IMG/VR virus record: IMGVR_UViG_3300009502_000023
Span: 37,731-101,730 of that record
Reading direction: 5' to 3' (one strand)
Length of the DNA: 64,000 nt
Source of the DNA: a virus
Lineage: Duplodnaviria > Heunggongvirae > Uroviricota > Caudoviricetes
Part shown: positions 1 through 64,000 of the stretch, one piece after another
Layout: every line of letters begins with the position of its first letter
How positions within the stretch are numbered: the first letter of the stretch is position 1
Program-made: the position numbers and the translations under genes
The notes under the pieces: model-generated
The model's input: only the letters and a program-made list of their open reading frames with translations
What the model was told of the DNA's origin: nothing
The model's database searches: none

Positions 1-139
1 TCATTTTTACATTTTTCACATGTCATACTAATCATCCTTTTTAATTTATTCGGAAGATATAACAGGTTCGATTTATTATTAGATGTGAACTTAAAAAGAA
101 CGTTATAGAATAAATTAAAATTACCGGAGAAAATATCAA

Positions 140-316
140 TGAAAACTCTCTTATCTATCGTGTTACTGTTATCACTTGGTTTTGTATCTGGTTGTGTAAT
201 GTATCCTGTACCGGCTAGAACATATTATGTTGAACCGGTACGATATTATGAACCAGTTTATTATGTTCCTGGACCAACTATCTATGTACATGATGGTTAT
301 TATCATTACAGGTAAA
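140..316 (+). CDS. small putative lipoprotein (58 aa, not in ORF track)
   Basis: ATG at 140; N-term hydrophobic signal MKTLLSIVLLLSLGFVSGC with lipobox-like VSGC; Tyr/Pro/Val-rich mature part; GAATAAATTAAAA motif 20 nt upstream. Confidence 0.35.
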
Positions 317-331
317 TAAAGGAAGGTTTTT

Positions 332-1024
332 GTGCGTTTACTTATCTTGTCGGATATACATTCAAATTTAGAAGCTCTATTAGCAGTTCTAAAACATGTA
401 AAAGAAGAAGCAGAAGAGACTTATGATAAAATTGCTTGCTGTGGTGATCTTGTTGGTTATGGTTCAAATCCAAATGAAGTAGTTGAGTGGGCAATTAACG
501 AGAAGAAGAATGGTGGAATCTTTGTTATGGGAAACCACGATCAATCGATCTCAGGTGATTCAGATACTAGAGAATATAATCCTAGTGCTCGTTGGGCAAT
601 TCAGATTCAAAGAAAGATGGTTACTGAACCAAATAAAATTTTTCTTAGATCATTACAACATAGAATAGAATTTGAAAAGATAATGTTCATTCATGGTAGT
701 CCTTCTTATTGGGAAGATTATATTCACGATGAACATGATGCCAGAATGAATTTTCAATATATCAGAGGTAACATTTGTTTTATTGGACACACTCACTATC
801 CGGCGGTTTATCGTGATGAAAAAGGTATTCCGAAAATTGTAAATGTTGGATCTGTTGGACAACCAAGAGATGGTGATGCAAGAGCATGTTATGTTATTTT
901 TGATACTATTACTAGAGAAATTATAACTAACAGATGCAAGTATGATGTTGATTCTGTTCAGAAAAAAATGAGAACAATTGATATGCCTAGTCATTTAGTT
1001 GATAGATTAGAAAAGGGAAAATAA
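332..1024 (+). CDS. calcineurin-like metallophosphoesterase (YfcE/MJ0936-type phosphodiesterase)
   Basis: GTG start after AAGGAAGG RBS; motifs LSDIHSN (DxH), GDLVGYG (GD), GNHD, GHTH typical of MPP superfamily. Confidence 0.8.
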   Translation: MRLLILSDIHSNLEALLAVLKHVKEEAEETYDKIACCGDLVGYGSNPNEVVEWAINEKKNGGIFVMGNHDQSISGDSDTREYNPSARWAIQIQRKMVTEPNKIFLRSLQHRIEFEKIMFIHGSPSYWEDYIHDEHDARMNFQYIRGNICFIGHTHYPAVYRDEKGIPKIVNVGSVGQPRDGDARACYVIFDTITREIITNRCKYDVDSVQKKMRTIDMPSHLVDRLEKGK

Positions 1025-1121
1025 TGCCTGAACAAGTTGTAATTTTTGTAATGATTTTCTTTATCGGTGCTATTATCTGTGTTCTGTGGAAAACTATTCA
1101 GCAGTTTATTAAAGGTTAAAT

Positions 1122-1394
1122 ATGTTAAGCAAACATAAATTTATAAAATTATATCGTAAGTTACGTCGAAAGATGTATTTTAGATATAACAGTGAAAGCA
1201 ATAGAAAATTGGCTAGAAAATTAGTTAAGAAGTATATTGATAAATACATATGGAATAACTATAAAGTAACCGAGATTATTTGTGATCAAAGAAATAATAA
1301 TTCGGCACTTATAGATTCTCGTAGATTGATTGTTGATGTATATGCTGTTAAACTATTATGCCCCGAAAAAATAAATTTGACTTTTAAGGTATAA
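1122..1394 (+). CDS. hypothetical small basic protein
   Basis: ORF 90 aa, K/R-rich, co-directional, no recognisable motif. Confidence 0.35.
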   Translation: MLSKHKFIKLYRKLRRKMYFRYNSESNRKLARKLVKKYIDKYIWNNYKVTEIICDQRNNNSALIDSRRLIVDVYAVKLLCPEKINLTFKV

Positions 1395-1395
1395 A

Positions 1396-1641
1396 ATGGC
1401 AACCACCAAACCAGTATGGCGACTTCCTTATACTTATCCAAAACAGCAAGTTTCAGAAATGCTTAAAGAAATTTTCGATGGAACATCAACTTTAAAAAGT
1501 GATATGCGTCGAGAAATTCTTATTCAAGCAAAAGAATGTGGATTGATTGAATATCATTGGCCTGATAATGATGTTCATAATATGCCATTTGCTTCTATTG
1601 CTCATATCCCACAACCAGAAATACAGCGAGGAAAGCATTAG
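1396..1641 (+). CDS. hypothetical protein
   Basis: ORF 81 aa tightly following previous stop. Confidence 0.4.
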   Translation: MATTKPVWRLPYTYPKQQVSEMLKEIFDGTSTLKSDMRREILIQAKECGLIEYHWPDNDVHNMPFASIAHIPQPEIQRGKH

Positions 1642-1696
1642 TTATTGGGTGTGGATCGATTTGAACTTGAATAAATTATAAAATGGAGAATATTAT

Positions 1697-2572
1697 ATGA
1701 TAACATGTCCAATATGTGAACGAGAATTTTATCAAATGACAACTTCACATATAGTTCATCATAATTTAACATCCGATCAATTTAAAGAAATGTATCCTGA
1801 ATTTAAAATGTCTTCTCAAGAATATATTGATAAAATAACCGAAAAGAATAGAATTCGAGGTGAACAAAAGAGATTAAATAATGAAACATTATATTATCAA
1901 AATCCAAAACGCTGTTTAATATGTAATACAATCTTATCATATCATAAAAGTAATCAAAATATAAAAGGGTATTGTAGTAGATTATGTTCAGCAAAGACAA
2001 CTAACCACTCAGAGGAAACAAAACAAAAAATTTCAGAAGGAATGAACAGAAAATTTCAGTTGACAGGTAAATCGTTAAAAACAAAAATAAGTTATTGTAA
2101 AAATTGCAATACTGAAATGATTGGTATTTCGAAATTATATTGTTCTGATAAATGCCGAAAAGAACATTTACTGCCATTATGGCGAGAGAACGGAAGAATT
2201 CACGGATTGAAATCAGCAACTAAAAGATCACTTAGATCTAAAAATGAAATTGAGTTATATAGTCTTTTGAGTAATAATTATGTATGCACTCATAACGAAC
2301 CATTTTTTGGTGGTTGGGATGCTGATATAATTATACATGATTTGAAATTGGCAATCTTATGGAATGGACAATGGCATTATAGTCAAGTTATGCCGGGTCA
2401 TCATCTTTTACAGGTTCAAAATCGAGATATACATAAACTAAAATTGATTGATCAATTTGGATATAAATATATCATAGTTAAAGATTATGATAATAGAATG
2501 TCACCATTAAAAGCATATACTACAATATTAGATTTGATCAACAAGAATACTTTCAATGTAACTGTTTCATGA
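1697..2572 (+). CDS. homing-endonuclease-like protein (C2H2 Zn finger + NUMOD3-like HSEETKQKIS repeat + PD-(D/E)xK-like C-terminal domain)
   Basis: CPICEREF...HIVHH zinc finger; HSEETKQKISEGMN repeat; C-term WDADIIIHDLKLAILWNG; inserted between two phosphoesterase genes; GAATAAATTATAAAA motif upstream. Confidence 0.55.
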   Translation: MITCPICEREFYQMTTSHIVHHNLTSDQFKEMYPEFKMSSQEYIDKITEKNRIRGEQKRLNNETLYYQNPKRCLICNTILSYHKSNQNIKGYCSRLCSAKTTNHSEETKQKISEGMNRKFQLTGKSLKTKISYCKNCNTEMIGISKLYCSDKCRKEHLLPLWRENGRIHGLKSATKRSLRSKNEIELYSLLSNNYVCTHNEPFFGGWDADIIIHDLKLAILWNGQWHYSQVMPGHHLLQVQNRDIHKLKLIDQFGYKYIIVKDYDNRMSPLKAYTTILDLINKNTFNVTVS

Positions 2573-2588
2573 ACAAGAAAGGTGTCAA

Positions 2589-3284
2589 ATGAGTTCGGTT
2601 TGGATTACTGGAGATACACATGGAGAGCATCAGTTAGATCGTCTATCCAGTAAAAACTTTCCTGATGGAAAAGAACTAACCAAGGATGACTATCTAATCG
2701 TTGCTGGTGATTTTGGTCTTGTGTTTAGTAATAATCCACTAGATCACACTGAAAGATATTGGACAGCATGGTTAAACTCGAAACGATGGACAACTTTGTT
2801 TGTCGATGGAAACCATGAGAATCATGCTAGATTAGCAAAGTTGCCAACAAAAGAAATGTTTGGTGGGACTGTTGGTATTGTAAGTGATTCAATATTTCAT
2901 CTTAGACGAGGTGAAATATATACAATACATAATAAGAAATTCTTTTGTTTTGGTGGTGCTTTCAGTCGTGATAGAGGACATAGGGTTTTAAATAAGACAT
3001 ACTGGGAAGAGGAAGTTCCTTCTTCTGAGGAAATGTCTTATGCTGTTCAGAATTTAGACAAACACAATAACGAAGTAGATTTTATTATAACTCATACTAT
3101 CCCAAATGAAATTATGTCATCATTAGGATATGATAGATGGGATGCAATAGATTCTACTCGTAATTTTTTAAGTTTCATTGCATCGACTGTTAAGTTCGAA
3201 AGAATGTATAGCGGTCACATGCACGAAGATAAGGATATCTCAAAGTATTCTATCTTGTGGGACAGAATTATCAAAATCGTTTAA
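2589..3284 (+). CDS. Ser/Thr-phosphatase-like metallophosphatase (lambda PPase-type)
   Basis: motifs GDTHGE, AGDFG, GNHE, GHMHE. Confidence 0.75.
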   Translation: MSSVWITGDTHGEHQLDRLSSKNFPDGKELTKDDYLIVAGDFGLVFSNNPLDHTERYWTAWLNSKRWTTLFVDGNHENHARLAKLPTKEMFGGTVGIVSDSIFHLRRGEIYTIHNKKFFCFGGAFSRDRGHRVLNKTYWEEEVPSSEEMSYAVQNLDKHNNEVDFIITHTIPNEIMSSLGYDRWDAIDSTRNFLSFIASTVKFERMYSGHMHEDKDISKYSILWDRIIKIV

Positions 3285-3313
3285 ACTGTAAAACTGAAAC
3301 GTGAAGGAAAGTT

Positions 3314-4537
3314 ATGAAGAAGTTCGATCTTAGAAAGTTGTTGGATGGTATCACTTATGAACCGCAGTTGAATTTGATTGCGACGATGTTTAGTGATGTT
3401 GACAGATATAATCTTCCGGTCACTAAACATCTTTTCAATATCGATAATAAATATTACTTGCTTGCAGAAAATAATTATGCTAAGGTTGTTGTTGGGCCTG
3501 ATTATAATTTTATCTTTCTAAAGCAAGATCGGTTTGGTTTGACTACTGGATTCTTTCAGAGATGGGGTAAGACAAAAGATGATAATCCAGATTTTGCACC
3601 CATTGGTCCAGAAATTCTTGATATTGAAATTAGTGTAAATGGTTGTCCGAATGCTTGTCCGTTCTGTTATAAGAATAACAAGAATGTTCCACCAACCAAT
3701 ATGACATTAGATACGTTTAAATCCATTATTAATAAAATGCCTCGAGTATTAACCCAAGTTGCTTTTGGTATTACTGGAGTCAAAACAAATCCTGATTTCC
3801 TTCCTATGATGAAGTATTGTCGTGAAGTTGGGATTCTTCCAAACTTTACATTGAGCGGAATTGATCTTGATGATACTATGGCAGATGAATTATCACAGGT
3901 TGCTGGTGCTCTTGCTGTGAGTGCTTATGCATCTGATAAGAATGTTTGCTATGATACTGTAAAGAAATTTACTGATCGAGGAATGAGTCAAGTTAATATT
4001 CATTTGATGGTCAGTCAACAGACATTGCCTTTTGTAAAAGAGGTTTTAGCTGATCGATTGACTGATCCACGACTCGAGAACATGCATGCAATTGTATTCC
4101 TTGGTGTTAAACCTAAAGGTCGAGCTAAGAATGAATATACTCCATTGACTCTTCAAGAGTATGGTGATATCGTTCAGTACTCATTGAAAGCAGGATTTAA
4201 TTTTGGATTTGATTCATGTTCAGCTCCAAAATTTGAATCTGTAATTAAAGATACTGCTATTGATATTGAACCAGTTATTAAAGATCAATTGATTGAGTCT
4301 AGTGAATCCTGTGAGAGTTCATTATTCTCAAGTTATATCAATACTGCTGGCGAGTATTGGCATTGTTCTTTTGCTGAGAATGAGGATGGTCAGAATTTTG
4401 TAGATGTTACCAAGGCAAAGGACTTCATTGTCGATGTCTGGTATTCTGATACAGTTAAGAAATTCAGAGAGAATTCAATCAATACAATGGTTGGTGGATG
4501 TCGTCGTTGTACAGTATTCCCATCGATCAACCCATAG
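3314..4537 (+). CDS. radical SAM enzyme, function unknown (possibly linked to nucleotide/7-deazaguanine modification)
   Basis: CPNACPFC = CxxxCxxC 4Fe-4S/AdoMet cluster motif near N-terminus; 407 aa. Confidence 0.6.
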   Translation: MKKFDLRKLLDGITYEPQLNLIATMFSDVDRYNLPVTKHLFNIDNKYYLLAENNYAKVVVGPDYNFIFLKQDRFGLTTGFFQRWGKTKDDNPDFAPIGPEILDIEISVNGCPNACPFCYKNNKNVPPTNMTLDTFKSIINKMPRVLTQVAFGITGVKTNPDFLPMMKYCREVGILPNFTLSGIDLDDTMADELSQVAGALAVSAYASDKNVCYDTVKKFTDRGMSQVNIHLMVSQQTLPFVKEVLADRLTDPRLENMHAIVFLGVKPKGRAKNEYTPLTLQEYGDIVQYSLKAGFNFGFDSCSAPKFESVIKDTAIDIEPVIKDQLIESSESCESSLFSSYINTAGEYWHCSFAENEDGQNFVDVTKAKDFIVDVWYSDTVKKFRENSINTMVGGCRRCTVFPSINP

Positions 4538-4543
4538 ATATGT

Positions 4544-4588
4544 GGTTGGGTCTTCATTTTAATTAATGAAGACCCAACCTTCTTTTTA
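4544..4588 (+). terminator. rho-independent terminator
   Basis: 13-bp perfect stem GGTTGGGTCTTCA/TGAAGACCCAACC with loop TTTTAATTAA followed by TTCTTTTT. Confidence 0.55.
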
Positions 4589-4601
4589 AGGAGTCATAAA
4601 A

Positions 4602-4892
4602 ATGAATAAGAAAGATACACCATTACAATGTAGAATCGAAGAAGATTGTTTAGTTATTCGTATTGGAATATCCACGCTGGTTTTTGCTGCCGGTGAAGCT
4701 TTAGATGGTTGTAAGATTATAGATGAAGCTCAGTGGGCAAAAGATGTTGTTTGTGAAATGAATAATGAAAATGAAATCGGTGAAACTATTGTAACAGATA
4801 TGATTGATAGAGCAACAAATATGGCTCTTGATAACGGAAGTGAAGCAGTTGATTATGAATTGCAAGGACATCAAATTGACAAGGAAGATTAA
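4602..4892 (+). CDS. hypothetical acidic protein
   Basis: ORF 96 aa after AAGGAG RBS; translationally coupled (TAATG) to next gene. Confidence 0.45.
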   Translation: MNKKDTPLQCRIEEDCLVIRIGISTLVFAAGEALDGCKIIDEAQWAKDVVCEMNNENEIGETIVTDMIDRATNMALDNGSEAVDYELQGHQIDKED

Positions 4893-5371
4893 TGAAAACA
4901 AGAACTAGTTTGGTTAGTAACTCAAGTAGCAGTAGTTTTATTTTGGTAGGAATTCCTATCGATATAGATCAATTGAATGCCACTCATATCATCCCACACT
5001 TTACAGATAAAAATAAGGTCACTCTTAGTACTGTAGTAATGGGAAAATATCTAGGTGAAGGACAAGATGTATTTTGTTTGACTGATCCTGGTCAATTAGC
5101 ATTTATTAAAGATAATCCTGAATTTTTTGGAAATGTATTTATCAAATGTTTATATGTGTATGATCCGTGTGAAAGCAACATGCACACACTGAAAGAGTTA
5201 ATTGATGCTGTTGGACCAGATGCTGTAAAGATGGTAGTTACTGGTGGCACAGCAGATCAAAGCAGTAGCTGGTCTCTTGATGCAATGCTTGAAAATTATA
5301 CAGATGAACTTACTGAGAAAACAAAGAAAGATGTTGCAGAAACGTATAGAAAGAAATATAATCCAAAATGA
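4892..5371 (+). CDS. leader-family protein 1 (N-terminal MKTRTSLVSNSSSSSF leader + unique 140-aa body)
   Basis: ORF 159 aa; shares 16-aa N-terminus with 6 other ORFs; TAATG overlap with upstream gene. Confidence 0.65.
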   Translation: MKTRTSLVSNSSSSSFILVGIPIDIDQLNATHIIPHFTDKNKVTLSTVVMGKYLGEGQDVFCLTDPGQLAFIKDNPEFFGNVFIKCLYVYDPCESNMHTLKELIDAVGPDAVKMVVTGGTADQSSSWSLDAMLENYTDELTEKTKKDVAETYRKKYNPK

Positions 5372-5727
5372 AAACAAGAAATAGTTTAGTATCTAATAGT
5401 TCATCATCAAGTTTCATTATTGCATATAAACGGGGCGAGAAGTGTAAACATTGTGGTCGAAGCGATCCTGATCTTGAACAAATTATTAGAAGTAAAAGTA
5501 GCGAAAATAGTAACTATGAAGTATACGCTACTGGTAAAGATGAAATTATCAAACAAATGAAAACAGGATATGATGGAAATCCTGCCGAGATGACTGAACT
5601 ATTTGATAAGATTAATAAACTTGATGATGATTATACTGTTATTTATTTCAGTATGAGTCATCATGATTTTGAGTTTATTGATGATGTTACTTCAGCGGGT
5701 CAATTACTTTATAGAGGTGAAAGTTGA
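5368..5727 (+). CDS. leader-family protein 2 (MKTRNSLVSNSSSSSF leader; body with CKHCGRSDPD)
   Basis: ORF 119 aa; ATGA overlap with upstream gene. Confidence 0.65.
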   Translation: MKTRNSLVSNSSSSSFIIAYKRGEKCKHCGRSDPDLEQIIRSKSSENSNYEVYATGKDEIIKQMKTGYDGNPAEMTELFDKINKLDDDYTVIYFSMSHHDFEFIDDVTSAGQLLYRGES

Positions 5728-6290
5728 AAACAAGAACTAGTTTAGTTAGTAATTCAAGTTCGTCTAGTTTTATTATTCATTTTAAGAGCATGTGGGCAAA
5801 ACCAGAAGATAGGAATCTTCGTCTTTTAACTAAAGATGAAGAAAATATTCTTAAAGAGAATGGATATAAACTTTGTGAATGTGGTCATCCATCTCATCTT
5901 GAGAATAGATCAGATATTAATTGGATTACAAATAAAAAACAGTTAACAAAAGCTTATGTAGCTAGTTATGCTAAGTCTATTACTTGTAATCAGAATGATG
6001 AAATCTATTTTCTGTTAAAGAATAATATTCCTTTTACTGCAACTGCACATTATGGGCATGAAACTTATATTTATCCTAGAAATTCAAAATATTTGTTTTT
6101 ATTCAACAATCCTGGATGTGATGCTGAAACATATCATCAAAGAGATACTGAGAAACAATTATCTCTATTAGTAAAAGATCATTTAAAATATCCAGTAGCT
6201 GAAAAAATTTTAGTTTCAAAGTTTATTAAGAAAGAAGAAAAATGGGAAAAAGAGTTTAAGGAGGAACACGAAAATGAAGATAAGGAATAG
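5724..6290 (+). CDS. leader-family protein 3 (MKTRTSLVSNSSSSSF leader)
   Basis: ORF 188 aa; TTG start overlapping previous TGA, GAGGTGA RBS. Confidence 0.6.
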   Translation: MKTRTSLVSNSSSSSFIIHFKSMWAKPEDRNLRLLTKDEENILKENGYKLCECGHPSHLENRSDINWITNKKQLTKAYVASYAKSITCNQNDEIYFLLKNNIPFTATAHYGHETYIYPRNSKYLFLFNNPGCDAETYHQRDTEKQLSLLVKDHLKYPVAEKILVSKFIKKEEKWEKEFKEEHENEDKE

Positions 6291-6903
6291 TTTAGTAAGT
6301 AATAGTTCATCGAGTAGTTTTATTTGCAGTCGTCCTATCTTTGAAGTTGCAAGTGATATGTGGAAGGCAATTACTTCAGATGATTGGGATGAAGACAGAA
6401 CACAATCAGATGCTCGTTATAAGAACCTTCTTCCTCTGATTGAAAAGATCTGTAAAGATTCAGATGTTCAATCTGGAAAGTATGGTATCTCTATGCCTTC
6501 TTGTAATTATGATACTGAGATCTTAGTTGTTGATGGTAAGTGTCATATCAACACGTGTAATAATCATGATTGGTCTGGGATTGAAGGATTAGATTATGTA
6601 CCAGAAGATTGGGATCAACCAGAAGAAACTTTTGGAGAAAAATTTTCTGGCGAACGAAAAGAACGACCAAAGATTGAAATTCCATCTGGTACTTTCTTCT
6701 ATACCATTGCTCATGGTGGATCACTTCTTAGATCGAGTAATAAAACGATAAAAGGCAAGAAACTTATCTGTAAAAAGTGTCAAGACAAATGGGGTATGCA
6801 GAATTTAGATGCATGGGATCATTCTGGATACAACTACGAAGATCCTGATGGCAACTACTATTGTCCAGAACACTTCATAAAATTAGTAGTAATGCCGAAA
6901 TAA
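6274..6903 (+). CDS. leader-family protein 4 (MKIRNSLVSNSSSSSF leader; Cys-rich body)
   Basis: ORF 209 aa; 17-nt overlap with previous gene. Confidence 0.65.
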   Translation: MKIRNSLVSNSSSSSFICSRPIFEVASDMWKAITSDDWDEDRTQSDARYKNLLPLIEKICKDSDVQSGKYGISMPSCNYDTEILVVDGKCHINTCNNHDWSGIEGLDYVPEDWDQPEETFGEKFSGERKERPKIEIPSGTFFYTIAHGGSLLRSSNKTIKGKKLICKKCQDKWGMQNLDAWDHSGYNYEDPDGNYYCPEHFIKLVVMPK

Positions 6904-6957
6904 TAAGTTCCTGTTGGAATTTAGAATCCAAGTAAAGAAGGTGTCGTAGTATAAATA

Positions 6958-7683
6958 TTACGATACTTTCTTTATTCCTTTTTTTAAGTCATCGCATATC
7001 AAAAATTCTTTAGTTAAAGAGTATTTACATATATGTAATGAATTTTGATACATACTGGAAAGATCGAAATTTATCTTGTTGTTCAATCTACCTTTTACAT
7101 TCACAGTAAATTGAATCTTTGATTTTGGATTGATTCTTGAAACGACTTGTTCGAGTTCGTGTTTCAATCCGGTTCTTAGTAAATCAATATTACTTCCATG
7201 TTTTAGGTGACCAATCAGATGAACACCTTTTGGACTAGTAATCAATGTTTCATAATAACTAGTTCCAAGATCGTCTATCTTATCAGTTTCTAATTCATGT
7301 TCTAAGATCTTCAAAGCATACTGACAATGTTTCATTGAAAGATTTGGTCCAACATCTATGTCTACAATCCAATACTTTGTAAGTTCTGGATGAGTAACAT
7401 ATACAACATTAGTTCTTCCTGTAATTAGTTTTTCAAAGTTAGAACTAGTTAGTTGTATTGAAGATCCTTTTTGATTTCTGATCATGACCGTTTGATCATC
7501 AATCTTCATTAGAAATGCAACGTTTCTTCCATTTATCCATTTTAGCATCTTGTCTTTTACTGATAAGTAGTACTCATAAATTTGTTTCTCGGTTAAACCA
7601 TGAGGATAGAATTTATTTTTAATAATTATATCAGATGGATGAGTTGGAAAAGATTCGTTTAAAAACGCATTAATAATTCTCAT
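6958..7683 (-). CDS. archaeo-eukaryotic primase-polymerase (LigD Pol-domain-like)
   Basis: N-terminal LTEKQIYEYY...GRNVAF resembles LigD-Pol N-terminus; motif I IVDIDV (DxD), motif II SPKGVHLIGH (SGxKGxH-like); only - strand gene in a 60-kb + block. Confidence 0.6.
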   Translation of the reverse strand: MRIINAFLNESFPTHPSDIIIKNKFYPHGLTEKQIYEYYLSVKDKMLKWINGRNVAFLMKIDDQTVMIRNQKGSSIQLTSSNFEKLITGRTNVVYVTHPELTKYWIVDIDVGPNLSMKHCQYALKILEHELETDKIDDLGTSYYETLITSPKGVHLIGHLKHGSNIDLLRTGLKHELEQVVSRINPKSKIQFTVNVKGRLNNKINFDLSSMYQNSLHICKYSLTKEFLICDDLKKGIKKVS

Positions 7684-7907
7684 ATAATTTATTCAGTTCG
7701 TTGACCAACATTGAATAAAAACTGATTACCATATATATTAATTTATGGTAAACCACTCTATTCAAACTTTTTTTGAAATAGATGGTTTTAAAAGATTGTA
7801 TTTTATGTAAGTTCTTGACTCATTTTTTCTTCTGATGATTTATTAATAGTTAACTGATTAAAAAGGAGTTTTAAAACGATGTGTAAATATTAGGAGGAAT
7901 TTAAAGA
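7684..7907. promoter_or_regulatory. divergent AT-rich intergenic region, candidate bidirectional early promoter region
   Basis: 224 bp between divergently transcribed genes; contains TTGACT ... TATTAAT-like elements and AGGAGG RBS for 7908 gene; motif assignment tentative. Confidence 0.2.
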
Positions 7908-8126
7908 ATGTCAAAAATAAGTGTGATATATGACTCATCTCAAGAAATTGAACAGATTGTTAAAGAAGTAGAACAGCATATAGATATGAAGAAAGATGAA
8001 TCAGAAATATATGCTCTCGTTCAAAAAATCATTCAGACAGCTTTTGAAGAAGGTAGAAAATTTCAGAAGCAAATATCAATTAATTCATCCGTTAAAGACA
8101 GTATTATGAGCAAGACAGATATATGA
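7908..8126 (+). CDS. hypothetical protein
   Basis: ORF 72 aa with AGGAGG RBS. Confidence 0.4.
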   Translation: MSKISVIYDSSQEIEQIVKEVEQHIDMKKDESEIYALVQKIIQTAFEEGRKFQKQISINSSVKDSIMSKTDI

Positions 8127-9001
8127 ATACCGAAGATCCAGTAATCTTAGACAAGATTAAGAAATTATTAAATTTAGCAAATCCCAATAACAATGGATCC
8201 GAAGGTGAGATACAGTCGGCATTTACTTTGGCTCAGAAACTTCTCAAAAAACATCATTTGACGATGAGTCAAATAACAGCATATGATGACGATACAACAT
8301 CTGAAGCTGGTATGTTTGATGTTATAGAATCTGAAGCAGCAAAGTTTGCAGCTAATATCTTACCCCGATGGATGGAAACGTTATTAAGATCTGTTAATAC
8401 TATTACTGAAACGAAAACTCTGATTAAGCGATCATCAAGAACAGGTAGTACTTATGGAAACTTAAGTATTGTATTTGTTGGTGACACTATAGATGTTGAA
8501 ACTTCAGTAGAATTATTTCTCTTTCTAAAAGACTCGGTGTCTAAGTTATCTACTGCTCATTCAAACGAGTATGAAAAGAAACACAAATATTGGCGTTCAT
8601 TTGCTGATGGTTGTGCAACTAAAATCTTAGAACGAGCTCAAGAAGTAGAAAAGAAATATTCTGATAAATTCGAAAGAACTCTTGCTGATTTGGATATTTC
8701 TAATAGGGAATTAACTGAAGAAGATGAAGAGGAGCTAGAAGAGATAGATGATGAAATAGAAGATCAGATCAATTCTGAGAATTTCAGTATAGAGTTATAC
8801 AAGAAGTACGAAGATTGTAAAGTTAATAAGATTCTGGAGTACATTGAAAACATCGATGCAGAAGAAGAGAAATCTTCATCTAAAACTGCACGAACAGAGG
8901 TTAACTCATATCAAATGGGTCAAACCGCCGGCGAAACAATACCGCTGTCTATCTCTAAGAAGATAGCTACGGGGAACAAGAGGAAAACTCACCATGCCTA
9001 A
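8123..9001 (+). CDS. hypothetical protein with highly acidic C-terminal region
   Basis: ORF 292 aa, ATGA overlap with upstream gene. Confidence 0.5.
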   Translation: MNTEDPVILDKIKKLLNLANPNNNGSEGEIQSAFTLAQKLLKKHHLTMSQITAYDDDTTSEAGMFDVIESEAAKFAANILPRWMETLLRSVNTITETKTLIKRSSRTGSTYGNLSIVFVGDTIDVETSVELFLFLKDSVSKLSTAHSNEYEKKHKYWRSFADGCATKILERAQEVEKKYSDKFERTLADLDISNRELTEEDEEELEEIDDEIEDQINSENFSIELYKKYEDCKVNKILEYIENIDAEEEKSSSKTARTEVNSYQMGQTAGETIPLSISKKIATGNKRKTHHA

Positions 9002-9641
9002 GTCCACTGATGCTGATGTTCTGAAGTCTCTGGTTGGAAATACCACTGGTCTCACTGCTACTGCAATTGCACATATTCTTGGTCATTCTAAAGCAGCAGC
9101 CATTAAGGATCTGCTTACTTCGATGGTATCTAGCGGCGCACTCGAGATTGATTCGTCTGGTCGTTATGAAGTCTATAAGACAGCTGCTAAGAAGGTAGCT
9201 AAAGTTGAGCCCAAGAAAGAAGTTGTAACTGTAGTTGATTCTGAGAAGGTTGCTGAGAAACTTCCTGCTGCTCAGGATCGTGATCTGCAGGGTTATCATG
9301 TTGATACGGTTAAGATCAAGGACAAGATGATGAAGCGCGTCACCACTCCGGATGGTAAGAAGATTCGTATGGAGAATGATGAGAAGCTCTTCGTCGTAAA
9401 TAACGAACCCAAGTATGTCGTAAAGACTGCTGAAGACGTTATTACTTGCATTCGTAAGTATGCCCTTGATAATAATCTGACTGTGTTCACGGTTGACGAT
9501 ATCAAGCAGAATCGCAAAATCTCAAACGATAAAGATGTGATGATCAAGGATGATCATATTATCTTCATGACGATCAAGAAACATAATAAGGCTGCTACCA
9601 AGAAACATGTTTCTAAGTATTCGTTCTATACGATTCTCTAA
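8994..9641 (+). CDS. GC-rich, codon-distinct gene; putative winged-helix DNA-binding protein with K/E-rich linker
   Basis: ORF 215 aa; local GC and CTG/AAG/GCT codon usage clearly above neighbours; N-term predicted HTH-like; followed by strong terminator. Confidence 0.55.
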   Translation: MPKSTDADVLKSLVGNTTGLTATAIAHILGHSKAAAIKDLLTSMVSSGALEIDSSGRYEVYKTAAKKVAKVEPKKEVVTVVDSEKVAEKLPAAQDRDLQGYHVDTVKIKDKMMKRVTTPDGKKIRMENDEKLFVVNNEPKYVVKTAEDVITCIRKYALDNNLTVFTVDDIKQNRKISNDKDVMIKDDHIIFMTIKKHNKAATKKHVSKYSFYTIL

Positions 9642-9674
9642 TCTAAGAATTAATTAACATTAATTAAATAGCTG

Positions 9675-9716
9675 TGGGTCCGGTTATGCACCAGGTATAA
9701 CCGGACCCATTTTAAA
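9675..9716 (+). terminator. rho-independent terminator
   Basis: 13-bp perfect stem TGGGTCCGGTTAT/ATAACCGGACCCA, 9-nt loop, then TTTTAAA. Confidence 0.6.
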
Positions 9717-9730
9717 TCCAGAGGAAAACC

Positions 9731-11548
9731 ATGTTAGACGTACCTGTTGGTCCAAAACTTATTTTTCATCTTCGTAAAGTATTAACTGAAAATCCTGAAT
9801 TGACAAATCTTTTACCATCGTTTGGTTGTGGTCGTATTGCTTCTAATGGAACTTATTATCCAACACACAAAATTAAGTTTAGAACTGATCCGGCCAATGA
9901 TGCTTTCACATACGATTATAATTCTGAACCAACTATCAGAATCTGTGATCTGTCACCTAAACATATCACCAATAAAAGTATTTACAGATCTTCTAATAAT
10001 AGTTCTGATGATGTTAGTAAATATTATCATAGGAATATGTATAATTCTAATTGGACCGGTCAATATAACGCAAAGAGACTCGGTATCAATGTAGATCGTA
10101 GTATTAAAGTTAAGGGATACGTACTTAATTTTAATGATATGCGAACTGCTATCAAAGAGAGTTTCTCCAACTACAGATATGATTCTATTATTGATTGTTT
10201 GTGGGAAATTTATTATATTGGTGAAAGAAATTGTGTTTTGGGTATTTCTGCTAATACTGGTATTCTGTATATCAGAAAGCAGACACTTTCTAAAATGTTA
10301 TTATCAAACAACGACGAAGCAATTCAGCGAGGTCTTAAGAATCTGTTGAAATGTTTTAATTTTACATTGCAGAAATATGAAAGTCTTAATATTCGAAATT
10401 ATGTTGAAGATATGACTCAACTAATTGAGAATGATGTAATTAATAAAGTCGTTAATACAAATGAGTTCTCTAGACGCTATTATGATAATGCTGGCCCCAA
10501 CGCAGCAAGTCAGAAAAGATTTATGGAAGATATTAAACACCACATTGATGAATCGATCAAAACATCTCTTCGTGGTTCTATCTTTGGTGTGAATGAGAAA
10601 TATTCATACTCAGATATTCTGAGTAATATTATCAATAAGCACAAAACTATCGAAAAAAGTATTTTTGATGATGGTTTTGCTAAAGGAATGCGTATTGGAA
10701 TGAAACTGGAAATGATTGGCTGGGTTCCGGTCAATATTAACTTTCCAGATAATTCAAACTCTACTGATGTGTGGTGGGCGAATGATGTCAATATTGTTCC
10801 TTCTACTTTTATCTTTAGGGAAGAACGTTATGAAATTCCTGAGGATAAAAGAAAAGCAAAAATTACAAAATTGTTCATCAACCAGAATGGTATAATGAGA
10901 TGTCAGGGCGAACATCCCAATGTAAGCGGAAGTAAAGTTTGCATGGGTGATCTCACCATTGATTACTCAAAGTCTGTTTCTGACATTCAAGATGCTTTGG
11001 ATAGAGCCAAATCATTATTGGATATTATCAATTATGATTCTGCATATTCTAGTAGAGATCGAGACGAATTACTTAAGTGTTCTACTAAAGTTCGTTCTCT
11101 ATCTACTCGTGATATAGAAAATGGTATTCCCAAAAAGACAGAACTTAAAATTAAAGAAGTTAATTTCTCTGATAATGATGATGAGGAAGAAGTTGAAGAG
11201 ACTGCTACTGCAGTGGATGATTCTGAAACAGTAATTGTTCATAATGAGGAAGTTATTGCTTCTCTTATTGATGATATTGAACCAGATGATCCAAATCGGC
11301 AGGGTGCTCGTCAACAAGTTCCTAACCATGTAGAAGACGATGAGAATGAAGAACAGATTCAAGTTCAAACTCACGTAATATCAAACAATGTAGACACGAT
11401 TGAACAAATTCGAGTTGTAGAAGAAACTGGTGAAAGACGTCCGGTTGTATTCTATACAACATCTGGTGATGCTGTAATAATTCAAGCTCCATCAGAACAC
11501 GCTGTTGATAGTCATGAATTAGTACTTGGAGATATCAATCTACTGTAG
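9731..11548 (+). CDS. large hypothetical protein containing a UBC/E2-like active-site motif (HPNVSGSKVCMGDL) and acidic C-terminus
   Basis: ORF 605 aa; HPN-x6-C(M)GDL at about nt 10912-10950 matches E2 HPNxxxxGx(I/V)C(L/M)xxL signature; immediately upstream of E1 and JAB genes. Confidence 0.5.
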   Translation: MLDVPVGPKLIFHLRKVLTENPELTNLLPSFGCGRIASNGTYYPTHKIKFRTDPANDAFTYDYNSEPTIRICDLSPKHITNKSIYRSSNNSSDDVSKYYHRNMYNSNWTGQYNAKRLGINVDRSIKVKGYVLNFNDMRTAIKESFSNYRYDSIIDCLWEIYYIGERNCVLGISANTGILYIRKQTLSKMLLSNNDEAIQRGLKNLLKCFNFTLQKYESLNIRNYVEDMTQLIENDVINKVVNTNEFSRRYYDNAGPNAASQKRFMEDIKHHIDESIKTSLRGSIFGVNEKYSYSDILSNIINKHKTIEKSIFDDGFAKGMRIGMKLEMIGWVPVNINFPDNSNSTDVWWANDVNIVPSTFIFREERYEIPEDKRKAKITKLFINQNGIMRCQGEHPNVSGSKVCMGDLTIDYSKSVSDIQDALDRAKSLLDIINYDSAYSSRDRDELLKCSTKVRSLSTRDIENGIPKKTELKIKEVNFSDNDDEEEVEETATAVDDSETVIVHNEEVIASLIDDIEPDDPNRQGARQQVPNHVEDDENEEQIQVQTHVISNNVDTIEQIRVVEETGERRPVVFYTTSGDAVIIQAPSEHAVDSHELVLGDINLL

Positions 11549-11560
11549 GGTTAAAACAAC

Positions 11561-12313
11561 ATGAGTAATAGTAATCTAGAACGAGAGATGTTTAATCGGC
11601 AGCAAGATATCGAATTGTACAAATTCGAGTTTGCTATCATAATTGGTGTTGGTGGAATTGGGAGTTGGGTTGCTTTGAACATGGCATTAACAGGTAATGT
11701 TACTAACATGTTTTTAATTGACCCAGATACGATTGAAAGCAGTAATTTGAATAGAACACCATTCAGATTCTGTGATATCGGTCAACCCAAGGTTGTCGCT
11801 CTAAAGTATTTGATTTTAGAACGACGAGCTGTAAATATTGAAATCTATCAGCAAAAAACAAATGCTGCATTAGCTACAGAAATTGCAGATAAGACTATTA
11901 AGGTTGATCGGTATGCATCTCGAACTAATAAGAAACAAATATCAAACAATGGTGTGATTGTTGATTGTCGAGATGATGTCTATACAGACATGTATGATTT
12001 TCCATACAAGTATTATAAAGTGGGTTATGATGGTTTATCGATAACGATTGATGGAAATCCCAGGAACACAGCAGTCTGGGGTCGAGCCAATGGTTATCGT
12101 CATACGCCATCATTTATTTGTCCTGCACAACTTGCAGCTAACTTGGTAGTTACTGATATTCTGACAATGAAAGATTCTGATGAAACAAATGAGAATGAAA
12201 CAGATACTGTTGAAAATGTAAACGCATTTGATAATAGTGGAAGATTAAACAAAGTCGTAACCTTTGATGTTAAAGATCTCGTCGAGATGATTTACCACAA
12301 GGTTAATCCGTAG
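11561..12313 (+). CDS. ThiF/MoeB/E1-family adenylyltransferase
   Basis: IIIGVGGIGSWVALNMA Rossmann GxGxxG; DPDTIESSNLNRTPF (D.D.VE.SNLNRQ-like); DCRDD (DCTDN-like) motif. Confidence 0.7.
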   Translation: MSNSNLEREMFNRQQDIELYKFEFAIIIGVGGIGSWVALNMALTGNVTNMFLIDPDTIESSNLNRTPFRFCDIGQPKVVALKYLILERRAVNIEIYQQKTNAALATEIADKTIKVDRYASRTNKKQISNNGVIVDCRDDVYTDMYDFPYKYYKVGYDGLSITIDGNPRNTAVWGRANGYRHTPSFICPAQLAANLVVTDILTMKDSDETNENETDTVENVNAFDNSGRLNKVVTFDVKDLVEMIYHKVNP

Positions 12314-12330
12314 TCACAAGGAAATAGTTA

Positions 12331-13341
12331 ATGAGCGTGAAAGAACTTAGCTTTGAAGACGACGGAGAAGATTCTGTCGGCACAGAAGTGAAAGAAGGAA
12401 TACAAACTGTTAAATCAGGAGCAGAAAAGGGAACTTGGATTAACCAAAAACGAGTTCCCCTGACTCTTCCGTTAGTTTGTTTGATTCCCCATAAAATATT
12501 AATTGTAATTCGAAGTGTTGAAAAAATGATCATTAGTTCTGGAATGGGAACAATGGAAGTTGGAATGTTCCTTAACGGAAAAATGAATGAACAGGGTAAG
12601 TTGGTTCTGTCTGAAGATTTTTATATTCCCCAGCAAAAGGTTGGTGGGGCAAGTATTGATTTTCAGGAAGAACCACCTGATCTAAAATGGAATGGTGTAA
12701 TTCATCGTCACCCTGATGGATGTAAGAGCTTCAGTGGTACCGATGGAACTTATATTAATGCAAATTTTGAGTTTTCATTGTTGTATGTATGTAATGAAAT
12801 TACCCTTGGCATCTATAATTTTGACAATAACGGATTCAGATTTCAGGTTCCTTTAAAGACCGAGATCATGTATCCGATTATGGAACTGCAAGATAAGGAT
12901 GCAATCTTAGCTAAGATTACTAAGGTTCAGTATCCTTCTTCTACATCATCTGTGGTGGTTCAGCGTGGTTATGGTGGCGTACACCAGAATCATACTGGAA
13001 ATCCTCTTTGGTCAGACCGGAGAGATTTTAGACACCGAACATTACTTGCGGAAGATAATCAAATGGACTTTGATTCTTTCTTCCAACAAGAGGATAATCG
13101 AATTGTTGGGGATGATACTATCATCACTGATGATACGATTGAAGATGATAATGAAGAACTCTGCATTTGTAAAAAGTGTGGAGAAGTTCAGTGGATTGAG
13201 GACTATCCTCATTGCTGTGAAAGCTGTGAAGAGTTCCTTTCTGAAGATCAGGTTGAACTTGTCTCCACTCAGGATGTTCGTTGTTATGATGAACAGACCA
13301 GAGATAAGATTATACTGCTTCTTCAAGAGAAACAGGCATAG
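12331..13341 (+). CDS. JAB/MPN (JAMM) metalloprotease with C-terminal acidic region and zinc ribbon
   Basis: HRHPDGCKSFSGTD = HxHx7Sx2D JAMM motif at about 12703-12744; C-term CICKKCGEV...CCESCEEF. Confidence 0.65.
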   Translation: MSVKELSFEDDGEDSVGTEVKEGIQTVKSGAEKGTWINQKRVPLTLPLVCLIPHKILIVIRSVEKMIISSGMGTMEVGMFLNGKMNEQGKLVLSEDFYIPQQKVGGASIDFQEEPPDLKWNGVIHRHPDGCKSFSGTDGTYINANFEFSLLYVCNEITLGIYNFDNNGFRFQVPLKTEIMYPIMELQDKDAILAKITKVQYPSSTSSVVVQRGYGGVHQNHTGNPLWSDRRDFRHRTLLAEDNQMDFDSFFQQEDNRIVGDDTIITDDTIEDDNEELCICKKCGEVQWIEDYPHCCESCEEFLSEDQVELVSTQDVRCYDEQTRDKIILLLQEKQA

Positions 13342-13348
13342 ATACAAA

Positions 13349-13385
13349 CTTCTACCATCAGAACAAAATAAACTGATGGTAGAAG
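13349..13385 (+). terminator. stem-loop (13-bp stem) after JAB gene, possible terminator/processing site before tRNA
   Basis: CTTCTACCATCAG/CTGATGGTAGAAG inverted repeat; no clear T-run. Confidence 0.35.
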
Positions 13386-13390
13386 CAGTT

Positions 13391-13464
13391 GCACGCATAG
13401 TTCAATGGTAGAACTGGAGATTTCCAATCTTCAAATGTGGGTTCAATTCCCACTGCGTGCTCCA
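13391..13464 (+). tRNA. tRNA-Gly (anticodon UCC), CCA encoded
   Basis: manual fold: acceptor GCACGCA/TGCGTGC, D-arm GTTC-AATGGTA-GAAC, anticodon stem GGAGA/TCTTC with loop TTTCCAA, T-arm GTGGG-TTCAATT-CCCAC, discriminator T, CCA. Confidence 0.85.
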
Positions 13465-13481
13465 ATTAAACCGGTGTATGA

Positions 13482-14552
13482 ATGAATAAGTTATGTGAAT
13501 GCGGTTGCGGAAAAGAAGTAATTAGTGATAAACATAGATTTATCCATGGACACAGTACCAAAGGAAGAAAAGATCTTTATATTAAACGAGCAAAAAATTT
13601 TAAAGAAAAACACGGAGTGGAATATCCGGGCCAACTGGAGAGCGTTCAGAATAAATCTAAACAAACATGTTTAAAAAAATATGGTAAAGAATATACATTC
13701 CAAACCAAATGTGTTAAAGATAAGATTAAGAAAAAATGCTTAGAGAACCTGGGTGTAGAAAATCCAAGTCAATCAGAAATTATTAAAGAGAAAAAAATAC
13801 AAACATATCTAGAAAGTCTAAATGTAGAAAACCCAAGTCAATCAGATATCATTAAAAAGAAAAAAAGTCAAACAAATTTAGAACATTGTGGTTTTGAAAA
13901 TCCAATGCAATCACAAAATGTTCAAGAAAAATCAAAACAGACAAATATAAATCATCGCGGTGTTGAATATCCGATGCAATCAGATGATGTTCAAGAAAAA
14001 TCAAAACAGACAAATATAAAGAATCGGGGCGTTGAATATCCATTTCGGTCAAAAGAAGTTCAGGAAAAATATAAACGGACATGTGTATATAACTATGGTG
14101 TTGATAATTTTGCAAGGACACCACAATTTAAAGAAATGGCTCGTATCAATAGTATCAGAATGATAGAAAATCAATTAGTTAATGGTGAACCAATGTGTCC
14201 GTTTATTGGTGATCATGAAAGACTATTTTTAAATGAACTTCAACACCACGTAACATATAAAATCATTCGAAATGATATTTCTTTTAGATATATTAAAGGT
14301 AGATTTCCCGATGGTCATATCTCAGAATTAAAACTTTTTATTCAGTTTGATGAGAGAGTTCATTTTGAAAATAAAGAAATGACCATATATAAAGAAGATG
14401 ATACAGATTGTACTCTTCAATTAGCATCTCTTGGTTATATTGTTTTTAGAGTATCTGAAAAACAATGGAATGAAAATAAAGAACAAGTTATCAATCAATT
14501 TAAAGGACTACTAGAATGTCTAAGAGAGCAGCAGTTGGCGACGCCCATTTAA
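13482..14552 (+). CDS. homing-endonuclease-like protein (CxCGCG Zn-ribbon + repeats + PD-(D/E)xK-like FPDGHISELK C-terminus)
   Basis: MNKLCECGCGKEV...GHS N-terminus shared with 5 paralogs; repeated K.Q.YLE.LGVENP.QS modules; 37-nt overlap with sbcD start. Confidence 0.6.
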   Translation: MNKLCECGCGKEVISDKHRFIHGHSTKGRKDLYIKRAKNFKEKHGVEYPGQLESVQNKSKQTCLKKYGKEYTFQTKCVKDKIKKKCLENLGVENPSQSEIIKEKKIQTYLESLNVENPSQSDIIKKKKSQTNLEHCGFENPMQSQNVQEKSKQTNINHRGVEYPMQSDDVQEKSKQTNIKNRGVEYPFRSKEVQEKYKRTCVYNYGVDNFARTPQFKEMARINSIRMIENQLVNGEPMCPFIGDHERLFLNELQHHVTYKIIRNDISFRYIKGRFPDGHISELKLFIQFDERVHFENKEMTIYKEDDTDCTLQLASLGYIVFRVSEKQWNENKEQVINQFKGLLECLREQQLATPI

Positions 14553-15544
14553 GCGGATTTCAATCTGATACGTTGGATAAAAAAGGTTTACCTAAACGTT
14601 TAGGTTTCATTATAAAGTCATTAGACTTTATAGTTGATTTTTGCAATCAAAAGAATATTTTTGATTTTGATTTTTTAGGCGATCTTGTAAATGATAAAAG
14701 TATTATTTATACCGTAGCACAAGATGCTTTTAAAGATTTTCTTGTTAGACGGAAGAATTGCAGATTCAGAATCATTAGTGGTAACCATGATCTATCCTCT
14801 ACTGGTGATTTGCAAAAAAGTGCAATATCTGTATTCTCGGAATATCCTAACGTGAAATGTTTTGTTGGCGGACCGGAAGTAATTGATAATATCACTTACA
14901 TTCCTTTCACCGAGAAATTTTTAGAAACAATTAAAATATCACCACCATCTGATATTTTAATCACACATCTTGGCTTGAATGAAGCACATCTTCAATCCGG
15001 GTTGTCTAAAGTTGATAAGATTTCAATTAAAGATTTATCTAAATTTAAATTAGCTTTGATGGGGCACTATCATCGCCCACAGGATTTTAGCAATGGAACT
15101 ACTCATGTGTGGTACGCGGGATCTTTAACGAATAAAGATTGGAACGATAAGAATGAGCAGAAAAGATTTCTTATCTATGATACTGAAACACTAGAAGTAG
15201 AATCTGTTCCTATTGATTGTGGTATTCCTCAATTTATTGAGTTGACTATCAATAATGAAACTGATAAGATAGAAATCTTAAAGCAAGCAGAAATTGCAAA
15301 AAATAATGGAAACAATGTTCGTATTAAAAATAAATCAGAAACAGTAATTAAAGATGAAGTATCTGGTGGCGTTTTAGTTCTTGAACAGCATGATGTGGAT
15401 ATTACCGATAGAGGTATTACCATATCAATGACCAAAGAAGAACAACTTAAGAAATATCTTTCGATTAAAGAAATTCCTGAAGTTGAATGCCCAGAATATT
15501 TGTCTCTGATTGCAAAGTATGATTTATTACACAAGGATGAATAA
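14516..15544 (+). CDS. sbcD: SbcD/Mre11-like nuclease (T4 gp47-like)
   Basis: motifs GDAHL, GDLVND, GNHD, GHYH of Mre11 phosphoesterase; directly upstream of SbcC-like gene. Confidence 0.8.
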   Translation: MSKRAAVGDAHLSGFQSDTLDKKGLPKRLGFIIKSLDFIVDFCNQKNIFDFDFLGDLVNDKSIIYTVAQDAFKDFLVRRKNCRFRIISGNHDLSSTGDLQKSAISVFSEYPNVKCFVGGPEVIDNITYIPFTEKFLETIKISPPSDILITHLGLNEAHLQSGLSKVDKISIKDLSKFKLALMGHYHRPQDFSNGTTHVWYAGSLTNKDWNDKNEQKRFLIYDTETLEVESVPIDCGIPQFIELTINNETDKIEILKQAEIAKNNGNNVRIKNKSETVIKDEVSGGVLVLEQHDVDITDRGITISMTKEEQLKKYLSIKEIPEVECPEYLSLIAKYDLLHKDE

Positions 15545-18132
15545 TGCAAGACATTTATATTGAAAAGATTCGTCTTAAGAATGTTAGATGTCACCATGAA
15601 ATGGAAATGGATTTTCCTGTAGATAGTTTTACCTTGATACTAGGAAAAAATGGAGCTGGAAAATCCACAATTCCAAAAGCCGTATGTATGGCATTATATG
15701 GTGATGATGGTTCTGTTAAAGGTGATAGATTATCCATATCTGATATGGTTAATGATAAGGTCAAGAAAGATCTTGAAATTGTTTTAAATTTCAGAGTTGT
15801 TGAAGGTGAACGAACCGATAACTATGAAATTCAACTTTACCAGGAACATAAGAAATATCATAATAAATTCTTTCTGTTAAAAAATGGAGTTGATATTTCT
15901 GGTAAGACAAAAACCGAAACATATGAAGCAATTGAACATCTTATTTATCCTCGTGATGTTTTCATGAATACCGTATACTTCACGCAGCAGGTAAAAGACT
16001 TCTTTACAGCGTTAACTAATTCTGAACAGAAGATGATATTCGATGCTATCTTATCAACTCAAGATTATCGTCTATACTATAACAATGCAGATAAAGCATT
16101 AAAGCAACTTACTGCGGAATATAATTCTGCTGATTCTATGTTATCTGGTATGCTTGCTGCAGTTGATATTAAGAAACAATCTATTACACAATTTCTTGCC
16201 AGTAAACAAAAGGCAGTTGATAATAATGCAGTCATTCTTTCTGATTTGACTCAGAAGAAAATCAATAAAGAGAATGAACTTCAAGTTCAGCAAGATGAAA
16301 AAGAAACTAACAATTTTGACCAGGTTAAAATTGATAGTTTAAATAGTAATCTTTATAAGTTACAGTCTGAACGAGATGCTATTCAATTGACTATTGATAC
16401 AGCAATTAAGAAGTTAAATACACAACAAGAGTTAGATGTATCAACAAAGAAATCTGAACTTCTTGATATCAAAGCTAAAGCCAGAGTAGAAATTAGTGAT
16501 AAGTTTAATAAAGAAATTGCCAGTCTAAATACTCAGTTAAATGTGATTCTCACATCAATTTCTGAAACTGAGAAATTATATGATACTTCTTCATTGTTTA
16601 AAGATCATAGTTCTTTTAATCTTGAAAAGCAAAAAGAGATTAATTTTGTAAATAAAGAACTTGGCGGATTAGATTCTTTATTCTCTACTCATATTATCGA
16701 AGATGAAAAAAGAGAAAGACTCAGAATCATAGAATCTAATATTCAAGATATTAAGGATAAAGCATCTAGAATTAAAGAGAATGTTGCTACTCTAAAATCT
16801 AAAATTTCTGGTTTAGAGAAAACCATTAATGAAGATGAATCTAAACTAAATGAACCAACACCGATATGTTCAAAGTGTCGAAGACCATTTCATGGTTCAG
16901 ATGGTGTTACTACAATTAAAGAATCTATTGAAGTTCTGAAAAAAGAAGTAGCTGATTTAAATTCTAAGATTCAAATTCATATACCAGAGATGGATTCTCT
17001 TAGAACTAATTATCAAGAAACTGCTGCTCTCAAGGATTCAACCAATACATCTTACAATGAAAAGATTCAAGAAGTTATCAATAAGAAAACATCTCAATCA
17101 GAAACTTTAATTCGTAAACGAGAGTTGATTCAATTGGAGATTATTGATCATAAGAATCAGATTGATTCTCGGGTTCAAGAAATGTTAGCTAAGAAAGAAG
17201 TTGCAACTACTGAACTTAAGAAGAAACAGATTCTTATTGAAAATCAAATCTCTGGTATTGATAAAACATTAGAAACTAAATTGGGTGTCATAGAACATAA
17301 TTATACAAAAGATATGGAATCCATTACACAAGAACATATTAAAAAGTATGATATTCTTCGTGAAAAGTGCAACTTGGATTTTAATAATCAAGTAATAACA
17401 TTAGATCTTCAAATAACCAATATCAGTACGGAGCTAGTAACACTTGATATTCAGCGCAAGAAGATGGTCGAAATAAATGCTGCTATCCAAACTTTAAACG
17501 CTGAATTAAAAATGTGCATGGAACGAATTATTGAGTGTCAAAATTTCGTATATGATGATACTCAAATTCAAAAACTAAGTTCTGATATTACTGATAACGA
17601 AGCGATTTTGAAAAATTTAGTAGACAAGAAAAAAGGAATTCAAAGAGAGATTAAGATTCTTGAATTTTGGAAAGAATCATTCTCTGATACCGGTATTAAG
17701 AGTATGTTGATTGATATGGCAATTCCTCATATGAATGAGTCCGTTGCTATTGCTCTAGAGAAGATTGTACCTGGTGTTTTCACAGTTTCTTTTGATACTT
17801 TGAAGATGACCAAATCGGGTGACGTCAGAGATAAATTCAATGTCAACATTCTTCATAATATTAAAGGTACGAATAGTCATAAGAAATTATCTGGTGGCGA
17901 AAAGAGAATAGTTGATTTATCCTGTATGGAAGCACTAAAATCTTTAGCTGAAAGATTATACGGGAAGAGAATTCACAATTCATTTTATGATGAAGCGTTG
18001 GATTCTTTAGATGATGATAGCTGTCAAGCATTTGGACAGGCAATCAGAATCTTATCCGCAGGAAAGAATATTACTTTAATTGCACATAAAGCTGCTGAAA
18101 ATGTTGAACCTGATAGAGTGTTCACACTGTAA
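15544..18132 (+). CDS. sbcC: SbcC/Rad50-like SMC ATPase (T4 gp46-like)
   Basis: Walker A GKNGAGKST, long coiled coil with CSKCRRPF zinc hook, signature LSGGEKR, Walker B FYDEALDSLDDD. Confidence 0.85.
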   Translation: MQDIYIEKIRLKNVRCHHEMEMDFPVDSFTLILGKNGAGKSTIPKAVCMALYGDDGSVKGDRLSISDMVNDKVKKDLEIVLNFRVVEGERTDNYEIQLYQEHKKYHNKFFLLKNGVDISGKTKTETYEAIEHLIYPRDVFMNTVYFTQQVKDFFTALTNSEQKMIFDAILSTQDYRLYYNNADKALKQLTAEYNSADSMLSGMLAAVDIKKQSITQFLASKQKAVDNNAVILSDLTQKKINKENELQVQQDEKETNNFDQVKIDSLNSNLYKLQSERDAIQLTIDTAIKKLNTQQELDVSTKKSELLDIKAKARVEISDKFNKEIASLNTQLNVILTSISETEKLYDTSSLFKDHSSFNLEKQKEINFVNKELGGLDSLFSTHIIEDEKRERLRIIESNIQDIKDKASRIKENVATLKSKISGLEKTINEDESKLNEPTPICSKCRRPFHGSDGVTTIKESIEVLKKEVADLNSKIQIHIPEMDSLRTNYQETAALKDSTNTSYNEKIQEVINKKTSQSETLIRKRELIQLEIIDHKNQIDSRVQEMLAKKEVATTELKKKQILIENQISGIDKTLETKLGVIEHNYTKDMESITQEHIKKYDILREKCNLDFNNQVITLDLQITNISTELVTLDIQRKKMVEINAAIQTLNAELKMCMERIIECQNFVYDDTQIQKLSSDITDNEAILKNLVDKKKGIQREIKILEFWKESFSDTGIKSMLIDMAIPHMNESVAIALEKIVPGVFTVSFDTLKMTKSGDVRDKFNVNILHNIKGTNSHKKLSGGEKRIVDLSCMEALKSLAERLYGKRIHNSFYDEALDSLDDDSCQAFGQAIRILSAGKNITLIAHKAAENVEPDRVFTL

Positions 18133-18144
18133 ACCGGAGAGAGA

Positions 18145-18402
18145 ATGAACAAGATGAAGAAAAGCAAGAAAAGTAAAAAAAGTAATGGGATTTTTGGTTT
18201 GATTGATGATATTGGTGATTCGCTTCTTGCCGCTGATATTTCAATTAAAATCAATGATCATGAAATTTCTAAAGATAAGAAAAATAATTTATCTTATGTT
18301 GTAGTTAAAAACAATATCAGAACTGCTATTTCTTATCATGATAAACGATTTGGGTTTGCAAGAATTCCTGTTGAGAATTCTTCTAATACAGAAAATAAAT
18401 AA
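18145..18402 (+). CDS. hypothetical lysine-rich protein
   Basis: ORF 85 aa. Confidence 0.35.
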   Translation: MNKMKKSKKSKKSNGIFGLIDDIGDSLLAADISIKINDHEISKDKKNNLSYVVVKNNIRTAISYHDKRFGFARIPVENSSNTENK

Positions 18403-18902
18403 TGTCACCCACATCATTAGTTATAAAATCCGCAAGTTTGATGTATCTGATGGATTTTGATGGAACGCTTGTTGGCAGTGATACCTGGGGTGGTTTTTTA
18501 AACAACGCCAAGTTATGTTTCAACAAGCTCCATTTTAATCCTGATTCATTGGACATTAGATGGTCTATACTGACAGCTAGACCAAAAATGGATAGATTTT
18601 TAATAAAGATGGTTTGTGGATATCATCAGATGAACCCAAATCAAATTTTTACAGGTCCAACATTTCGATATACTTTTAAGAGTCATTCTGAAGAAGCTAA
18701 GTATAAAGAGACAGTTATTAAAGGAATTTTAGACGATAAAATTAAAGTCGATTATACCGATGAAAAAGTTGACAAAATATTTTACATTGACAACAATGAT
18801 AAAATTACAATTCCTTTAAATCAAAATAGAGGCGAGTATAGATATCTTGCAATTAGTGTTTCTGATTTTATAACAAAAAATTTTTACGAAGTAATCTTAT
18901 AA
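18402..18902 (+). CDS. HAD-superfamily hydrolase-like protein
   Basis: YLMDFDGTLV = HAD motif I DxDGT. Confidence 0.5.
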   Translation: MSPTSLVIKSASLMYLMDFDGTLVGSDTWGGFLNNAKLCFNKLHFNPDSLDIRWSILTARPKMDRFLIKMVCGYHQMNPNQIFTGPTFRYTFKSHSEEAKYKETVIKGILDDKIKVDYTDEKVDKIFYIDNNDKITIPLNQNRGEYRYLAISVSDFITKNFYEVIL

Positions 18903-18911
18903 AGGAGAATC

Positions 18912-19328
18912 ATGACCCCACAAAAGACTCCCGTTCGAATCAACATCCAGCAATCTAATCAAAAGACAATTATTACATATGATATGAAAGTTGATAACAA
19001 TATTCGATCAATCGCAAGACGCGGACATGATATTGCTAAAACATTTAGAAGTATTGGTATTGTGTTTAAAAGAATCATTCCTGCATCTACTGATATATCG
19101 GTAAGAAAACAATTCAAGCTTCCTGTAGATTCTGATTTGATTTGTGTCGAACTGAAATACAACACTGACAAATCTGATTCAGATAAACTACTATTGATTA
19201 ATGATATTAAAGATCAACTTATGAATTTAAATTCTTATTCTGTGGTTAATGAAGGTATTTACAAATATGATTTATCAACACAGGTTTATAGATTATTACT
19301 AAAGATTAATGAAAATGTATCAAAATGA
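18912..19328 (+). CDS. hypothetical protein
   Basis: ORF 138 aa with AAGGAG RBS. Confidence 0.4.
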   Translation: MTPQKTPVRINIQQSNQKTIITYDMKVDNNIRSIARRGHDIAKTFRSIGIVFKRIIPASTDISVRKQFKLPVDSDLICVELKYNTDKSDSDKLLLINDIKDQLMNLNSYSVVNEGIYKYDLSTQVYRLLLKINENVSK

Positions 19329-19867
19329 ACAATGAATTGATAATCGTTGGATGTGGAACTATAGGCGCATCATTGTCATTAAATCTAGCAAGAAAAAAAT
19401 TGATTTCTAAATTAACAATTTATGATTTTGATGTTGTTAGTTTTGGTTCTGAGAAATCAATTTATCCTTTTAATTCGTGCGCTTCTGGGTTATCAAAAGT
19501 TGAAAATATAAAATTTAGATGTAAAAAAATTAATCCTGATTTAGATATTGTTGTAAATGAAGAGCGAGTATTAAAACCTATAGTTACAGATCAATTTATT
19601 ATTGATTGTCGTGATTGTAAAACACCCAATTTAAATTCTAAAATTCGATTATCACTAGATGGTAGTATTCTGTATATTGATAGTAGAAAAAAGATTCCAG
19701 AAACTAAAAATTATTATAGATACTATTATAGCAGAAATCCAGAATTTATAGAAACAGCAAATCAAATTATCATTAATTATTTGGTTAACGATGAATATAC
19801 ATGTAATCAGTTGAGAGTATATAATACTGAAACGTCTGAATATCATATCTTGCCAACGGAGAATTGA
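19325..19867 (+). CDS. short ThiF/E1-like adenylyltransferase paralog
   Basis: IIVGCGTIGASLSLNLA GxGxxG; LTIYDFDVV; DCRDC motif, paralogous to DCRDD of the 11561 gene. Confidence 0.5.
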   Translation: MNNELIIVGCGTIGASLSLNLARKKLISKLTIYDFDVVSFGSEKSIYPFNSCASGLSKVENIKFRCKKINPDLDIVVNEERVLKPIVTDQFIIDCRDCKTPNLNSKIRLSLDGSILYIDSRKKIPETKNYYRYYYSRNPEFIETANQIIINYLVNDEYTCNQLRVYNTETSEYHILPTEN

Positions 19868-20148
19868 AAATGCCAGAATGTCTAATAAAAAATAGATTTA
19901 TTAACTTACAGAAATTCTCTACTGATTTGATTACTCATACGGGAAATAATTTAGAAAAACAAACATTTGTGGTTGGTATTCCATCTAGAGAGAGTATTAC
20001 CATTAAAGCTAATAGTATTGATGATTTAGTTATCAAACTTGCAAAATTATCAAGATGTCTGCCACACCATAGTTGTTTCATGACCTATACATTCGAAGCA
20101 AATTTGAATGTTAATCTTACAATTCTTCCGGTGACAGATGCAGCATGA
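19864..20148 (+). CDS. hypothetical 94-aa protein between E1-like and E2-like genes (candidate Ubl partner, unproven)
   Basis: size and position only; ends ...PVTDAA not GG. Confidence 0.35.
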   Translation: MKMPECLIKNRFINLQKFSTDLITHTGNNLEKQTFVVGIPSRESITIKANSIDDLVIKLAKLSRCLPHHSCFMTYTFEANLNVNLTILPVTDAA

Positions 20149-20770
20149 TCAAGAGATTAAGAAAATTCTGTACCAGCATAATTATGATTTTTCAAATATA
20201 AATTTCAAAACCAACTTAAATAATACTATCGATCAAATCGAACATGAACTAATTTACAAATCGATTGGTTCAGAATCTGCTGAAAAGATCATATGCGATT
20301 TGCGTAAACTTAAACAATTTTCAGAACGGAACGTTTTAAAAAATGGAATTCTTAAAGAAGAATTGGATCAATTAAAAAACAATCAGTATACAATAGAAAA
20401 TGATTCTGTTACTTGCCATAAATTTATTGGCTGTAAATCAATCAGAGAATCCAGAACTATTCATCAGTTGAACCAAAATCAGATGAAACAGTTGGTTGAT
20501 CATGGTTATGGAATAAAATCTTTTAAAGTATTGATAGATATACAAATAAAAGATTTGACATGCTGTGGCAAACATCCAAATTTGAGTAAAACTAATACCT
20601 TCTGTTGGGATGAGAATTTAAGGGGTCTTGATTTTACAAATGATAATCTAGGTATAATTGAGGGAATGCTATCTTCATTTAATTTAGATTCTTGTTTTAT
20701 ACAACCGGATGAACGACAATTTTTAATTGACATAGCTCGATCGGGAAATCAAAAATGTTTTCATTTATAG
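20138..20770 (+). CDS. hypothetical protein with UBC/E2-like motif HPNLSKTNTFCWDENL
   Basis: HPN-x7-C-x-D spacing identical to E2 HPNINSNGSICLDIL; adjacent to E1-like gene. Confidence 0.4.
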   Translation: MQHDQEIKKILYQHNYDFSNINFKTNLNNTIDQIEHELIYKSIGSESAEKIICDLRKLKQFSERNVLKNGILKEELDQLKNNQYTIENDSVTCHKFIGCKSIRESRTIHQLNQNQMKQLVDHGYGIKSFKVLIDIQIKDLTCCGKHPNLSKTNTFCWDENLRGLDFTNDNLGIIEGMLSSFNLDSCFIQPDERQFLIDIARSGNQKCFHL

Positions 20771-20794
20771 TGTTCTGATATCGGAGAAATAATA

Positions 20795-21322
20795 ATGACA
20801 AAAAAGAAAAAAAATCCATTTACTTATATATGTAACGATTTATTACCCGGTACTGATTATTCATTTCATCATTTGATTGAATTGGGTGTTTTATACGGAT
20901 ATACCTATGATGAAGTGATGAAAGCATTATTTACAGAAATTCAAAAGAAGAATCCTAGAATTGTTTTGGGATTTAACAAGAATGCTTTCTTGAATCCAAA
21001 AAATAGATCTAATAAAAAAGTAATTGAACCTATAAAAACAGAAACAGAAATAATTGCTGAAGCAGTTATCAAGAAAAATAAAGAATTTATTCAGAAATGG
21101 ATAGAGACTGAATTTGATAAAAAGCTAGAATCACTGGTTCAGAAATATGTGGTATCTGAGTTTAAGGAAGAAGTTCTTCCGGTTCTTATCGACCGCATCG
21201 ATGGTAAGTTTAAAAACATTCAAGAATCACATACAAAATCTATTAAGGTAGAAGTTATTCAAATTCTATCTGATATGATTATCAAAGCAGCTCAAGAGGA
21301 GATTCCAAGTAATGAAGATTAA
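20795..21322 (+). CDS. hypothetical protein
   Basis: ORF 175 aa. Confidence 0.45.
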   Translation: MTKKKKNPFTYICNDLLPGTDYSFHHLIELGVLYGYTYDEVMKALFTEIQKKNPRIVLGFNKNAFLNPKNRSNKKVIEPIKTETEIIAEAVIKKNKEFIQKWIETEFDKKLESLVQKYVVSEFKEEVLPVLIDRIDGKFKNIQESHTKSIKVEVIQILSDMIIKAAQEEIPSNED

Positions 21323-24161
21323 TTTCTTTAACGTAGATGAGTTTTGTGAAACGATCCCAGAGATTACTACTAATAAAATCTATGCAAAGAGAGGTTTTCA
21401 TCCAAATGGTCTTTTCTCTGAAAAGTTCTTTGGACCGGTAAGGACTTGTACTTGTGGTTGTGGTATTTATTGGGGTCGGTCTAAGATTGGTGAACTCTGT
21501 AGTCAGTGTGGAGTTGAGATTGGGTATTCGAGTTTGAGAAGAAAGAAGTTTGCAAAGATTGCTCTTCCCTTCCCGGCTCTTAATCCAATTATGTACTATC
21601 TTATTCTAAAAGCTGGTAAAGCTACTATTGGAAATGTTATTCATGATATGATTTTCAATGATACTACGATGGGTTATTATTTCGATACTGATTCTAGAAA
21701 GTATATTCAGGTTAAGAAACCAAGCATTGAGAGTGAGACACCTATAATTCCAGAAGGAACAATTCTGTATTCTGGAGCTAATGGTATCTATGAACTAATT
21801 AAGTTTGAATCTGAAAGAATGATGGAAACAAATACGACGTGGAAGTTTATTAATACAAATATTAGTAAATTTTTTATGTCGAATGTTATTGTATGTCCTC
21901 CCGAGTTTAGACCAGTGTCGAAAACTAAAGACGTACAAATGCGTGATAAGATGAATGAGTTCTATATGACTATTCTGAATAATAGTTTGATGGTCAAGAA
22001 TGATGTGACCACTTATGAAAATTCAGAAATTCATATGACCAACTTTAGAAATCAACAGAGATATATCTTCAATTTCTATGAATATATTTTCTCAAAGTTT
22101 TCTAAGAAGTCTGGACTAATCAGAGGTTCTATTCTTGGTAAGAGAATTGACTTTTCAGCTCGTGCTGTAATTAGTCCTGAACCAAAATTACTTCTTGATG
22201 AATGTTCTCTTCCTTATATTATAGCATTAGAATTATTTAAGCTTCCTATTGTAAATCGATTGTTGGAGATGAAAAATTACGGAGATCGTAAATTCGTAAG
22301 ATATGATCCAACTATTGATTATGTTAATGATTGTATTAAGTTGAAAGACCTTGCTTTACTTGATATTGTCAGAGAAATAACAGCAGGAAAATTGGTATGC
22401 TTAAATCGTCAACCAACTTTGCATCGAATGGGTTTGTTGTCATTTAAGATTCTTATCAATACAGACCATGTAATTAAGATTCATCCGATGGCGTGCGAAC
22501 CATATAATGCAGACTTTGATGGCGATCAGATGGCTGCATATATTTCTCTATATCCTGAATCTGAAGCTGAAAATAAAGAGAAGATGTTTATCTTAGCTAA
22601 CTTAGTATCTCCATCTACAGGTAAGATGATTCTTGGTGCAAATCAAGATATTTTGCTTGGGTTGTACTTAATGACTAAACCAGATGAAACTAAGAAAGTT
22701 ACTTATAAAAATATCGAAACTTATGAGGGTCGAGTTAAGTTTAATAGTATCTTCCCTGATAATTTTCCGTTTTTGAATAGGACGATTAATAAGAAGGAAC
22801 TGCATGTTCTCTTGAATATTTTAGTTCAGGTTTATCCTCCTGAGACTGTTAAGAATATTCTTGATAATATGAAGAATATGGGATTCTATGAAACTACAAC
22901 TCGGGGTACCACATTCTCGTTGAAAAACTTGAGTGGTGAAGGTATCCATGATGTAATTTCTGGTATTGTGGATGATCCAACAAAGACACCACAAGAAAAA
23001 TTCCATCTTCTTGCTGATCATCCCCTAAAGAAACAAATTCAAGAAGATTTCCCCTACAAGGATTTTATTGAATCTGGATCACGTGGTTCCTGGGAACAGG
23101 CAAATCAATTGATCTTCTGTAGAGGTTATATGTCTAACTCAAAGGGCGAGATGGTGGAAACACCGATTAAGAATAATCTCGTTCATGGTTTGACAAAAGA
23201 TGAGTTCTTTACATCCTGTTATGGATCTCGCAAGGCATTACTTGATGTAGCTCTTAATACTGCAGTATCTGGATATTTGACTCGCAAATTAGTTTATTGT
23301 ACTATTAATCTTGAACTTGATGAAAAGAAAGATGATTGTGGTACAACCGATTACTTCGAAGTTAAGATTCCAGAATTAATGACTGATGATAAGTTCAACG
23401 AGTTGGTTGCTGGCATTCCTGATCTCATTGAACGAAAGATTATGAAAGATCATCTTAAACACAAGTATGAAGAGATGGACCCAATTAAACTTACCAGAAG
23501 TTTAATTCATCGTTATATGACTGTTACATCAGAAACTGGTGAAACTATATTGAAGTTGATTGATGAAGATAATTATCATACCTTGTTTGGTAAGACAGTT
23601 AAGCTTCGTTCACCAATCTTCTGTAAGTCAGCTAGAATTTGTAAGACATGTTATGGTAAGATGAGTGATAAGGTTCATTCAAAGTATGTTGGTGTGTTAG
23701 CAGCTCAAGCCCTTGGCGAAGTTGCAACTCAGCTTACTCTTCGGACTTTCCACACTGGTGGTGTTGCGAAGGTGAGCAAAGATAAAGATTCATCACACCA
23801 AGATATCATTAGTGACTTGACAGTAGTTAATAGATTGCTGCATGGATCGGCTAGTGGTTCCTACTCTGAATTGATCTTGAAATTGTTCTCGGTTTATTTG
23901 AGACATAAGGTATTACTGTTGATTAATTTTGAATTGGTAGTCAGCCAACTCATGCGCATAGGAAACATGAGATGGAGATTGCACCCAAATCGAGATACTG
24001 AAAATTATCAATTGGTTTCGGTTGAGAATGTACCTTCTAGGGAGAGTTTCCTTCTGGCATTAGCATTCTCGAAGCCGTATAATTATATCGTTAGTGGTAT
24101 TCTTGGTAATAGTCAAACGACCGATGGTATTCTCGAGAAGATGTTAATTAATCGAATTTAG
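21312..24161 (+). CDS. rpoC: RNA polymerase beta-prime-like subunit (compact, single polypeptide)
   Basis: N-term Zn ribbon CTCGCG...CSQCG; universal catalytic NADFDGDQMA at about 22507-22536. Confidence 0.85.
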   Translation: MKINFFNVDEFCETIPEITTNKIYAKRGFHPNGLFSEKFFGPVRTCTCGCGIYWGRSKIGELCSQCGVEIGYSSLRRKKFAKIALPFPALNPIMYYLILKAGKATIGNVIHDMIFNDTTMGYYFDTDSRKYIQVKKPSIESETPIIPEGTILYSGANGIYELIKFESERMMETNTTWKFINTNISKFFMSNVIVCPPEFRPVSKTKDVQMRDKMNEFYMTILNNSLMVKNDVTTYENSEIHMTNFRNQQRYIFNFYEYIFSKFSKKSGLIRGSILGKRIDFSARAVISPEPKLLLDECSLPYIIALELFKLPIVNRLLEMKNYGDRKFVRYDPTIDYVNDCIKLKDLALLDIVREITAGKLVCLNRQPTLHRMGLLSFKILINTDHVIKIHPMACEPYNADFDGDQMAAYISLYPESEAENKEKMFILANLVSPSTGKMILGANQDILLGLYLMTKPDETKKVTYKNIETYEGRVKFNSIFPDNFPFLNRTINKKELHVLLNILVQVYPPETVKNILDNMKNMGFYETTTRGTTFSLKNLSGEGIHDVISGIVDDPTKTPQEKFHLLADHPLKKQIQEDFPYKDFIESGSRGSWEQANQLIFCRGYMSNSKGEMVETPIKNNLVHGLTKDEFFTSCYGSRKALLDVALNTAVSGYLTRKLVYCTINLELDEKKDDCGTTDYFEVKIPELMTDDKFNELVAGIPDLIERKIMKDHLKHKYEEMDPIKLTRSLIHRYMTVTSETGETILKLIDEDNYHTLFGKTVKLRSPIFCKSARICKTCYGKMSDKVHSKYVGVLAAQALGEVATQLTLRTFHTGGVAKVSKDKDSSHQDIISDLTVVNRLLHGSASGSYSELILKLFSVYLRHKVLLLINFELVVSQLMRIGNMRWRLHPNRDTENYQLVSVENVPSRESFLLALAFSKPYNYIVSGILGNSQTTDGILEKMLINRI

Positions 24162-24170
24162 CTTAAAATG

Positions 24171-24198
24171 GGGCGGGACCACAAACCGCCCTTCTTTC
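24171..24198 (+). terminator. short GC hairpin terminator
   Basis: GGGCGG ... CCGCCC followed by TTCTTT. Confidence 0.4.
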
Positions 24199-24219
24199 AG
24201 AATGATTTTATAGGTAATT

Positions 24220-25164
24220 ATGAATAAGTTGTGTAAGTGTGGTTGTGGTCAAAAAACAGTATTTAATAAAAATTCTAAACAATTTAATATGTTTATCAAA
24301 GGACACAGTAATAAAGGAAAAATTCATTCTGCTGAAACTAGAAATAAAATATCAGTTCGATTATCTGGTAAAGTACCATGGAATAAAGGTGCGCCTGCAT
24401 CAGAAGAATCTAAACTTAAAAATTCTATGGCTCACATCGGGAGAGAACATTCAGAAGAATCAAAAAGAAAAATATCTGAAAATAATGCTAAAACCATGTT
24501 GGGAAAGAACTGGTCTAAAGAAGTAAAACAAAAAATTAGAGAATCTAGATTGGGTAAAAAAGCATCTGCAGAAACTCGATTAAAAATGAGAGAGTGGCAA
24601 CTTGGAAAAATTATTCCAGAAATATCTAAAGAGAAAATAAAAGAAACATGGAATAATAAAAGCAAAACGGAATTAGATATTATAAAACAAAAAAGACAAC
24701 ATACGTTATTATATAATTATGGATTTGATAATTTTTCTAAAACACCACAATTTAAAGAAATGGCAAGAATTGCATCTATTAAAATGGTCGAAAACCAAAT
24801 AGCCAGTGGGGAACCACTATCTCCTAAAATTGGACCACAAGAACGATCATTTCTAAATGAACTCCAACAGTATACCTTGTATAAAATTATTCGAAACGAT
24901 TCTTCTTTTAGATATATTAAAGGTAGATTTCCAGATGGACATATATTAGAATTAAAACTTTTCATTCAATTCGATGAACGATTTCATTTCTCCGATATTG
25001 CTTGTAAAATCTATAAACAAGATGATATAGATTGTACTCTTCAACTTGCTTCTCTCGGTTATATCATTTTTCGAGTTTCAGAGAAACAATGGAAAGAAAA
25101 CAAAGAGAAAACAATTTCTGATTTCAAAAACTTTTTGGTACTGTTAGATCAAGGAAGAAACTAA
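24220..25164 (+). CDS. homing-endonuclease-like protein (Zn-ribbon + NUMOD3 repeats HSAETRNKIS/HSEESKRKIS + PD-(D/E)xK-like C-term) inserted between RNAP subunit genes
   Basis: MNKLCKCGCG N-term; multiple NUMOD3-like repeats; C-term FPDGHILELKLFIQFDE nearly identical to 13482 paralog. Confidence 0.6.
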   Translation: MNKLCKCGCGQKTVFNKNSKQFNMFIKGHSNKGKIHSAETRNKISVRLSGKVPWNKGAPASEESKLKNSMAHIGREHSEESKRKISENNAKTMLGKNWSKEVKQKIRESRLGKKASAETRLKMREWQLGKIIPEISKEKIKETWNNKSKTELDIIKQKRQHTLLYNYGFDNFSKTPQFKEMARIASIKMVENQIASGEPLSPKIGPQERSFLNELQQYTLYKIIRNDSSFRYIKGRFPDGHILELKLFIQFDERFHFSDIACKIYKQDDIDCTLQLASLGYIIFRVSEKQWKENKEKTISDFKNFLVLLDQGRN

Positions 25165-25177
25165 AGGGAGATATCAC

Positions 25178-28100
25178 ATGCTTCGAGTTCCCGCATACGA
25201 GTTACAGAATATCAATGTGTATAATTTTAGAAACCATGAATGGAATGAAGAAACCATAATCGATAATATCAACAAGATGCTTGTTTGTGGTGAAGATTAT
25301 GGTTTGCGAATCAAGTCAGTAGTTATTAAAAATAAAGAAGAAAAAGAAACATCCGAAGTTAAAAGAACCAAGAGTAAGATTCTTGATATCTCTCTTGCAT
25401 ATACTAATGAAGAAGGAACCGAGGATGTTGATCTGAGTTATGATCTTCCTTGGTTGTTACAAAATCACTTTTTCATTAGTGGCAACTGGAAAGTTTGTGT
25501 ATACCAGTTGTTTGATAAGCCTGTTATTAAACGTCCAGGTATTATCAAAATTCGCACCAATATTCAATCGATCATGCTTGAAAAGAAAACAGGAACAAGA
25601 CGTAAATTTTCTTATGAGATTAGTCTTTTTGGAAAGAAGTTTGCTTTTGCTAAGCTTCTTATTGCTTATTTGGGAATTGAGCAAACTAAGGCTCGGTTTA
25701 CTCTGAATGAGAATAATGAGTATACCGGTCCTGTAATCAATGAGGATATTGATCTTTTGATCAAAGATATTACTGCAGTACTCAATGATGTTTCTCTTGA
25801 TAAGGCTAGACTTTTGGAAACATATTTTCCAAGAAAAGTGGATGCTAAAATTATTGAGGATGTTCTTTTGATTACTAAGATTGATATCTTTAGTAAGAAG
25901 TATTTTAATACCGATAATGTCATTGAAGAATTTCTCTTCACTATTCAAAATGATATTAGCGATGATTCCAATTATGCTAATAAGAGAATTCGATTTGTTG
26001 AGCAGGTTGTATACGTCCATCTTGCAAAGGATTTCTATAATCTAATTAACTCTATTCGAAAGAATAGAAAGTTGAAGTTCTCTGTTAACTCTAAATCTAT
26101 TTTGTCAAATGTCAATGTATCTAACATTGTACAGTTTGATAATAGTTTGAATCCACTTTCAGAACTAGCTATGTTGTCAAGAACATCATTGTCTGGTCCT
26201 GGTGGTTTTGAAAAAGCTAATGTCCCACAGTCATTGAGAGAGATTCATCCCTCCATGTTGTATTTGATTGATCCATCAGATACTGCAGATCGTGAAGGCT
26301 GTGGTACAATTCAATATCTTATTCCTAATACGGAATTCAATCAGGATGGTACATTCTTTTCTAGAGGTAAGAAGGTTATTAATTCTGTCTCTGAAAGTTT
26401 TGTTCCGTTCCTTGAGCATGATGACGCAACTCGGTTACAGATGTCTTCGAGTCAGCAGCGGCATGCAATTATGTTAAAGAAATTCGATAACGCACTAATC
26501 CAGAGTGGTGTTGAAGGAATGTATACTGATCAGACCTCTTTCTTATTTAAAGCAAAGAGAAATGGTAAAGTCATTTATCTTGATGATAATATCATTTGTG
26601 TTCAGTATGATAATAAAACCTGTGAAGCATTTCATATTGGATATCGAAAACTGTATATCTCTACAGTAGATTTCTATAAGGTTTATTACAACATTGGTGA
26701 TACCTTCTCTAAGAATGATATCATTGCAGAATCCAATTATCTTAGAAATGGTAATATTACACTTGGAAAAAATTGTTTGGTAGCTATCATGCCTTGGTAT
26801 GGTTATAATTATGAAGATGGTATTATTATCTCTCAGAAAGTTGCTGAAGAGGATTATTTTACCAGTGTTCATTATGTTGACCTGATTATTGAACTAGCAC
26901 CAAATAAAGTATTGATGAATCAGGGAACAGATTATACCAATTATAAACCACTTCCTGAAATCGGTCAAGTTCTTCATCGCGGTGACTCATATGCAAAAAT
27001 TAAAGCTATCGACACCGATGGTTTTGATGATGTGATGTTTGAACCAGTAACAGAAGAATGTGTGACCGAAGATTGTAAGATTGTGGATATTAAGATCTAT
27101 GCGAATAAATGGAATAAGAATTTTCCACAGTATGATCTGTTTATTCAGGAACTAATTAAAACACAGAAGTCAAAGAAGACCGATATTATCAAGAAATTAT
27201 CTAGTCATCTTACTAAAGAAGAACTGGATAAACTTACAGATACTCTCGAGATTCATCAGACCGAAAAGAATAATTATAAGATCAAGGGTGAGTATATTGA
27301 TGGTGTCAGAATTGAAATTACTGCTGTTTATGAAAGAAAAGTAACAGTCGGTGACAAGTTAGGAAATCGGCATGGGAATAAGGGTGTGATTTCTAAGATT
27401 GCACCTATTGAAGAAATGCCAGTATTACCTGATGGTCGTAAAGCTGATATTATCATTAATCCTCTTGGTATTATTTCTCGTATGAATATTGGTCAGGTCT
27501 ATGAGGCACATCTTGGTATGGCACTTATGGATTTGAAGAAGATAGTTCGAGAGATGCATAATGAGAAGAAAACTCAAAAAGAAATTTACGAATATATCTT
27601 GGGATTCATTAAGATAATCGATATGACAGAGAACGGTAATTATTATCAACAGATGAAGACGATCTTTGATAGTTTACCGATTCAGAGTTTTATTGATAGT
27701 CTTGATAATTTCTTTGTTATTCAGCCACCATTTGAATCTATTCAATGGGTTCAATTAAATAAAGCAATGGAATATACTAAGACCGCATTTGAGATTACTG
27801 TGTTTGATCCAATCTCTGGAGCGAACATTCAGAATCCAATCAATTGTGGTTATATGTATTTCATGAAACTTAACCATATTGCTCAGGATAAAATGTCATA
27901 TCGTGGCATTGGACCCTATTCAGCTAAGACATCTCAACCCCTAGGTGGTAAATCTAGAAAAGGTGGACAGCGTCTTGGTGAAATGGAAATTTGGGCAGTG
28001 ATTGGTCATGGTGCTGAAAAGAATCTTAATGAATTCATTTCTGTTAAATCAGATTCAATCAAACTCAGAAATAAATACATTTCAGAATGTATGTGTAACA

Positions 28101-28465
28101 GTGATCTATTACTAGATTCTGATGATGATGAGGTTCCGCAGTCACTAAGATTGCTTCAGACAAATCTAAAATCAATTGGTTTGGATTATGCTTTGTTTGA
28201 GGGCGAGAATAAATTCTTACCTGAACTAGATGAGGATGATGGAGATGAAACAGAAAAAGCAATTGAAAATCTTAAACAGGTTTTATCTTCTGAGAATGCT
28301 CGTGAAGACATTCCTGTTATAGAAGGTATTGGTGATGGAACTACAACAATTGAAATTGGAACAGCTGTAGATGAGAAGAAAATCATTTATGATGATACTT
28401 TGGTAGATCAGTTTCCAATGGATGAAGAATTACTGGAAGGAATTTCTAACGATGACAACGAATAA
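25178..28465 (+). CDS. rpoB: RNA polymerase beta-like subunit (compact, single polypeptide)
   Basis: RHGNKGVISKI and GGQRLGEMEIWAVIGHGA beta-subunit signature motifs. Confidence 0.85.
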   Translation: MLRVPAYELQNINVYNFRNHEWNEETIIDNINKMLVCGEDYGLRIKSVVIKNKEEKETSEVKRTKSKILDISLAYTNEEGTEDVDLSYDLPWLLQNHFFISGNWKVCVYQLFDKPVIKRPGIIKIRTNIQSIMLEKKTGTRRKFSYEISLFGKKFAFAKLLIAYLGIEQTKARFTLNENNEYTGPVINEDIDLLIKDITAVLNDVSLDKARLLETYFPRKVDAKIIEDVLLITKIDIFSKKYFNTDNVIEEFLFTIQNDISDDSNYANKRIRFVEQVVYVHLAKDFYNLINSIRKNRKLKFSVNSKSILSNVNVSNIVQFDNSLNPLSELAMLSRTSLSGPGGFEKANVPQSLREIHPSMLYLIDPSDTADREGCGTIQYLIPNTEFNQDGTFFSRGKKVINSVSESFVPFLEHDDATRLQMSSSQQRHAIMLKKFDNALIQSGVEGMYTDQTSFLFKAKRNGKVIYLDDNIICVQYDNKTCEAFHIGYRKLYISTVDFYKVYYNIGDTFSKNDIIAESNYLRNGNITLGKNCLVAIMPWYGYNYEDGIIISQKVAEEDYFTSVHYVDLIIELAPNKVLMNQGTDYTNYKPLPEIGQVLHRGDSYAKIKAIDTDGFDDVMFEPVTEECVTEDCKIVDIKIYANKWNKNFPQYDLFIQELIKTQKSKKTDIIKKLSSHLTKEELDKLTDTLEIHQTEKNNYKIKGEYIDGVRIEITAVYERKVTVGDKLGNRHGNKGVISKIAPIEEMPVLPDGRKADIIINPLGIISRMNIGQVYEAHLGMALMDLKKIVREMHNEKKTQKEIYEYILGFIKIIDMTENGNYYQQMKTIFDSLPIQSFIDSLDNFFVIQPPFESIQWVQLNKAMEYTKTAFEITVFDPISGANIQNPINCGYMYFMKLNHIAQDKMSYRGIGPYSAKTSQPLGGKSRKGGQRLGEMEIWAVIGHGAEKNLNEFISVKSDSIKLRNKYISECMCNSDLLLDSDDDEVPQSLRLLQTNLKSIGLDYALFEGENKFLPELDEDDGDETEKAIENLKQVLSSENAREDIPVIEGIGDGTTTIEIGTAVDEKKIIYDDTLVDQFPMDEELLEGISNDDNE

Positions 28466-29102
28466 AAAACTTGATGACGCAACAAATGCCGAGATAATGT
28501 CTTGTTCCGATAAAGATGTGATTAAACACGAATTGGAACTAAAGTATCCCGGTGCTGTTGATCATGTTAAAGCTATATTGAAATTGATTGGAGATGATCC
28601 AGACCGTGAAGGTTTGCGTGATACTCCTTATAGAGTTGTAAAAAGTTGGCTTGAACTATACAATTATGATTCAAATTTAGATAATATAATGGGTACCTTT
28701 TTTGAAGAGGAAATTGGTGATCAAACAGATGAGATGGTAATATGTAAAAATATATCTTTCTTTTCTACTTGTGAGCATCATATGATACCTTTTAGTGGAT
28801 TAATAAGTATAGGATATTTACCAACCAATAAAGTAATCGGTGTTTCTAAAATGGTAAGATTGGTAGAACATTTTGCAAGAAGACTTCAAATTCAAGAAAA
28901 ATTGGGCAGTCAAATTGCAGATAGTATGATGCAATACTTAAATCCGCAGGGTGTTGGTGTGATCATTACAGCCAAGCATCTATGCATGTCTGCTAGAGGT
29001 GTAAAAAATCAAACTTCATCGATGACCACATCATCTATGAGAGGAAAATTTAAAACACAATCACAGACGAGAACTGAGTTTTTATCATTAATTAAAGATT
29101 AA
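28422..29102 (+). CDS. folE: GTP cyclohydrolase I (probable true start ATG 28452)
   Basis: CEHHMIPF active-site motif and overall FolE-like sequence. Confidence 0.85.
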   Translation: MKNYWKEFLTMTTNKKLDDATNAEIMSCSDKDVIKHELELKYPGAVDHVKAILKLIGDDPDREGLRDTPYRVVKSWLELYNYDSNLDNIMGTFFEEEIGDQTDEMVICKNISFFSTCEHHMIPFSGLISIGYLPTNKVIGVSKMVRLVEHFARRLQIQEKLGSQIADSMMQYLNPQGVGVIITAKHLCMSARGVKNQTSSMTTSSMRGKFKTQSQTRTEFLSLIKD

Positions 29103-29180
29103 TTTTATTGAATTGTTAAAAGAAGGTAAAAACTAAAAGTTATCATAATTGATACTACAACTCAAAAAGGAAACATTCCC

Positions 29181-29933
29181 ATGTCTGAACGTAATCTGAA
29201 CGAGATGCTGAATACCGATGAAGTCACCGAGACAGCTGAAGCTACTGCTCTGGCTACTGCTGGTCGTCCACCCAAGACGTCCAAGGTTGAACCTGTTGTT
29301 GCTCCTGTTGCAGTAGTTACTCCTGAAGTTACTGAACCAGTTGCTGCGGGTGTAGTTGCTACCGGAAGCTTTGTTAGTTTGAATGATTATCTTACCACTC
29401 ATCGTGCGAAGATCACAAATGCTGCTATTACGAGCCTTTCTGGTTTCTCTCGAGTTCCTGCTGGTAAGTATATGATGTTCTGTACTAACACCGAAGATAA
29501 TGCTGATCTAGTTCTTTTTGAGAAGCCCGGTACTCTTTGGATGGAACAAGGTGCAATTCCTGATGCTATCAAGGTTGAGAGCAGTGGTATTGTTATCAAG
29601 TGTCCTAATAGTCGCTACTATATTGGTAAGAACAATGTGACCAAGATCACAACGAACGCAACCAATAGTGTTGAGAATATTAAGGTTTATAGTCGCAGCA
29701 AGACTGCAGATGATATTCGTGTGTCCGATGAAACGGTCACTCAGAGCACTGCAGATGCTGATACTGTGAAGTTGCATGTGAAGAAGGTTAGTCCTCGTCT
29801 TTATAATGCAATCAAGGATATGACCACCAAGGATGAGATCAAGGCTGGAATCCAAGACTTCATGAGTAAGATCTACGACTTAAATCATCTTATAAAAATT
29901 GAGAAGGAACTTCTTTACACGCTTAGTCTGTAA
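29181..29933 (+). CDS. GC-rich codon-distinct gene, unknown (probably very highly expressed; N-terminal Ala/Pro/Val/Thr-rich linker)
   Basis: ORF 250 aa; CTG/GCT/GGT/AAG-rich codon usage unlike neighbours; strong terminator downstream. Confidence 0.55.
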   Translation: MSERNLNEMLNTDEVTETAEATALATAGRPPKTSKVEPVVAPVAVVTPEVTEPVAAGVVATGSFVSLNDYLTTHRAKITNAAITSLSGFSRVPAGKYMMFCTNTEDNADLVLFEKPGTLWMEQGAIPDAIKVESSGIVIKCPNSRYYIGKNNVTKITTNATNSVENIKVYSRSKTADDIRVSDETVTQSTADADTVKLHVKKVSPRLYNAIKDMTTKDEIKAGIQDFMSKIYDLNHLIKIEKELLYTLSL

Positions 29934-29944
29934 TTGAATAATAT

Positions 29945-29988
29945 TCGTTGACAGATAATTTAATCGTTATCTGTCAACGATTTTCTTT
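29945..29988 (+). terminator. rho-independent terminator
   Basis: 13-bp stem CGTTGACAGATAA/TTATCTGTCAACG, loop TTTAATCG, then ATTTTCTTTT. Confidence 0.6.
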
Positions 29989-29991
29989 TCA

Positions 29992-30011
29992 GTATGAATA
30001 AATTATAAAGT
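29992..30011 (+). promoter_or_regulatory. conserved 20-nt element TATGAATAAATTATAAAGTT (candidate promoter), identical copy at 51290
   Basis: exact 20/20 match at two loci, each just downstream of a terminator and upstream of an RHH-endonuclease pair; contains TATAAA. Confidence 0.35.
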
Positions 30012-30031
30012 TATTATTTAGGATGTGTGGT

Positions 30032-30202
30032 ATGAAATCAATGATAATAGACGAAGATCTTCATCGAATATTAAAAGTACTTTCAGCAGAAAAAGTTAGA
30101 TCAATTAGAAGTTTAATTTGTGAAGCTTTGATTGATTTATTTCGAAAGTATAATAAAGAAATTTCAAAAAATTTAGAGACTTATCATGAACGAAATACAT
30201 AA
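30032..30202 (+). CDS. small ribbon-helix-helix-like protein (56 aa, not in ORF track)
   Basis: MKSMIIDEDLHRILKVLSAEKVRSIRSLICEALIDLF resembles CopG/RHH fold; paralog at 51333. Confidence 0.45.
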   Translation: MKSMIIDEDLHRILKVLSAEKVRSIRSLICEALIDLFRKYNKEISKNLETYHERNT

Positions 30203-31022
30203 ATTATGCGAGTGCGGTTGTGGAAAAGAAGTAAAATTATCATCTAGTAGATTTTGTAGTGGTCATAATATGATCGGGGTGATAAAATCAAAAGAAACAC
30301 TTCTAAAAATAGCAAACTCAAATAGAGGACAAAAACGTTCTTTAGAAACAAAAGAAAAAATATCTAATTCGCATAAAGGAAAAAAACATTCGTCAGAAAC
30401 AATAGTAAAAATAGCAAACTCAAATAGAGGACAAAAACGTTCTATAGAAACAAAAGAAAAAATATCTAATACTAGTAAAGGAAGAGTAATGCCCCCTATA
30501 ACAGAAGAAACAAGAAAGAGAAGATCTATTTCTGCAACAGGAAGAATGCTCTCATTAGAAACAAAAGAAAAAATATCCAAAGCACATATAGGAAAAAGAT
30601 GTTCACCTGAACATATATTGAATATGAGTATTGCTCAAATGAAACGAGTAGAAAAACAATTATTTAATGGTGGACCAATGTATCCTTGTATGGGGAATAA
30701 TGAAACACAAATTCTTGATTGTTTTCAAACAGAATCAGGAGAGAGGATTCTAAGAAACGATCATGATTTATTTCTAAAATCGGGCAAATTTCCAGATGGT
30801 TATATTAAAAAATATAATCTGTGTATTGATATTCTTGAACCACACCATTTTAAACCAAATGGTGAATTAAGTGACAAAGATCAAAAACGAGAATTAAGAA
30901 TAGCTTTACATCTCGGTTGTATGATATATTATGTTCCAGAACAAGAATTTCTTTTTAATCAAAATAAAGAGATTCATCGATTCAAAGATTTTCTATTAAC
31001 ACTAGATGAGGATCGAAACTAA
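30186..31022 (+). CDS. homing-endonuclease-like protein, variant subfamily (Zn-ribbon + NUMOD3 repeats; C-terminal nuclease motif degenerate)
   Basis: MNEIHKLCECGCGKEV; repeats GQKRSLETKEKISNSHKGKKHSSETIVKIA; C-term FPDGYIKKYNL lacks the ELK of paralogs; sister of 51457 gene. Confidence 0.55.
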   Translation: MNEIHKLCECGCGKEVKLSSSRFCSGHNMIGVIKSKETLLKIANSNRGQKRSLETKEKISNSHKGKKHSSETIVKIANSNRGQKRSIETKEKISNTSKGRVMPPITEETRKRRSISATGRMLSLETKEKISKAHIGKRCSPEHILNMSIAQMKRVEKQLFNGGPMYPCMGNNETQILDCFQTESGERILRNDHDLFLKSGKFPDGYIKKYNLCIDILEPHHFKPNGELSDKDQKRELRIALHLGCMIYYVPEQEFLFNQNKEIHRFKDFLLTLDEDRN

Positions 31023-31731
31023 AGTGATTAATTTAAACTGTTCTCTTTTACTCAAAGATCTTTATAGCTATGATATTCATTCTGCTTATCCTAGTATTCT
31101 TCAAAAACAACATTATGATTTTAAAGAAACTAATCTAGAAAATAAAACGGAAAGATCCATTTTTATAGGTAAAGAACAAATTGGAAATATTGACTTGTCT
31201 GAGTTTCTAATCGAATCGGTTGATAGTTTGATTAAATATTATCTTCAAGAGAATAATGTTGGGGATGAAGATATTATCACAATTCAACGAGATGGTTGTA
31301 TTATTAAAAAGATGTTGGATAATGATGATGAGTTTATTAAATTAGAATTAAGAGAATTGATTGATTTTTTGATTATGGCACCAGACAGAAAGAAATATCT
31401 TTTCTTAGCAAATGGAAAGATCACGATCAAAGGTCTAGCTCATTACTATGAAGAACTAGATAGTATTTACCAAAGATTTGCTAACTTTACTTTTTATGAT
31501 AAGTCCATATTGTTTGAACAAATGGATGACATCAAACAAGAGATATTGAAAACAGAGAATAAGAAACTGTTTTTAATTCCAAGAGAAAATTCTTTTATAG
31601 TATTAACTCATAAGGGTGATATTACAGTTAAAGATCCAGATTTTGTAGACCTAGATTCAATCAACAGAATTAAGTATTACAATCATTACTTTGCTGATTT
31701 CTTGAGATCAATATATTTAGAATGTTATTAG
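31006..31731 (+). CDS. hypothetical protein
   Basis: ORF 241 aa. Confidence 0.45.
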   Translation: MRIETKVINLNCSLLLKDLYSYDIHSAYPSILQKQHYDFKETNLENKTERSIFIGKEQIGNIDLSEFLIESVDSLIKYYLQENNVGDEDIITIQRDGCIIKKMLDNDDEFIKLELRELIDFLIMAPDRKKYLFLANGKITIKGLAHYYEELDSIYQRFANFTFYDKSILFEQMDDIKQEILKTENKKLFLIPRENSFIVLTHKGDITVKDPDFVDLDSINRIKYYNHYFADFLRSIYLECY

Positions 31732-31740
31732 GAGAAAACA

Positions 31741-32001
31741 ATGTCAGGAAACAATTTAACTAAAGAAGATATTGAAGAATATGGTAGAGTACTTAAACCA
31801 GAACCAAGAATAAAGAAAACAGATTTTTTAGATACTGTTGTTAAAGAAATACGAAATACCAAAACAGAAAATGAAACTAAATTAATTCTTGCTAATCTCG
31901 TAATGAGTTCAATGATGGATTCATATATAAGAAACGAATGTGTGAATTATTGTGATAGACACGCACCAAGATCTAATATTGAGGTATACACACATGAGTG
32001 A
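31741..32001 (+). CDS. hypothetical protein
   Basis: ORF 86 aa with GGAG RBS. Confidence 0.35.
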   Translation: MSGNNLTKEDIEEYGRVLKPEPRIKKTDFLDTVVKEIRNTKTENETKLILANLVMSSMMDSYIRNECVNYCDRHAPRSNIEVYTHE

Positions 32002-32491
32002 AGACAATACAAATATGTTCGGCGAAACAATTTCAGAAGAAGATTCTCAAATTATTGATTTCATTAATGAACGAGAACTCTACTATGAGACAATGGCTCG
32101 TAATGAGATCATGTTAGAAGTAGAAAAAAAATTTGGGAACAAAGGTAAAGAAGTTCTATCACAGCTCAATGAAGATGTTTCAGTTTTACCAGAAAATCTT
32201 GAATGCCCAGAATGTGGTAAAATTTCAAAAGAAGTGATGGATAGCGCAGAACAACAACTCAAGTTGATTGAAGTTGCATTTGATTCTGAGTTTGATGCAG
32301 TGGTGAAATATGTAATGTTTCATAATAACGAAACATTACATATCAGTCTTGATTTAATGAAAGAAGCAATTGAGAGATTCTCTAGTTATAAACTTGGAGA
32401 AATTCCATATGATGTAATGCAAAAAGTTAAAATCAAAATTCTGTTTGACGGAATTCAAGAGGGGTGGTTGATAGATGAAATCTTTGAGTAA
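31952..32491 (+). CDS. hypothetical acidic protein (contains CPECG zinc-ribbon-like pair)
   Basis: ORF 179 aa. Confidence 0.4.
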   Translation: MIDTHQDLILRYTHMSEDNTNMFGETISEEDSQIIDFINERELYYETMARNEIMLEVEKKFGNKGKEVLSQLNEDVSVLPENLECPECGKISKEVMDSAEQQLKLIEVAFDSEFDAVVKYVMFHNNETLHISLDLMKEAIERFSSYKLGEIPYDVMQKVKIKILFDGIQEGWLIDEIFE

Positions 32492-33095
32492 ACGTTGTTT
32501 GAATCTTGGATCCGGCAAAGTTGATTTTGACCGGTATAAAGATTACATGACAACAGTTCATGTAGATCAGAGCTATATTGAAAGTGGATCAGTACCACTT
32601 GATGTAATTGTACAAAATTTTTATGATATAGAAAAAGAAAAAACTTCAAAACAATATTTGTGTAAATCTAATATTTTCGATTTCATTGATTCATTTCCAT
32701 ATAAGTTCGATATTGTCTTTGCTGAGAGAATTTTTGAACATATGGATTATACCGGTGGTGAGATTGGTCGATTGTTAGAAGGTATTAATGTTTTAACAAA
32801 CAAGGATGCTGAATTAACAATCGTTGTTCCGAATGCTATTCTTATTTCTAATATTCTTTCTGATATAGAAAAGAATTATGAGAAAATGGGATATGTAGAA
32901 ATTCTTAATAAAATGTTAATTGTTAATACAGAAAACCACAACTTTCGTCATGATCCTCATTGTTCTAGTTGGACACCAACAACTGCAAAATTCTATATTG
33001 AATCCGAGGGAACTTGGAAAATTAGTTTTATAGAAGAACAAATACAATTTGCTGGTCGAGATATTTACATGAGAATACTTTGTTATAAAACTTAA
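32475..33095 (+). CDS. class I SAM-dependent methyltransferase-like protein
   Basis: LNLGSGK (motif I) and DIVFAERIFEHM (Methyltransf_11-like motif II). Confidence 0.45.
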   Translation: MKSLSKRCLNLGSGKVDFDRYKDYMTTVHVDQSYIESGSVPLDVIVQNFYDIEKEKTSKQYLCKSNIFDFIDSFPYKFDIVFAERIFEHMDYTGGEIGRLLEGINVLTNKDAELTIVVPNAILISNILSDIEKNYEKMGYVEILNKMLIVNTENHNFRHDPHCSSWTPTTAKFYIESEGTWKISFIEEQIQFAGRDIYMRILCYKT

Positions 33096-33148
33096 GTAAT
33101 TGTGTAAGGATCTCTTTTTATATTAGAATAAATTAAAAGGAGATCCTC

Positions 33149-34225
33149 ATGATCGAGTGCAAAGAATGTGGAAAAGAATGTATTTCTGAATTTCATTTAG
33201 CTAAACATTTAGCAAGATATCCAATTAATCATTGTACTCCACAAGAGTATTATGATAAGTATATATTAAAAGATGATAATAATAAAAAGTGTCACCGTCG
33301 AACTTGTTTAAATCAGACATCTTTTAATGGTATTATTCATGGATATAATAAATACTGTTCACCTAGTTGTTGTAATAAAGAAAAAGCAACAGATCCTGAA
33401 TATAGATTGAAAAATAAAAATGCTCAGATTATAGCACAGAATAAACCAGAAGTAAAACAGAGAAGTAGAGATACAGCAAGTGCACAGTGGAAAGATCCCG
33501 ATGTAAGAAGACGAACATTATCTACGTATCAGCAAACTTTAAACAAACCAGGTATAAGAGAAAGATATTCAGAGGCATCAAAAAATAGATGGACTAATTC
33601 TGAATATAGAAATAAATATATACAATCAATGCAGAAACATTGGAAAAGTGAAGATTATAAAAAAGAATTTAAAAAAGCACATAACACAGAAGAAAGTAAA
33701 TTAAATCATTCGGTTGCAAGTAAGAAACTGTGGCAGAATCAACTATTTAGAGATAGGATGATTTCTTTTCTAAATAGTTCAGATCATAAAAAGTATATGA
33801 GTGATTTAGTTACTGTTAAAATGTTAAATGGAGAATGGAATCCTGGACATGGTTGCTATCATTGGGGGTACTGCTATTCTGAAAAGAATAACTCATTCAT
33901 GTTTCATAGATCAGGTACAGAACTCACTGCTTTTCAATTGTTGGATATAAACCCTTTAGTAAAATCATTCGATTATGAACCTTTAAGAATTAGTTATATT
34001 GATAAAGATGGAAATACAAAGTTTTGTATTCCTGATTTGATGATACATTATATAGATAATAGTTTGGAGTTGGTTGAAATAAAACCTGATGTTTTTGTCA
34101 ATGATGAAGACATTCAATTAAAACTTAAAGCTATGTCGGAGTATTGTATCAAAATTGGTATTAAATTTAGAGTGTGGTTAGAAAGTGAAATAGTAAACAG
34201 AAACACGAAACAGGAGATAGTTATC
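33149..34225 (+). CDS. homing-endonuclease-like protein (CKECGKEC Zn-ribbon, basic repeats, PD-(D/E)xK-like PDL...ELVEIKP) lacking its own stop codon
   Basis: ORF reads through in frame into the GC-rich gene starting 34226; AGAATAAATTAAAAGG motif and AAAGGAG RBS upstream. Confidence 0.5.
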
Positions 34226-34468
34226 ATGGCTACATATCAAGAGACGATGGATGCAATCAACACCAAGATCGATGCTTTCAAGGCCGCTGCTGCCACTGGC
34301 GTGGACAACAAGACTGCTGCCCTCCAAGCTCGCAAGTTGTCGATGGAACTTCGCGCTGATCTTCAGGGTTTCCGTAAGGCTAGTGTTGATAATGATCGCG
34401 CTAATACCAAGCACCGCGAGCCCAAGGCTGCAACAGCAACTGTTGCCGAACCTGCCGTTGTTGCCTAA
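34226..34468 (+). CDS. small (80 aa) Ala/Lys-rich GC-rich gene, probably very highly expressed
   Basis: own AGGAG RBS 9 nt upstream of ATG 34226; abrupt shift to GC-rich codon usage relative to upstream endonuclease body. Confidence 0.5.
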   Translation: MATYQETMDAINTKIDAFKAAAATGVDNKTAALQARKLSMELRADLQGFRKASVDNDRANTKHREPKAATATVAEPAVVA

Positions 34469-34540
34469 GTTACAGATCGAATAAAATAATAAGTAATAGT
34501 TAGTTTGATTATTTTTGTGGTGTCGGGTTATTTTCCACTA

Positions 34541-34610
34541 TATTATAAAAGTTTATCGTTACACCGTTACACCGATATTATAAAAAAGTTATTGTTACAC
34601 CGTTACACCG
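34541..34610. repeat. direct repeat x2 of about 34 nt (TATTATAAAA..GTTATyGTTACACCGTTACACCG), each containing tandem GTTACACCG
   Basis: copies at 34541-34574 and 34577-34610 in a 300-bp non-coding region. Confidence 0.55.
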
Positions 34611-34680
34611 GAAGTAACACACCAACCACAAGTAATCAAACTAACTATGAAACGTTATAAAATCAGATCGATTAAGAGGG

Positions 34681-34739
34681 TATCTGGGATTATACTAAGT
34701 CCCAGATATCCTTACTTTATTATACTTAAAAGTATAATA
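34681..34739 (+). promoter_or_regulatory. two adjacent perfect hairpins (9-bp stems) upstream of 34769 gene
   Basis: TATCTGGGA-10nt-TCCCAGATA (34681-34708) and TATTATACT-TAAA-AGTATAATA (34718-34739). Confidence 0.4.
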
Positions 34740-34768
34740 CAAAGAAGAAAAAGGATGAGTTAGGTATC

Positions 34769-34957
34769 ATGAATGGTGATAGAAATAACTTTGTTGACCC
34801 AAGTGACTATAATGATGAATACGACTATGAAGATCTCGAAGAGAAACATGGTCGTGGTGGTGTTGTAAAGTTTTCCAAGATTGATAATTCTGGAAAATAT
34901 GTTCCCGGGAAGAAAAAGGTAAAACATCGTCAATTGGCCGATGTGGAAGTATATTAG
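34769..34957 (+). CDS. hypothetical small acidic/basic protein
   Basis: ORF 62 aa. Confidence 0.35.
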   Translation: MNGDRNNFVDPSDYNDEYDYEDLEEKHGRGGVVKFSKIDNSGKYVPGKKKVKHRQLADVEVY

Positions 34958-34960
34958 ATA

Positions 34961-36007
34961 ATGAATAAGTTATGCGAATGTGGTTGTGGTATTGAAGTAA
35001 CCAATGAGAATAATAGGTTTTTAAAGGGACATAGTAGAAAAGGAAATAAAGAATCTTATATAAAACAAGCAAAAAATTACAAAGAAAAATATGGTGTTGA
35101 AAATCCATTTCAATTAGAACTAGTTAAAGATCAGATTAAACAAAAACATTTAGAAAATTTAGGTGTTGAAAATCCCAGTTATTCAAAAGAGATTAAAGAA
35201 AAGAAAACTAAAACAAGTTTAATAAGATATGGCTGTATGCACCCAATGCAATTTGAAAAATTTAAAGAGAAATCAAAGCAAACATGTAAAGAAAAGTTGG
35301 GTGTTGATTTTGCATTTCAATCAGAATCAGTCAAAGAAAAAATCAAACAAACCAGTTTTACAAAATTTGGTACTGATCATCCGATGAAATCAAAAGAAAT
35401 TCAAGATAAGAAAATTAAAACATTGATTGAAAATTTGGGATTTTCGAACCCAATGAAATCAGAAATATGCAAAAATAAAGCAAGAAAAACAAATATAGAA
35501 AAATTTGGCGTTTCGAATCCTAGTCAGTCTAAAATAGTTAAAGAACAGAAAAAACAAACATCAATAAAACATTGGGGTTTTGATAATTGGTCAAGAACAC
35601 CACAGGGAAGAAAACTACATCGAATTAATTCTATTAGAATGAGAGATGACCAATTAGCTAATGATGAACCAGCAATGCCGTGCGTTGGTATTGAAGAACG
35701 ACCATTTTTAAATACTCTTCAGCAATATACAAAATTTAATATCATTCGAAATGATAATTCTTTCAATCATGATGTTGGCAGATATCCAGATGGTCATATT
35801 CCCGAGTTAAAACTTTTCATTCAATTTGATGAAAAATTTCATTTTGAAAATAAAGAAATGACTATCTATAAAGAAGATGATCTAAATTGTACACTTGAAC
35901 TAGCATCTTTGGGATATATTGTTTTCAGAATTTCAGAAAAACAATGGAGAGAAAATAAAGAACACGTAATAGATCAATTTGAACTTATCATAACAGAACA
36001 CGAATGA
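34961..36007 (+). CDS. homing-endonuclease-like protein (Zn-ribbon + repeats + PD-(D/E)xK-like YPDGHIPELK) upstream of ligase
   Basis: MNKLCECGCGIEV; repeated K.Q.HLENLGVENP modules; C-term near-identical to 13482/24220 paralogs. Confidence 0.6.
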   Translation: MNKLCECGCGIEVTNENNRFLKGHSRKGNKESYIKQAKNYKEKYGVENPFQLELVKDQIKQKHLENLGVENPSYSKEIKEKKTKTSLIRYGCMHPMQFEKFKEKSKQTCKEKLGVDFAFQSESVKEKIKQTSFTKFGTDHPMKSKEIQDKKIKTLIENLGFSNPMKSEICKNKARKTNIEKFGVSNPSQSKIVKEQKKQTSIKHWGFDNWSRTPQGRKLHRINSIRMRDDQLANDEPAMPCVGIEERPFLNTLQQYTKFNIIRNDNSFNHDVGRYPDGHIPELKLFIQFDEKFHFENKEMTIYKEDDLNCTLELASLGYIVFRISEKQWRENKEHVIDQFELIITEHE

Positions 36008-36020
36008 AGGAATTTGAACA

Positions 36021-37892
36021 GTGAACAGAATACAGGATCTGAAAAAACAAATCGAATATCATTCAGATTTATATTATAACAAATCACAGCCGGAAATCAC
36101 TGATTTTGAATTTGATAATCTTGTAAGTGAATTAAACTCGATGGGTGGTTCGGTTGAAGTTGGTGCTCCAACATATGGTAAAAAGGTTACTCATAGCAGC
36201 AAGATGGGATCATTAGATAAAGATACTTCTTGTGATGTGATCATAGCTTGGGCTAACAAATATACTAATGGTAAAGTTGTTGTTGAACCGAAAATTGATG
36301 GTCTTGCTATTGAACTTACTTATATCAATGGAAATTTAAAACAAGCAGCAACCCGCGGAGATGGTAATGTTGGTCAAGATGTTACTGATAATGTTAGAAT
36401 GATTAGTTCAATTCCTAAAACATTATCTAATAAATTAACCGTCAAGGTTCGTGGTGAAATTCTGATGCTTCGATCTGTATTTAATGAATTTCTGAAATTG
36501 GGTGTTGAGGATTTATCAAATCCAAGAAATGCAGCATCTGGTTCATTGATGGTTAAAGATCCAGCAATTACCGGATCGAGGAACTTAAATTTCATTTGTT
36601 ATGATACTGTATCAAGCGAATCTTTTACAACCGAAGCAGATAAGCTTCAATGGATTCATACTAATCTTCCTGAGATCCAATTGATAGAATGGCATCTTGA
36701 AGATATTTCCAATTTTAAAACTATTTCTGAGAAGTGGGAAATCAACCGGTCTGTACTTAATTATGATATTGATGGTCTTGTAATTTCATTAAATAGTATT
36801 TCTGATCAAGAAGAAGCTGGTTGGACTGAGAAATGCCCAAGAGGAAAAATGGCATTTAAATTTAAACCAGAACAAAAGAATGCAAAAATATTATCTATTG
36901 ATTGGCAAGTTGGTCGGACTGGTCGTTTGACTCCTGTAGTTTATATTGAACCAACTGTAATTGGTGGTTCTATAAATTCTAAGGCGACACTACACAATGC
37001 AAAAATGTTTAATGATAAAAATATAGCTGTAAATGATACTGCTTTGATTGAAAGAGCTGGGGATGTCATTCCTCAGTTAATTAGAGTTGTTGAAAGAAAT
37101 TCTGATAGAGTGGTTCAGTCACTACCAACTATATGTCCTTCTTGCAAACATCCGGTGGTGTGGGATAAACGCGGAGTTAATATTTGGTGTTTGAATGCTG
37201 ACTGTCCTACTCGGTTTATAGAGTTGGTCATTCATTATATCAAAACACTTGATATTCTTGGTGTTGGGGAAGGAATTATTACTGCATTGTGTGATGCTGG
37301 GTATGTTAAAAAATTATCTGATCTATATGATGTTACATTAGAACAGATAAAGAGCGTAACCGGTGGTGATAAATCTTCAGAAAAAGTCTATAATGCAATT
37401 CATTCGAAGAAAGAAATACCGCTAGAAATTTTTCTTGATTCTTTGGGAATCAGTGGTTTAGGAACTTCTACTTCGAAAGATATAGCTAAAAAATTTAAAA
37501 CTTTACAATCAGTAAGAAATATCGGAAAGAGTCAATTACTCTCAATGGAAGGTATACAGGCTTTAACCGAGGCAAAAATTATTGATGGATTAGCAAATCG
37601 CTCGTATATTATAGATGAATTACTAAAGAGAATCAGTGTTATGAGTACAAAAGAATCAACTGGTTCGTTGGCTGGTAAATCGTTTTGTTTAACCGGATCA
37701 ATGTCAAAATCCAGAAAAGAAATAGAAAAAACGATCATGTCCAAAGGCGGAGAAGCAGAATCTGGAGTTAAAGCAGGATTAACTTATTTGGTTCAATCCG
37801 ACCCAACTAGTACCTCATCTAAGAGCGAGAAAGCACTGAAATTGGGTGTGGTGATAATTTCAGAAGATGATCTTTGGAGAATGATGGAGTGA
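36021..37892 (+). CDS. ligA: NAD-dependent DNA ligase
   Basis: adenylation motif EPKIDGLAIEL (KxDG), OB/Zn (CPSCKHPV...C..DC), HhH and C-terminal BRCT-like region. Confidence 0.85.
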   Translation: MNRIQDLKKQIEYHSDLYYNKSQPEITDFEFDNLVSELNSMGGSVEVGAPTYGKKVTHSSKMGSLDKDTSCDVIIAWANKYTNGKVVVEPKIDGLAIELTYINGNLKQAATRGDGNVGQDVTDNVRMISSIPKTLSNKLTVKVRGEILMLRSVFNEFLKLGVEDLSNPRNAASGSLMVKDPAITGSRNLNFICYDTVSSESFTTEADKLQWIHTNLPEIQLIEWHLEDISNFKTISEKWEINRSVLNYDIDGLVISLNSISDQEEAGWTEKCPRGKMAFKFKPEQKNAKILSIDWQVGRTGRLTPVVYIEPTVIGGSINSKATLHNAKMFNDKNIAVNDTALIERAGDVIPQLIRVVERNSDRVVQSLPTICPSCKHPVVWDKRGVNIWCLNADCPTRFIELVIHYIKTLDILGVGEGIITALCDAGYVKKLSDLYDVTLEQIKSVTGGDKSSEKVYNAIHSKKEIPLEIFLDSLGISGLGTSTSKDIAKKFKTLQSVRNIGKSQLLSMEGIQALTEAKIIDGLANRSYIIDELLKRISVMSTKESTGSLAGKSFCLTGSMSKSRKEIEKTIMSKGGEAESGVKAGLTYLVQSDPTSTSSKSEKALKLGVVIISEDDLWRMME

Positions 37893-38395
37893 AAAGAATG
37901 AACGACGACGAAGATGATATCCTTATTGAGATTAATGATGAGGATTATTACATTAAATCATTTAGGTTGGTTCCTGGCGGAATATCTCCTGAAGATAAGA
38001 AACTCATTATGAACAGTATGCTTCATGGTGATAGAGTATTCTTTGGTGGATTAAACGAAGGATCCCCAACCCCATTTAATGTAATAATTTTTAGCAGATA
38101 TGCTGGTGATAGTTATGTTGAAGAATATCTGGATTCTGAATTGGGTTATGATCCAGTTATGATTATCAGCATGCTTAAATGTGAAGATATTAATTCTCAG
38201 ACTTTTCTAAATCGTTTTGCTAATGTTCCTGGTACTCGTCTTGAAGGTGTTGCTAGGAAGACAGCATTGGATCGGTTAGAAAAATACTTCACAGAAAAGC
38301 CACAAGAGAAAACCGCAACTGAATTGATGAATGTTTTTAATCAAATGTCAACTGAGAAACTGGCGGAGTATTGTTACGCCCACGGACTAGCATGA
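37874..38395 (+). CDS. hypothetical acidic protein
   Basis: ORF 173 aa, ATGA-coupled to next gene. Confidence 0.45.
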   Translation: MENDGVKRMNDDEDDILIEINDEDYYIKSFRLVPGGISPEDKKLIMNSMLHGDRVFFGGLNEGSPTPFNVIIFSRYAGDSYVEEYLDSELGYDPVMIISMLKCEDINSQTFLNRFANVPGTRLEGVARKTALDRLEKYFTEKPQEKTATELMNVFNQMSTEKLAEYCYAHGLA

Positions 38396-39198
38396 AAACA
38401 AGAAATGGATTAGTTAGTAATAGTAGTTCGTCTTCTTTTGTTGTGGCGTTTCCTAAGAAACCCAAAACACCAGCAGACGTCTGGAATACTATGTTCTTTG
38501 GTAAAGATGGTGGTATATCTGTATACGAGCGTGATGGACTTTCGTATAGTCAAGTATCTACAGATGTATTCAATAGTCTTAAAGATAAACTTTTTAAGAG
38601 AGCTACTTTAAAAGATATCGTTGAGGAGTTTGAAAATCGTTATCATTATTATATCAATTCTTCAACCATTATGTTCGACGGACAAGAAACTGATAAACAC
38701 GGTGGTTGCTGGTCAGAAAAGATTGATAAGTATTGTGGTAGTGATCCTAAGTTACTAGAGGAACTACGTCAGGAAATTCTTAAGTCTGAGCAACTCTGTT
38801 GTGATCTTCGTGATGAGGAAACACAAATTCTAAAACGAGGACCCAAAGAAGTTCCTTACGCTTGGGGAGGTCATATAAATTACAGTACCAAGAAACCATA
38901 CACCAAGGAACAGATTAAAAGATATAAGAAGTATAGTGATGATGTCCATGAATTCAAACGATCTGATGAAGAGTATATTGCGTATGAGAAAAAGAGGAAC
39001 GAACACTGGCATGATGAAAAGAAAGATAAACTAAAGAAGAAATTAGCTACCGTTGATGCTAAAGCCTTTATGAGAGATAATGAAGGTAAGTTTATCTTCA
39101 TAGTTAGTTATAGTGATAATGACGGTGGTGATGGCAGTACAATGGAGCACGGAAACGTTTTCAAAAATGTTCCGCATATTCGTATCAGTCATCATTGA
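38392..39198 (+). CDS. leader-family protein 5 (MKTRNGLVSNSSSSSF leader; 250-aa charged body)
   Basis: ATG 38392 gives the conserved leader; ORF track start 38371 is an upstream in-frame extension. Confidence 0.65.
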   Translation: MKTRNGLVSNSSSSSFVVAFPKKPKTPADVWNTMFFGKDGGISVYERDGLSYSQVSTDVFNSLKDKLFKRATLKDIVEEFENRYHYYINSSTIMFDGQETDKHGGCWSEKIDKYCGSDPKLLEELRQEILKSEQLCCDLRDEETQILKRGPKEVPYAWGGHINYSTKKPYTKEQIKRYKKYSDDVHEFKRSDEEYIAYEKKRNEHWHDEKKDKLKKKLATVDAKAFMRDNEGKFIFIVSYSDNDGGDGSTMEHGNVFKNVPHIRISHH

Positions 39199-39206
39199 GT
39201 GGTTGT

Positions 39207-39238
39207 GGTGGGTGTAGATTTGATCGTCTACACCCACC
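39207..39238 (+). terminator. stem-loop (12-bp stem) after leader-family gene 5
   Basis: GGTGGGTGTAGA/TCTACACCCACC; no T-run, so weak terminator call. Confidence 0.35.
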
Positions 39239-39250
39239 AATGGAATAACT

Positions 39251-39616
39251 ATGAAAATAAGAGAAGAAATAAATGATCGTTCTAGTGATGAAGATAAACC
39301 AATTTTACTTTGGTTATTTGAACGATATCATATGGAAAGTCAATGGAGATTTGTTGCTCGGTGTACGCATATTCCTTATGGAACATACTCATATGAATCG
39401 CATAGGATGTGGAGTCCAACCCAAGAAGGAAAAAAATTATACTTCTACGGACAAATGTTAGAAGCATTTGAAAAGACCCAAGATGATTTTTCTGTTCTTG
39501 TAACCGCTAATAAACTTAAAGGTACCAGAACAAATTCAGGAATATGGGAAGATCAACTTGATTGTCGAATAGATAGTAATACAATGTTACTCAAAAAAAT
39601 AAAAGGAGAAAAATGA
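39251..39616 (+). CDS. hypothetical protein
   Basis: ORF 121 aa, ATGA-coupled to next gene. Confidence 0.45.
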   Translation: MKIREEINDRSSDEDKPILLWLFERYHMESQWRFVARCTHIPYGTYSYESHRMWSPTQEGKKLYFYGQMLEAFEKTQDDFSVLVTANKLKGTRTNSGIWEDQLDCRIDSNTMLLKKIKGEK

Positions 39617-39981
39617 AAACAAGGAATGGATTGGTTAGTAATTCTAGTTCAAGTTCTTTTCTTATCTACGGTGCAGAAATTACCGATGATATGAAAGAGA
39701 AGATCAAGAAACTTCTTACACCAAAAGAAAATGCTGAAGATGATGATAGTGATAGTCACTATGAATTATCAAAAGCATTTGAGTATGGCACAACAAAGTT
39801 CGGTGTAGACTACATTGTTGGTTGTGGTGGGGATAGTGCATATCTCGGTCTTAGTTGGGGTTCTGTTGACGATGATGAGACAGGAAAACAATTTAAAGAT
39901 AAGATTGAAAAAGCAATTGAATCTATTATCGGTGAGAAGATTAAGTGTTCAACTCATGATGAAGCATGGAATGATTGTTAA
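39613..39981 (+). CDS. leader-family protein 6 (MKTRNGLVSNSSSSSF leader)
   Basis: ORF 122 aa. Confidence 0.65.
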   Translation: MKTRNGLVSNSSSSSFLIYGAEITDDMKEKIKKLLTPKENAEDDDSDSHYELSKAFEYGTTKFGVDYIVGCGGDSAYLGLSWGSVDDDETGKQFKDKIEKAIESIIGEKIKCSTHDEAWNDC

Positions 39982-39995
39982 CAAAGGAAAAGAAA

Positions 39996-40223
39996 ATGAA
40001 GTGTGTCAAGCATGGTGATAAGGTTAGTCGTCTTTCTGAAGAGATGGCTTCCAAACGAGTCGATCAAGGTTGGAAGTATTGTTCTAAGTCTGATTTCAAG
40101 AAAGCAACTAATAAAGAGATAATTGAAAAACCTGTTGCGGTTAAAATCGAAGGACCAAAGAAGCAGAAGAAACAACGTCCTCAGAAGGATGATGCTATTG
40201 ATGCTGCAATTAATCGGAAGTAG
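39996..40223 (+). CDS. hypothetical small basic protein (start probably ATG 39996, MKCVKHG)
   Basis: ORF with GGAAAAGAAA RBS-like upstream. Confidence 0.4.
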   Translation: MKCVKHGDKVSRLSEEMASKRVDQGWKYCSKSDFKKATNKEIIEKPVAVKIEGPKKQKKQRPQKDDAIDAAINRK

Positions 40224-40276
40224 TCAAAGTTTAAGTTAATAGTAATCAGTTATTGGAAACAAACAAAGAGGTACAA

Positions 40277-41863
40277 ATGTTTACGTTTATCATCGGAATC
40301 ATTTTCATTCTCGCTGGGCTTATTGTCTCGGTTGTTGCTAGTGATCTGGATCGTATTATTCGAACTATTATCCTGGTCCTTACAGTTATCGTTGGTCTTA
40401 CATGCGTTGTCGGTTCTTCGACTTTGTATGTTAAGCCAAGCGAGGGTGGTATCATTGTTAAGAAATTCGGGTCGTCGTTGAAGGAAGGTCATATTATTGC
40501 AGTAAATGGTGAGCGAGGTGTTCAGGCTGAGGTTCTATCTCCTGGATGGAGCTTTGGTTGGTGGCCGTGGCTCTACGACTGCGAGAGTCTTCCTAACATG
40601 AATATCCCAGAAGGTAAAGTTGGTGTGGTTGTGGCAAATGATGGACAGCCACTTCCTGTCAATGAAATCTATGCGGATGCGTGGGAATCTCCAAACAAGA
40701 TGGTTGATGCTATGGAATTCTTAACCAAGGGTGGTAAGAAGGGTCCTCAGCTTACCGTACTTCCTCCTGGACAGTATCGGTTCAATCCAAAGTTGTTTGA
40801 TATTTCTATTGCTCCATGTGTAGATATTACTATTGGTGAAGTTGGTGTCGTTCGAGCAAATGCAGGTAATGTATATAAAAATACAAATACTGTATCTATC
40901 AGCGGTGTTCAACTTGTACCAAAGGGATATAAGGGCATCTGGAATGAAGCATTGCTTCCTGGGAAGTATTACCTTCACCCGAACGCGTATCAAGTAGTTC
41001 ATAAGGCTACCATTAAGAAGATGTATAGCTATACTGGTTCGGAAGGTACTGAGTCTCATTCAAAGGCTGATCGTCCTCACATTGATGCTTCGATTCAAAC
41101 TCGTTCTGTTGATGGATTTAATATTCCTGTTGACGTTCGTGTGTTGACAAGTGTTCGTGCGGAGAATGCACCTTGGGTTGTTGCTAAGTTCGGCAATCCA
41201 GATGCTATGTCTGCAGATGGTTATGAAACGATTGAAACTCTTTCAATTCTTCCTACCATCCGGACAATTCTTCGTAATGCAGCTCAGAATGAGGGTGCAA
41301 TGCAATTTGTCCAAAAGCGTTCAGAAGTTGAGAAAGCTGCATATATGCAGTTTACATCTGAAATGCTAAAGGATAAGATTGATGTCGAGGGTGTTTATCT
41401 TGCTGATATTCGGTTAGATTCAACACCTGAAGGCAAGGCACTCTTGAAGACTCAAACCGATAAGCAAATTGCTGATCAGCAAAAGGCAATGTATCAACAA
41501 CAGGTACTCGCAGAGAATGAAAGAGCCAAGCAGGTTACTGCAGCTAGTGCAGCTGACCAGCAAAAGCGTATTCAGGAATCTCTTGCTGGTATCGAGTTTG
41601 AGAAAAATGGTGCTGAAGCTGCCAGGAATAAAGCTATCGGCGAGGCATCTGCATATAAGGCGAAGGTTGAAGCTCTCGGTGGTGTAGAGAACTTTACCAA
41701 GCTTGAGATTACAAAGATGATGGTTGAAGCTATGAGTAAGACATGGAAGGGTGAAGTACCCAACATTGTCATTCTGGGTGGTGGAAATGGTTCTGGTCTG
41801 AATGATGTCATGACGGGAGTATTTTCACAGCAGATGCAGGCTCAAGCTACGCAGAAGAAGTAG
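40277..41863 (+). CDS. SPFH/band-7 (flotillin/YqiK-like) membrane protein, GC-rich codon usage
   Basis: N-terminal TM helix, SPFH-like core, C-terminal Ala/Glu/Gln-rich coiled-coil flotillin-type repeats; codon usage like 8994/29181 genes. Confidence 0.55.
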   Translation: MFTFIIGIIFILAGLIVSVVASDLDRIIRTIILVLTVIVGLTCVVGSSTLYVKPSEGGIIVKKFGSSLKEGHIIAVNGERGVQAEVLSPGWSFGWWPWLYDCESLPNMNIPEGKVGVVVANDGQPLPVNEIYADAWESPNKMVDAMEFLTKGGKKGPQLTVLPPGQYRFNPKLFDISIAPCVDITIGEVGVVRANAGNVYKNTNTVSISGVQLVPKGYKGIWNEALLPGKYYLHPNAYQVVHKATIKKMYSYTGSEGTESHSKADRPHIDASIQTRSVDGFNIPVDVRVLTSVRAENAPWVVAKFGNPDAMSADGYETIETLSILPTIRTILRNAAQNEGAMQFVQKRSEVEKAAYMQFTSEMLKDKIDVEGVYLADIRLDSTPEGKALLKTQTDKQIADQQKAMYQQQVLAENERAKQVTAASAADQQKRIQESLAGIEFEKNGAEAARNKAIGEASAYKAKVEALGGVENFTKLEITKMMVEAMSKTWKGEVPNIVILGGGNGSGLNDVMTGVFSQQMQAQATQKK

Positions 41864-41924
41864 GATTTAACTTGGGAGCAGTGATCTGAAATATGGTCAC
41901 TGCCCACTTTCACAAGGAATAATA

Positions 41925-42218
41925 ATGAGTGATGGATACTGTGCATCATTGGTAGTTGCTAAAGCATGTAATGATTATAATGATGCTAGAGATATATGGA
42001 TGAGAGAAACCTGTGAATTAAAAGGAATGAAAGTATCTTTTGAATACTGGAATTCACTTATCAATGAAGATGATAGATATAGACATAGAGAAAACCCATT
42101 TAGATTTGAGCAAAAAGAAAAGAATATAGAACACTTTAAATCTAAAATGGATCATGCATTAGAATTAAAAGAATTCGTTCAAAAGGTTTGTTGTCCTCAT
42201 TTAGAGGATTTGTATTAA
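41925..42218 (+). CDS. hypothetical protein
   Basis: ORF 97 aa. Confidence 0.4.
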   Translation: MSDGYCASLVVAKACNDYNDARDIWMRETCELKGMKVSFEYWNSLINEDDRYRHRENPFRFEQKEKNIEHFKSKMDHALELKEFVQKVCCPHLEDLY

Positions 42219-42239
42219 AGTTTATAAGGAGAAAATATC

Positions 42240-42545
42240 ATGGGTGAACTTATTCCTTTCCTGGCGGTAGCGATTATTATAATGGTTGGTGTGATTGCAT
42301 TGTACTGGAAGAAGATCATCAATGCTAAACTATCAAGTCACTCGATGGATAATGATCAGATAATCTTTCGACAAGTAATTGATATCAGTTCAACACAGGC
42401 AGATGAATTGATTCATAAGATATGTGCTGTTCAGCGTAAAGCAGCGGATGACAATGAATTTCAAAATGTAGATTTTAATGTTACTGATAAGATGATTCTT
42501 CGATTTGTGATTAAATCTTCTAAAACATCAGAGATCAAAACGTGA
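42240..42545 (+). CDS. hypothetical protein with N-terminal TM helix
   Basis: ORF 101 aa, AAGGAG RBS. Confidence 0.4.
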   Translation: MGELIPFLAVAIIIMVGVIALYWKKIINAKLSSHSMDNDQIIFRQVIDISSTQADELIHKICAVQRKAADDNEFQNVDFNVTDKMILRFVIKSSKTSEIKT

Positions 42546-43603
42546 TATTAAATAATGAAGTAAAAGTCATTAATCTGATGGAAGGTAGATTTGTTGAAGG
42601 ATCTGCCTTCGAAGCTTATAGCGTTGGTGGGCCAACAAGATTGTATACTATGGATAGAAATGTATGTGATATTACTTTAAAATCATTAAAAGACAAATTA
42701 ACTGATAGATATTGTTTTTATTTTCTGGTGGGTGATCAGAATAGTAACCCAATCCCAATTTATGTTGGTAAAAGTAAAGACTATATAAAACACAGAGCAA
42801 CTGATCATATAGAAAAAGATTATTGGACTAAACTTATTATCGTTACTGATTATTATTCTATGGATGAAACAATGAGTCTTAATCTTGAAGATACTTATAA
42901 AGAACTATTGAAAGTTAATCCATATTTTGACGTCAGAAGTATGAGTCAGCGAACAGTTTTACATTTGGACGATTCGAAATTAAAAAATTTAATTACCGCT
43001 ACTTTTAAGTTATTACTGCAAAGAGTTGAACCAATCCTGTGTAATAAAATGTTCATACATGATGATATTCGATCAAACACAATTGATATATCACCAGAAG
43101 ATCCAGAAGCAATGATATATAGTGACAGATTTATTCCAGACATAATGCATCGTTATCCTGATTGGTTAATCTTTAAAGATTCAGTTGGTAGAAAAATTAA
43201 TGTTGACGGTGTCGATAAAGTTGTTAAAAATATACTTTATTGTGTATTTAATCCGGCGAAGAATAAAAATCAGTGGGCTATTATTGCTGGATCAAAAATA
43301 CATATAAATGTAACAGAATTCATACAAAATGAAATTTTAATATCTAGATCAAAGGTATTTAAAACAGACAGGTATCTTCAAGACTGTTCAGATAATCCAC
43401 ATTTACGTCGCGTCCGAGAAGATATAGTGGATTTAAATATTACTGCAGTAAATAATATTGGTCATGGTGATCAAGCACACGGTCATGATTTATATGAACT
43501 ACATTCTAATTTACCATATCACTATTTGAGAAAGGATGGAAAATTATTTAAAGATACAATTACAAAATTACAAAATTGCATTAGTTGGATCCTACCAGAA
43601 TAG
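42542..43603 (+). CDS. hypothetical protein with possible GIY-YIG/T5orf172-like N-terminal motif
   Basis: YFLVGDQNSNPIPIYVGKSKDYIKHRATDH resembles GIY...YIG..R..H spacing; tentative. Confidence 0.35.
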   Translation: MILNNEVKVINLMEGRFVEGSAFEAYSVGGPTRLYTMDRNVCDITLKSLKDKLTDRYCFYFLVGDQNSNPIPIYVGKSKDYIKHRATDHIEKDYWTKLIIVTDYYSMDETMSLNLEDTYKELLKVNPYFDVRSMSQRTVLHLDDSKLKNLITATFKLLLQRVEPILCNKMFIHDDIRSNTIDISPEDPEAMIYSDRFIPDIMHRYPDWLIFKDSVGRKINVDGVDKVVKNILYCVFNPAKNKNQWAIIAGSKIHINVTEFIQNEILISRSKVFKTDRYLQDCSDNPHLRRVREDIVDLNITAVNNIGHGDQAHGHDLYELHSNLPYHYLRKDGKLFKDTITKLQNCISWILPE

Positions 43604-43612
43604 AAAGAAAAA

Positions 43613-44194
43613 ATGAAATACGTATCCATTGATATCGAAACAACCGGATTGAATCCTAATACCTGTTCAATCATTGAGTTTGGTGCTGTGATTGATGATC
43701 TGTCAAATCCCAAACCATTAAATGAATTACAGTCATTCCATCGATATATTGATTGTGCTGATTCAAATAAACTAATACGAGGTGAACCATATGCACTTTC
43801 AATGCATGGAGAAATCTTTAAACGATTAGCAGAACGAGATACTTTAAAATATGGATTTTGTTCTCCTGATCGTTTAACTGAAGAATTTTATAATTTCATT
43901 TTAGAAATATGTAAAAGTCGGTTTCCAATTACTGTAGCAGGTAAGAATTTTTCTGGATTTGATCTTCGATTTCTAAGGAAACTTAATAATTGGGAAAAAC
44001 TTATTAAAATTCATCATAGAGTTATTGATCCCGCAATTCTGTTCTGGGATCCTTCTGATGAGAAGTTACCAAATACAGAACTATGCAAGGTCAGAGCTGG
44101 TATACCGGGTGAAGTTGAACATACAGCAATCTCTGATTGTTTAGATATAATTCAACTTGTTCGTCGTGGAGCTTATAGGAAATGGAAAAATTAA
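43613..44194 (+). CDS. DEDDh 3'-5' exonuclease (DnaQ-like)
   Basis: Exo I motif VSIDIETTGL; Exo III-type H...D near C-terminus. Confidence 0.7.
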   Translation: MKYVSIDIETTGLNPNTCSIIEFGAVIDDLSNPKPLNELQSFHRYIDCADSNKLIRGEPYALSMHGEIFKRLAERDTLKYGFCSPDRLTEEFYNFILEICKSRFPITVAGKNFSGFDLRFLRKLNNWEKLIKIHHRVIDPAILFWDPSDEKLPNTELCKVRAGIPGEVEHTAISDCLDIIQLVRRGAYRKWKN

Positions 44195-44436
44195 TTGTTG
44201 AGTCGGTTCGAAAATGGCTGGGTGCTGGTGGTATCAAATTCTTCACTGATCTGAAAAAGAAATATGGAAGAATCGATGCTATCTTTATGGAAGATGGAAT
44301 TCCACACCCAGTACATTTTCGTGAAGGAATGCAGGTTAGAAATTTTCTTCGATCATTACCAGAGTGTAAAGACTGGACAGATCATCAGTTCGATGATAAC
44401 TGGGTGAGTATAATTGAAGAGGTTATAAAAACATGA
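44182..44436 (+). CDS. hypothetical protein
   Basis: ORF 84 aa. Confidence 0.4.
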   Translation: MEKLIVESVRKWLGAGGIKFFTDLKKKYGRIDAIFMEDGIPHPVHFREGMQVRNFLRSLPECKDWTDHQFDDNWVSIIEEVIKT

Positions 44437-44666
44437 CATTCTACGATGTTCTAGTTCAAGCATATGTTGGTAAAACTATCAAGAGTATAGTTCAACATAA
44501 TGCGCCAACATTTCTTAAAGAAGTTGCTGATTCATTTCAAGGTAAAAAAATAAATAGAGTATGGATAAATGTTACAGACATAGAAGATCAAAGAGTAATG
44601 TTTGAAGTAGAAGGTATAAATTATCCACTGGCTTTATACTTCCATGAAAATATTGAGTTAGAATAA
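44433..44666 (+). CDS. hypothetical protein
   Basis: ORF 77 aa. Confidence 0.4.
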   Translation: MTFYDVLVQAYVGKTIKSIVQHNAPTFLKEVADSFQGKKINRVWINVTDIEDQRVMFEVEGINYPLALYFHENIELE

Positions 44667-44858
44667 TTTTTCAAGTTCTTGAAAAAATAAAAAGGAGTAC
44701 ATGATGAAAATGAAGAAATGGTATGTGGAAACAAACAATACTCATTATGAATTTTCAGAATGGAAGAAAGCAGTTTCTTTTTTTAAAAATTGTTCTTCCA
44801 CATCTTTTTTGTATCGATCGAATGGAACATTGTTAGATTGTAAATAAGGAAACTTGAT

Positions 44859-46709
44859 ATGTGTGGTATTGTTGGATTCTATGCACGAGAAAGTGCAATT
44901 GATTATAAACATCTTGATACTCTATTCATGGGTGCTGAGAAACGCGGTCAGGATGGTTTTGGTTATGTCTTGATTAGAAAAGAAAATGGTAAACGAGTAT
45001 TCAAAGTTTCTTTTAAGAGTGCTGAACCATATTCTAAAATTAAAGATGCAGTCAAGAAAGATCTACAATGTTGTGGAATTCAGATTGGTGATTTGCTTAT
45101 CGCAATTGCTCGAGCTGCACCCGAGACAGAAGGTGAAACAAATGCTGATGATTTAGCAGAAACTATGCAACCGATTATTAATCATACCCATGGTTTATAT
45201 ATCGTACATAATGGTGCTGTGAGTAATAAGATCCACAGAGAATTACAGTTGAATTCTTCATTTACCGGATACAATTTTAAAACAAAGATTGATTCTGAAG
45301 CTATTGCTGCTGCTTATGTTTTGAAACAAAGAAATATGAAAGATGCTATGGAGTATCTTTCTGGTGGATTTGCTGCAATAGTGTATGATCAATTTAAGGA
45401 TATGGTTTATGTCATTAATGATTTTAAACCAATCGCCCACGGTTATGTTAAAGGTGTTGGTTTCTTTCTGCATAGTGATAATGATGTTCTGGGTGAAGTA
45501 ATCAAAAGTATTACATCCTGCGAAAGGGATGGAATATGTATGTGGGAAAACTTTTATCATCACTATTTAAGCGGTGGAAGAATTAAAGAGATTGATCTTG
45601 ATTCTGGTTTCATGAGAAACATCAAGTATTCTCCAAGATTCATTACTCCGAAATGGGATAGTAATCGAGGAATTAAAGTTCAACCAGAAAATAAAAGTAT
45701 CAAAGCTGAAATTTGTGCTATAGAAGATGCAAAAATTTACACGTGCATAACGGGTGGTGATGATAGTCTTTGTTTAGTTGCCGCTAGTGGTGGACTTGAT
45801 AGTTCAATGACATTGGCAACTTTAAAAATGGCTGGTTACAATAACATCATAGCTTGTCATTTCAATTATGGTCATCGAGGTAGTAAAGCAGAGTACATGG
45901 CGATTCAAGCTATCTGTATTGAGTTAGGTATTCCTCTACAGTACTTTGATTTATCTGGTAACTATAGAGCTATGGGTACCACATCAATGCTTACTGATAG
46001 TAATGCAAAAATTACTACTGGGACAGCTGATGGGTTAAAGCAACTAGAAGCTTGGGTTAACTTGAGAAATACTCAATTCTTAACTTGGATGGCAACGTAT
46101 GCTGAGTCTTTAGTAATGAAATTTAACTATAAGAAGGTTTACTTCCTTGGGGGTTTCTTAAATCTTTCTGAGTCTGGTCATTACCCAGATAATTCAGAAT
46201 ACTTTTTACAAACCTTCTTAGACCATCTTAAATATGGTTCTTTAATCGGACAAAGGATTATCCCTTTATATTGTCTAAGTAACATTATGAAGCACGAATT
46301 GTTTGTCATGATTAAAGCGTTTGGTTTGGAAAATGTATATCGTCATACAATCAGTTGTGATCGTCCGATGATTGAAACACCATCTTGTGATCATACTAGA
46401 ATAAATCATATTCCAAAGAATTCATTCGATGGAGTAGCTTGTAATTGTATGAAGGATGGAATGCCCGCTTGTGGAAGTGGACTGCTTAGTTACTGGGGTG
46501 CTAAGATGGTTGGTATGGATGATATGAAACTTCGTAATTTCTGTGAAGTAGATGATCCAGACTATCATGCTTATATTCCAGAACACATTAAATCAAAGTT
46601 TAATAAAACACCAGATATTAATACAATTATCAACAGGATTATTTTACCTGAAGATAAACTAAACAACTTAAGGAAACGTTTGAATGAAAACAAGAAACTC
46701 ATTAGTTAG
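44859..46709 (+). CDS. queC: glutamine amidotransferase (class II, Ntn Cys2) fused to QueC-like 7-cyano-7-deazaguanine synthase (Gat-QueC)
   Basis: MCGIVGF N-terminal nucleophile; PP-loop SGGLDS; FNYGHRG (QueC FDYGQRH); C-terminal Cys cluster. Confidence 0.75.
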   Translation: MCGIVGFYARESAIDYKHLDTLFMGAEKRGQDGFGYVLIRKENGKRVFKVSFKSAEPYSKIKDAVKKDLQCCGIQIGDLLIAIARAAPETEGETNADDLAETMQPIINHTHGLYIVHNGAVSNKIHRELQLNSSFTGYNFKTKIDSEAIAAAYVLKQRNMKDAMEYLSGGFAAIVYDQFKDMVYVINDFKPIAHGYVKGVGFFLHSDNDVLGEVIKSITSCERDGICMWENFYHHYLSGGRIKEIDLDSGFMRNIKYSPRFITPKWDSNRGIKVQPENKSIKAEICAIEDAKIYTCITGGDDSLCLVAASGGLDSSMTLATLKMAGYNNIIACHFNYGHRGSKAEYMAIQAICIELGIPLQYFDLSGNYRAMGTTSMLTDSNAKITTGTADGLKQLEAWVNLRNTQFLTWMATYAESLVMKFNYKKVYFLGGFLNLSESGHYPDNSEYFLQTFLDHLKYGSLIGQRIIPLYCLSNIMKHELFVMIKAFGLENVYRHTISCDRPMIETPSCDHTRINHIPKNSFDGVACNCMKDGMPACGSGLLSYWGAKMVGMDDMKLRNFCEVDDPDYHAYIPEHIKSKFNKTPDINTIINRIILPEDKLNNLRKRLNENKKLIS

Positions 46710-47004
46710 TAACTCGAGTTCAGCAAGTTTCGTTATTCTGTGGAAACGAATTCGAGATGATGGTGAAGTAGATCAAGATCTTGATAGTGTATTTCATGGT
46801 CTTGATTATGATCTGAGTGATGTTTCCAAAATCAAAGTCGCATCAACAATACTTGCTGATGGTATTGTTAAGACTAAGTTCTGGACAAGCATGATGAATA
46901 GTTATGCTGATTTTGGAATAGAAGCACTTGAACTTCATACTATGTTGTCAATGCAAAAGACTAAATTTATTTTGATTACTGCTGAAGTTGATTCAGATGA
47001 TTAA
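46684..47004 (+). CDS. leader-family protein 7 (MKTRNSLVSNSSSASF leader)
   Basis: ORF 106 aa overlapping Gat-QueC 3' end by 26 nt in another frame. Confidence 0.6.
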   Translation: MKTRNSLVSNSSSASFVILWKRIRDDGEVDQDLDSVFHGLDYDLSDVSKIKVASTILADGIVKTKFWTSMMNSYADFGIEALELHTMLSMQKTKFILITAEVDSDD

Positions 47005-47016
47005 AGGATATATACT

Positions 47017-47304
47017 ATGGAAGAACTAGATACTAATTTATACGATGTTCTTTTTTACTGGAATGCTGGTGAAACTTCAAAAGAATGTAAACAATACTGT
47101 GCTGAAACTCTTTGTAATATTCTTAATTTCACACCACCATTATCTGTAAAACTAATTTATGAATCTATCAAGAATGGTAAAACATTATTGTTAACTACAA
47201 GGAATGTTGATAAAGCAATTATGGTTAGAGATACATTATTGTCGATGCATATGAAATGTGAGATATGTGCATATGATGTGTTTAAGAACAAAGGAACTAA
47301 ATGA
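47017..47304 (+). CDS. hypothetical protein
   Basis: ORF 95 aa. Confidence 0.4.
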   Translation: MEELDTNLYDVLFYWNAGETSKECKQYCAETLCNILNFTPPLSVKLIYESIKNGKTLLLTTRNVDKAIMVRDTLLSMHMKCEICAYDVFKNKGTK

Positions 47305-47534
47305 GCGATGAATTAAAATTTGTACAAAAATTACAAGAGTGTGTTAAAGAATGGAAACAGAAATCAAATCAGACTAGAGATGATCATGATACTGCTGCAT
47401 TCTATAATCCCGGATTAAAGAAATTTTTAAAAGATCATCAAGCAGAAATGAATATTCTTTCTACTATGTCATTTGAACGACCATTTATGAGTTGGATGAA
47501 ATCTTATCTACTTTCAGAGAAGAAGGAAGATTGA
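47301..47534 (+). CDS. hypothetical protein
   Basis: ORF 77 aa. Confidence 0.4.
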   Translation: MSDELKFVQKLQECVKEWKQKSNQTRDDHDTAAFYNPGLKKFLKDHQAEMNILSTMSFERPFMSWMKSYLLSEKKED

Positions 47535-47543
47535 TTGAACTAA

Positions 47544-47590
47544 CTACCAGTTTAGTTAATCAAACAACTAAACTGGTAGTATAGTTTTAA
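47544..47590 (+). terminator. rho-independent terminator
   Basis: 14-bp perfect stem CTACCAGTTTAGTT/AACTAAACTGGTAG then TATAGTTTTA. Confidence 0.55.
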
Positions 47591-47603
47591 AGGAGATTAA
47601 AGT

Positions 47604-48845
47604 GTGAGTGAGTTTGAATTAAGTCCAGATCAAAAATCTGCAATCGATACTCTGATGAGTTGGAGAGAAAAACCAGAAGATGGATTTATTACGTTTGGTG
47701 GATATGCCGGGTGTGGTAAGACAACAATCTTATCACATCTTCGTATGTTGCTTCCAACAAATATTAGAATCGCATTTTGTGCATACACCGGCAAGGCTGC
47801 TAGTGTATTAAAATCTAAATTAATTAAATGCGGCATCAATAATTTTCCAAACGATAGTATCAGTACCATCCATTCATTGATCTATGAACCACCGACAGAT
47901 GATGAGAATAATCCTGATCCCGAATTACGATGGATTCTTAAAGAACAGTTAGATTGTGATCTTATAATCGTAGATGAAGCTAGTATGGTTTCTGAAGTAA
48001 TCTATGAGCATTTAATGTCTTTCAATATTCCGATCATCTTTGCTGGTGATCATGGACAATTACCACCTATCGAAGGTACTTTGAATTTAATGGCAAACCC
48101 ATATATTAAACTGGAAAAGGTTCATAGATTTGCTGAACAGAATCCACTAACAAAGATTTCATTACTTGCTAGATTAGAGGGTTATATTCCCCACGGCAAG
48201 TATGGTGATTTTGTTACTAAGGTTCCAAAGAAACATTCTATGGTTACTGACTTCATAAATAATTGTGGTAATTTTGATAGTACTGCAATACTATGCGGAT
48301 TTAATAAGACCAGAGTTGAATTAAATCAAAAGATAAGAACCTGGACAAAACGAGAAGGAAAGATTCCTCTTCCCGGTGAACGAGTTATTTGTCTAAGAAA
48401 TAATGCTAACGCTTCTAGATGTCCAATCTACAACGGTGTTGGTGGAACCATTTTAGAAATTTCTAATCGAACAGATTTCTTACATTCTAAGATATCTATC
48501 GATGGAGAAGATAAAAACTATATTGGAAAAATCTCAAAGAATATCTTTAATAATCCAAATCCTGATATGAGTTCAGAATGGATTATGGAAGAGCCGGAAG
48601 ATGACGATGTAGATAATATTCAAAGATTTTTTAAGCAAAATCAATACTCGAAGAAACCAAGAAGGAAATATCTTGATTGCTTTGATTTTGGTTATTGCAT
48701 GACGGTTCATAAAAGTCAAGGTTCTGAATGGGATAGGGTGATGCTAATTGAGCAACCTTGTCAACATTGGTCTGGTGAGTTATGGAACAGATGGCTCTAT
48801 ACTGCTGTGACCAGATCTAAATCGGAACTTCTAATCGTGAGGTAA
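47604..48845 (+). CDS. Dda/RecD-like superfamily-1 DNA helicase
   Basis: Walker A GGYAGCGKTT, Walker B IIVDEASMV, motif V/VI CMTVHKSQGSEWDRV. Confidence 0.8.
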   Translation: MSEFELSPDQKSAIDTLMSWREKPEDGFITFGGYAGCGKTTILSHLRMLLPTNIRIAFCAYTGKAASVLKSKLIKCGINNFPNDSISTIHSLIYEPPTDDENNPDPELRWILKEQLDCDLIIVDEASMVSEVIYEHLMSFNIPIIFAGDHGQLPPIEGTLNLMANPYIKLEKVHRFAEQNPLTKISLLARLEGYIPHGKYGDFVTKVPKKHSMVTDFINNCGNFDSTAILCGFNKTRVELNQKIRTWTKREGKIPLPGERVICLRNNANASRCPIYNGVGGTILEISNRTDFLHSKISIDGEDKNYIGKISKNIFNNPNPDMSSEWIMEEPEDDDVDNIQRFFKQNQYSKKPRRKYLDCFDFGYCMTVHKSQGSEWDRVMLIEQPCQHWSGELWNRWLYTAVTRSKSELLIVR

Positions 48846-48848
48846 AGT

Positions 48849-49445
48849 GTGAAAGTTGAAATTCTAACTCATAATATCTATCCGGATCCTATGGTTATCC
48901 ATTGTAAGGAAATGTATCCCGACTGGAAAATCATAGAACACAACACTGCTGATTTTAAAAGATTAATTAAGAAATTGATTAAAGAAAGAAACATTTTACT
49001 TAAAATGTATATTGTTCAATTTAGGATTACATGTCCTATTTTTGTATACTATCAGATTAAAGAACTTGTTCCATCTTGGTCTACCGATGTAATTCTTACA
49101 ACACCCGATAACATAATATTTGAATCTTCTGATACTCTTAGTTCGATCGAAGAGACTAACTTAGTTTGTTTATTTAGAAAGATTCAAGTCTATATTAAAG
49201 ATATGAAACCAGAGAAAGTAAAATACTTTTTACCTTTATCTAGTAGTGTTAAAGTTTCACTTTCTTTAGACATTCTTCAAATATACAGTTTGTTATCCAA
49301 ACTAATGCAAATAGAAGAAGATAAGAAAATTAAAGAACTTGTAATTCTTTTACAAAACCGTCTTTTCGAAAATAATAGTTTGATCTTTAATGATCAATTA
49401 CTTTCTGTGTTTGGTGTTGATAAGGAACAGCCATGTTTGAAATAA
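48849..49445 (+). CDS. hypothetical protein
   Basis: ORF 198 aa. Confidence 0.45.
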   Translation: MKVEILTHNIYPDPMVIHCKEMYPDWKIIEHNTADFKRLIKKLIKERNILLKMYIVQFRITCPIFVYYQIKELVPSWSTDVILTTPDNIIFESSDTLSSIEETNLVCLFRKIQVYIKDMKPEKVKYFLPLSSSVKVSLSLDILQIYSLLSKLMQIEEDKKIKELVILLQNRLFENNSLIFNDQLLSVFGVDKEQPCLK

Positions 49446-50308
49446 AATTCGATGCTGTCAATGAAAAGATCCTTGTAGATTATTTGCGTTTGATGATTAT
49501 TGATAATCCGACTATTTTGAACAACATTGTGGAACCAGCGGTCAACGGATTGATTAGCGATACTAATGTTCCCCAAGTAATTAAAAATAAGATTAGTGAG
49601 GGTTTTCCACAATCTGATATAAAAAATCTATTTACAGCAACTATGAGTGATTTTATCACTGAATTGTTTGAGCATGATTATGGTGATCAATATATTAATG
49701 AGATGATTAATCGTCATTTTGAAACTGATGAAATTAAACAAAATATTGATAGACAAATTGGTGGTGCTATTGATTCTATAAATACTGAAGCACTAGTAGA
49801 AACAGCAATTACAGAACATGTTAACGGTATGGATATCGACGATGGTCTTACTGAATCTGTTCAAGAAGCTGTTGATGAAGAAGTCGAACAAGTAGTTAAC
49901 ATGCGGAATTCTGAATTTGTTCGGGTGGTTGAATCCAGTATTTCTGAAATGCTCGAAGAACCACAGATTCAAGAAAATATTACTAATGCGGTTGATGAAA
50001 AATTAACTGATATATTGATAGCTAAACTTGATAATACCACTATTATAACTGATACAATTTCTAATAAACTTAATCAAGTATTTACTCCTGAAGTAATTAG
50101 TACTATGATTAATGAACATTTAGTTAAGAATCATTTCATCATTCAACAAATAATTACTGAACATGGAAAAGAGAAAAAGATTGAACCACAAAATGAATTC
50201 GATGTAATTGAAATTAAAGTATTTAAGGATCAAACCGAAAAAGTTATGTGGTTATTGAATTGTTTAGATAAAGAAATTTTCTCAGTTAAACAAGCAGGAG
50301 CAGAATAA
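49433..50308 (+). CDS. hypothetical highly acidic protein
   Basis: ORF 291 aa. Confidence 0.45.
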   Translation: MFEIKFDAVNEKILVDYLRLMIIDNPTILNNIVEPAVNGLISDTNVPQVIKNKISEGFPQSDIKNLFTATMSDFITELFEHDYGDQYINEMINRHFETDEIKQNIDRQIGGAIDSINTEALVETAITEHVNGMDIDDGLTESVQEAVDEEVEQVVNMRNSEFVRVVESSISEMLEEPQIQENITNAVDEKLTDILIAKLDNTTIITDTISNKLNQVFTPEVISTMINEHLVKNHFIIQQIITEHGKEKKIEPQNEFDVIEIKVFKDQTEKVMWLLNCLDKEIFSVKQAGAE

Positions 50309-50310
50309 CA

Positions 50311-51234
50311 ATGAACGAAGTAGTTACAACTGAAATTCAGAATCCCGCATTGGTTCGTTTGGTTGATGTTACTCAGAGTGTACGAGTTGTAGATATGAAT
50401 TATATCTTCAACTATACACGAGTAAAGAATCCTGATTCGGTCGACACGAATTATTTTGCATTACATTATAAGGAGCAACAGCAAGAAACTTGGTCTAGCT
50501 GTCGCAACTTGCTTTCTGATAAGTTTACTGCAGCAAAGACTGATATGGTTATTGCTCAGATTCGAGAGAGTCTTGGCGGAGATGTTCAGAGTGAACGTCA
50601 CTATCGTAGTGATACATCTGTTCGGAGTACATTCACACTGAGTGGGTTCCAGATTGATGTTACTGATGAACCGGATATTGATCTTGTGTTGTTTAAGTTG
50701 ATTACGAATATCAGTGCTGAAGTTAGTGTGTTGACGTCATCTAATCTAACTTTTAATTTAACGAATGGTTTTTCTGGTAATCATGCTCTCCAGTTGGGAT
50801 TTGGTGTGTTGAAAACTATCCGAAACAATAATACAGATAATAACAGAGTTGTGCCTATTAATAATATCTTTATTTTGAATAAGCACACGATTCGTCTTAT
50901 TCATGATAATAGACTGAGTATTACAATTGCTGATGTTACAAATATACAGAACCAGATTGTAACCCAAATTAATAACTTCAAACGAGTTCCTTTTACATCG
51001 ATGTCTAATGATGACTTGTTGAAGATTGTTCCTAAGAAATTCGGAAAGAAGTTTTCTGTTCTGTATGAGGTTCTTCCTGAAAATCTTCGAAGTTATTATT
51101 ATGTATCATATCTTCTTTCTTTTCTTTTAGATGAAGAAAAGAAAATCGATCTTGAAATTAAATTAAGAGAATATATTACTAGAAAGATTGATATTCTTAT
51201 TCGGCATATTGATTCTGGTTCTGTTCCTGTTTAA
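50311..51234 (+). CDS. hypothetical protein
   Basis: ORF 307 aa. Confidence 0.45.
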   Translation: MNEVVTTEIQNPALVRLVDVTQSVRVVDMNYIFNYTRVKNPDSVDTNYFALHYKEQQQETWSSCRNLLSDKFTAAKTDMVIAQIRESLGGDVQSERHYRSDTSVRSTFTLSGFQIDVTDEPDIDLVLFKLITNISAEVSVLTSSNLTFNLTNGFSGNHALQLGFGVLKTIRNNNTDNNRVVPINNIFILNKHTIRLIHDNRLSITIADVTNIQNQIVTQINNFKRVPFTSMSNDDLLKIVPKKFGKKFSVLYEVLPENLRSYYYVSYLLSFLLDEEKKIDLEIKLREYITRKIDILIRHIDSGSVPV

Positions 51235-51243
51235 ACAATTCAT

Positions 51244-51278
51244 AAAAAAAGAACTAACGAAAGTTAGTTCTTTTTTTG
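51244..51278. terminator. bidirectional-type rho-independent terminator
   Basis: AAAAAAAGAACTAAC-GAAA-GTTAGTTCTTTTTTT. Confidence 0.55.
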
Positions 51279-51289
51279 CCGAAAAATCT

Positions 51290-51309
51290 TATGAATAAAT
51301 TATAAAGTT
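51290..51309 (+). promoter_or_regulatory. second copy of conserved 20-nt element TATGAATAAATTATAAAGTT
   Basis: identical to 29992-30011. Confidence 0.35.
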
Positions 51310-51332
51310 GGAAATTTGGAAAGGATGCCAAT

Positions 51333-51464
51333 ATGAAAAGTTTTATGATTAATGATGAAGATTTACATACTCAATTAAAACTTCTTGCTGCTAAATCTAA
51401 GAAAAGTATAATCGAACTATTAGAAGAAGCTATAAAACTTGTGTTGGAGAAATATCATGAATAG
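51333..51464 (+). CDS. small ribbon-helix-helix-like protein (43 aa, not in ORF track)
   Basis: MKSFMINDEDLHTQLKLLAAKSKKSIIELLEEAIKLV; paralog of 30032 ORF. Confidence 0.45.
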   Translation: MKSFMINDEDLHTQLKLLAAKSKKSIIELLEEAIKLVLEKYHE

Positions 51465-52176
51465 ACTTTGTGAATGCGGGTGTGGAAAAGAAGTTACTAA
51501 TGAAATAAATCGATTTATTTTTGGTCATGCTAATAGAGGCAAAACATTTATGATAGATGAAAAAACAAGACAAAAAATGTCAGAATCCCATACTGGTAAC
51601 AGACACTCAGCAGAAACAAAACAAAAGATGATAAATAATCATAGCCGACCACATCTTGGAAAAACACTTTCATCAGATACAATTAGTAAAATGTCTAAAT
51701 CTCATACTGGTAAGTATCATTCAAATGAAACTAGATTAAAAATGTCTATTAATAATGGAATGAAAGGAAAGAAACATACATTCGAAACAAGAATTAAGAT
51801 GAGTCTTGGCACAATAAAATATCTTGAAAATAATCATTATGGACCAAGACGAGGAAGAAATGAAAATCAAATTATTAATCAACTTCAAAAAGAAACCAAA
51901 ATAAATCTATTACAAAATGATTTTTCGATAGCGCATAAAATATCAAAATTTGCAGATGCTTATTCTCCTAAATATAATCTTGTTATAGAAGTATTAGAAC
52001 AAAGACATTTTGTTGGTGGAAAATTAACAGATTATGATAATGAAAGAGAATTAATTATATCTTCTAGATTGGGTTGTATGATATATTATATCATTGAACA
52101 GAAGTTTCTTTCTAACTCAGAAGAAGAAATTCAAAGATTTAAAAACTTTTTAACTGTATTGGATGAGAACAAATAA
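51457..52176 (+). CDS. homing-endonuclease-like protein, variant subfamily (start probably ATG 51457, MNRLCECGCGKEV)
   Basis: Zn-ribbon, NUMOD3 repeats (HSAETKQKMI, HSNETRLKMS); C-term LGCMIYYIIEQKF..IQRFKNFLTVLDE sister to 30186 gene. Confidence 0.55.
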   Translation: MNRLCECGCGKEVTNEINRFIFGHANRGKTFMIDEKTRQKMSESHTGNRHSAETKQKMINNHSRPHLGKTLSSDTISKMSKSHTGKYHSNETRLKMSINNGMKGKKHTFETRIKMSLGTIKYLENNHYGPRRGRNENQIINQLQKETKINLLQNDFSIAHKISKFADAYSPKYNLVIEVLEQRHFVGGKLTDYDNERELIISSRLGCMIYYIIEQKFLSNSEEEIQRFKNFLTVLDENK

Positions 52177-52201
52177 ATATAGTATTTAAGGAGTTTATTT
52201 C

Positions 52202-53533
52202 ATGGTAAATACCAAAGGCACGAATACTCATTTTGATATTGAATTTCAGGGCGATAATGATAAAATAAGTCAATCTTTAACTAATCATTATTCGACTATC
52301 AGAATTATCAATTCTGTTAAATCTATCTGGCCGGTTTTTCAACTTTACTTTATATGTGATAATCAATTATTTATTGAACAGAATATTTATGGCACAACAG
52401 ATATTACTTGTAAAATTTGGTATACCGGTCATGATGGGGAGAGACGTGGATCACCGGTTGAATATAAACTGATCATACTTGAATCTAAAATTGATCTTCC
52501 CGCTAAAGATCAAAAACCCGGAACGATAACTAGTCAGCAAGAACAACAAAGAATTCTTATAATGGTAACTTGCTTAGCTAAACCGGCGTATGAAGCAATG
52601 ACTCAATTTGTAAATAAGTTATGGGAAGATCCAGATGGATTAACAGGTACACAAAAAACACCTCTAGATATAGTCAAAGAAATATTAACTGATAATAATA
52701 TAGAATCTAGAATTTTTGATAATGGAAAGAATACAGATACTATTCAACAAATGATTATACCACCAATGACAGTTAGATCCGCGGTTGATTATATTAATCA
52801 AAACTATGGAATATTTTCTGGACCAGTTTTTAGATATGCAAATTATTCTGGTCAATTTTTATTATGGGATTTGAGTCAAATGTATTCACACCATAAAGAT
52901 TGTCCTTGGGTTAAGATGCACAAGTCTCCATCTCATTTTGATGATCCAACTACCTTTGATGAAATAAACAAACTAGCATCAAATACAACTGACGAATTTA
53001 TTATTTATGATTCTACAGAATCTATTCATCATTCGAATGCGAATCTTATTCGTTATGGATACGATAATATTTATATTTTTCATCCACATGAAGATATTGC
53101 TGTATTTCAAAAAAGAAATTTAGATGAGATTATTACTGATTATGGAATGTGGCACAAATCAGATCAAATGAAATATCATCCTGATTTAAGAAATCGTAAA
53201 ATGTATTATACCGATATGGTTGGGCATGAAATTGGTTCTGGATATGATGGTGAATATAATGATAATGTACTGACTCAAGACATGGCAACTAATTTTCAGA
53301 ATACTGCTGCAGTAAGAATACAACTATACAGAAATATAAAATTTCATCTGCTCCAAAAGGTTGGAGAAGTTTTATTTCTAGAACCATATTCTGAACATGA
53401 AAAATTTAGAGGAAGTAACTATCGAGGCGGTTATTTAATTTCAGACAGTGAGATTGTTTTTACAAGAGACAATGATAATATTATTTGTACCGCCACGCTG
53501 ACTGCATACCGGACATCACAAAGTTATGACTAA
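52202..53533 (+). CDS. hypothetical protein (possibly virion/structural)
   Basis: ORF 443 aa with AAGGAG RBS. Confidence 0.5.
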   Translation: MVNTKGTNTHFDIEFQGDNDKISQSLTNHYSTIRIINSVKSIWPVFQLYFICDNQLFIEQNIYGTTDITCKIWYTGHDGERRGSPVEYKLIILESKIDLPAKDQKPGTITSQQEQQRILIMVTCLAKPAYEAMTQFVNKLWEDPDGLTGTQKTPLDIVKEILTDNNIESRIFDNGKNTDTIQQMIIPPMTVRSAVDYINQNYGIFSGPVFRYANYSGQFLLWDLSQMYSHHKDCPWVKMHKSPSHFDDPTTFDEINKLASNTTDEFIIYDSTESIHHSNANLIRYGYDNIYIFHPHEDIAVFQKRNLDEIITDYGMWHKSDQMKYHPDLRNRKMYYTDMVGHEIGSGYDGEYNDNVLTQDMATNFQNTAAVRIQLYRNIKFHLLQKVGEVLFLEPYSEHEKFRGSNYRGGYLISDSEIVFTRDNDNIICTATLTAYRTSQSYD

Positions 53534-54542
53534 ATATAGTATGTGTAAATGTGGTTGTGGTAGAGAAGTAACTAATGAGAAGAATAAGTTTTTAAACGGG
53601 CATTGTTGGCGAGGAAAAAAATTATCAAAAGAACACAAAGAACAAATTTCTAAAACACATAATTTAGAAGAAGTTAAAGAAAAAACCAAACAAACATGTT
53701 TGAATAAATTTGGCGAGATTACTAATCTGGTATGTAGAGAAACTAAAGATAAAATTAAACAAACATGTTTAGAAAAATATGGAGTTGAAAGTTCAAATCA
53801 ATCAGAAGAAATTAAAGAAAAAAAGAAACACGCATGTTTAGAAAAATACGGTGTAGAATACCCATTGCAATCTAAAGAAATTCATGATAAATTTAAATAC
53901 ACAATGATAGAAAAATATGGAGTTGAATATACTTTACAATCAGAAGAATTAAAAGAAAAAATTAAACAAACATGTTTAGATGTTTATGGGGCTGAAGATC
54001 CAAACCAGTTAGAAGAAATCAAAGAAAAAATTAAACAAACATGTTTAAAACATTTTGGTGTCGAATGTCATTTACAATCAGAAAAAATAAAAGATCAAAT
54101 TAAACAAACATGTTTAGAAAAATATGGTGTTGATAACTATTCTAAAACATTTGAATTTAGAAAATTTGCAAGAGAACAAATGATTTCTTTTGTTGAATCC
54201 GGATTAAAAGATGGACAAGTTTTTTCACCAACAAAAGGTCGAAATGAAAAAGATTTTATATCAAAACTTCAATATGACGTATCTTATTTTATAGATAATG
54301 ATGCAAGAATTATTGGATATTTTCCAGATGGTTACATAAAAGAACTTAAGTTAGTTATTGAATTTGATGAACCGTGGCATAATAGAACATGGTCAAAGAA
54401 ACATGATATTCAGAAAGATGAAGATTATCAAAAAATAGGATTAAGAATATTTCGAGTTTCTGAACGAAACTGGATTGATAATAAAGAAAAAGTTATATCA
54501 GATTTTAAAATATTCATAAAGGAGATTTCAGAAAATGGCTAA
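53526..54542 (+). CDS. homing-endonuclease-like protein (Zn-ribbon + KQTCLEKYGVE repeats + FPDGYIKELK nuclease motif) abutting terminase gene
   Basis: MTKYSMCKCGCGREV; six K.KQTCL.KYGVE.P.QS repeats; overlaps terL start by 8 nt. Confidence 0.6.
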   Translation: MTKYSMCKCGCGREVTNEKNKFLNGHCWRGKKLSKEHKEQISKTHNLEEVKEKTKQTCLNKFGEITNLVCRETKDKIKQTCLEKYGVESSNQSEEIKEKKKHACLEKYGVEYPLQSKEIHDKFKYTMIEKYGVEYTLQSEELKEKIKQTCLDVYGAEDPNQLEEIKEKIKQTCLKHFGVECHLQSEKIKDQIKQTCLEKYGVDNYSKTFEFRKFAREQMISFVESGLKDGQVFSPTKGRNEKDFISKLQYDVSYFIDNDARIIGYFPDGYIKELKLVIEFDEPWHNRTWSKKHDIQKDEDYQKIGLRIFRVSERNWIDNKEKVISDFKIFIKEISENG

Positions 54543-56307
54543 ACAATTAACTCAACTTCAGCAGCAGCGTCTAACTGAATATTTTAAATGTAAAAATAAT
54601 CCAGTATACTTCATGGAGACATATATTAAGTTGGCTGCTGCTGGTGGTGATATTACAGTAAAACTATATGATAGACAGAAAGATTTTGTTGAAGATTTAA
54701 TTAACAAACACCATTTGGTAGCATGCAAATCAAGACAGACTGGTGTATCAACAATAGCACAGATGTATATTGTCCATACTATGTGTTTCTATAAGAATGT
54801 AACCGTTGGTATTGTTTCTAAATCTGGAAAAGAAAGTACTGACTTTTGTCGACACGTAATGAGTATGATTCATAGCTTACCAGAATGGATTAGACCCGGG
54901 TTTGTTAAAGATACTGAACAAACATTCATTCTTGATAATGGCTGCAAATTATATGCCGATCAAGTAAACGAATCTAATCCAGAAGGATTACTCCGCGGTA
55001 AATCGATGTGTATCTTAGTTGTAGATGAGGCGTCATTCATTCCAAAAATTGATGATGCATACACAAGTATTGCACCAACTCTATTTAAAGCACAAAAGAC
55101 AGCTAAAGAAAATGGTGTTCCTTATGGAACAATTGTTATCTCTACTCCTAATAAGACTGTAGGCAAAGGTAAATGGTATTATCAATTATGGACTAAAGCA
55201 ATTAATGGTGATTCTATCTTCCATCCATTTAAACTGCACTGGAAGATGATTAAAGAATTTGCTGATGATCCAGATTGGTATAAGACCCAGTGTCAGTTAT
55301 TAGAAAATATCCACTGGAAGATTGCTCAAGAATTAGACATGCAGTTTGTAGCATCCCAGAATTCATTCTTGCCCGCAGAAACAATCGAAGCGTTAAATGC
55401 ATGTCATACTGAACCAATAAGTAAAATTAAATTACTTGGTCATGATCTATATCAATTTGAAGAAGCTAAACGAGATAAATTCTATTTGATTGGAATTGAT
55501 ACAGCTTCAGCATCCGGTGCAGATAATAGTACGATTGTGGTATTTGACTATGAAACATTTACTCAAACTGCGGAATTTAGAAGTAAGCTTCGAGTTGATG
55601 AATTCTGTAAGATCATATCATTGGTTACTAGAATTTATCCCAACAATTTAATTGTGCCTGAAGCAAATTCTTATGGCAATCAAGTCTGTGAATACTTAAC
55701 TAAAAGTGGAACATTCTATAACATATATCAGAGTAAAATTAAAACAAACACCCACACCAACCAAACACACGCAACACCTATTAAAGCACGATTCAAATAT
55801 GGTTTGACAACAGGACCACAAAATAGACCACTGATGATCGATTCTCTTTATACATATGTTGTAGAGGATCCGGCAAGAATTAAATCAGAAAGATTAGCAT
55901 TAGAATTACTTGGTCTGGTTGATAATGGTAATGGAAAGATCATGGCAGATGATGGAGAAAAGGATGACTTAGCATTAGCAACATCATTCTGTTCTTTTGT
56001 TAGAACATATGATCCACCATTAAATGTTTCAAGAGATATGCAAAACCAAACAGTATTAGAAGATATGGCTGAAGTATCCGGATGGAATGATGAAAAAGGA
56101 AGAGGAGCAACATCACCAGAGTTGGCTGATATAAGATCTTTAGATTCAACTGATAAAATAGAAGTTCTTGAACATACTAATAAGTTGATTAATAAGTATG
56201 TTAAATCAAACATGCTAAAACTTTTAGATACTAATACTAATGGTAATGTTATTGATATTTTACAAATGTTAGATCACCACAATGAAAAAAACCAGAAACC
56301 ATTCTGA
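54535..56307 (+). CDS. terL: terminase large subunit (T4 gp17-like)
   Basis: Walker A variant KSRQTGVST, Walker B ILVVDEASFI, RNaseH-like nuclease aspartates IGIDTASASGADNS. Confidence 0.8.
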   Translation: MAKQLTQLQQQRLTEYFKCKNNPVYFMETYIKLAAAGGDITVKLYDRQKDFVEDLINKHHLVACKSRQTGVSTIAQMYIVHTMCFYKNVTVGIVSKSGKESTDFCRHVMSMIHSLPEWIRPGFVKDTEQTFILDNGCKLYADQVNESNPEGLLRGKSMCILVVDEASFIPKIDDAYTSIAPTLFKAQKTAKENGVPYGTIVISTPNKTVGKGKWYYQLWTKAINGDSIFHPFKLHWKMIKEFADDPDWYKTQCQLLENIHWKIAQELDMQFVASQNSFLPAETIEALNACHTEPISKIKLLGHDLYQFEEAKRDKFYLIGIDTASASGADNSTIVVFDYETFTQTAEFRSKLRVDEFCKIISLVTRIYPNNLIVPEANSYGNQVCEYLTKSGTFYNIYQSKIKTNTHTNQTHATPIKARFKYGLTTGPQNRPLMIDSLYTYVVEDPARIKSERLALELLGLVDNGNGKIMADDGEKDDLALATSFCSFVRTYDPPLNVSRDMQNQTVLEDMAEVSGWNDEKGRGATSPELADIRSLDSTDKIEVLEHTNKLINKYVKSNMLKLLDTNTNGNVIDILQMLDHHNEKNQKPF

Positions 56308-56335
56308 ACAAAATTAAAATATATCAGGAGTTAAT

Positions 56336-57274
56336 ATGGATGATTTAAAACAGATAGTTATCAATAAATATCTGTTCCGTGCTCTTTCTTCAGCTGGTTA
56401 TGAACATGTGGGCGAAGTCGGAGAGAAATCAATTTATACAAATGATGAAATTAAAAGAAAGTTTATTGAAACGATTTCATCACAAGATACATTTAAACCA
56501 ATTTTAGATACTGTTATCAAATTAATTGAATTAGATATTGTTGTTCCTACCAATATAAAACATGGATTGTTAGATAAGATTATATATTTGTTTTCTAGAA
56601 ATAAGAAACGATTTGCGCAATCAAATTTTTCAATGGCATTTTTTGACCGTGAATCAGGTAAAATCTTTTGCTTGGTTGAAAATATTGATAGTATAGATTA
56701 TTGGAATAAATCTGAATTATTATCTCTAATTCTTTTACATGAATTTCAGCACATGACTGCAACTTTTTTTCCAACATCTTTTATTAGACTAAATAGTAAA
56801 TCATTGATTACTTATTATAAAAGATTTTATGAACTTTTTTTTAGAGTAGATGTTCCTGATAAGAATGTTTTTAAAATAGTTAACTGGGTTCATAATAAAT
56901 TAGAAACTACATCAGGAAGAGCAACACTCACAAGTAATTCTATAACAGAATATCATAATCTAATGTGGAATATGTTGAGACCTAGTTATACAAATGTTAG
57001 TCAACTAGAATTGGACTTACATAGATTTTTTAAAGTATTGATTATTTATCTTCATAGCTATACTGATTATGCGAGAGCTCTTGAATCTAGAGATATCGAT
57101 TGTATTTCTATTTACTTATCATTACGAGATGCATATAAAAGTTTAAAAATAATGAATCGGGTTGACTCATTATGTATACAAGAACTTTTAGCTCCGAGTG
57201 AAGTAATCTGTATCGAAAGTGAATACAATACTCAGAGTAGACATTTTAAGCTAATAACCCAGATTAAGAAGTAA
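56336..57274 (+). CDS. hypothetical protein
   Basis: ORF 312 aa. Confidence 0.5.
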   Translation: MDDLKQIVINKYLFRALSSAGYEHVGEVGEKSIYTNDEIKRKFIETISSQDTFKPILDTVIKLIELDIVVPTNIKHGLLDKIIYLFSRNKKRFAQSNFSMAFFDRESGKIFCLVENIDSIDYWNKSELLSLILLHEFQHMTATFFPTSFIRLNSKSLITYYKRFYELFFRVDVPDKNVFKIVNWVHNKLETTSGRATLTSNSITEYHNLMWNMLRPSYTNVSQLELDLHRFFKVLIIYLHSYTDYARALESRDIDCISIYLSLRDAYKSLKIMNRVDSLCIQELLAPSEVICIESEYNTQSRHFKLITQIKK

Positions 57275-57278
57275 AACC

Positions 57279-60200
57279 ATGGCAAATAGCGGACCAACAA
57301 CTGAACCAAATGAAGTACAGTTCATTGAGATGAATAAGAATCTTGAACGAATATCTGGTCGGTTTGAAAGACAAGAAACTGTAAATAAAGAACAGATGAA
57401 AAGTCTTGAAAACACATTAACAAAATCAATAAATAACCTAGGTAAATTTACAGCTCAGTCTGTTAAAGATGTTGCTCGTGCTGTTCATCAAGAAGTTAAT
57501 CTCGGTTCAAGAGAATCAGTACAGCGAGGTGGTGGTGCAGCCGGTGGATTAGTTGGTGTTGTTGCGATGAAAGCTATCCAAGATAGTAAAGTAGCTCAGA
57601 ATACAATTGCAGTTTTAAAAGATAAACTTTCTAAAAAATTTTCTAGAAAGAAAGGACCATATCGAATTTCTGATGAAGTGTATGATCAGGGTGATGAGAA
57701 TCTTCCTAAAGCAGCTACTGGTGGATTTGTTAAAAGAACCGGAAAAGCTATTGTTCATGCTGGTGAAAAGATTACCCGAAAATCCACAGTTGATGCACAT
57801 CTTCAAACATTACAAATGATTCAATCTTCACTTCAATCAATTCAAGCTACTCAAGTAGAAATGGTTTCATCTTTAAATAGTGTACAGATGTCTCTTACAG
57901 ATCCATCTGCTGCTGGTGGATTCTTTAAATCTGTTGGTGATACCGCTAAGGTTTTAATACCTTTGTTTGGTGGTGGGATGTATAAGAATGATATTAAGAA
58001 AAGTGGTAATCCATTTGCTACAATGACAGATGCGCTGTTAGAGATATATAGATGGCAGAGACTTTATGGTGAATTATCAAAGAGACAGTTGAATGAGTTA
58101 ATCAAAGCTAGTGGTGGCGAACAGCAAGATGTATATGGTAAACGTGGCGTTCTATTTGAATTTATGATCAAGAACAGAACCAAGATTCTTGATAAATTGG
58201 CTGCACACATTAAGAAAAAAGAGGGAGAGGGAAAGAAACCAATCTTTGCTAAAGCTGCTAAAGGAGTAATGGGTAGTTGGATTGGTAAAGCTTTGATGCA
58301 GGATCCCGAAATGTTTGAAATGGCGAACCGGGAGGCTGCTTTGGCTCATGGATCAAAAATGCTTAAACCTGGAAAACAACAGGGCCCTGAACAAAGTCTA
58401 GGACAAAAAATTGGATCATGGACTATCTTTGGTCAAAAAGAAACTGTTGCAAATCATAAGTTAATGAAGAAATCATTCGGATCTGAATTCACACATGAAT
58501 CTCTTCATGAAAGACCCGAAACTGCAGATATCTATGGCAGAGCAGATCAAGCGGGAGTTAATCTTGGAAGTCTTGGAAAATTAAGAGCAGAAAGAGATAA
58601 GCTTTTATCCAAGACAATAAAAGATCCAAAAGCTTCAGCTGCCAGAGATGCAAGAGTCGCTGCGATTAACAAACATCTTGAGAAAAGTGCCAAATCTGTT
58701 TGGGCGAAGGTGATGGAAGCTGAGAAAGCTAGTAATGGTGGTGGACAGAAAGCGACGCAAAATAATGTAAAATCTAGTGAATATACAAAGACAGGTAAAG
58801 ATAATTTTGCAGAGACAGCTACAGGCAAACAGGGTTCATCTATTTTCTGGTTACAGAAGATCTATAATTTATTAAAAACTGGCAGTATAGGTAAGAGCAA
58901 AGAAAATGTTACATCAAATCATACTCCTACTGTTAATCTGTTTAAACCTTCTGGTGAAGGTAAAGCTAAAATTAAAAGAAAAGGTAAATTTAAAGATATA
59001 ACTCCAGAAGATTCATTATCTAAAATATCTGAATCAACTTCTACAATTGCTGATTTGTCAAAAAAGACTGAATCAAGATCTGCTACTCAAGCAAAGGATG
59101 CTAAGAAATCAGCTATATGGGATAAAGTAAAAGAAAAAGGTAAAGGTGGAATTAGTAAAGTATTTGAATTTGTTAATAGTATCAGTGGTATGTTGTTTAG
59201 TATTGTTCCTTTAATTGGTGCGATGGTAGCATTTCCGAAAGCAACAGTAGCAACTCTAAAATGGGCAATTTCTTCACCGCTTGATAATATTTCTAAACTT
59301 CTGGTAATGTTTAGTAAGTTTAGTAAATTGTTTACACTTACAAGTTTGTGGGGTGGTCTTAAAGCTCTTTATCATCTTCCTAAAACTTTAAAAAGTATGT
59401 TTGGTGTTGTTAAAGGTGTATTCAATGTTTTCAAATCTGCTGGTTCATTATTTAAAGGTCTTAGTGCAGTTGGTAAAGTTGCTGGTAAAGGAATTGGTAA
59501 AGGAATCATGGGTGCAGCAGGTAAAGCCTTTGCGAAAAAAATTCCTGGTGTTGGCGCAATACTTGGTATAATGTTCGGTATTAATAGATTTAGAAAAGGC
59601 GATATCATTGGCGGTATTGGAGAAATTGCATCTGGTATAGCTTCAATATTTCCTGGTCCAGGAACTGTAATCAGTTTACTTATTGATGGACTTCTTATAG
59701 CTAAAGATATACATGAAGAAAAAACGGGACAAAGTATGAATGCGCAAATAGGAGATATAGCATTACATAGTATTCCTGGTATTGGTTCTATAATGTATAT
59801 GTTCGAGGGTGTTAAAAAATGGAAAAATGGAGATAAGAAAGGTGCTTTGATAGATTTTGCATCTGGTTTTGGAGCTATAATTCCTGGTGTGGGTCCATTA
59901 ATTCATGGAATTGCTAGTTGGTTAACAGATTATAAAGATGTATCTAAAGAAAAGAAAGATGCATCTACTACTACTAAAGCTAAACAAGAAGGAGAATCTA
60001 ATGTATTAGCTTCAGCAGGAGGACCATTTAAACCAATAACAAGCAGTAGCAGATCATTTGATGCAGCAACAGAAAAAAATAAACTGTGGGCAGAAAGTAA
60101 TAAATCAAGACAAACCAATGATTATATTGGTGCTGCTAGAGAAGTTACTACTGCAAGTGGACAACGTATTACTTTATCCCCAGGTGATATCGCTACAGTC

Positions 60201-60497
60201 AAAAAAGGTCAACCATCTATTGCAGAGAGAAATGTATCTAATAATCTTGCTGAAGGAGCCAGACAAAATGCAGTTAGTGAACAGCTTAATAATTCAGCAG
60301 CAACTGTTAGAGCATCAAAACAACTTGGTGGATCTATAGCTAGATCTTCTGAAGCAAGTACTAACAATATCAATAATGTTGTGAATAAGGTTACAAAAGT
60401 AAGTACTAATAATACTAGTAGTGGTGGCGGTGGCGGTCCGACCAAGCTTCCTCTCTGGCAAGATCTAAGTTTTCTCCTAGCAGGAACTAATATTTAA
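57279..60497 (+). CDS. large (1072 aa) putative virion protein with coiled-coil N-half and Gly-rich amphipathic/hydrophobic repeats (tape-measure- or ejection/pore-like)
   Basis: GKGIGKGIMGAAGKAFAKKIPGVGAILGIMFG and repeated GxGxI motifs; follows terminase. Confidence 0.5.
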   Translation: MANSGPTTEPNEVQFIEMNKNLERISGRFERQETVNKEQMKSLENTLTKSINNLGKFTAQSVKDVARAVHQEVNLGSRESVQRGGGAAGGLVGVVAMKAIQDSKVAQNTIAVLKDKLSKKFSRKKGPYRISDEVYDQGDENLPKAATGGFVKRTGKAIVHAGEKITRKSTVDAHLQTLQMIQSSLQSIQATQVEMVSSLNSVQMSLTDPSAAGGFFKSVGDTAKVLIPLFGGGMYKNDIKKSGNPFATMTDALLEIYRWQRLYGELSKRQLNELIKASGGEQQDVYGKRGVLFEFMIKNRTKILDKLAAHIKKKEGEGKKPIFAKAAKGVMGSWIGKALMQDPEMFEMANREAALAHGSKMLKPGKQQGPEQSLGQKIGSWTIFGQKETVANHKLMKKSFGSEFTHESLHERPETADIYGRADQAGVNLGSLGKLRAERDKLLSKTIKDPKASAARDARVAAINKHLEKSAKSVWAKVMEAEKASNGGGQKATQNNVKSSEYTKTGKDNFAETATGKQGSSIFWLQKIYNLLKTGSIGKSKENVTSNHTPTVNLFKPSGEGKAKIKRKGKFKDITPEDSLSKISESTSTIADLSKKTESRSATQAKDAKKSAIWDKVKEKGKGGISKVFEFVNSISGMLFSIVPLIGAMVAFPKATVATLKWAISSPLDNISKLLVMFSKFSKLFTLTSLWGGLKALYHLPKTLKSMFGVVKGVFNVFKSAGSLFKGLSAVGKVAGKGIGKGIMGAAGKAFAKKIPGVGAILGIMFGINRFRKGDIIGGIGEIASGIASIFPGPGTVISLLIDGLLIAKDIHEEKTGQSMNAQIGDIALHSIPGIGSIMYMFEGVKKWKNGDKKGALIDFASGFGAIIPGVGPLIHGIASWLTDYKDVSKEKKDASTTTKAKQEGESNVLASAGGPFKPITSSSRSFDAATEKNKLWAESNKSRQTNDYIGAAREVTTASGQRITLSPGDIATVKKGQPSIAERNVSNNLAEGARQNAVSEQLNNSAATVRASKQLGGSIARSSEASTNNINNVVNKVTKVSTNNTSSGGGGGPTKLPLWQDLSFLLAGTNI

Positions 60498-60509
60498 AGG
60501 AATTTATTT

Positions 60510-61691
60510 ATGTCAATAACACCATTAAGAAGTTCGAATATCACCCTACCAGATATTCTTGGGTGGCCCGGTGCTGTTTCTGGTGAACCAGATGGAAGTC
60601 CCGGTGGGCAAACCATGACTGAGCAAATGATGCGATCTATGCCACTATGTTATTTAGAACCAATGAAACAACATGGAGAACTAGGTTTAGAAATTTTTAC
60701 GTTACAACCAGCATGGGATGATTTTGAAAATTACTTAAATGCAAATGAGGTTGATGTTGGTAGAAATAATAAACAACTAGTTGCTATGTATCAAGATTTA
60801 AGTCCAATGTCAGAAACGTACACAAATACTTATTCACCATCAGCATTACTAAGCGGATTAACAGAGGGTTTATCTGGAACCGCCGGTGAGTTAATGTATC
60901 TCACAGGGAAGAACATTGAGCAAAATATTGCATCAGCAGCAGAAAGTGAAAATAAAACACTAAGTACTATTGCCGGTGGTGCTCAAGATTTATTAAAATC
61001 TGCAGAAGGATTGGCCGCAGGAGTAATTGGAGAATCTTCTGCTGCTCAAATGAGACATGCATTGTTATCTGGACAGAAGATTGATTTTCCTATGATGTGG
61101 AAAGGTTCATCTTTTTCAGCTAGTTACGATTTAAGTATTAGATTGTATAATCCTTCTCCTGCGTCGGATTACTATTATGGAAATTTAATTCTTGGACCGT
61201 TAGCAGCTTTGATGGCGCTCGTATTACCAAAAACAGCAATCGATCTTACTCATCCTGCTGGGATGCAAGATCTAACTTATCAATGGCCATTTTTATTAAG
61301 ATTTACTATTCCCGGTTTAGTTAAATTAGATTCGTGTTATATTTCAAGTATGAATGTTGTTAAGGGCGGTGACGTAAATGATAGAGCATGGAATAACAGA
61401 CCAAATGTAGTAGACATCAGATTAACTATTAGTCCATTGTATAATACAATGTTAATGACAACTGAAATACCATCGAAGAGTAATCAACCAACATTACTTG
61501 GAGAATTAACAAATTTGTATCAAAGAAAACAAGAAATTGAACCAAGTACAATTGGATCTCCATCTGAATTTATATCCGAGACAGAGCCTATAATAAATAA
61601 CTCTCCATTTCAAGGTCAACAAACTCCAACTTCTAGCAGATTCAATTTATCTCCGGCAGAAGAATCAGCAGCTAACAATGGCAGGATATAA
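60510..61691 (+). CDS. hypothetical protein (virion module)
   Basis: ORF 393 aa. Confidence 0.5.
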   Translation: MSITPLRSSNITLPDILGWPGAVSGEPDGSPGGQTMTEQMMRSMPLCYLEPMKQHGELGLEIFTLQPAWDDFENYLNANEVDVGRNNKQLVAMYQDLSPMSETYTNTYSPSALLSGLTEGLSGTAGELMYLTGKNIEQNIASAAESENKTLSTIAGGAQDLLKSAEGLAAGVIGESSAAQMRHALLSGQKIDFPMMWKGSSFSASYDLSIRLYNPSPASDYYYGNLILGPLAALMALVLPKTAIDLTHPAGMQDLTYQWPFLLRFTIPGLVKLDSCYISSMNVVKGGDVNDRAWNNRPNVVDIRLTISPLYNTMLMTTEIPSKSNQPTLLGELTNLYQRKQEIEPSTIGSPSEFISETEPIINNSPFQGQQTPTSSRFNLSPAEESAANNGRI

Positions 61692-61773
61692 ACAGTATTA
61701 TACTATATATATTAATTATTGAAGAGAATAAGTTATTCTCTGTCATTTCTAAACGTTCAAAAAGGAGTATAGT

Positions 61774-62196
61774 ATGAAGAAGAATCAATTGGTTATCGGG
61801 ATGCTGTTGATTGTTGGAATGATGTTGTGTCTTACTGGTTGCAGCAATGCACCAAGTGATTCATTGATCAAGAAAGTATATTTGTCTGAATATAAGACAG
61901 GAACCTTCGTTGATCCTGAATTGACGCCAGCTGCTCTGGTTAGTTATAAAATCATCGGCACTGAGTTGACCAGCAATGAGCAGGAAACATTTTATAATGT
62001 TACTGTTGAAGGAATCTTTCATAAAACGCTAACCGAGGATGAAATCAAGTCTCTCAATAAGCGGGGTAAAGGAAATGCATTTAAAACATATGATTCCGTC
62101 GATCGAATCAAGATCACATTCGTGAAACGTCGCGGCGAGTGGTTTAATGAAATGGAAAAATATCCAACGCACATCAAGCAAGAATTCGGCAGGTAA
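61774..62196 (+). CDS. lipoprotein
   Basis: signal peptide MKKNQLVIGMLLIVGMMLCLTGC with lipobox LTGC; AAAGGAG RBS. Confidence 0.65.
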   Translation: MKKNQLVIGMLLIVGMMLCLTGCSNAPSDSLIKKVYLSEYKTGTFVDPELTPAALVSYKIIGTELTSNEQETFYNVTVEGIFHKTLTEDEIKSLNKRGKGNAFKTYDSVDRIKITFVKRRGEWFNEMEKYPTHIKQEFGR

Positions 62197-62208
62197 TTCA
62201 AATTCTTG

Positions 62209-62245
62209 GGTAGTATAGAGTAATATCTATACTACCTATTTTTTT
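62209..62245. terminator. rho-independent terminator between convergent transcription units
   Basis: 11-bp stem GGTAGTATAGA/TCTATACTACC then TATTTTTTT. Confidence 0.55.
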
Positions 62246-62256
62246 CGTTGATTTTT

Positions 62257-63408
62257 CTACAATACATTCCTTAGATAAAACACAAGATAATAAGCTACGA
62301 AATTTCTAGATATTGCTTGTGACTGTATAGATAATTTATCATACCAAGTATGTAATCCTAATAATTTAATAATTCCCGAATGAATATTTGCTATTGATTT
62401 TTTAAAGTATACCTCCTGTTTGGTTACTTTAATACTCATCAACTTTTGAACATAATCTAAAAACTCAGTACTTTTTATATATGAAATATCTTTAGTATCT
62501 TTCAGAAGTAAATACAATGCAGTTTCAATATCATCTTTAAATTGTGGAGTAGCTAATTTCTGTGAATACTCTATAGATAATTTCTTATTAAACTTTAGTA
62601 ACTGTGATGCATTTAGTGCTGCTGTTGTATCGACTTTACCATAGATACATATGTCTGAAGCGATTTGTGAAATAAAGTTCTTTAGTTTGATTTCATGTGA
62701 CTGATCAACATTCTGCGATCCGTCTTCTTTTTCGTTAGAAATATTACCTCTTTCATACTCTTCGTAATATGCTTTAGCAAAACTTCTCATAGATTGCATG
62801 ATAGTAGTTTTCAATGAATAGATCATCTTAAATAATCCAGCTGCGTTATCAGTCATAAGATTATTCAAATGAGTTTTCATTACGTTTACAGAATAATACA
62901 TAATCGCATTTGGAATCGTTTTCTGTTTTACAAACATATGATTCTTTGATAATGATTCTAATGCAGATTGAAATGCTGGTTTATTACAAAATGACTTTCT
63001 TGATCCTGCTGGCGTAGTCATTTTATGAAAACTATTCGTATAATAACGCAAACTAAATAAATGAAATGCTGCCTGCGCTGCTGCAAAATCTTTCTTCTTT
63101 AGAAATTCTTGTATGATAATAATTAATAACGTAGTATATGGATCGTGTAAGAGCTGGAACTTTCCACTATAGGAGAATACTGTTAGATACTTTTCTTTAG
63201 AATACTTTCTTAGATCTTTTTCATTCGTATGAGTCATATATAAAAGTTCTCGATAGATATCTGCAATTTTGGGATAATAACAATTCTCTACCATATTCGA
63301 AAACTCCACACTGATCTTATTTAATATGAATCTGTGTAATTCTGGTAGATTAATTTCAGCTACTACTTCATTTGTTTTTACAGAATGGATCTTTGTTAGT
63401 GTATTCAT
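62257..63408 (-). CDS. hypothetical protein
   Basis: ORF 383 aa on - strand, ATGA-coupled to upstream - strand ORF. Confidence 0.5.
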   Translation of the reverse strand: MNTLTKIHSVKTNEVVAEINLPELHRFILNKISVEFSNMVENCYYPKIADIYRELLYMTHTNEKDLRKYSKEKYLTVFSYSGKFQLLHDPYTTLLIIIIQEFLKKKDFAAAQAAFHLFSLRYYTNSFHKMTTPAGSRKSFCNKPAFQSALESLSKNHMFVKQKTIPNAIMYYSVNVMKTHLNNLMTDNAAGLFKMIYSLKTTIMQSMRSFAKAYYEEYERGNISNEKEDGSQNVDQSHEIKLKNFISQIASDICIYGKVDTTAALNASQLLKFNKKLSIEYSQKLATPQFKDDIETALYLLLKDTKDISYIKSTEFLDYVQKLMSIKVTKQEVYFKKSIANIHSGIIKLLGLHTWYDKLSIQSQAISRNFVAYYLVFYLRNVL

Positions 63409-64000
63409 GATTGTACAATGTCAATGTTAATTGTGTCTGCGGTGAATCCTACGTAGTTTGGTGTATAATCCATTAACTGTGCTTGTGTTAAATCTTTATC
63501 AATATCATATTTAAACCGAATATCAATTTCTGGAGAAAGAACTTCACAGAAAGCTACACCAGAAACCCCATTAACAACCTGACCAATTTCTGCTCTGCTC
63601 AACTCTTTTTGCGTGCCCATATATGGAGAGAAATACTGAACTAAAGTATCCTTAATATTTTGTTTCAATGTATTTTGAGATATTGTTACTAGCGGATCTT
63701 GTTCTACTGATAAATTTATTTGTAAAGGAATACTAAAACTCTGAACATCTATCCACTCAGATCCTGAATATACAATTACTTTTGGTTCTCTAGAAGAATC
63801 TAATTCATCCATCACTCGGACATATGTTCCTCTGGTTGGTGCAGTTAGATACCACACATCTGAACCACCCGGTCCAATACCAACATATAATTGAGCTATA
63901 GAATTTACATAGCTGGATGATGATTGGGTTTCATATCCGGGTACTATTCCATTTACAATGTATAGATTAGAAGAAGCAGAACTACTAGAACTAGAACTAG
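63405..64000 (-). CDS. hypothetical protein, 5' end outside window (Ser-rich stretch near window edge; possibly tail/fiber-like)
   Basis: reading frame stays open from 63998 back through the annotated GTG at 63857; track start is an internal codon. Confidence 0.45.
   Translation of the reverse strand, partial: SSSSSSSASSNLYIVNGIVPGYETQSSSSYVNSIAQLYVGIGPGGSDVWYLTAPTRGTYVRVMDELDSSREPKVIVYSGSEWIDVQSFSIPLQINLSVEQDPLVTISQNTLKQNIKDTLVQYFSPYMGTQKELSRAEIGQVVNGVSGVAFCEVLSPEIDIRFKYDIDKDLTQAQLMDYTPNYVGFTADTINIDIVQS

What the first reader, a model, noticed from the sequence alone, without database searches (positions are those of the whole stretch)
13482..14552. Family of at least eight freestanding endonuclease genes with Zn-ribbon + NUMOD3-like repeats + PD-(D/E)xK-like C-terminus, each parked next to an essential gene
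The paralogues are at 1697, 13482, 24220, 30186, 33149, 34961, 51457 and 53526. They abut or overlap the tRNA/sbcD region, the rpoC-rpoB gap, the DNA ligase gene, the large terminase gene and the highly expressed small genes. They share the architecture MNKLCECGCG...GH, then 3-7 basic repeats (HSxETKxKIS or KQTCLEKYGVE), then FPDGxIxELKLxIxFDE. These genes make up roughly 12 percent of the window. That is an unusually heavy load of homing endonuclease genes. The domain combination (NUMOD3 with a PD-(D/E)xK-like nuclease instead of GIY-YIG/HNH) may be a distinct homing endonuclease family.
Basis: partly seen in the sequence, partly recalled or inferred. Interest (0 to 1): 0.55.

Follow-up and report, generated by a model that had tools for sequence, protein, structure and literature searches.

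The report
Vsr-like homing endonuclease gene swarm
An uncultured phage carries six copies of one selfish, mobile DNA-cutting gene family wedged between core genes; the family is a branch of an already described kind (Vsr-like or 'EDxHD' homing endonucleases), so this is a clear but fairly ordinary case.

The parts
13482..14552 (+). Focal gene w13482 (356 aa): free-standing Vsr-like homing-endonuclease-type gene, DUF7487 subtype
   Evidence: ORF confirmed. Pfam DUF7487 at 2.3e-30. Full-length AF2 model has pLDDT 96.1. The exact protein occurs on 13 metagenomic contigs.
13482..13553 (+). N-terminal Cys3-His knuckle (MNKLCECGCG...GH, residues 1-24); putative zinc site
   Evidence: C5, C7 and C9 are invariant and H24 is >=90% conserved in 67 homologues. 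The motif HMM hits only the six paralogues in the window. Zinc binding was not tested.
13560..14111 (+). Array of eight 23-aa DUF7487 repeats (one 15-residue helix plus loop each); inferred DNA-binding module
   Evidence: AF2 helices lie at 30-44, 53-67 and so on to 191-205, with a 23-residue period. The repeat consensus is xQSkEIKEKxKQTCLknYGVENP. 69-bp tandem repeats lie at 13754-14081 with 80-86% matches.
14106..14549 (+). C-terminal Vsr-like (EDxHD-type) nuclease domain; conserved E246, D277, E291, H294, D307
14516..14552 (+). 37-nt overlap of the HEG 3' end with the start of the SbcD-like gene; the tail (…REQQLATPI) is an extension not present in the paralogues
   Evidence: Coordinates; alignment. 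The SbcD N-terminus is intact in HEG-less relatives.
24220..25164 (+). Paralogue w24220 (314 aa), NUMOD3 subtype, between RNAP beta' and beta. Its nuclease domain (24730-25161) is 69% identical to that of w13482.
   Evidence: An 83%-identical orthologue sits at the same junction in L005/L006, and the junction is empty in L007/L008.
30186..31022 (+). Paralogue w30186 (278 aa), NUMOD3 subtype; nuclease domain 30591-31019; 51/102-bp tandem repeats at 30293-30483
30023..30202 (+). 59-aa ORF with a ribbon-helix-helix-like sequence pattern, overlapping the w30186 start by 17 nt; homologues precede family members in four relatives (possible two-gene cassette)
   Evidence: blastp against L009 54-aa ORF gives 48% identity, E 3e-19; against L005, L024 and L023 ORFs E 1e-7 to 2e-3. 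Source annotation gives weak Antitox_RHH and RH3_dom hits.
34961..36007 (+). Paralogue w34961 (348 aa), DUF7487 subtype, 13 nt upstream of the NAD-dependent DNA ligase gene; nuclease domain 35585-36004
51457..52176 (+). Paralogue w51457 (239 aa), NUMOD3 subtype; nuclease domain 51766-52173
   Evidence: The junction is empty in L023 and L025 and is occupied by a 42%-identical member in L024.
53526..54542 (+). Paralogue w53526 (338 aa), DUF7487 subtype. It overlaps the upstream 443-aa gene and the TerL gene by 8 nt each; nuclease domain 54135-54539; 69-bp repeats at 53738-54133.
   Evidence: The junction is occupied in L023 and L024 and empty in L025 and L026.
1697..2572 (+). NOT a member: 291-aa ORF with a C2H2-like N-terminus, one weak NUMOD3-like stretch (E 0.039, below the Pfam threshold) and an unverified C-terminal motif (DADIIIHDLKLAILWNGQWH)
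33149..34468 (+). NOT a member: 439-aa ORF with a C2H2-like N-terminus and a TnsA-like PD-(D/E)xK endonuclease domain
   Evidence: PF08722 at 2.5e-9; NF033179 at 2.9e-9.

Best explanation
The six paralogues are free-standing homing endonuclease genes of the Vsr-like ('EDxHD') kind. They live in an uncultured phage that encodes its own RNA polymerase beta and beta' subunits.

Each protein is bipartite. The N-terminal Cys3-His knuckle plus a tandem array of short basic helices (NUMOD3, or the longer DUF7487 repeat) is inferred to lie along a long DNA target. The C-terminal Vsr-type nuclease is inferred to cut it, using the conserved E246, D277, E291, H294 and D307, with Mg2+ and His as general base as in Vsr and I-Bth0305I.

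The inferred life cycle is as follows. During co-infection with a related phage that lacks the gene, the enzyme cuts the empty allele at or near the junction. Recombinational repair then copies the gene, and some flanking sequence, into the recipient ('intronless homing', as for T4 Seg and Mob). The genes sit exactly at gene boundaries, often overlapping neighbouring ORFs by 8-37 nt, so host genes stay intact.

What is shown here:
- the paralogy;
- the fold and the conserved residues;
- patchy presence, replacement and decay at identical junctions;
- purifying selection;
- recent repeat duplication.

What is inferred: cleavage activity, target sites, the homing mechanism and the DNA-binding role of the arrays.
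For: Paralogy: HMM E-values of 1e-55 to 1e-73 for six ORFs only.

Fold:
- AF2 pLDDT is 94.4 for the domain and 96.1 for the full length.
- The top Foldseek PDB hit is the I-Bth0305I catalytic domain 3R3P (E 7e-4, probability 1.00, TM 0.70-0.74 normalised by the target length, 0.47-0.50 by the query).
- A profile search of PDB sequences puts the AbaSI Vsr-like domain first (E 0.0076), with the block IEvDEghHF aligned to I(Q/E)FDExxHF.
- Of 150 family representatives, 42 hit MTES_1575 (best 2e-11) and 32 hit DUF559 (best 1.5e-10).

Residues:
- D277, E291 and H294 are invariant and E246 is >=90% conserved in 150 representatives.
- E, D, E, H and D are invariant in all six window copies.
- The D-to-H spacing of +17 equals D196 to H213 of I-Bth0305I (residue numbers from PMC3239194).

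Mobility:
- At the beta'-beta junction a member is present in the window and L005/6. Distant members (37-42% identical to w30186) are present in L009, L011 and L014. None is present in L007/L008 (12-nt gap) or in a 100.6-kb JGI contig.
- At the p336-SbcD junction the window, L010, L011 and L014 are occupied, by members only 25-38% identical to one another. L015 and L019 are empty.
- At the TerL junction L023 and L024 are occupied and L025 and L026 are empty. At the w51457 junction L024 is occupied and L023 and L025 are empty.
- The L019 beta'-beta gap holds a decayed remnant of the nuclease domain with an internal stop (E 2e-12), and L016 holds a weaker frameshifted trace.
- Relatives carry members at sites that are empty in the window.

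Selection and age: for w24220 against its L005 orthologue, dN/dS is 0.24 and dS is 0.44, against dS 1.2-1.4 for the flanking rpoC, rpoB and p166. DNA identity is 85.6% against 80.5-81.8%.

Modularity: the w24220 nuclease domain is 69% identical to that of w13482, but its array is NUMOD3 rather than DUF7487.

Flank mosaicism: in L010 rpoC is 97% identical to the window's, while SbcD, next to a different family member, is 61%.

Precedent: Vsr-like homing endonucleases with N-terminal NUMODs, including free-standing ones and Hef, are described in PMC2677866 and PMC3239194.
Against: - No cleavage, target site or homing event is demonstrated. The phage is uncultured and has no close sequenced isolate.
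- Sequence similarity to solved Vsr-like domains is weak (17-22% identity; PDB profile E 0.0076 at best). Family assignment rests mainly on predicted structure and motif pattern.
- The residue-by-residue superposition on 3R3P or Vsr was not done.
- Empty junctions could in principle reflect precise deletions rather than never-invaded alleles.
- The dS contrast is noisy. Flank dS above 1 is near saturation, and the HEGs are compositionally odd (26-30% GC against 32.8% for the window).
- w30186 and w51457 lack the near-invariant D290 (ILE and VLE instead of FDE) and might be weaker or inactive.
Confidence: 0.8

Rival explanations
1. The genes are retained because they benefit the phage rather than being merely selfish. 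They could exclude markers of competing phages or degrade co-infecting genomes. They could also promote recombination or amplification of neighbouring loci, as reported for T4-type SegB. Under this reading the nuclease activity is the same, but selection acts at the phage level.
For: Purifying selection on w24220 (dN/dS 0.24). The same junctions are repeatedly occupied by different members. One genome segment holds six intact copies, each with all catalytic residues. Literature precedent for marker exclusion comes from PMC2988022, and for SegB-driven amplification from the abstract of PMC13096335.
Against: Clean absences and a decayed remnant in close relatives show that the genes are dispensable. 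Purifying selection is also expected for an actively homing selfish element. This reading is not mutually exclusive with the main explanation.
Confidence: 0.12
2. They are DNA-binding regulators or architectural proteins whose Vsr-like domain is catalytically dead or is used only for binding. They would be positioned to control the adjacent operons (RNAP, ligase, terminase).
For: Long basic repeat arrays. Tight translational coupling or overlap with neighbouring genes. An ORF with a ribbon-helix-helix-like sequence is associated with some copies. w30186 and w51457 lack D290.
Against: D277, E291 and H294 are invariant across 150 representatives clustered at 50% identity. The nuclease domain has the lower dN/dS (0.20 against 0.29 for the array). 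Presence and absence at the same junction in relatives with intact neighbouring operons argues against a required regulatory role.
Confidence: 0.05
3. They are very-short-patch (T:G mismatch) repair endonucleases, as some source annotations name their homologues.
Against: Six divergent copies per 64 kb, each with a different long DNA-binding array. Patchy, replaceable, intergenic distribution (and others). The best Foldseek match is a homing endonuclease. In place of Vsr's H64-G-C-F-W-H69 block with its intercalating residues, these proteins have (Q/E)FDExxH (Vsr motif from PMC2677866, and from my own recollection of the E. coli Vsr sequence).
Confidence: 0.02

Closest known systems
Vsr-like / 'EDxHD' homing endonuclease family (I-Bth0305I, PDB 3R3P; Dassa et al. 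2009 PMC2677866; Taylor et al. 2011 PMC3239194)
   Different: Only ~17% identity to I-Bth0305I. No significant sequence-profile hit to 3R3P. I-Bth0305I is intron-encoded and uses two NUMOD2/HTH-like motifs. The window proteins instead have a Cys3-His knuckle and 3-8 tandem NUMOD3 or DUF7487 repeats. Their central catalytic block (Q/E)xDExxH resembles AbaSI and PvuRts1I more than I-Bth0305I (Asn208).
Hef and 'Hef-like' free-standing endonucleases of T4-related and Ackermannviridae phages (e.g. F-LimVIII of Dickeya phage LIMEstone1, PMC3296691)
   Same: F-LimVIII contains DUF7487 repeats (E 1.6e-25) followed by a weak MTES_1575/DUF559-like domain. It is free-standing, between tail tube and tail sheath genes. 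w13482 matches it by tblastn (E 5e-9, residues 88-344). According to PMC3239194, Hef-type enzymes belong to the Vsr-like family. According to PMC2988022, hef of phage U5 cleaves nrdB.
   Different: F-LimVIII is 596 aa, with extra N- and C-terminal regions. Its nuclease block is ExNGxxWH rather than (Q/E)xDExxH. Identity is about 24%, and hhalign to the window's nuclease profile is weak (E 0.0047). The original Hef sequence and paper were not available here.
T4 Seg (GIY-YIG) and Mob (HNH) free-standing homing endonucleases
   Same: They work alike. All are intergenic genes between conserved phage genes and are patchy among relatives. Different endonucleases replace one another at the same locus, NUMOD3-type DNA-binding modules are used, and the genome load is about 10-12% (PMC2988022).
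   Different: The catalytic domain is unrelated, and the domain order is reversed: the nuclease is N-terminal in I-TevI-like enzymes (PMC3239194).
Vsr / DUF559 / MTES_1575 / AbaSI-PvuRts1I cleavage domains
   Different: Those are repair or restriction enzymes with other partner domains, and they are not mobile genes.
FASTK / RAP-domain organellar proteins
   Different: These are eukaryotic RNA-binding proteins. The repeats are unrelated in sequence. The resemblance is probably only at the level of the nuclease superfamily.

Membership tests
Vsr-like / EDxHD homing endonucleases | C-terminal catalytic domain with the Vsr-type variant of the PD-(D/E)xK fold | tested here: met
Vsr-like / EDxHD homing endonucleases | Conserved composite motif E, D, x, H, D (I-Bth0305I D196, N208, H213, D222 plus an upstream E) | tested here: met
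   D277, E291 and H294 are invariant across 150 representatives and E246 is >=90% conserved. D307 is invariant in the six window copies and >=90% conserved in 105 homologues. D277 to H294 is +17, as for D196 to H213. The match is by pattern and spacing only; no 3D superposition of side chains was done.
Vsr-like / EDxHD homing endonucleases | N-terminal modular DNA-binding region of NUMOD type | tested here: met
   NUMOD3 at E 4e-13 to 8e-12 in w24220, w30186 and w51457. DUF7487 in the other three; its repeat profile aligns in register with NUMOD3 (S-x-E-x-K-x-K, hhalign P 1e-3).
Vsr-like / EDxHD homing endonucleases | Significant sequence homology to established members | tested here: inconclusive
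   No hit to 3R3P in PDB profile searches at E <= 10. The link runs through DUF559 and MTES_1575 hits of family members and through F-LimVIII.
Vsr-like / EDxHD homing endonucleases | Site-specific double-strand cleavage of the element-free allele | not testable with these tools
   Needs protein expression and cleavage assays.
Free-standing homing endonuclease genes (functional class) | Sporadic presence or absence at the same locus among otherwise syntenic relatives | tested here: met
   Four junctions are each occupied in some relatives and empty in others.
Free-standing homing endonuclease genes (functional class) | Signs of the invasion, decay and loss cycle, and of horizontal transfer | tested here: met
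   Decayed remnant in L019 (E 2e-12, internal stop). HEG dS of 0.44 against flank dS of 1.2-1.4. Distant family members occupy the same junction.
Hef-like endonucleases (F-LimVIII type) | DUF7487 repeats followed by a DUF559/MTES_1575-like nuclease | tested here: met
   F-LimVIII: DUF7487 1.6e-25, MTES_1575 1.2e-4, DUF559 4.7e-4. w13482, w34961 and w53526: DUF7487 2e-30 to 2e-40, MTES_1575 and DUF559 6e-5 to 7e-3.
Hef-like endonucleases (F-LimVIII type) | Homology to Hef of phage U5 itself | not tested
   The Hef sequence and the paper (PMC1275590) were not available. The link rests on the LIMEstone authors' classification and on the statement in PMC3239194.
Vsr mismatch-repair endonucleases | Single-domain enzyme with a Zn site and intercalating F67/W68, single copy, repair context | tested here: not met
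   The proteins are multi-domain and present in six copies at intergenic, patchy positions. The block (Q/E)FDExxH replaces H-G-C-F-W-H (Vsr residues).

The most novel reading that the evidence does not exclude
The DUF7487 array may be a previously uncharacterised modular DNA-recognition domain.

What was observed:
- The array consists of tandem 23-residue helix-loop units, up to 9 per protein.
- It is predicted at pLDDT >95.
- Conserved positions Q2, S3, K7, K9, K11, T13 and G19 alternate with hypervariable positions 1, 10, 12, 14 and 16.
- The array grows by recent 69-bp tandem duplication.

The novel reading is that each repeat reads a fixed number of base pairs through a few variable residues, as TALE repeats do. 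Array shuffling and swapping onto a common Vsr-like nuclease would then be how the family retargets to new junctions. A small partner protein with a ribbon-helix-helix-like sequence may control some cassettes.
Probability: 0.15. Interest if true: 0.65.

Novelty: new member of a known kind. Interest (0 to 1): 0.3.

Why it matters
For annotation, several hundred to over a thousand metagenomic protein clusters can be read as Vsr-like homing endonucleases (1,447 representatives at E <= 1e-3 and 540 at E <= 1e-10). Many are currently unnamed or mislabelled 'very-short-patch-repair endonuclease'. DUF7487 can be read as their NUMOD3-related DNA-binding array.

For phage evolution, the clade is a compact natural example of homing-endonuclease turnover. 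The same gene junctions are found empty, occupied, re-occupied by distant members, or carrying decayed remnants. Flank divergence drops next to the insert. All of this occurs in an uncultured lineage that encodes its own multisubunit RNA polymerase.

For technology, long tandem-repeat arrays fused to a compact nuclease are worth a look as specificity modules. This is speculative until a DNA-bound structure or a specificity profile exists.

Tried and rejected
- Megablast of 8 kb against the phage collection gave no match.
- tblastn of beta' found only ~27%-identical hits, many of them bacterial-like. There is therefore no cultured relative to compare insertion sites with.
- IMG/VR scans with single proteins (SbcD, the beta N-terminus) found no relatives. 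A metagenome scan with an SbcC alignment and look-ups of beta' and TerL homologues were used instead.
- Sigma-70 promoter and terminator scans around the genes were no better than shuffles. The only clear terminator is at 29945-29980, upstream of the small ORF and w30186 pair.
- PDB sequence-profile searches gave only borderline hits (AbaSI at E 0.19, then 0.0076). Fold comparison was therefore decisive.
- Whether 1697 belongs to the family was tested. The HMM gave E 0.34, hhalign gave probability 1.9%, and BLASTP to F-LimVIII was not significant. Only a short in-register motif is shared, so it was rejected as a member.
- 33149 is a TnsA-like nuclease, not a member.
- An attempt to obtain the I-Bth0305I sequence through a RecA tblastn failed, because phage 0305phi8-36 was not among the listed hits.
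- Sandegren 2005 (Hef) is not held in the library.
- No paper mentions DUF7487.
- A Pfam scan of 20 further window ORFs found no HNH, GIY-YIG or LAGLIDADG genes.
Full report
OBSERVATION

The window is 64 kb with 32.8% GC. It is phage-like and encodes the following genes:
- TerL at 54535-56307;
- full-length RNA polymerase beta' at 21312-24161 and beta at 25178-28465;
- an NAD-dependent ligase at 36021-37892;
- SbcD- and SbcC-like proteins at 14516-18132;
- GTP cyclohydrolase I;
- a QueC-like protein.

An HMM built from the C-terminal ~140 residues finds exactly six of them in a six-frame translation of the window, at E 3.5e-55 to 6.9e-73. An HMM of the N-terminal CxCGCG...GH motif finds the same six.

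The six are 13482-14552, 24220-25164, 30186-31022, 34961-36007, 51457-52176 and 53526-54542.

The other two are different proteins.
- ORF 1697-2572 has only a marginal C-terminal match: E 0.34, hhalign probability 1.9%, and nothing significant against F-LimVIII.
- ORF 33149-34468 has a TnsA-like endonuclease domain (PF08722 at 2.5e-9; NF033179).

The '12% of the window' figure is arithmetically right for eight ORFs (7,833 nt). For the real family it is 8.8%.

ANATOMY

Each family protein has three parts.

1. N-terminal knuckle. C5, C7 and C9 are invariant and H24 is nearly so in 67 homologues. This is a plausible Cys3-His zinc site, but it was not tested.

2. Tandem repeat array. There are two types.
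- w24220, w30186 and w51457 have 17-residue NUMOD3 repeats.
- w13482, w34961 and w53526 have 23-residue DUF7487 repeats, with consensus xQSkEIKEKxKQTCLknYGVENP.

The full-length AF2 model of w13482 has pLDDT 96.1. It shows eight 15-residue helices with an exact 23-residue period.

The two repeat profiles align in register over S-x-E-x-K-x-K (hhalign P about 1e-3). I therefore read DUF7487 as a longer relative of NUMOD3.

At the DNA level the arrays carry 69-bp repeats (13754-14081 and 53738-54133) and 51/102-bp repeats (30293-30483), with up to 86-91% matches. This indicates recent unit duplication. Homologues carry 1 to 9 detectable units.

3. C-terminal domain. AF2 gives pLDDT 94.4 with an alpha/beta nuclease core.
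- Foldseek against the PDB ranks the I-Bth0305I catalytic domain (3R3P) first, at E 7e-4 and probability 1.00. RAP domains, DUF559 (3HRL) and Vsr follow.
- A sequence profile of 150 representatives aligns I(E/Q)FDExxHF with the IEVDEGHHF block of the Vsr-like cleavage domain of AbaSI (E 0.0076).
- D277, E291 and H294 are invariant and E246 is at least 90% conserved in those 150.
- E246, D277, E291, H294 and D307 are invariant in all six window copies.
- The D-to-H spacing (+17) equals that of D196 to H213 in I-Bth0305I (numbers from PMC3239194).

The first refutation condition, no nuclease fold, is therefore not met.

DISTRIBUTION AND MOBILITY

The exact w13482 protein occurs on 13 metagenomic contigs, all with the same neighbourhood. 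More distant relatives were reached through homologues of beta', TerL and SbcC. Gene order is conserved among them, but occupancy of the junctions is not.

Junction p336/tRNA-Gly to SbcD:
- w13482 is present in the window.
- Members only 25-38% identical to the window paralogues are present in L010, L011 and L014.
- L015 (125-nt gap) and L019 (226-nt gap) have none.

Junction beta' to beta:
- w24220 is present in the window, and an 83%-identical orthologue is present in L005/L006.
- A different lineage (37-42% identical to w30186) is present in L009, L011 and L014.
- L007/L008 (12-nt gap) and a 100.6-kb JGI contig (10-nt gap) have none.
- L019 holds a decayed remnant of the nuclease domain with an internal stop (E 2e-12). 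L016 holds a weaker frameshifted trace.

Junction p443 to TerL:
- Occupied in the window, L023 and L024.
- Empty in L025 (1-nt gap) and L026 (16-nt gap).

Junction p307 to p443:
- Occupied in the window and L024.
- Empty in L023 and L025.

Relatives also carry members at sites that are empty in the window. These are L011 2448-3365, L023 13001-13975, L024 8736-9701 and L026 from 15230. Elsewhere, members lie between glycosyltransferase genes.

The second refutation condition, conservation at the same positions in all relatives, is therefore not met either.

Three further observations fit mobility.
- For w24220 against its L005 orthologue, dN/dS is 0.24, so the gene is functional. Its dS is 0.44, against 1.2-1.4 for the flanking rpoC, rpoB and p166. 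Nucleotide identity is 85.6% against 80.5-81.8%. This suggests the endonuclease copies share a more recent ancestor than their host genomes. The flank dS is near saturation, so the contrast is only suggestive.
- L010 is 97% identical to the window in beta' but only 61% in SbcD, next to a different family member. This is the kind of mosaic boundary that the paper titled 'Nuclease genes occupy boundaries of genetic exchange between bacteriophages' (PMC10448857) reports.
- The nuclease domain of w24220 is 69% identical to that of w13482 although their arrays are of different types. Arrays and nuclease domains are therefore exchanged.

MECHANISM

The mechanism below is inferred, not shown. By analogy with I-Bth0305I and with T4 Seg and Mob enzymes, the array positions the protein on a long target in the allele that lacks the gene. 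The Vsr-like domain then makes the break, and recombinational repair copies the gene and adjacent sequence.

The genes are inserted exactly at ORF boundaries. w13482 runs 37 nt into SbcD, and its C-terminal tail is an extension absent from its paralogues. w53526 overlaps both neighbours by 8 nt. Host genes therefore remain intact.

COMPARISON WITH WHAT IS KNOWN

Dassa et al. 2009 (PMC2677866) predicted a Vsr-like homing endonuclease family in metagenomic phage-like loci. It included free-standing genes, and two members had tandem NUMOD3 repeats N-terminal to the nuclease.

Taylor et al. 2011 (PMC3239194) showed activity and solved the structure of I-Bth0305I. They named the family EDxHD and stated that it includes phage Hef-type endonucleases.

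The LIMEstone1 authors classed F-LimVIII as Hef-like (PMC3296691). I find that F-LimVIII has DUF7487 repeats (1.6e-25) followed by a weak MTES_1575/DUF559-like domain. w13482 matches it by tblastn (E 5e-9).

The architecture is therefore not new. The window proteins form a divergent subfamily of at least 1,447 representatives at 50% clustering. Of the top 150, 101 have DUF7487 and 35 have NUMOD3. Many homologues are unnamed, and some are labelled 'very-short-patch-repair endonuclease'.

The load is comparable to T4 (15 genes, 11% of coding potential; PMC2988022) and to LIMEstone1 (14 genes, 10%).

WHAT REMAINS OPEN

A small ORF of about 55 aa, with a sequence pattern like a ribbon-helix-helix protein, precedes a subset of family members. 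These are window 30023-30202 and ORFs in L005, L009, L023 and L024.

Neither point changes the classification, but both are the parts worth an experiment.

VERDICT

- Observation: partly confirmed (six paralogues, not eight).
- Interpretation: partly supported. The genes are mobile Vsr-like homing endonuclease genes, but they are not a distinct family.
- Novelty: new members of a known kind.
- Interest: 0.3.

Noticed in passing
window 30023-30202; L005 7918-8088; L009 7973-8137; L023 13968-14135 (-); L024 9694-9861 (-): A ~55-aa ORF with a ribbon-helix-helix-like sequence (MKSxxIDEDLHxxLKxLSAE...KY) sits immediately upstream of, or overlapping, a subset of family endonuclease genes. This suggests a two-gene cassette. 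The window's w24220 lacks it, although the 83%-identical orthologue in L005 has it.
   Followed up: partly
L019 12290-12585; L016 9350-9595: The beta'-beta intergenic gaps of two 'empty' relatives contain decayed fragments of the endonuclease C-terminal domain. L019 scores E 2e-12 and has an internal stop; L016 is weak and frameshifted.
   Followed up: yes
window 21312-28465: The phage encodes full-length bacterial-type RNA polymerase beta' (949 aa) and beta (1095 aa), in the order beta' then beta. Thousands of metagenomic homologues exist, on contigs up to 330 kb. No isolate in the phage collection is closer than ~27% identity. This appears to be a large uncultured clade.
   Followed up: partly
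window 3314-4537, 28422-29102, 44859-46709: A radical-SAM protein, GTP cyclohydrolase I and a GATase-QueC-like fusion suggest a 7-deazaguanine DNA modification pathway. This could bear on the self versus non-self behaviour of the nucleases.
   Followed up: no
window 11561-13341 and 19325-19867: Two ThiF (E1-like) proteins are present. The 336-aa ORF next to the first contains an HxH...S..D stretch (HRHPDGCKSFSGTD) that resembles a JAB/MPN metalloprotease motif. Together these may form a ubiquitin-like conjugation or deconjugation module. The gene pair is conserved in relatives.
   Followed up: no
window 13391-13464; L010 740-815; L011 7043-7116: A tRNA-Gly(tcc) lies just upstream of the endonuclease at the p336-SbcD junction. 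It is present in the window and its two closest relatives but absent from L014, L015 and L019. It may travel with, or mark, the variable junction.
   Followed up: partly
L010 against the window (p336 to rpoC): Protein identity varies sharply along a syntenic stretch: rpoC 97%, p166 93%, p180 91%, p210 86%, SbcC 73%, p175 68%, SbcD 61%, p336 79%. The lowest value is next to a non-orthologous endonuclease. This suggests recombination boundaries at the HEG.
   Followed up: partly
window 34540-34610: A 36-bp tandem repeat (2 copies, 88% matches) lies in the non-coding or small-ORF stretch between 33149-34468 and w34961.
   Followed up: no
window 33149-34468: This TnsA-like nuclease ORF has a C2H2-like N-terminus and W-containing basic repeats. 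It also has an Ala/Lys-rich C-terminal tail that weakly resembles histone-like Hc1. It may be a second, unrelated mobile nuclease gene. Its distribution in relatives was not examined.
   Followed up: no

What the first reader, a model, noticed from the sequence alone, without database searches (positions are those of the whole stretch)
18912..20770. Second, paralogous E1-like + small protein + E2-like set
A short ThiF-like gene carries GCGTIGASL, DFDVV and DCRDC, echoing the DCRDD of the first E1. It is followed by a 94-aa ORF in the position a Ubl would occupy. Next comes a 210-aa protein with HPNLSKTNTFCWDENL, the same HPN-x7-C-x-D spacing as eukaryotic E2s. Two independent E1/E2-motif pairings in one genome make chance motif matches unlikely. 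They suggest two conjugation modules with different substrates.
Basis: inference. Interest (0 to 1): 0.6.

Follow-up and report, generated by a model that had tools for sequence, protein, structure and literature searches.

The report
Phage-encoded ubiquitin-like tagging gene set
An uncultured tailed phage carries, just upstream of its own RNA polymerase genes, three overlapping genes that look like a stripped-down ubiquitin machinery (activating-enzyme-like, small modifier, conjugating-enzyme-like); until now such systems have been described in bacteria mainly as defences against phages.

Summary

The strongest evidence is comparative. In 32 of 32 related IMG/VR phage loci with upstream DNA, the ThiF-like and modifier parts are one fused protein ending ...ELIPETGAA. 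It abuts a minimal E2-like gene of about 110 aa.

Three corrections apply:
- The 180-aa E1-like has lost the arginine-finger motif and the N-terminal Arg helix, so it may be a pseudo-E1 that depends on the intact 250-aa ThiF at 11561-12313.
- The gene after that ThiF, 12331-13341, is a JAB/JAMM peptidase.
- The window shows one modifier and one JAB, so one distributed system is at least as likely as two independent modules.

No biochemistry exists and the target is unknown. I rate this a new variant of a known kind, found only in uncultured phages.

The parts
18912..19328 (+). 138-aa conserved ORF of unknown function. Its stop overlaps the start of the E1-like gene by 4 nt.
   Evidence: An ORF of 123-145 aa occupies the same position in L001, L004, L006 and L011, and the first three align well with it. 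It has no Pfam, PHROG, NCBIfam or PADLOC hit. It shows no similarity to the ThiS-like proteins of sister phages.
19325..19867 (+). 180-aa ThiF/E1-like protein (E1'). The Rossmann adenylation core is retained but the arginine finger is lost, so it may be a pseudo-E1 or a modifier-binding partner.
   Evidence: Pfam ThiF scores 37.5 bits against a gathering threshold of 28.1, over profile positions 23-103 of 238. NCBIfam ThiF/MoeB and PADLOC E1-E2 models also hit. The MoeB alignment keeps GxGxxG, Asp, Lys and D97, which equals MoeB D130; N70 and R73 are both replaced by Ser. This loss is conserved in 6 homologues.
19349..19366 (+). GCGTIG, the nucleotide-binding glycine loop of E1'.
19448..19471 (+). 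SEKSIYPF, the segment that replaces the canonical N-L-x-R arginine-finger motif.
   Evidence: Alignments with MoeB and with the 250-aa paralogue.
19604..19618 (+). DCRDC. The second Asp aligns with the Mg-binding Asp130 of MoeB. DCRD is the clade signature shared with the 250-aa ThiF and with the fused proteins.
19870..20148 (+). 92-aa ubiquitin-like (beta-grasp) protein. The mechanical ORF listing starts at TTG 19864. The invariant C-terminal tail is PVTDAA (20128-20145).
20138..20770 (+). 210-aa E2-like protein. It has an N-terminal four-helix bundle (aa 1-80) and a divergent UBC-like domain (aa about 84-205). Its start overlaps the last 11 nt of the modifier gene.
20573..20581 (+). HPN motif of the E2-like domain (aa 146-148).
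   Evidence: His is invariant and Pro and Asn are nearly invariant across the family.
20603..20605 (+). Cys156, the predicted catalytic (thioester) cysteine of the E2-like domain.
   Evidence: It is conserved in at least 90% of sequences in all alignments and aligns with the catalytic Cys of E2s.
20795..21322 (+). 175-aa conserved ORF of unknown function between the E2-like gene and the RNA polymerase beta' gene.
   Evidence: It is present in L001, L004, L006 and L009, with a conserved C-terminal half. No family hits.
9731..11548 (+). 605-aa protein of the first module. It contains a paralogous E2-like domain at about aa 355-453 (HPNVSGSKVCMGD at 10913-10951; NYDSAY at 11030-11047).
   Evidence: It matches the core-domain HMM with E 8.6e-6 and aligns in A5. 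The motif is conserved in L001 and L011.
11561..12313 (+). 250-aa ThiF/E1-like protein with an intact adenylation site. It keeps the N-terminal FNRQ, GVGGIG, NLNR and DCRDD.
   Evidence: Pfam ThiF 61.4 bits. NCBIfam and PADLOC hits. Alignments.
12331..13341 (+). 336-aa JAB/JAMM metallopeptidase-like protein with a C-terminal CxxC...CxxC ribbon. It is the likely deconjugating or processing enzyme.
   Evidence: The JAMM motif E(78)...HRHPDGCKSFSGTD (aa 125-138) is conserved in L001, L011 and L012. Pfam Prok-JAB is the only or best hit for three orthologues, but below threshold (E 0.003-0.03).

Best explanation
The three overlapping genes at 19325-20770 are the modifier arm of a phage-encoded ubiquitin-like conjugation system. 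The other parts of the system are an intact E1, a second E2-like protein and a JAB peptidase, and they lie about 6 kb upstream at 9731-13341.

Proposed mechanism:
1. The 92-aa beta-grasp protein is held by the 180-aa ThiF-like protein. In sister phages that protein is its covalently fused N-terminal domain.
2. The free C-terminal Ala of the modifier is adenylated with ATP. The catalyst is most likely the intact 250-aa ThiF, alone or as a heterodimer with the arginine-less 180-aa paralogue.
3. The activated modifier passes as a thioester to Cys156 of the 210-aa UBC-like protein, and possibly also to the Cys of the 605-aa paralogue.
4. It is then transferred to an amino group of a target that has not been identified. 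The JAB peptidase reverses or edits the tag.

Shown here: the folds and homologies, the conserved motifs, the gene fusion and the tight co-occurrence.

Inferred only: every chemical step, the division of labour between the two ThiF-like proteins, and the existence and identity of a target. The system's conserved position next to the phage's own RNA polymerase genes, in a clade of large uncultured phages, suggests it serves the phage during infection. It would then tag host or phage proteins and would not be a host-defence cargo.
For: E1-like:
- Pfam ThiF is above threshold.
- The MoeB alignment keeps GxGxxG, Asp, Lys and Asp130.

Modifier:
- The AF2 model is a beta-grasp with a disordered tail.
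- The C-terminus ...P[VI]T-x-x-A is conserved.
- A C-terminal Ala is an accepted substrate of a bacterial E1: the E. cloacae CdnD tail ...GRFA is adenylated by Cap2 (doi 10.1101/2022.03.31.486616).

E2-like:
- AF2 pLDDT 95.
- Pfam UQ_con hits family members, one of them above threshold.
- The profile search of PDB sequences returns almost only E2s, in register at HPN-Cys.
- hhalign gives probability 86.5% and E 4.6e-6.
- HPN and the Cys are conserved in about 100 representatives.

Functional linkage:
- The 4-nt and 11-nt gene overlaps are visible in the sequence.
- The same order is kept in relatives whose E2-like protein is 24-55% identical to the window's.
- In 32 of 32 IMG/VR loci with upstream DNA, a ThiF-like/modifier fusion ending ...ELIPETGAA abuts a minimal E2-like gene.
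- The fusion's C-terminal domain aligns end to end with the window's modifier.
- In metagenome contigs, 67 of 68 such fusion ends are followed by an HPN..C ORF.

Remaining parts:
- A JAB motif protein follows the intact ThiF.
- An E2-ThiF-JAB triad recurs in L012.
Against: - The 180-aa E1-like lacks the Asn and Arg of the N-L-x-R motif and the N-terminal Arg helix. It has no CxxC zinc motifs and no conserved candidate catalytic Cys. On its own it may not adenylate anything.
- No E3 and no target have been identified.
- No experimental data exist for any member.
- The heterodimer idea is pure inference.
Confidence: 0.62

Rival explanations
1. This is a pseudo-enzyme or decoy module. The arginine-less ThiF-like protein and its beta-grasp partner do not conjugate anything for the phage. 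They mimic host ubiquitin-like defence components (Bil-type or CBASS Cap2-type systems). They would sequester or misdirect the host E1, E2 or Ubl, or hijack the host enzymes.
For: - The arginine finger and N-terminal Arg helix are lost in all six homologues of the 180-aa protein.
- The known bacterial E1/E2/Ubl/JAB systems act in anti-phage defence (doi 10.1101/2023.09.26.559546; doi 10.1101/2023.09.04.556158). A phage would gain from interfering with them.
- PADLOC Cap2 (E1-E2) models hit the ThiF part.
Against: - The E2-like Cys and HPN are conserved across about 100 representatives. Non-catalytic UEV-type proteins lose the Cys.
- The same genome keeps a ThiF with an intact active site and a JAB with an intact metal site.
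- The modifier's extreme C-terminus is invariant, as expected for a residue that is chemically activated.
- A complete own set of parts argues for an autonomous pathway.
Confidence: 0.15
2. There are two fully independent conjugation modules with different modifiers and substrates. Module 1 (605-aa E2-like, 250-aa E1, JAB) and module 2 (180-aa E1', 92-aa Ubl, 210-aa E2) would each work alone.
For: - The window has two E1-like and two E2-like paralogues.
- Sister phages really do carry two different beta-grasp proteins. One is ThiS/MoaD-like and ends ...KPAG[KR]KG(C), next to a MoeB-like ThiF and a JAB. The other is the ...GAA modifier fused to the DCRD-type ThiF.
Against: - No second modifier was found in the window. 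An HMM of the ThiS-like family finds nothing in any ORF of 40 aa or more.
- There is only one JAB.
- The E1 of module 2 is the one with the damaged active site.
- In sister phages all parts form one contiguous cluster.
Confidence: 0.15
3. This is a sulfur-carrier or peptide-modification pathway, not protein tagging. The ThiF-like enzyme would adenylate the small protein's C-terminus to make a thiocarboxylate, as in ThiS, MoaD and TtuB. Alternatively it would make a modified peptide, as MccB does. The product might feed the phage's nucleotide or DNA-modification genes.
For: - The closest sequence models for both ThiF-like proteins are ThiF and MoeB.
- The window encodes a protein with weak similarity to QueC-like queuosine-synthesis enzymes, and relatives carry GTP cyclohydrolase I.
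- Sister phages carry a ThiS/MoaD-like protein.
Against: - Established knowledge: known sulfur carriers end in Gly-Gly and need no E2. Here the terminus is Ala-Ala.
- A Cys-bearing UBC-like protein is the modifier's invariable neighbour.
- No rhodanese, cysteine desulfurase or thiazole/molybdopterin synthase partner turned up in the family scans run on these two clusters and some neighbouring ORFs.
- A JAB peptidase accompanies the E1.
Confidence: 0.06
4. This is a chance resemblance. The HPN..C string, the Rossmann loop and the small ORF are unrelated proteins that happen to lie side by side.
For: - For the 210-aa and 92-aa proteins themselves, no curated family model (Pfam, PHROGs, NCBIfam, PADLOC) gives a significant hit.
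- Foldseek against PDB is not significant.
Confidence: 0.02

Closest known systems
Bil system (BilA Ubl, BilB E2, BilC JAB, BilD E1) of bacterial anti-phage defence
   Different: - This system is encoded in the conserved backbone of a lytic-looking phage and not in a bacterial defence island.
- It has two E1-like and two E2-like paralogues.
- The parts are split into two clusters about 6 kb apart.
- The modifier ends in Ala-Ala.
- The E2-like domain is a far more divergent, minimal version.
- No PADLOC model other than the generic E1 part of Cap2 hits.
Type II CBASS Cap2 (E2-E1 fusion) and Cap3 (JAB)
   Same: PADLOC Cap2 models and the NCBIfam 6A-MBL cap2_3 model hit both ThiF-like proteins. 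Cap2 adenylates a C-terminal Ala in E. cloacae CdnD. The triad of E2, E1 and JAB is the same.
   Different: No CD-NTase was seen in the cluster. E1 and E2 are separate proteins. The substrate is a dedicated beta-grasp protein, which is fused to a ThiF-like domain in sister phages. It is not a nucleotidyltransferase.
Bub (bacterial ubiquitination-like) operons
   Different: Bub works through serine oxyesters and has an E1 without a catalytic Cys plus a serine protease. Here the E2-like Cys is conserved and the peptidase is a JAMM type.
MoeB-MoaD and ThiF-ThiS adenylation pairs
   Same: These are the best sequence relatives of the ThiF-like core. The logic of a small beta-grasp partner encoded next to the enzyme is the same.
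   Different: There is no Gly-Gly terminus and no zinc CxxC motifs. The arginine finger is missing in the 180-aa protein. An E2-like protein and a JAB are present.
Eukaryotic heterodimeric E1s (SAE1-UBA2, NAE1-UBA3)
   Same: They pair one active and one degenerate adenylation domain. That pairing is the inferred relation between the 250-aa and 180-aa ThiF-like proteins.
   Different: This is only an analogy. No interaction was tested. The phage proteins lack the Cys and UFD domains of canonical E1s.

Membership tests
ThiF/MoeB/E1 adenylation superfamily (PF00899): 180-aa protein | Score above the curated Pfam threshold | tested here: met
   37.5 bits against a threshold of 28.1, but only profile positions 23-103 of 238 are covered.
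ThiF/MoeB/E1 adenylation superfamily (PF00899): 180-aa protein | GxGxxG loop, ribose-binding Asp, conserved Lys, Mg-binding Asp (MoeB D130) | tested here: met
   GCGTIG, YDFD, SKV and DCRD align with the MoeB residues.
ThiF/MoeB/E1 adenylation superfamily (PF00899): 180-aa protein | Arginine finger (N-L-x-R; MoeB N70 and R73) and the trans-acting N-terminal Arg (MoeB R14) | tested here: not met
   The motif is replaced by x-S-I-Y-P-F in all six homologues. The protein starts directly at strand beta-1. The 250-aa paralogue keeps NLNR and FNRQ.
ThiF/MoeB/E1 adenylation superfamily (PF00899): 180-aa protein | ATP-dependent adenylation of a partner's C-terminus | not testable with these tools
   This needs biochemistry.
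UBC / E2 ubiquitin-conjugating fold (PF00179): 210-aa protein | HPN motif followed by the catalytic Cys 7-8 residues later | tested here: met
   HPN at aa 146-148 and Cys156. Both are conserved in the family and align in register with E2s.
UBC / E2 ubiquitin-conjugating fold (PF00179): 210-aa protein | Score above the curated Pfam threshold | tested here: not met
   The window protein has no UQ_con hit at E of 1 or lower. Homologue P0110 reaches 28.1 bits against 27, and P0108 has E 4e-4.
UBC / E2 ubiquitin-conjugating fold (PF00179): 210-aa protein | UBC fold: four-strand meander, HPN loop, Cys loop, crossover helix | tested here: inconclusive
Ubiquitin-like beta-grasp modifiers: 92-aa protein | Beta-grasp fold | tested here: met
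Ubiquitin-like beta-grasp modifiers: 92-aa protein | Exposed flexible C-terminal tail ending in Gly-Gly | tested here: not met
   The tail is flexible (pLDDT 41 for the last block). It ends in Ala-Ala: PVTDAA, PITGAA, PITTTA and PETGAA in relatives. Cap2 accepts a terminal Ala.
Ubiquitin-like beta-grasp modifiers: 92-aa protein | Genomic linkage to E1-like and E2-like genes | tested here: met
   The genes overlap. The modifier is fused to the ThiF-like domain in 29 full-length IMG/VR proteins. 67 of 68 fusion ends are followed by the E2-like ORF.
Bil / CBASS type II / Bub defence systems (as curated in PADLOC and NCBIfam) | Hits to the system-specific protein models for all components | tested here: not met
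   Only the generic E1 portion of Cap2-type models hits the ThiF-like proteins. Nothing hits the modifier, the E2-like proteins or the JAB.
JAB/JAMM metallopeptidase: 336-aa protein at 12331-13341 | E...H-x-H-x7-S-x2-D metal-binding motif | tested here: met
   MEVGMFLNG, then HRHPDGCKSFSGTD. Both are conserved in L001 and L011, and the H-x-H-x7-S-x2-D motif is also present in L012 and in the IMG/VR loci.
JAB/JAMM metallopeptidase: 336-aa protein at 12331-13341 | Score above the curated Pfam Prok-JAB threshold | tested here: not met
   14.5-17.9 bits against a threshold of 25, although it is the sole or top hit in three orthologues.

The most novel reading that the evidence does not exclude
A clade of large, uncultured, RNA-polymerase-encoding phages carries a complete ubiquitin-like conjugation machinery of its own as part of its conserved core. 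The parts are:
- an intact E1;
- a degenerate E1 that is fused or adjacent to a beta-grasp modifier with an Ala-Ala terminus;
- the smallest known UBC-type E2s, about 110 aa;
- a JAB peptidase.

The phage would use this machinery offensively during infection to tag host or phage proteins. It would be the first ubiquitination-type pathway native to viruses of prokaryotes. The active/inactive ThiF pair would parallel eukaryotic heterodimeric E1s.
Probability: 0.4. Interest if true: 0.85.

Novelty: new variant of a known kind. Interest (0 to 1): 0.68.

Why it matters
Ubiquitin-like conjugation in prokaryotes has so far been described as a bacterial weapon against phages (Bil, type II CBASS, probably Bub). 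This finding puts the same toolkit on the phage side.

- The toolkit is conserved next to the polymerase genes across a clade.
- Its hallmark fusion gives 82 hits in metagenome contigs and none in 185,579 bacterial and archaeal species genomes.
- If active, it opens a new class of phage takeover or counter-defence mechanisms.
- It provides a minimal E2 domain of about 110 aa and a natural E1-like/modifier fusion, both useful for studying how E1-E2-Ubl recognition evolved.
- It adds protein families that Pfam, PHROGs, NCBIfam and PADLOC do not recognise.

Tried and rejected
Searches that found nothing:
- Megablast of 18000-24000 against deposited phages gave no match.
- tblastn against deposited phages gave no match for the 210-aa protein, the minimal E2 P0084 or the long E2 P0104. 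The family is absent from cultured or deposited phages.
- PHROGs, NCBIfam and PADLOC gave nothing for the modifier or the E2-like proteins.
- Foldseek of the 210-aa model against PDB was not significant. The two-domain model probably dilutes the signal.
- A sequence search of PDB with the 336-aa protein was uninformative.
- An IMG/VR scan with the 9-sequence alignment A1 gave pattern matches but no true relatives.
- Contexts of P0071 and P0104 were too short to use.
- The promoter and terminator scan of 17800-21500 did not differ from shuffled sequence, so operon boundaries cannot be read.
- Literature searches found no description of a phage-encoded system of this kind. The jumbo-phage comparative review does not mention ThiF, E1-like or Ubl components.

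Ideas considered and rejected:
- HPN..C is part of a zinc knuckle formed by C99, C142, H146 and C156. This fails because C99 and C142 are not conserved in the minimal family, where only H, P, N and the downstream Cys are.
- The 138-aa ORF is the counterpart of the ThiS-like protein of sister phages. hhalign shows no similarity.
- The 215-aa ORF at 8994-9641 is a hidden ThiS-like modifier. There is no similarity.
- Recoding fuses E1' to the modifier in the window. The two genes are in different frames here and in L004. They are in frame only in L001, so there is no consistent signal.
Full report
**What the window is.** The 64-kb window is AT-rich (about 32% GC), and nearly all long ORFs lie on the + strand. 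It belongs to a tailed phage.
- It encodes a large terminase (54535-56307), a head-closure-like protein, a virion structural protein, an NAD-dependent DNA ligase and a Dda-like helicase.
- It encodes Mre11- and Rad50-like proteins (14516-18132) and unsplit multisubunit RNA polymerase beta' (21312-24161) and beta (25178-28465).
- It has no nucleotide match among 50,697 deposited phage records.
- The beta' protein is only about 27% identical to anything in that collection.

**The observation.**
- The genes at 18912-19328, 19325-19867, 19864/19870-20148 and 20138-20770 overlap by 4, 4 (or are separated by 2 nt if the ATG start is used) and 11 nt. This layout suggests translational coupling.
- The small ORF most likely starts at ATG 19870 and encodes 92 aa, because all homologues start there.

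**The E1-like gene (19325-19867).**
- Pfam ThiF scores 37.5 bits against a gathering score of 28.1, but only over the N-terminal Rossmann half of the profile.
- NCBIfam ThiF/MoeB models and PADLOC Cap2 'E1-E2' models hit the same stretch.
- In the alignment with E. coli MoeB, four features are kept: the glycine loop, the ribose Asp, the Lys, and the Mg-binding Asp (MoeB D130 aligns with D97 of DCRD). MoeB N70 and R73 of the N-L-x-R arginine-finger motif are both Ser.
- In six homologues taken from related contigs, this segment is always x-S-I-Y-P-F. The protein always starts directly at the first beta-strand, so it lacks the N-terminal R-x-x-R-Q helix that supplies a second Arg in trans in MoeB.
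- It has no CxxC zinc motifs and no conserved candidate catalytic Cys. The Cys of DCRDC is Ser in L011 and Tyr or Phe in the fused relatives.
- The 250-aa ThiF at 11561-12313 scores 61 bits and keeps FNRQ, GVGGIG, NLNR and DCRDD.
- The 180-aa protein is therefore a true member of the superfamily by homology but fails one defining catalytic feature. I treat it as a probable pseudo-E1 or modifier-binding partner.

**The small protein (19870-20148).**
- It has only seven homologues among 5.8 billion clusters and no annotation.
- They share L-P-H-[RHK] and an invariant extreme C-terminus, PVTDAA. More distant relatives have PITGAA (L009) and PITTTA (L011).
- AlphaFold2 on the 7-sequence alignment gives pLDDT 81 and pTM 0.72. 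The order of elements is helix, two strands, helix, two strands, followed by a low-confidence tail.
- The scores are modest, as is usual for such small domains, and the alignment is shallow. The fold call has moderate confidence on its own.
- A terminal Ala instead of Gly has a precedent. The tail of E. cloacae CdnD...GRFA, is adenylated by Cap2 (doi 10.1101/2022.03.31.486616).

**The E2-like gene (20138-20770).**
- A word-indexed search found only 9 relatives. An exhaustive profile search of 1.84 billion representatives found 104.
- Many of these are about 110 aa long. They consist of four strands, HPN, five to eight residues, Cys, a helix and N-L-D-x-C-Y.
- AlphaFold2 on 63 sequences gives pLDDT 95. 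The model has an N-terminal four-helix bundle (aa 1-80) and an alpha/beta domain (aa 84-205).
- Foldseek against PDB was not significant.
  1. The family profile against PDB sequences returns 41 sub-threshold hits. 38 of them are E2 enzymes aligned in register at HPN-Cys.
  2. Two family members hit Pfam UQ_con. P0110 scores 28.1 bits against a threshold of 27, and P0108 has E 4e-4.
N-L-D-x-C-Y falls on the UBC P-N-P-D-D-P segment.
  4. His146 is invariant, and Pro147, Asn148 and Cys156 are conserved in at least 90% of sequences.
- I conclude that this is a highly divergent UBC-type domain with a catalytic-type Cys. It is outside current Pfam coverage.
- A zinc-knuckle reading of C99, C142, H146 and C156 is rejected, because C99 and C142 are not conserved in the minimal family.

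**Relation to the first module.**
- The 605-aa protein (9731-11548) matches the HMM of the E2-like core at aa 355-453 with E 8.6e-6. Its motif R-C-x-G-x-HPNV...VCMGDL...INYDSAY is conserved in L001 and L011.
- The gene after the 250-aa ThiF (12331-13341) carries a complete JAMM signature: E in MEVGMFLNG, then HRHPDGCKSFSGTD. It also has a C-terminal CxxC...CxxC ribbon. The signature is conserved in L001 and L011, and the H-x-H-x7-S-x2-D motif recurs in L012.
- Pfam Prok-JAB is the only or best hit for three orthologues, though below threshold.
- Module 1 is thus the classical E2-E1-JAB triad. The same triad appears in L012: a UQ_con-positive 370-aa protein, a 212-aa ThiF and a 206-aa JAMM protein.

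**Comparative evidence, the strongest line.**
- Contigs carrying relatives of the 210-aa protein at 24-55% identity keep the same order: X, ThiF', about 90 aa, E2-like, Y, RNA polymerase beta'. Where the contig is long enough, they also keep the upstream long-E2, ThiF and JAB genes.
- A search of IMG/VR with the minimal E2 family found 33 viral loci. All 33 encode a beta' that matches the window's; the best matches are about 40% identical, and the gene starts about 0.4-0.8 kb downstream of the E2-like gene.
- In all 32 loci with upstream DNA, the E2-like gene is abutted by an ORF ending in G-A-A (...ELIPETGAA or a close variant).
- In the 29 complete copies, this ORF encodes about 285 aa. Its N-terminal 165 aa is a DCRD-type ThiF-like domain (HMM E 1e-14 to 1e-24).
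- Its C-terminal roughly 100 aa aligns end to end with the window's modifier family, including the K-F-V-N-L and P-x-T-x-A-A motifs (hhalign E 7.6e-4, 83 columns).
- This natural fusion of the E1-like and modifier parts is Rosetta-stone evidence that the window's two separate genes work together.
- The DNA pattern encoding ELIPETGAA plus a stop codon has 0 matches in 185,579 bacterial and archaeal species genomes and 82 in metagenome contigs of up to 255 kb. My information-content estimate puts the expected chance count below 1.
- 67 of the 68 matches with enough downstream DNA are followed by an HPN..C ORF. 55 of the 58 complete upstream ORFs carry GxGxxG and DCxD. Some of these contigs are the same as the IMG/VR ones.
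- In eight loci mapped in full, the fusion is preceded by a JAMM-motif protein, then a ThiF of about 230-290 aa that is MoeB-like with an intact N-x-x-R-Q motif in the five copies whose sequence I inspected, then a ThiS/MoaD-like protein of about 155 aa ending ...LEFLKPAG[KR]KG(C). Over the whole set, a JAMM motif is present in 26 of the 33 loci and the ThiS/MoaD-like protein in 27.
- That clade therefore has two beta-grasp proteins. No homologue of the second one was detected in any window ORF of 40 aa or more.

**Interpretation.**
- The three ThiF-like groups that carry DCRD are the window's 180-aa and 250-aa proteins and the fusion domain. They are closer to one another than to the MoeB-like 230-aa ThiF.
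- The fusion domain has already lost the Arg of N-L-x-R (it reads N-L-x-[NH]) but keeps a nearby Arg. The window's 180-aa protein has lost both.
- The simplest reading is that a DCRD-type ThiF/E2 pair duplicated in the window's lineage. One ThiF copy (250 aa) stayed catalytically intact. The other (180 aa) kept the link to the modifier and degenerated.
- I therefore favour one distributed conjugation system over two autonomous modules. The data cannot exclude the second option.
- The chemical steps (adenylation of the terminal Ala, thioester on Cys156, transfer to a target, JAB reversal) are all inferred from family knowledge. Nothing here tests them, and no E3 or target was found.

**Comparison with what is known.**
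- The parts list equals that of Bil systems and of the Cap2/Cap3 arm of type II CBASS. The E2-like fold also resembles BubB of Bub operons (PMC11601596).
- The system is not a member of any of these as curated. Only the generic E1 portion of Cap2 models hits.
- Six literature searches and one targeted reading found no description of such a phage-encoded system. The jumbo-phage comparative review does not mention ThiF, E1-like or Ubl components.
- That library lacks most subscription-journal papers, so prior mention elsewhere cannot be excluded.

**Verdict.**
- the pseudo-E1 character of the 180-aa protein;
- the Ala-Ala terminus of the modifier;
- one system, not two independent modules.

This is a new variant of a known kind of system, found only in uncultured phages, and it is worth experimental follow-up.

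Noticed in passing
window 12331-13341 (+): A 336-aa protein directly after the 250-aa ThiF has a complete JAMM metalloprotease motif (E78...HRHPDGCKSFSGTD, aa 125-138) and a C-terminal CxxC...CxxC ribbon. The Pfam Prok-JAB hits are below threshold. It completes an E2-E1-JAB triad with 9731-12313.
   Followed up: partly
window 9731-11548 (+): A 605-aa protein has no family hits, but an E2-like core lies at about aa 355-453. Its large N-terminal part and acidic C-terminal part are unexplained.
   Followed up: partly
L014 3577-4041 and 26 other IMG/VR loci (e.g. L033 2977-3447): Sister phages encode a ThiS/MoaD-like protein of about 155 aa ending ...LEFLKPAG[KR]KG, sometimes with one extra Cys. 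In the loci mapped in full it sits after the ~230-aa ThiF and upstream of the ThiF'-modifier fusion. It is a second, Gly-terminated modifier. No counterpart was found in the window.
   Followed up: partly
L001 9190-10011: In this relative, whose E2-like protein is 50% identical to the window's, the ThiF' gene and the modifier gene are in the same frame and separated by a single stop codon. In the window and in L004 they are in different frames.
   Followed up: no
P0086 (237 aa, metagenomic): A protein made of two tandem copies of the minimal E2-like domain. Only the second copy retains the Cys.
   Followed up: no
window 13391-13464 (+): A single tRNA-Gly (anticodon TCC) lies just after the JAB gene.
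   Followed up: no
window 13482-14552 and 24220-25164 (+): Two ORFs look like homing endonucleases (DUF7487 with weak HNH-type hits; NUMOD3). One separates the JAB gene from the Mre11/Rad50 genes. The other sits between the RNA polymerase beta' and beta genes. Relatives carry similar insertions at the same sites (L001, L004).
   Followed up: no
window 21312-24161 and 25178-28465 (+): The phage encodes unsplit multisubunit RNA polymerase beta' and beta subunits. They are only about 27% identical to anything in the deposited-phage collection. The ubiquitin-like cluster is always immediately upstream of beta'.
   Followed up: partly
window 44859-46709 (+); L001 18073-18723: The window protein is glutamine-amidotransferase-like with weak similarity to QueC-like queuosine-synthesis enzymes. 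Relatives carry a GTP cyclohydrolase I gene. Together these hint at 7-deazaguanine-type nucleotide or DNA modification.
   Followed up: no
window 40001-42000: GC content rises locally to 0.42 against a background of about 0.32. The rise covers a 536-aa ORF (40253-41863) whose only hit is a PHROG annotated as 'lipoprotein'.
   Followed up: no

What the first reader, a model, noticed from the sequence alone, without database searches (positions are those of the whole stretch)
21312..28465. Compact, unsplit beta-prime (949 aa) and beta (1095 aa) RNAP subunits separated by a homing endonuclease gene
Both catalytic subunits are present as single ORFs with canonical motifs (NADFDGD; RHGNKGV; GGQRLGEMEIW). 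Each is about 25-30 percent shorter than the bacterial subunits. Known phage multisubunit RNAPs (phiKZ-like, AR9/PBS2-like) are split into several polypeptides. An endonuclease gene sits exactly in the beta-prime/beta intergenic gap, a typical homing target flanked by highly conserved sequence.
Basis: partly seen in the sequence, partly recalled or inferred. Interest (0 to 1): 0.6.

Follow-up and report, generated by a model that had tools for sequence, protein, structure and literature searches.

The report
Phage RNA polymerase genes split by endonuclease
This is the pair of catalytic RNA polymerase genes of an uncultured phage from a lineage already described in 2020, with a selfish homing-endonuclease gene inserted in the short spacer between them; it is a real but fairly ordinary feature.

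Summary
The ORFs at 21312-24161 (beta', 949 aa), 24220-25164 (314 aa) and 25178-28465 (beta, 1095 aa) exist, and all three quoted motifs are present. Both subunits are complete genes. Eighty-five related loci have the same sizes and the same beta'-then-beta order, and both proteins align in order with E. coli RpoC and RpoB.

The implied novelty does not hold. At least 458 IMG/VR contigs encode relatives. Four of the fetched contigs are listed in the published mReC dataset (Weinheimer and Aylward 2020), including one whose beta' is 67% identical. Cultured phages with unsplit subunits also exist.

The middle ORF is a free-standing homing endonuclease with N-terminal NUMOD3 repeats and a C-terminal Vsr-like nuclease, the architecture of the EDxHD family (I-Bth0305I). 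Close relatives either carry it or have a 10-12 nt spacer instead. Other endonuclease types occupy the same gap in other relatives. The window holds six paralogs. Its synonymous divergence is about one third that of the flanking genes.

No alpha, omega or sigma homolog and no second polymerase pair lies in the window.

Verdict: a new member of known kinds, of low to moderate interest.

The parts
21312..24161 (+). beta' (RpoC-like) gene, 949 aa, complete and unsplit. It has Zn site 1 (C48, C50, C63, C66), NADFDGD at aa 399-405, Zn site 2 (C676, C771, C777, C780), the trigger-loop motif TFHTGG at about aa 812-817, and a conserved C-terminal block.
   Evidence: invariant columns; hhalign probability 100, 804 columns, family positions 15-839 against E. 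coli 35-1003.
24170..24197 (+). G+C-rich hairpin (GGGCGGG...CCGCCC) followed by TTCTTTC, directly after the beta' stop codon. It resembles an intrinsic terminator and belongs to the inserted cassette.
   Evidence: -14.4 kcal/mol, z -2.6; an equivalent hairpin with a T-run is present at every endonuclease-bearing junction (L003, L006, L090, L091) and absent from the endonuclease-free junction of L089.
24220..25164 (+). Free-standing homing endonuclease gene, 314 aa. It has an N-terminal CxCGCG cysteine cluster, NUMOD3 DNA-binding repeats (aa 33-67 and following), and a C-terminal Vsr-like (EDxHD-type) nuclease domain (about aa 200-310) with E208, D239, E253 and H256 invariant and D269 conserved in at least 90% of sequences.
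25164..25170 (+). Shine-Dalgarno-like AAGGGAG, 7 nt upstream of the beta start codon. Beta therefore keeps its own translation start downstream of the insertion.
   Evidence: read directly from the sequence.
25178..28465 (+). beta (RpoB-like) gene, 1095 aa, complete and unsplit. The N-terminal 258 aa are divergent and short. The conserved core is aa 259-1005. RHGNKGV lies at aa 731-737 and GGQRLGEMEIW at aa 929-939.
   Evidence: (hhalign probability 100, aa 259-1005 against E. coli 440-1338).
28193..28462 (+). Lineage-specific acidic C-terminal tail of beta (aa 1006-1095; 29 of 90 residues are D or E). It extends beyond the end of bacterial beta and overlaps the start of the downstream GTP cyclohydrolase I gene.

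Best explanation
The locus encodes the two catalytic subunits of a phage-encoded multisubunit RNA polymerase of the mReC lineage, in the order beta' then beta. Each subunit is a single reduced but complete polypeptide. A selfish free-standing homing endonuclease cassette has inserted into the spacer of about 10-20 nt that separates the two genes in relatives lacking it.

Shown here: beta' carries both zinc sites, the Mg-binding NADFDGD loop, the bridge-helix and trigger-loop region, and the C-terminal conserved block. Beta carries the Rpb2 domain 6 and 7 core. E. coli-specific insertions are absent, and the N-terminal part of beta is short.

Inferred: the two proteins form the catalytic cleft of a polymerase that transcribes phage genes. 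Its partner subunits and promoter-specificity factor are not identified.

The 314-aa protein pairs NUMOD3 DNA-binding repeats with a Vsr-like (EDxHD-type) nuclease. Inferred mechanism: during mixed infection it cuts the endonuclease-free allele, probably within the conserved 3' end of beta' or the 5' end of beta. Recombinational repair from the endonuclease-bearing genome then copies the cassette into the break.

The cassette carries a terminator-like hairpin. In relatives it also carries a GAATAAAT promoter-like motif and a small ribbon-helix-helix ORF. Beta keeps its own ribosome-binding site.
For: Subunit identity: Pfam; PDB sequence matches to bacterial beta' and beta at E 1e-75 to 1e-88; hhalign probability 100 against E. 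coli RpoC and RpoB.

Completeness: 85 related loci have beta' of 882-1020 aa and, in 84 of them, beta of 994-1125 aa (one locus, L054, has a 728-aa beta ORF). The genes are always adjacent and on the same strand. No other RpoB- or RpoC-like piece occurs in any of the six frames of the window.

Phage context: terminase large subunit, Dda-like helicase, NAD ligase and Mre11/Rad50-like genes.

Known clade: 458 IMG/VR contigs encode relatives. Contigs Ga0075113_1000011, WOR52_10000459, Ga0075125_10000139 and Ga0114918_10000434 are listed in the mReC supplementary files and correspond by sample number and contig length to loci L006/L011, L081, L067 and L063.

Endonuclease identity: NUMOD3; homologs carry DUF7487, DUF559 or MTES_1575 and are named very-short-patch-repair endonuclease by JGI; C5, C7, C9, E208, D239, E253 and H256 are invariant across 42 homologs; the AF2 C-terminal domain has pLDDT above 90; Foldseek matches the I-Bth0305I catalytic domain 3r3p (target TM 0.63-0.75), the DUF559 protein 3hrl (0.77) and Vsr 1vsr/1cw0.

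Mobility:
- Patchy presence among close relatives. The ORF is present in the window, L003, L090, L091 and L006. It is absent, with a 10-12 nt spacer, in L089 and the P0014 contig. It is absent in all relatives at 55% beta' identity or less.
- The gap ORF of L006 is closer to a different window paralog (42% identity) than to this one (26%).
- An HNH-type NUMOD endonuclease occupies the same gap in L039.
- Six paralogs lie in the window beside other conserved genes.
- Between the window and L003, dS of the endonuclease is 0.44 against 1.2-1.4 for beta' and beta, with dN/dS 0.24.
Against: No cleavage activity, target site or homing event can be shown from sequence. No co-conversion gradient is visible in the flanks between the window and L003. 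The dS values of the flanks are near saturation, so the contrast in dS is approximate. The alignment of the last 130 aa of beta' to E. coli is weak (hhalign probability 13%) and rests on short conserved motifs. The N-terminal 258 aa of beta align to E. coli only at one short motif. Transcriptional activity, subunit composition and promoter specificity of the polymerase are entirely inferred.
Confidence: 0.85

Rival explanations
1. The NUMOD3 protein between the subunits is a domesticated DNA-binding or transcription accessory factor of the phage polymerase, not an active selfish endonuclease.
For: It sits between the two subunit genes in five of seven close relatives. It is under purifying selection (dN/dS 0.24). 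NUMOD motifs are DNA-binding modules (PMC3239194).
Against: It is absent from L089, from the P0014 contig and from all relatives at 55% identity or less, which keep a spacer of -17 to about 90 nt or carry unrelated small ORFs. The putative nuclease residues are invariant in 42 homologs. Six paralogs lie beside unrelated conserved genes such as Mre11/Rad50, ligase and terminase. Non-orthologous endonucleases occupy the same gap in other relatives.
Confidence: 0.06
2. The endonuclease gene is an immobile remnant, fixed in this lineage and no longer homing.
For: The ribbon-helix-helix ORF and the GAATAAAT motif that accompany the cassette in L003, L006 and L091 are missing at this junction. No co-conversion gradient is seen.
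Against: The ORF is intact, keeps all invariant residues, has dN/dS of 0.24, and has much lower dS than its flanks.
Confidence: 0.08
3. The two large ORFs are host-derived or contaminating cellular rpoC/rpoB from a reduced-genome bacterium, or fragments of split genes, rather than complete phage genes.
For: The best PDB and GenBank-phage matches are bacterial subunits at about 27% identity.
Against: The gene order beta' then beta is the reverse of E. coli rpoB-rpoC. The neighbourhood is phage-like. 458 viral contigs carry relatives. The published phylogeny places the clade apart from cells (PMC7481178). Lengths are uniform across 85 loci. No further fragments lie in the window.
Confidence: 0.01

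Closest known systems
mReC clade: multimeric-RNAP-encoding Caudovirales (Weinheimer and Aylward 2020, PMC7481178)
   Same: Unsplit beta and beta' detectable with cellular HMMs, on Caudovirales contigs from metagenomes. The dataset lists pairs of about 1000 and 905 aa. It contains the contig (Ga0075113_1000011, equal to L006/L011) whose beta' is 67% identical to the window's, with two genes between the subunit genes (a_158 and a_161).
   Different: The paper treats the genes as phylogenetic markers. Its main text does not mention 'homing' or 'intein', and it was not found to describe gene order or domain content. The window's own sequence is not in that dataset as far as I could check.
phiKZ-like and AR9/PBS2-like jumbo phage multisubunit RNA polymerases (review PMC7598289)
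   Same: Phage-encoded polymerases related to cellular beta and beta'. From my own knowledge, they also lack recognisable alpha and omega.
   Different: [quoted passage not shown]
Cultured phages with unsplit subunits: Cobetia phage Carin-5 and Rhizobium phage RHph_TM30
   Same: Carin-5 has two adjacent unsplit genes of about 1083 and 927 aa, both annotated 'DNA-directed RNA polymerase subunit beta'. The first matches the window's beta', so the order is probably also beta' then beta. RHph_TM30 has an unsplit beta' of about 1127 aa.
   Different: Identity to the window's beta' is only 24-25%. Carin-5 has a gene annotated as a sigma factor directly upstream, which the window lacks.
Bacterial RpoC/RpoB (E. 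coli)
   Same: Collinear catalytic core, both zinc sites, NADFDGD, bridge helix and trigger loop, and Rpb2 domains 6 and 7.
   Different: Gene order is reversed. From HMM alignments, E. coli beta' segments of about 529-568, 659-692 and SI3 (about 943-1130), most of the jaw and the C-terminal tail have no counterpart. The first 440 residues of E. coli beta correspond to only 258 residues here. An acidic tail of 90 aa is added to beta. These boundaries are approximate.
EDxHD (Vsr-like) homing endonucleases: I-Bth0305I and phage Hef-type free-standing endonucleases (PMC3239194)
   Same: N-terminal NUMOD DNA-binding region followed by a C-terminal Vsr-like catalytic domain. The conserved acidic and histidine residues come in the same order. 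Foldseek matches 3r3p.
   Different: I-Bth0305I is encoded in a group I intron in recA and has NUMOD2 motifs, whereas this gene is free-standing (no intron) and has NUMOD3 repeats and an N-terminal CxCGCG cluster. Sequence similarity to 3r3p is about 15-17%.
Free-standing homing endonucleases of T4-like phages (seg and mob genes) (my own knowledge; see also PMC10448857)
   Same: Intergenic endonuclease genes between conserved essential genes, patchy among relatives, with several copies per genome.
   Different: The T4 genes are GIY-YIG or HNH enzymes, whereas this family uses a Vsr-like nuclease.

Membership tests
Multisubunit RNAP largest subunit (beta'/Rpb1) | Double-psi beta-barrel with the Mg-binding NADFDGD motif | tested here: met
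   NADFDGD at aa 399-405; Pfam Rpb1 domain 2 at E 7.5e-31; invariant in the family alignment.
Multisubunit RNAP largest subunit (beta'/Rpb1) | The two zinc-binding cysteine clusters of bacterial beta' | tested here: met
   C48, C50, C63, C66 and C676, C771, C777, C780 are invariant in 14 relatives. The first cluster aligns with the E. coli cysteine-rich segment. The residue numbers of the E. coli zinc sites are from my own knowledge.
Multisubunit RNAP largest subunit (beta'/Rpb1) | Bridge helix, trigger loop and C-terminal conserved region, that is, a full-length subunit | tested here: inconclusive
   Pfam Rpb1 domain 5 covers aa 626-822, and hhalign reaches E. coli residue 1003. The last 130 aa align only weakly (probability 13%), although HFECVVSQLM matches HIEVIVRQML and ESWLLALAFS matches ESFISAASFQ.
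Multisubunit RNAP second-largest subunit (beta/Rpb2) | Rpb2 domains 6 and 7 with the conserved GNKG and GGQRxGEME motifs | tested here: met
   Pfam Rpb2 domain 6 at E 5.4e-63 and domain 7 at E 5e-15; motifs at aa 731-737 and 929-939; hhalign probability 100 to E. coli residues 440-1338.
Multisubunit RNAP second-largest subunit (beta/Rpb2) | N-terminal protrusion and lobe domains | tested here: inconclusive
   Only one short motif (aa 88-117 against E. coli 125-155) aligns, at E 0.15. The region spans 258 aa against 440 in E. coli.
mReC clade (PMC7481178) | Beta and beta' group with the published mReC sequences, apart from cellular homologs | tested here: met
   Beta' is 67% identical to the beta' of Ga0075113_1000011, which is listed as mReC, and 38-41% identical to those of three other contigs named in the mReC supplementary files, against about 27% to bacterial beta'. 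No tree was built here.
mReC clade (PMC7481178) | Caudovirales hallmark genes on the same contig | tested here: met
   Terminase large subunit at 54535-56307 (PHROG E 1e-40). A gp23-type major capsid protein was neither sought nor seen in the window.
EDxHD / Vsr-like homing endonucleases | C-terminal catalytic domain with the Vsr-like fold | tested here: met
   The AF2 C-terminal domain has pLDDT above 90. Foldseek gives 3r3p at target TM 0.63-0.75, 3hrl at 0.77 and 1vsr/1cw0 at 0.50. The E-values are weak (0.004-0.4) because only one third of the query aligns.
EDxHD / Vsr-like homing endonucleases | Conserved composite E-D-x-H-D catalytic residues | tested here: met
   E208, D239, E253 and H256 are invariant and D269 is conserved in at least 90% of 42 homologs. 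Their order agrees with D196, N208, H213 and D222 of I-Bth0305I. The correspondence is inferred from order and spacing, not from a superposition.
EDxHD / Vsr-like homing endonucleases | N-terminal NUMOD DNA-binding region | tested here: met
   Pfam NUMOD3 at E 3.9e-13, followed by repeated helical units up to aa 195 in the model.
Homing endonuclease gene (behaviour) | Sporadic distribution at one site among otherwise syntenic relatives | tested here: met
   The ORF is present in 5 and absent in 2 relatives at 67-88% beta' identity, and absent in all relatives at 55% or less.
Homing endonuclease gene (behaviour) | Site-specific cleavage of the empty allele and copying by repair | not testable with these tools
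   This needs purified protein and an endonuclease-free junction substrate, or mixed infections.

The most novel reading that the evidence does not exclude
The compact beta'/beta pair is a self-sufficient minimal polymerase core that works without alpha or omega. It would be one of two polymerases in these phages, since the mReC table lists a second, larger pair on three related contigs, in parallel with the virion and non-virion enzymes of phiKZ-like phages. In this reading it reads GAATAAATTA-type promoters, and the E1-like/E2-like module kept directly upstream of beta' in about 95% of relatives is functionally tied to transcription takeover.
Probability: 0.1. Interest if true: 0.65.

Novelty: new member of a known kind. 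Interest (0 to 1): 0.25.

Why it matters
The finding corrects the idea that phage multisubunit polymerases are always split. It places this window in the published mReC lineage. It documents that the beta'/beta junction of that lineage is a recurrent landing site for several kinds of homing endonuclease, and that the trigger loop of beta' is a site for inteins. The endonuclease-free and endonuclease-bearing junctions identified here are ready-made substrates for testing a Vsr-like free-standing homing endonuclease. The reduced subunits could be useful for studies of a minimal polymerase. None of this changes current understanding.

Tried and rejected
- Megablast of the locus against GenBank phages found nothing.
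- A PDB sequence search with the endonuclease found nothing meaningful; the fold search was needed.
- The conserved 210-aa ORF upstream of beta' was tested as a candidate sigma- or alpha-like subunit. It has an E2 ubiquitin-conjugating fold with an HPN...C motif instead.
- The 175-aa ORF that overlaps the beta' start has no family match and occurs only in close relatives.
- Pfam and PHROG scans of about 50 window ORFs found no alpha, omega or sigma homolog.
- A second beta/beta' pair was not found in any of the six frames of the window or in the 8.3 kb upstream of it.
- GAATAAATTA with one mismatch is not enriched (30 matches against 25 expected). Only exact copies are enriched, and none lies upstream of beta'.
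- No co-conversion gradient appears in the flanks between the window and L003.
- No group I intron or other Rfam family lies at the junction, and no flanking repeats bound the insertion.
- BLASTP of the beta' C-terminus against E. coli gave nothing significant, and hhalign was weak.

Full report
**Observation.** The translations contain NADFDGD (beta' aa 399-405), RHGNKGV (beta aa 731-737) and GGQRLGEMEIW (beta aa 929-939). Pfam finds Rpb1 domains 2, 3, 4 and 5 in the first ORF, NUMOD3 in the second, and Rpb2 domains 3, 6 and 7 in the third. The window has about 30-36% G+C, nearly all its genes are on one strand, and it carries one tRNA-Gly. It encodes a terminase large subunit, a Dda-like helicase, an NAD-dependent ligase and Mre11/Rad50-like proteins. 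It is therefore a tailed-phage genome fragment. The identical sequence occurs in ENA metagenome assemblies.

**Are the subunits complete?** A profile-based scan of IMG/VR found 458 viral contigs encoding relatives of beta', and 80 were fetched. Together with loci obtained by exact protein look-up, 85 loci were analysed.
- In every locus, beta' (882-1020 aa) is followed on the same strand by beta (994-1125 aa in 84 loci; L054 has a 728-aa beta ORF).
- A family profile aligns to E. coli RpoC with hhalign probability 100 over 804 columns (family 15-839 against E. coli 35-1003).
- Both zinc clusters are invariant.
- The last 130 residues align only weakly but keep recognisable counterparts of the E. 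coli motifs HIEVIVRQML and ESFISAASFQ.
- Beta aligns to E. coli RpoB residues 440-1338 with probability 100. Its first 258 residues are divergent and retain only one recognisable N-terminal motif.
- No other RpoB- or RpoC-like segment exists in any frame of the window.

The ORFs are therefore complete genes, not fragments.

**Size.** Compared with E. coli, beta' is 33% shorter and beta 18% shorter. Beta is about the length of Thermus beta (1119 aa) and includes an acidic tail of 90 residues that bacteria lack. The HMM alignments suggest the following differences:
- E. coli beta' segments of about 529-568, 659-692 and SI3 are missing, along with most of the jaw and the C-terminal tail.
- The N-terminal part of beta is compressed.

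These boundaries are approximate.

**Is this new?** No. Weinheimer and Aylward (2020, PMC7481178) described the mReC clade, Caudovirales whose beta and beta' are close enough to cellular homologs to be aligned.
- Their supplementary table lists many pairs of about 1000 and 905 aa.
- It includes Ga0075113_1000011, the contig whose beta' is 67% identical to the window's. The subunit genes there are a_158 and a_161, with two genes between them.
- The mReC supplementary files also name WOR52_10000459, Ga0075125_10000139 and Ga0114918_10000434, which correspond by sample number and contig length to my loci L081, L067 and L063.
- The jumbo-phage polymerase review describes this group as distinct and as a separate branch on the tree.
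- Cultured phages with unsplit subunits also exist. Cobetia phage Carin-5 has an annotated sigma factor gene followed by two adjacent unsplit genes, both annotated as RNAP subunit beta, the first of which matches the window's beta'. Rhizobium phage RHph_TM30 has an unsplit beta'.

No GenBank phage record is close: the best real phage matches have about 25% identity.

**The middle gene.**
- Its homologs carry DUF7487, DUF559 or MTES_1575, and JGI names them very-short-patch-repair endonucleases.
- Across 42 homologs, C5, C7, C9, E208, D239, E253 and H256 are invariant, and D269 is conserved in at least 90%.
- An AlphaFold model has a confident C-terminal domain (pLDDT above 90).
- That domain matches the catalytic domain of the homing endonuclease I-Bth0305I (3r3p, target TM 0.63-0.75), a DUF559 protein (3hrl, 0.77) and Vsr.
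- The architecture, NUMOD repeats followed by a Vsr-like nuclease, is that of the EDxHD family, which also includes free-standing phage Hef-type genes (PMC3239194).
- There is no intron or other Rfam family at the site and no flanking repeats.

**Evidence for mobility.**
- Among close relatives the gap is occupied in the window, L003 (88% beta' identity), L090 (74%), L091 (72%) and L006 (67%).
- In L089 (73-76%) and the P0014 contig (69%) the two genes are 12 and 10 nt apart. In all relatives at 55% identity or less this endonuclease is absent.
- The gap ORF of L006 is closer to another window paralog (30186-31022, 42% identity) than to this one (26%).
- L039 carries an unrelated HNH-type NUMOD endonuclease in the same gap.
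- The relative P0074 has an intein inside the trigger-loop motif of beta'.
- The window contains six paralogs of the family, beside the Mre11/Rad50, polymerase, ligase and terminase genes.
- Between the window and L003, the endonuclease has dS 0.44 against 1.2-1.4 for beta' and beta, with dN/dS 0.24 against 0.06. This fits more recent exchange of a still-functional gene.
- A co-conversion gradient was not seen.

**Anatomy of the insertion.**
- Every occupied junction begins, right after the beta' stop codon, with a G+C-rich hairpin and a T-run. In the window this lies at 24170-24197 (-14.4 kcal/mol).
- In L006 and L091 a GAATAAAT motif follows, about 35 nt before a small ribbon-helix-helix ORF that precedes the endonuclease. 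L003 also has a small ORF before its endonuclease, but no GAATAAAT copy was found at its junction. The cassette at window 29945-31022 has this motif-plus-small-ORF layout, and the one at about 51260-52176 appears to have it too (its hairpin was read from the sequence only).
- At the window's beta'/beta junction the small ORF and the motif are missing, and the endonuclease starts 58 nt after the beta' stop.
- The empty junction of L089 reads TAA-TGAGGTTATATA-ATG.
- Beta keeps its own Shine-Dalgarno sequence.

- No alpha, omega or sigma homolog was found among about 50 window ORFs.
- The conserved 210-aa ORF just upstream of beta' is present in 81 of 85 loci. It is not a polymerase subunit. It has an E2 ubiquitin-conjugating fold and an HPN...C motif, and it sits next to a ThiF/E1-like ORF.
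- GAATAAATTA occurs exactly seven times against 0.99 expected. All copies are intergenic and face a downstream gene, several just after hairpins. It is a plausible promoter element, but none precedes beta'.
- No second polymerase pair lies in the window or in the 8.3 kb upstream. The mReC table lists a larger pair (about 1365 and 1005 aa) on three related contigs. On two of them the table also lists the compact pair; on the third I found the compact pair myself.

**Verdict.** This is a new member of two known kinds: the mReC polymerase and a Vsr-like free-standing homing endonuclease.

Noticed in passing
[not shown]
   Followed up: partly
window 13482-14552, 24220-25164, 30186-31022, 34961-36007, 51439-52176, 53526-54542: Six paralogous NUMOD3/Vsr-like endonuclease genes (27-49% pairwise identity) lie in 64 kb, each next to a conserved gene (Mre11/Rad50, polymerase, NAD ligase, terminase).
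   Followed up: partly
window 29945-30202 and about 51260-51464; L006 10938-11137; L091 8949-9154; L089 13859-14058: Cassette layout repeated at several endonuclease genes: a hairpin plus T-run (shown for window 29945-29980, L006 and L091; read from the sequence only at window about 51260), then GAATAAAT(T/A) 35-40 nt before a small ribbon-helix-helix ORF of 43-56 aa that directly precedes the endonuclease gene. The small ORF may regulate the endonuclease.
   Followed up: partly
window 42, 108, 1669, 7685, 29996, 33126, 51293: GAATAAATTA occurs exactly 7 times against 0.99 expected. All copies are intergenic and oriented toward the downstream gene, 2 to about 60 nt before its start codon (five of them within 13-40 nt). 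It is a candidate phage promoter element, resembling the T4 late TATAAATA (from my own knowledge).
   Followed up: partly
loci L021, L022, L028-L032, L040-L047, L049, L050, L052, L056, L073, L074, L076-L078 and others, between beta' and beta: About 30 of the roughly 70 loci in the clade at about 40% identity carry a conserved ORF of about 60 aa (MRDPxRI...PDLRLTQLIMN...YYxEDD) in the beta'/beta gap. It is unrelated to the endonuclease cassette, and its function is unknown.
   Followed up: no
protein P0074 (and P0068), relatives of beta': An intein of about 370 aa is inserted in the trigger-loop motif TFHT|...|SG of beta'. L039 carries a 287-aa NUMOD+HNH endonuclease in the beta'/beta gap. The polymerase genes of this clade are repeatedly invaded by different mobile elements.
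   Followed up: partly
window 28193-28462: Beta ends in an acidic tail of 90 aa (29 D/E, 6 K/R) that is absent from bacterial beta and shorter or absent in the clade at 40% identity. It overlaps the start of the GTP cyclohydrolase I gene.
   Followed up: no
window 28422-29102, 44859-46709, 3314-4537: GTP cyclohydrolase I, an amidotransferase with a QueC-like PHROG match, and a weakly radical-SAM-like protein are present. Together they suggest a 7-deazaguanine (queuosine-precursor) pathway, possibly for DNA modification. This is an inference from my own knowledge.
   Followed up: no
window 31006-31731: A 241-aa ORF with the sequence DIHSAYPSI, which resembles motif A of family B DNA polymerases, is conserved downstream of beta in 67 of 85 loci. 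It has no Pfam match.
   Followed up: no
PMC7481178 supplementary file 5; contigs Ga0075113_1000011, SMTZ23_10000109, WOR52_10000459: The published table lists a second, larger beta/beta' pair (about 1365 and 1005 aa) on contigs that also carry the compact pair. The compact pair of WOR52_10000459 is my locus L081. I did not find this discussed in the paper's main text. No second pair lies in the window or in the 8.3 kb upstream.
   Followed up: partly
L094 5639-6346 and 7602-8330 compared with L095: Two nearly identical contigs that cover the region upstream of the window differ by the presence of a 235-aa DUF559/MTES_1575 ORF and a 242-aa minus-strand ORF. This is further presence/absence polymorphism of nuclease-like genes in this phage population.
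   Followed up: no
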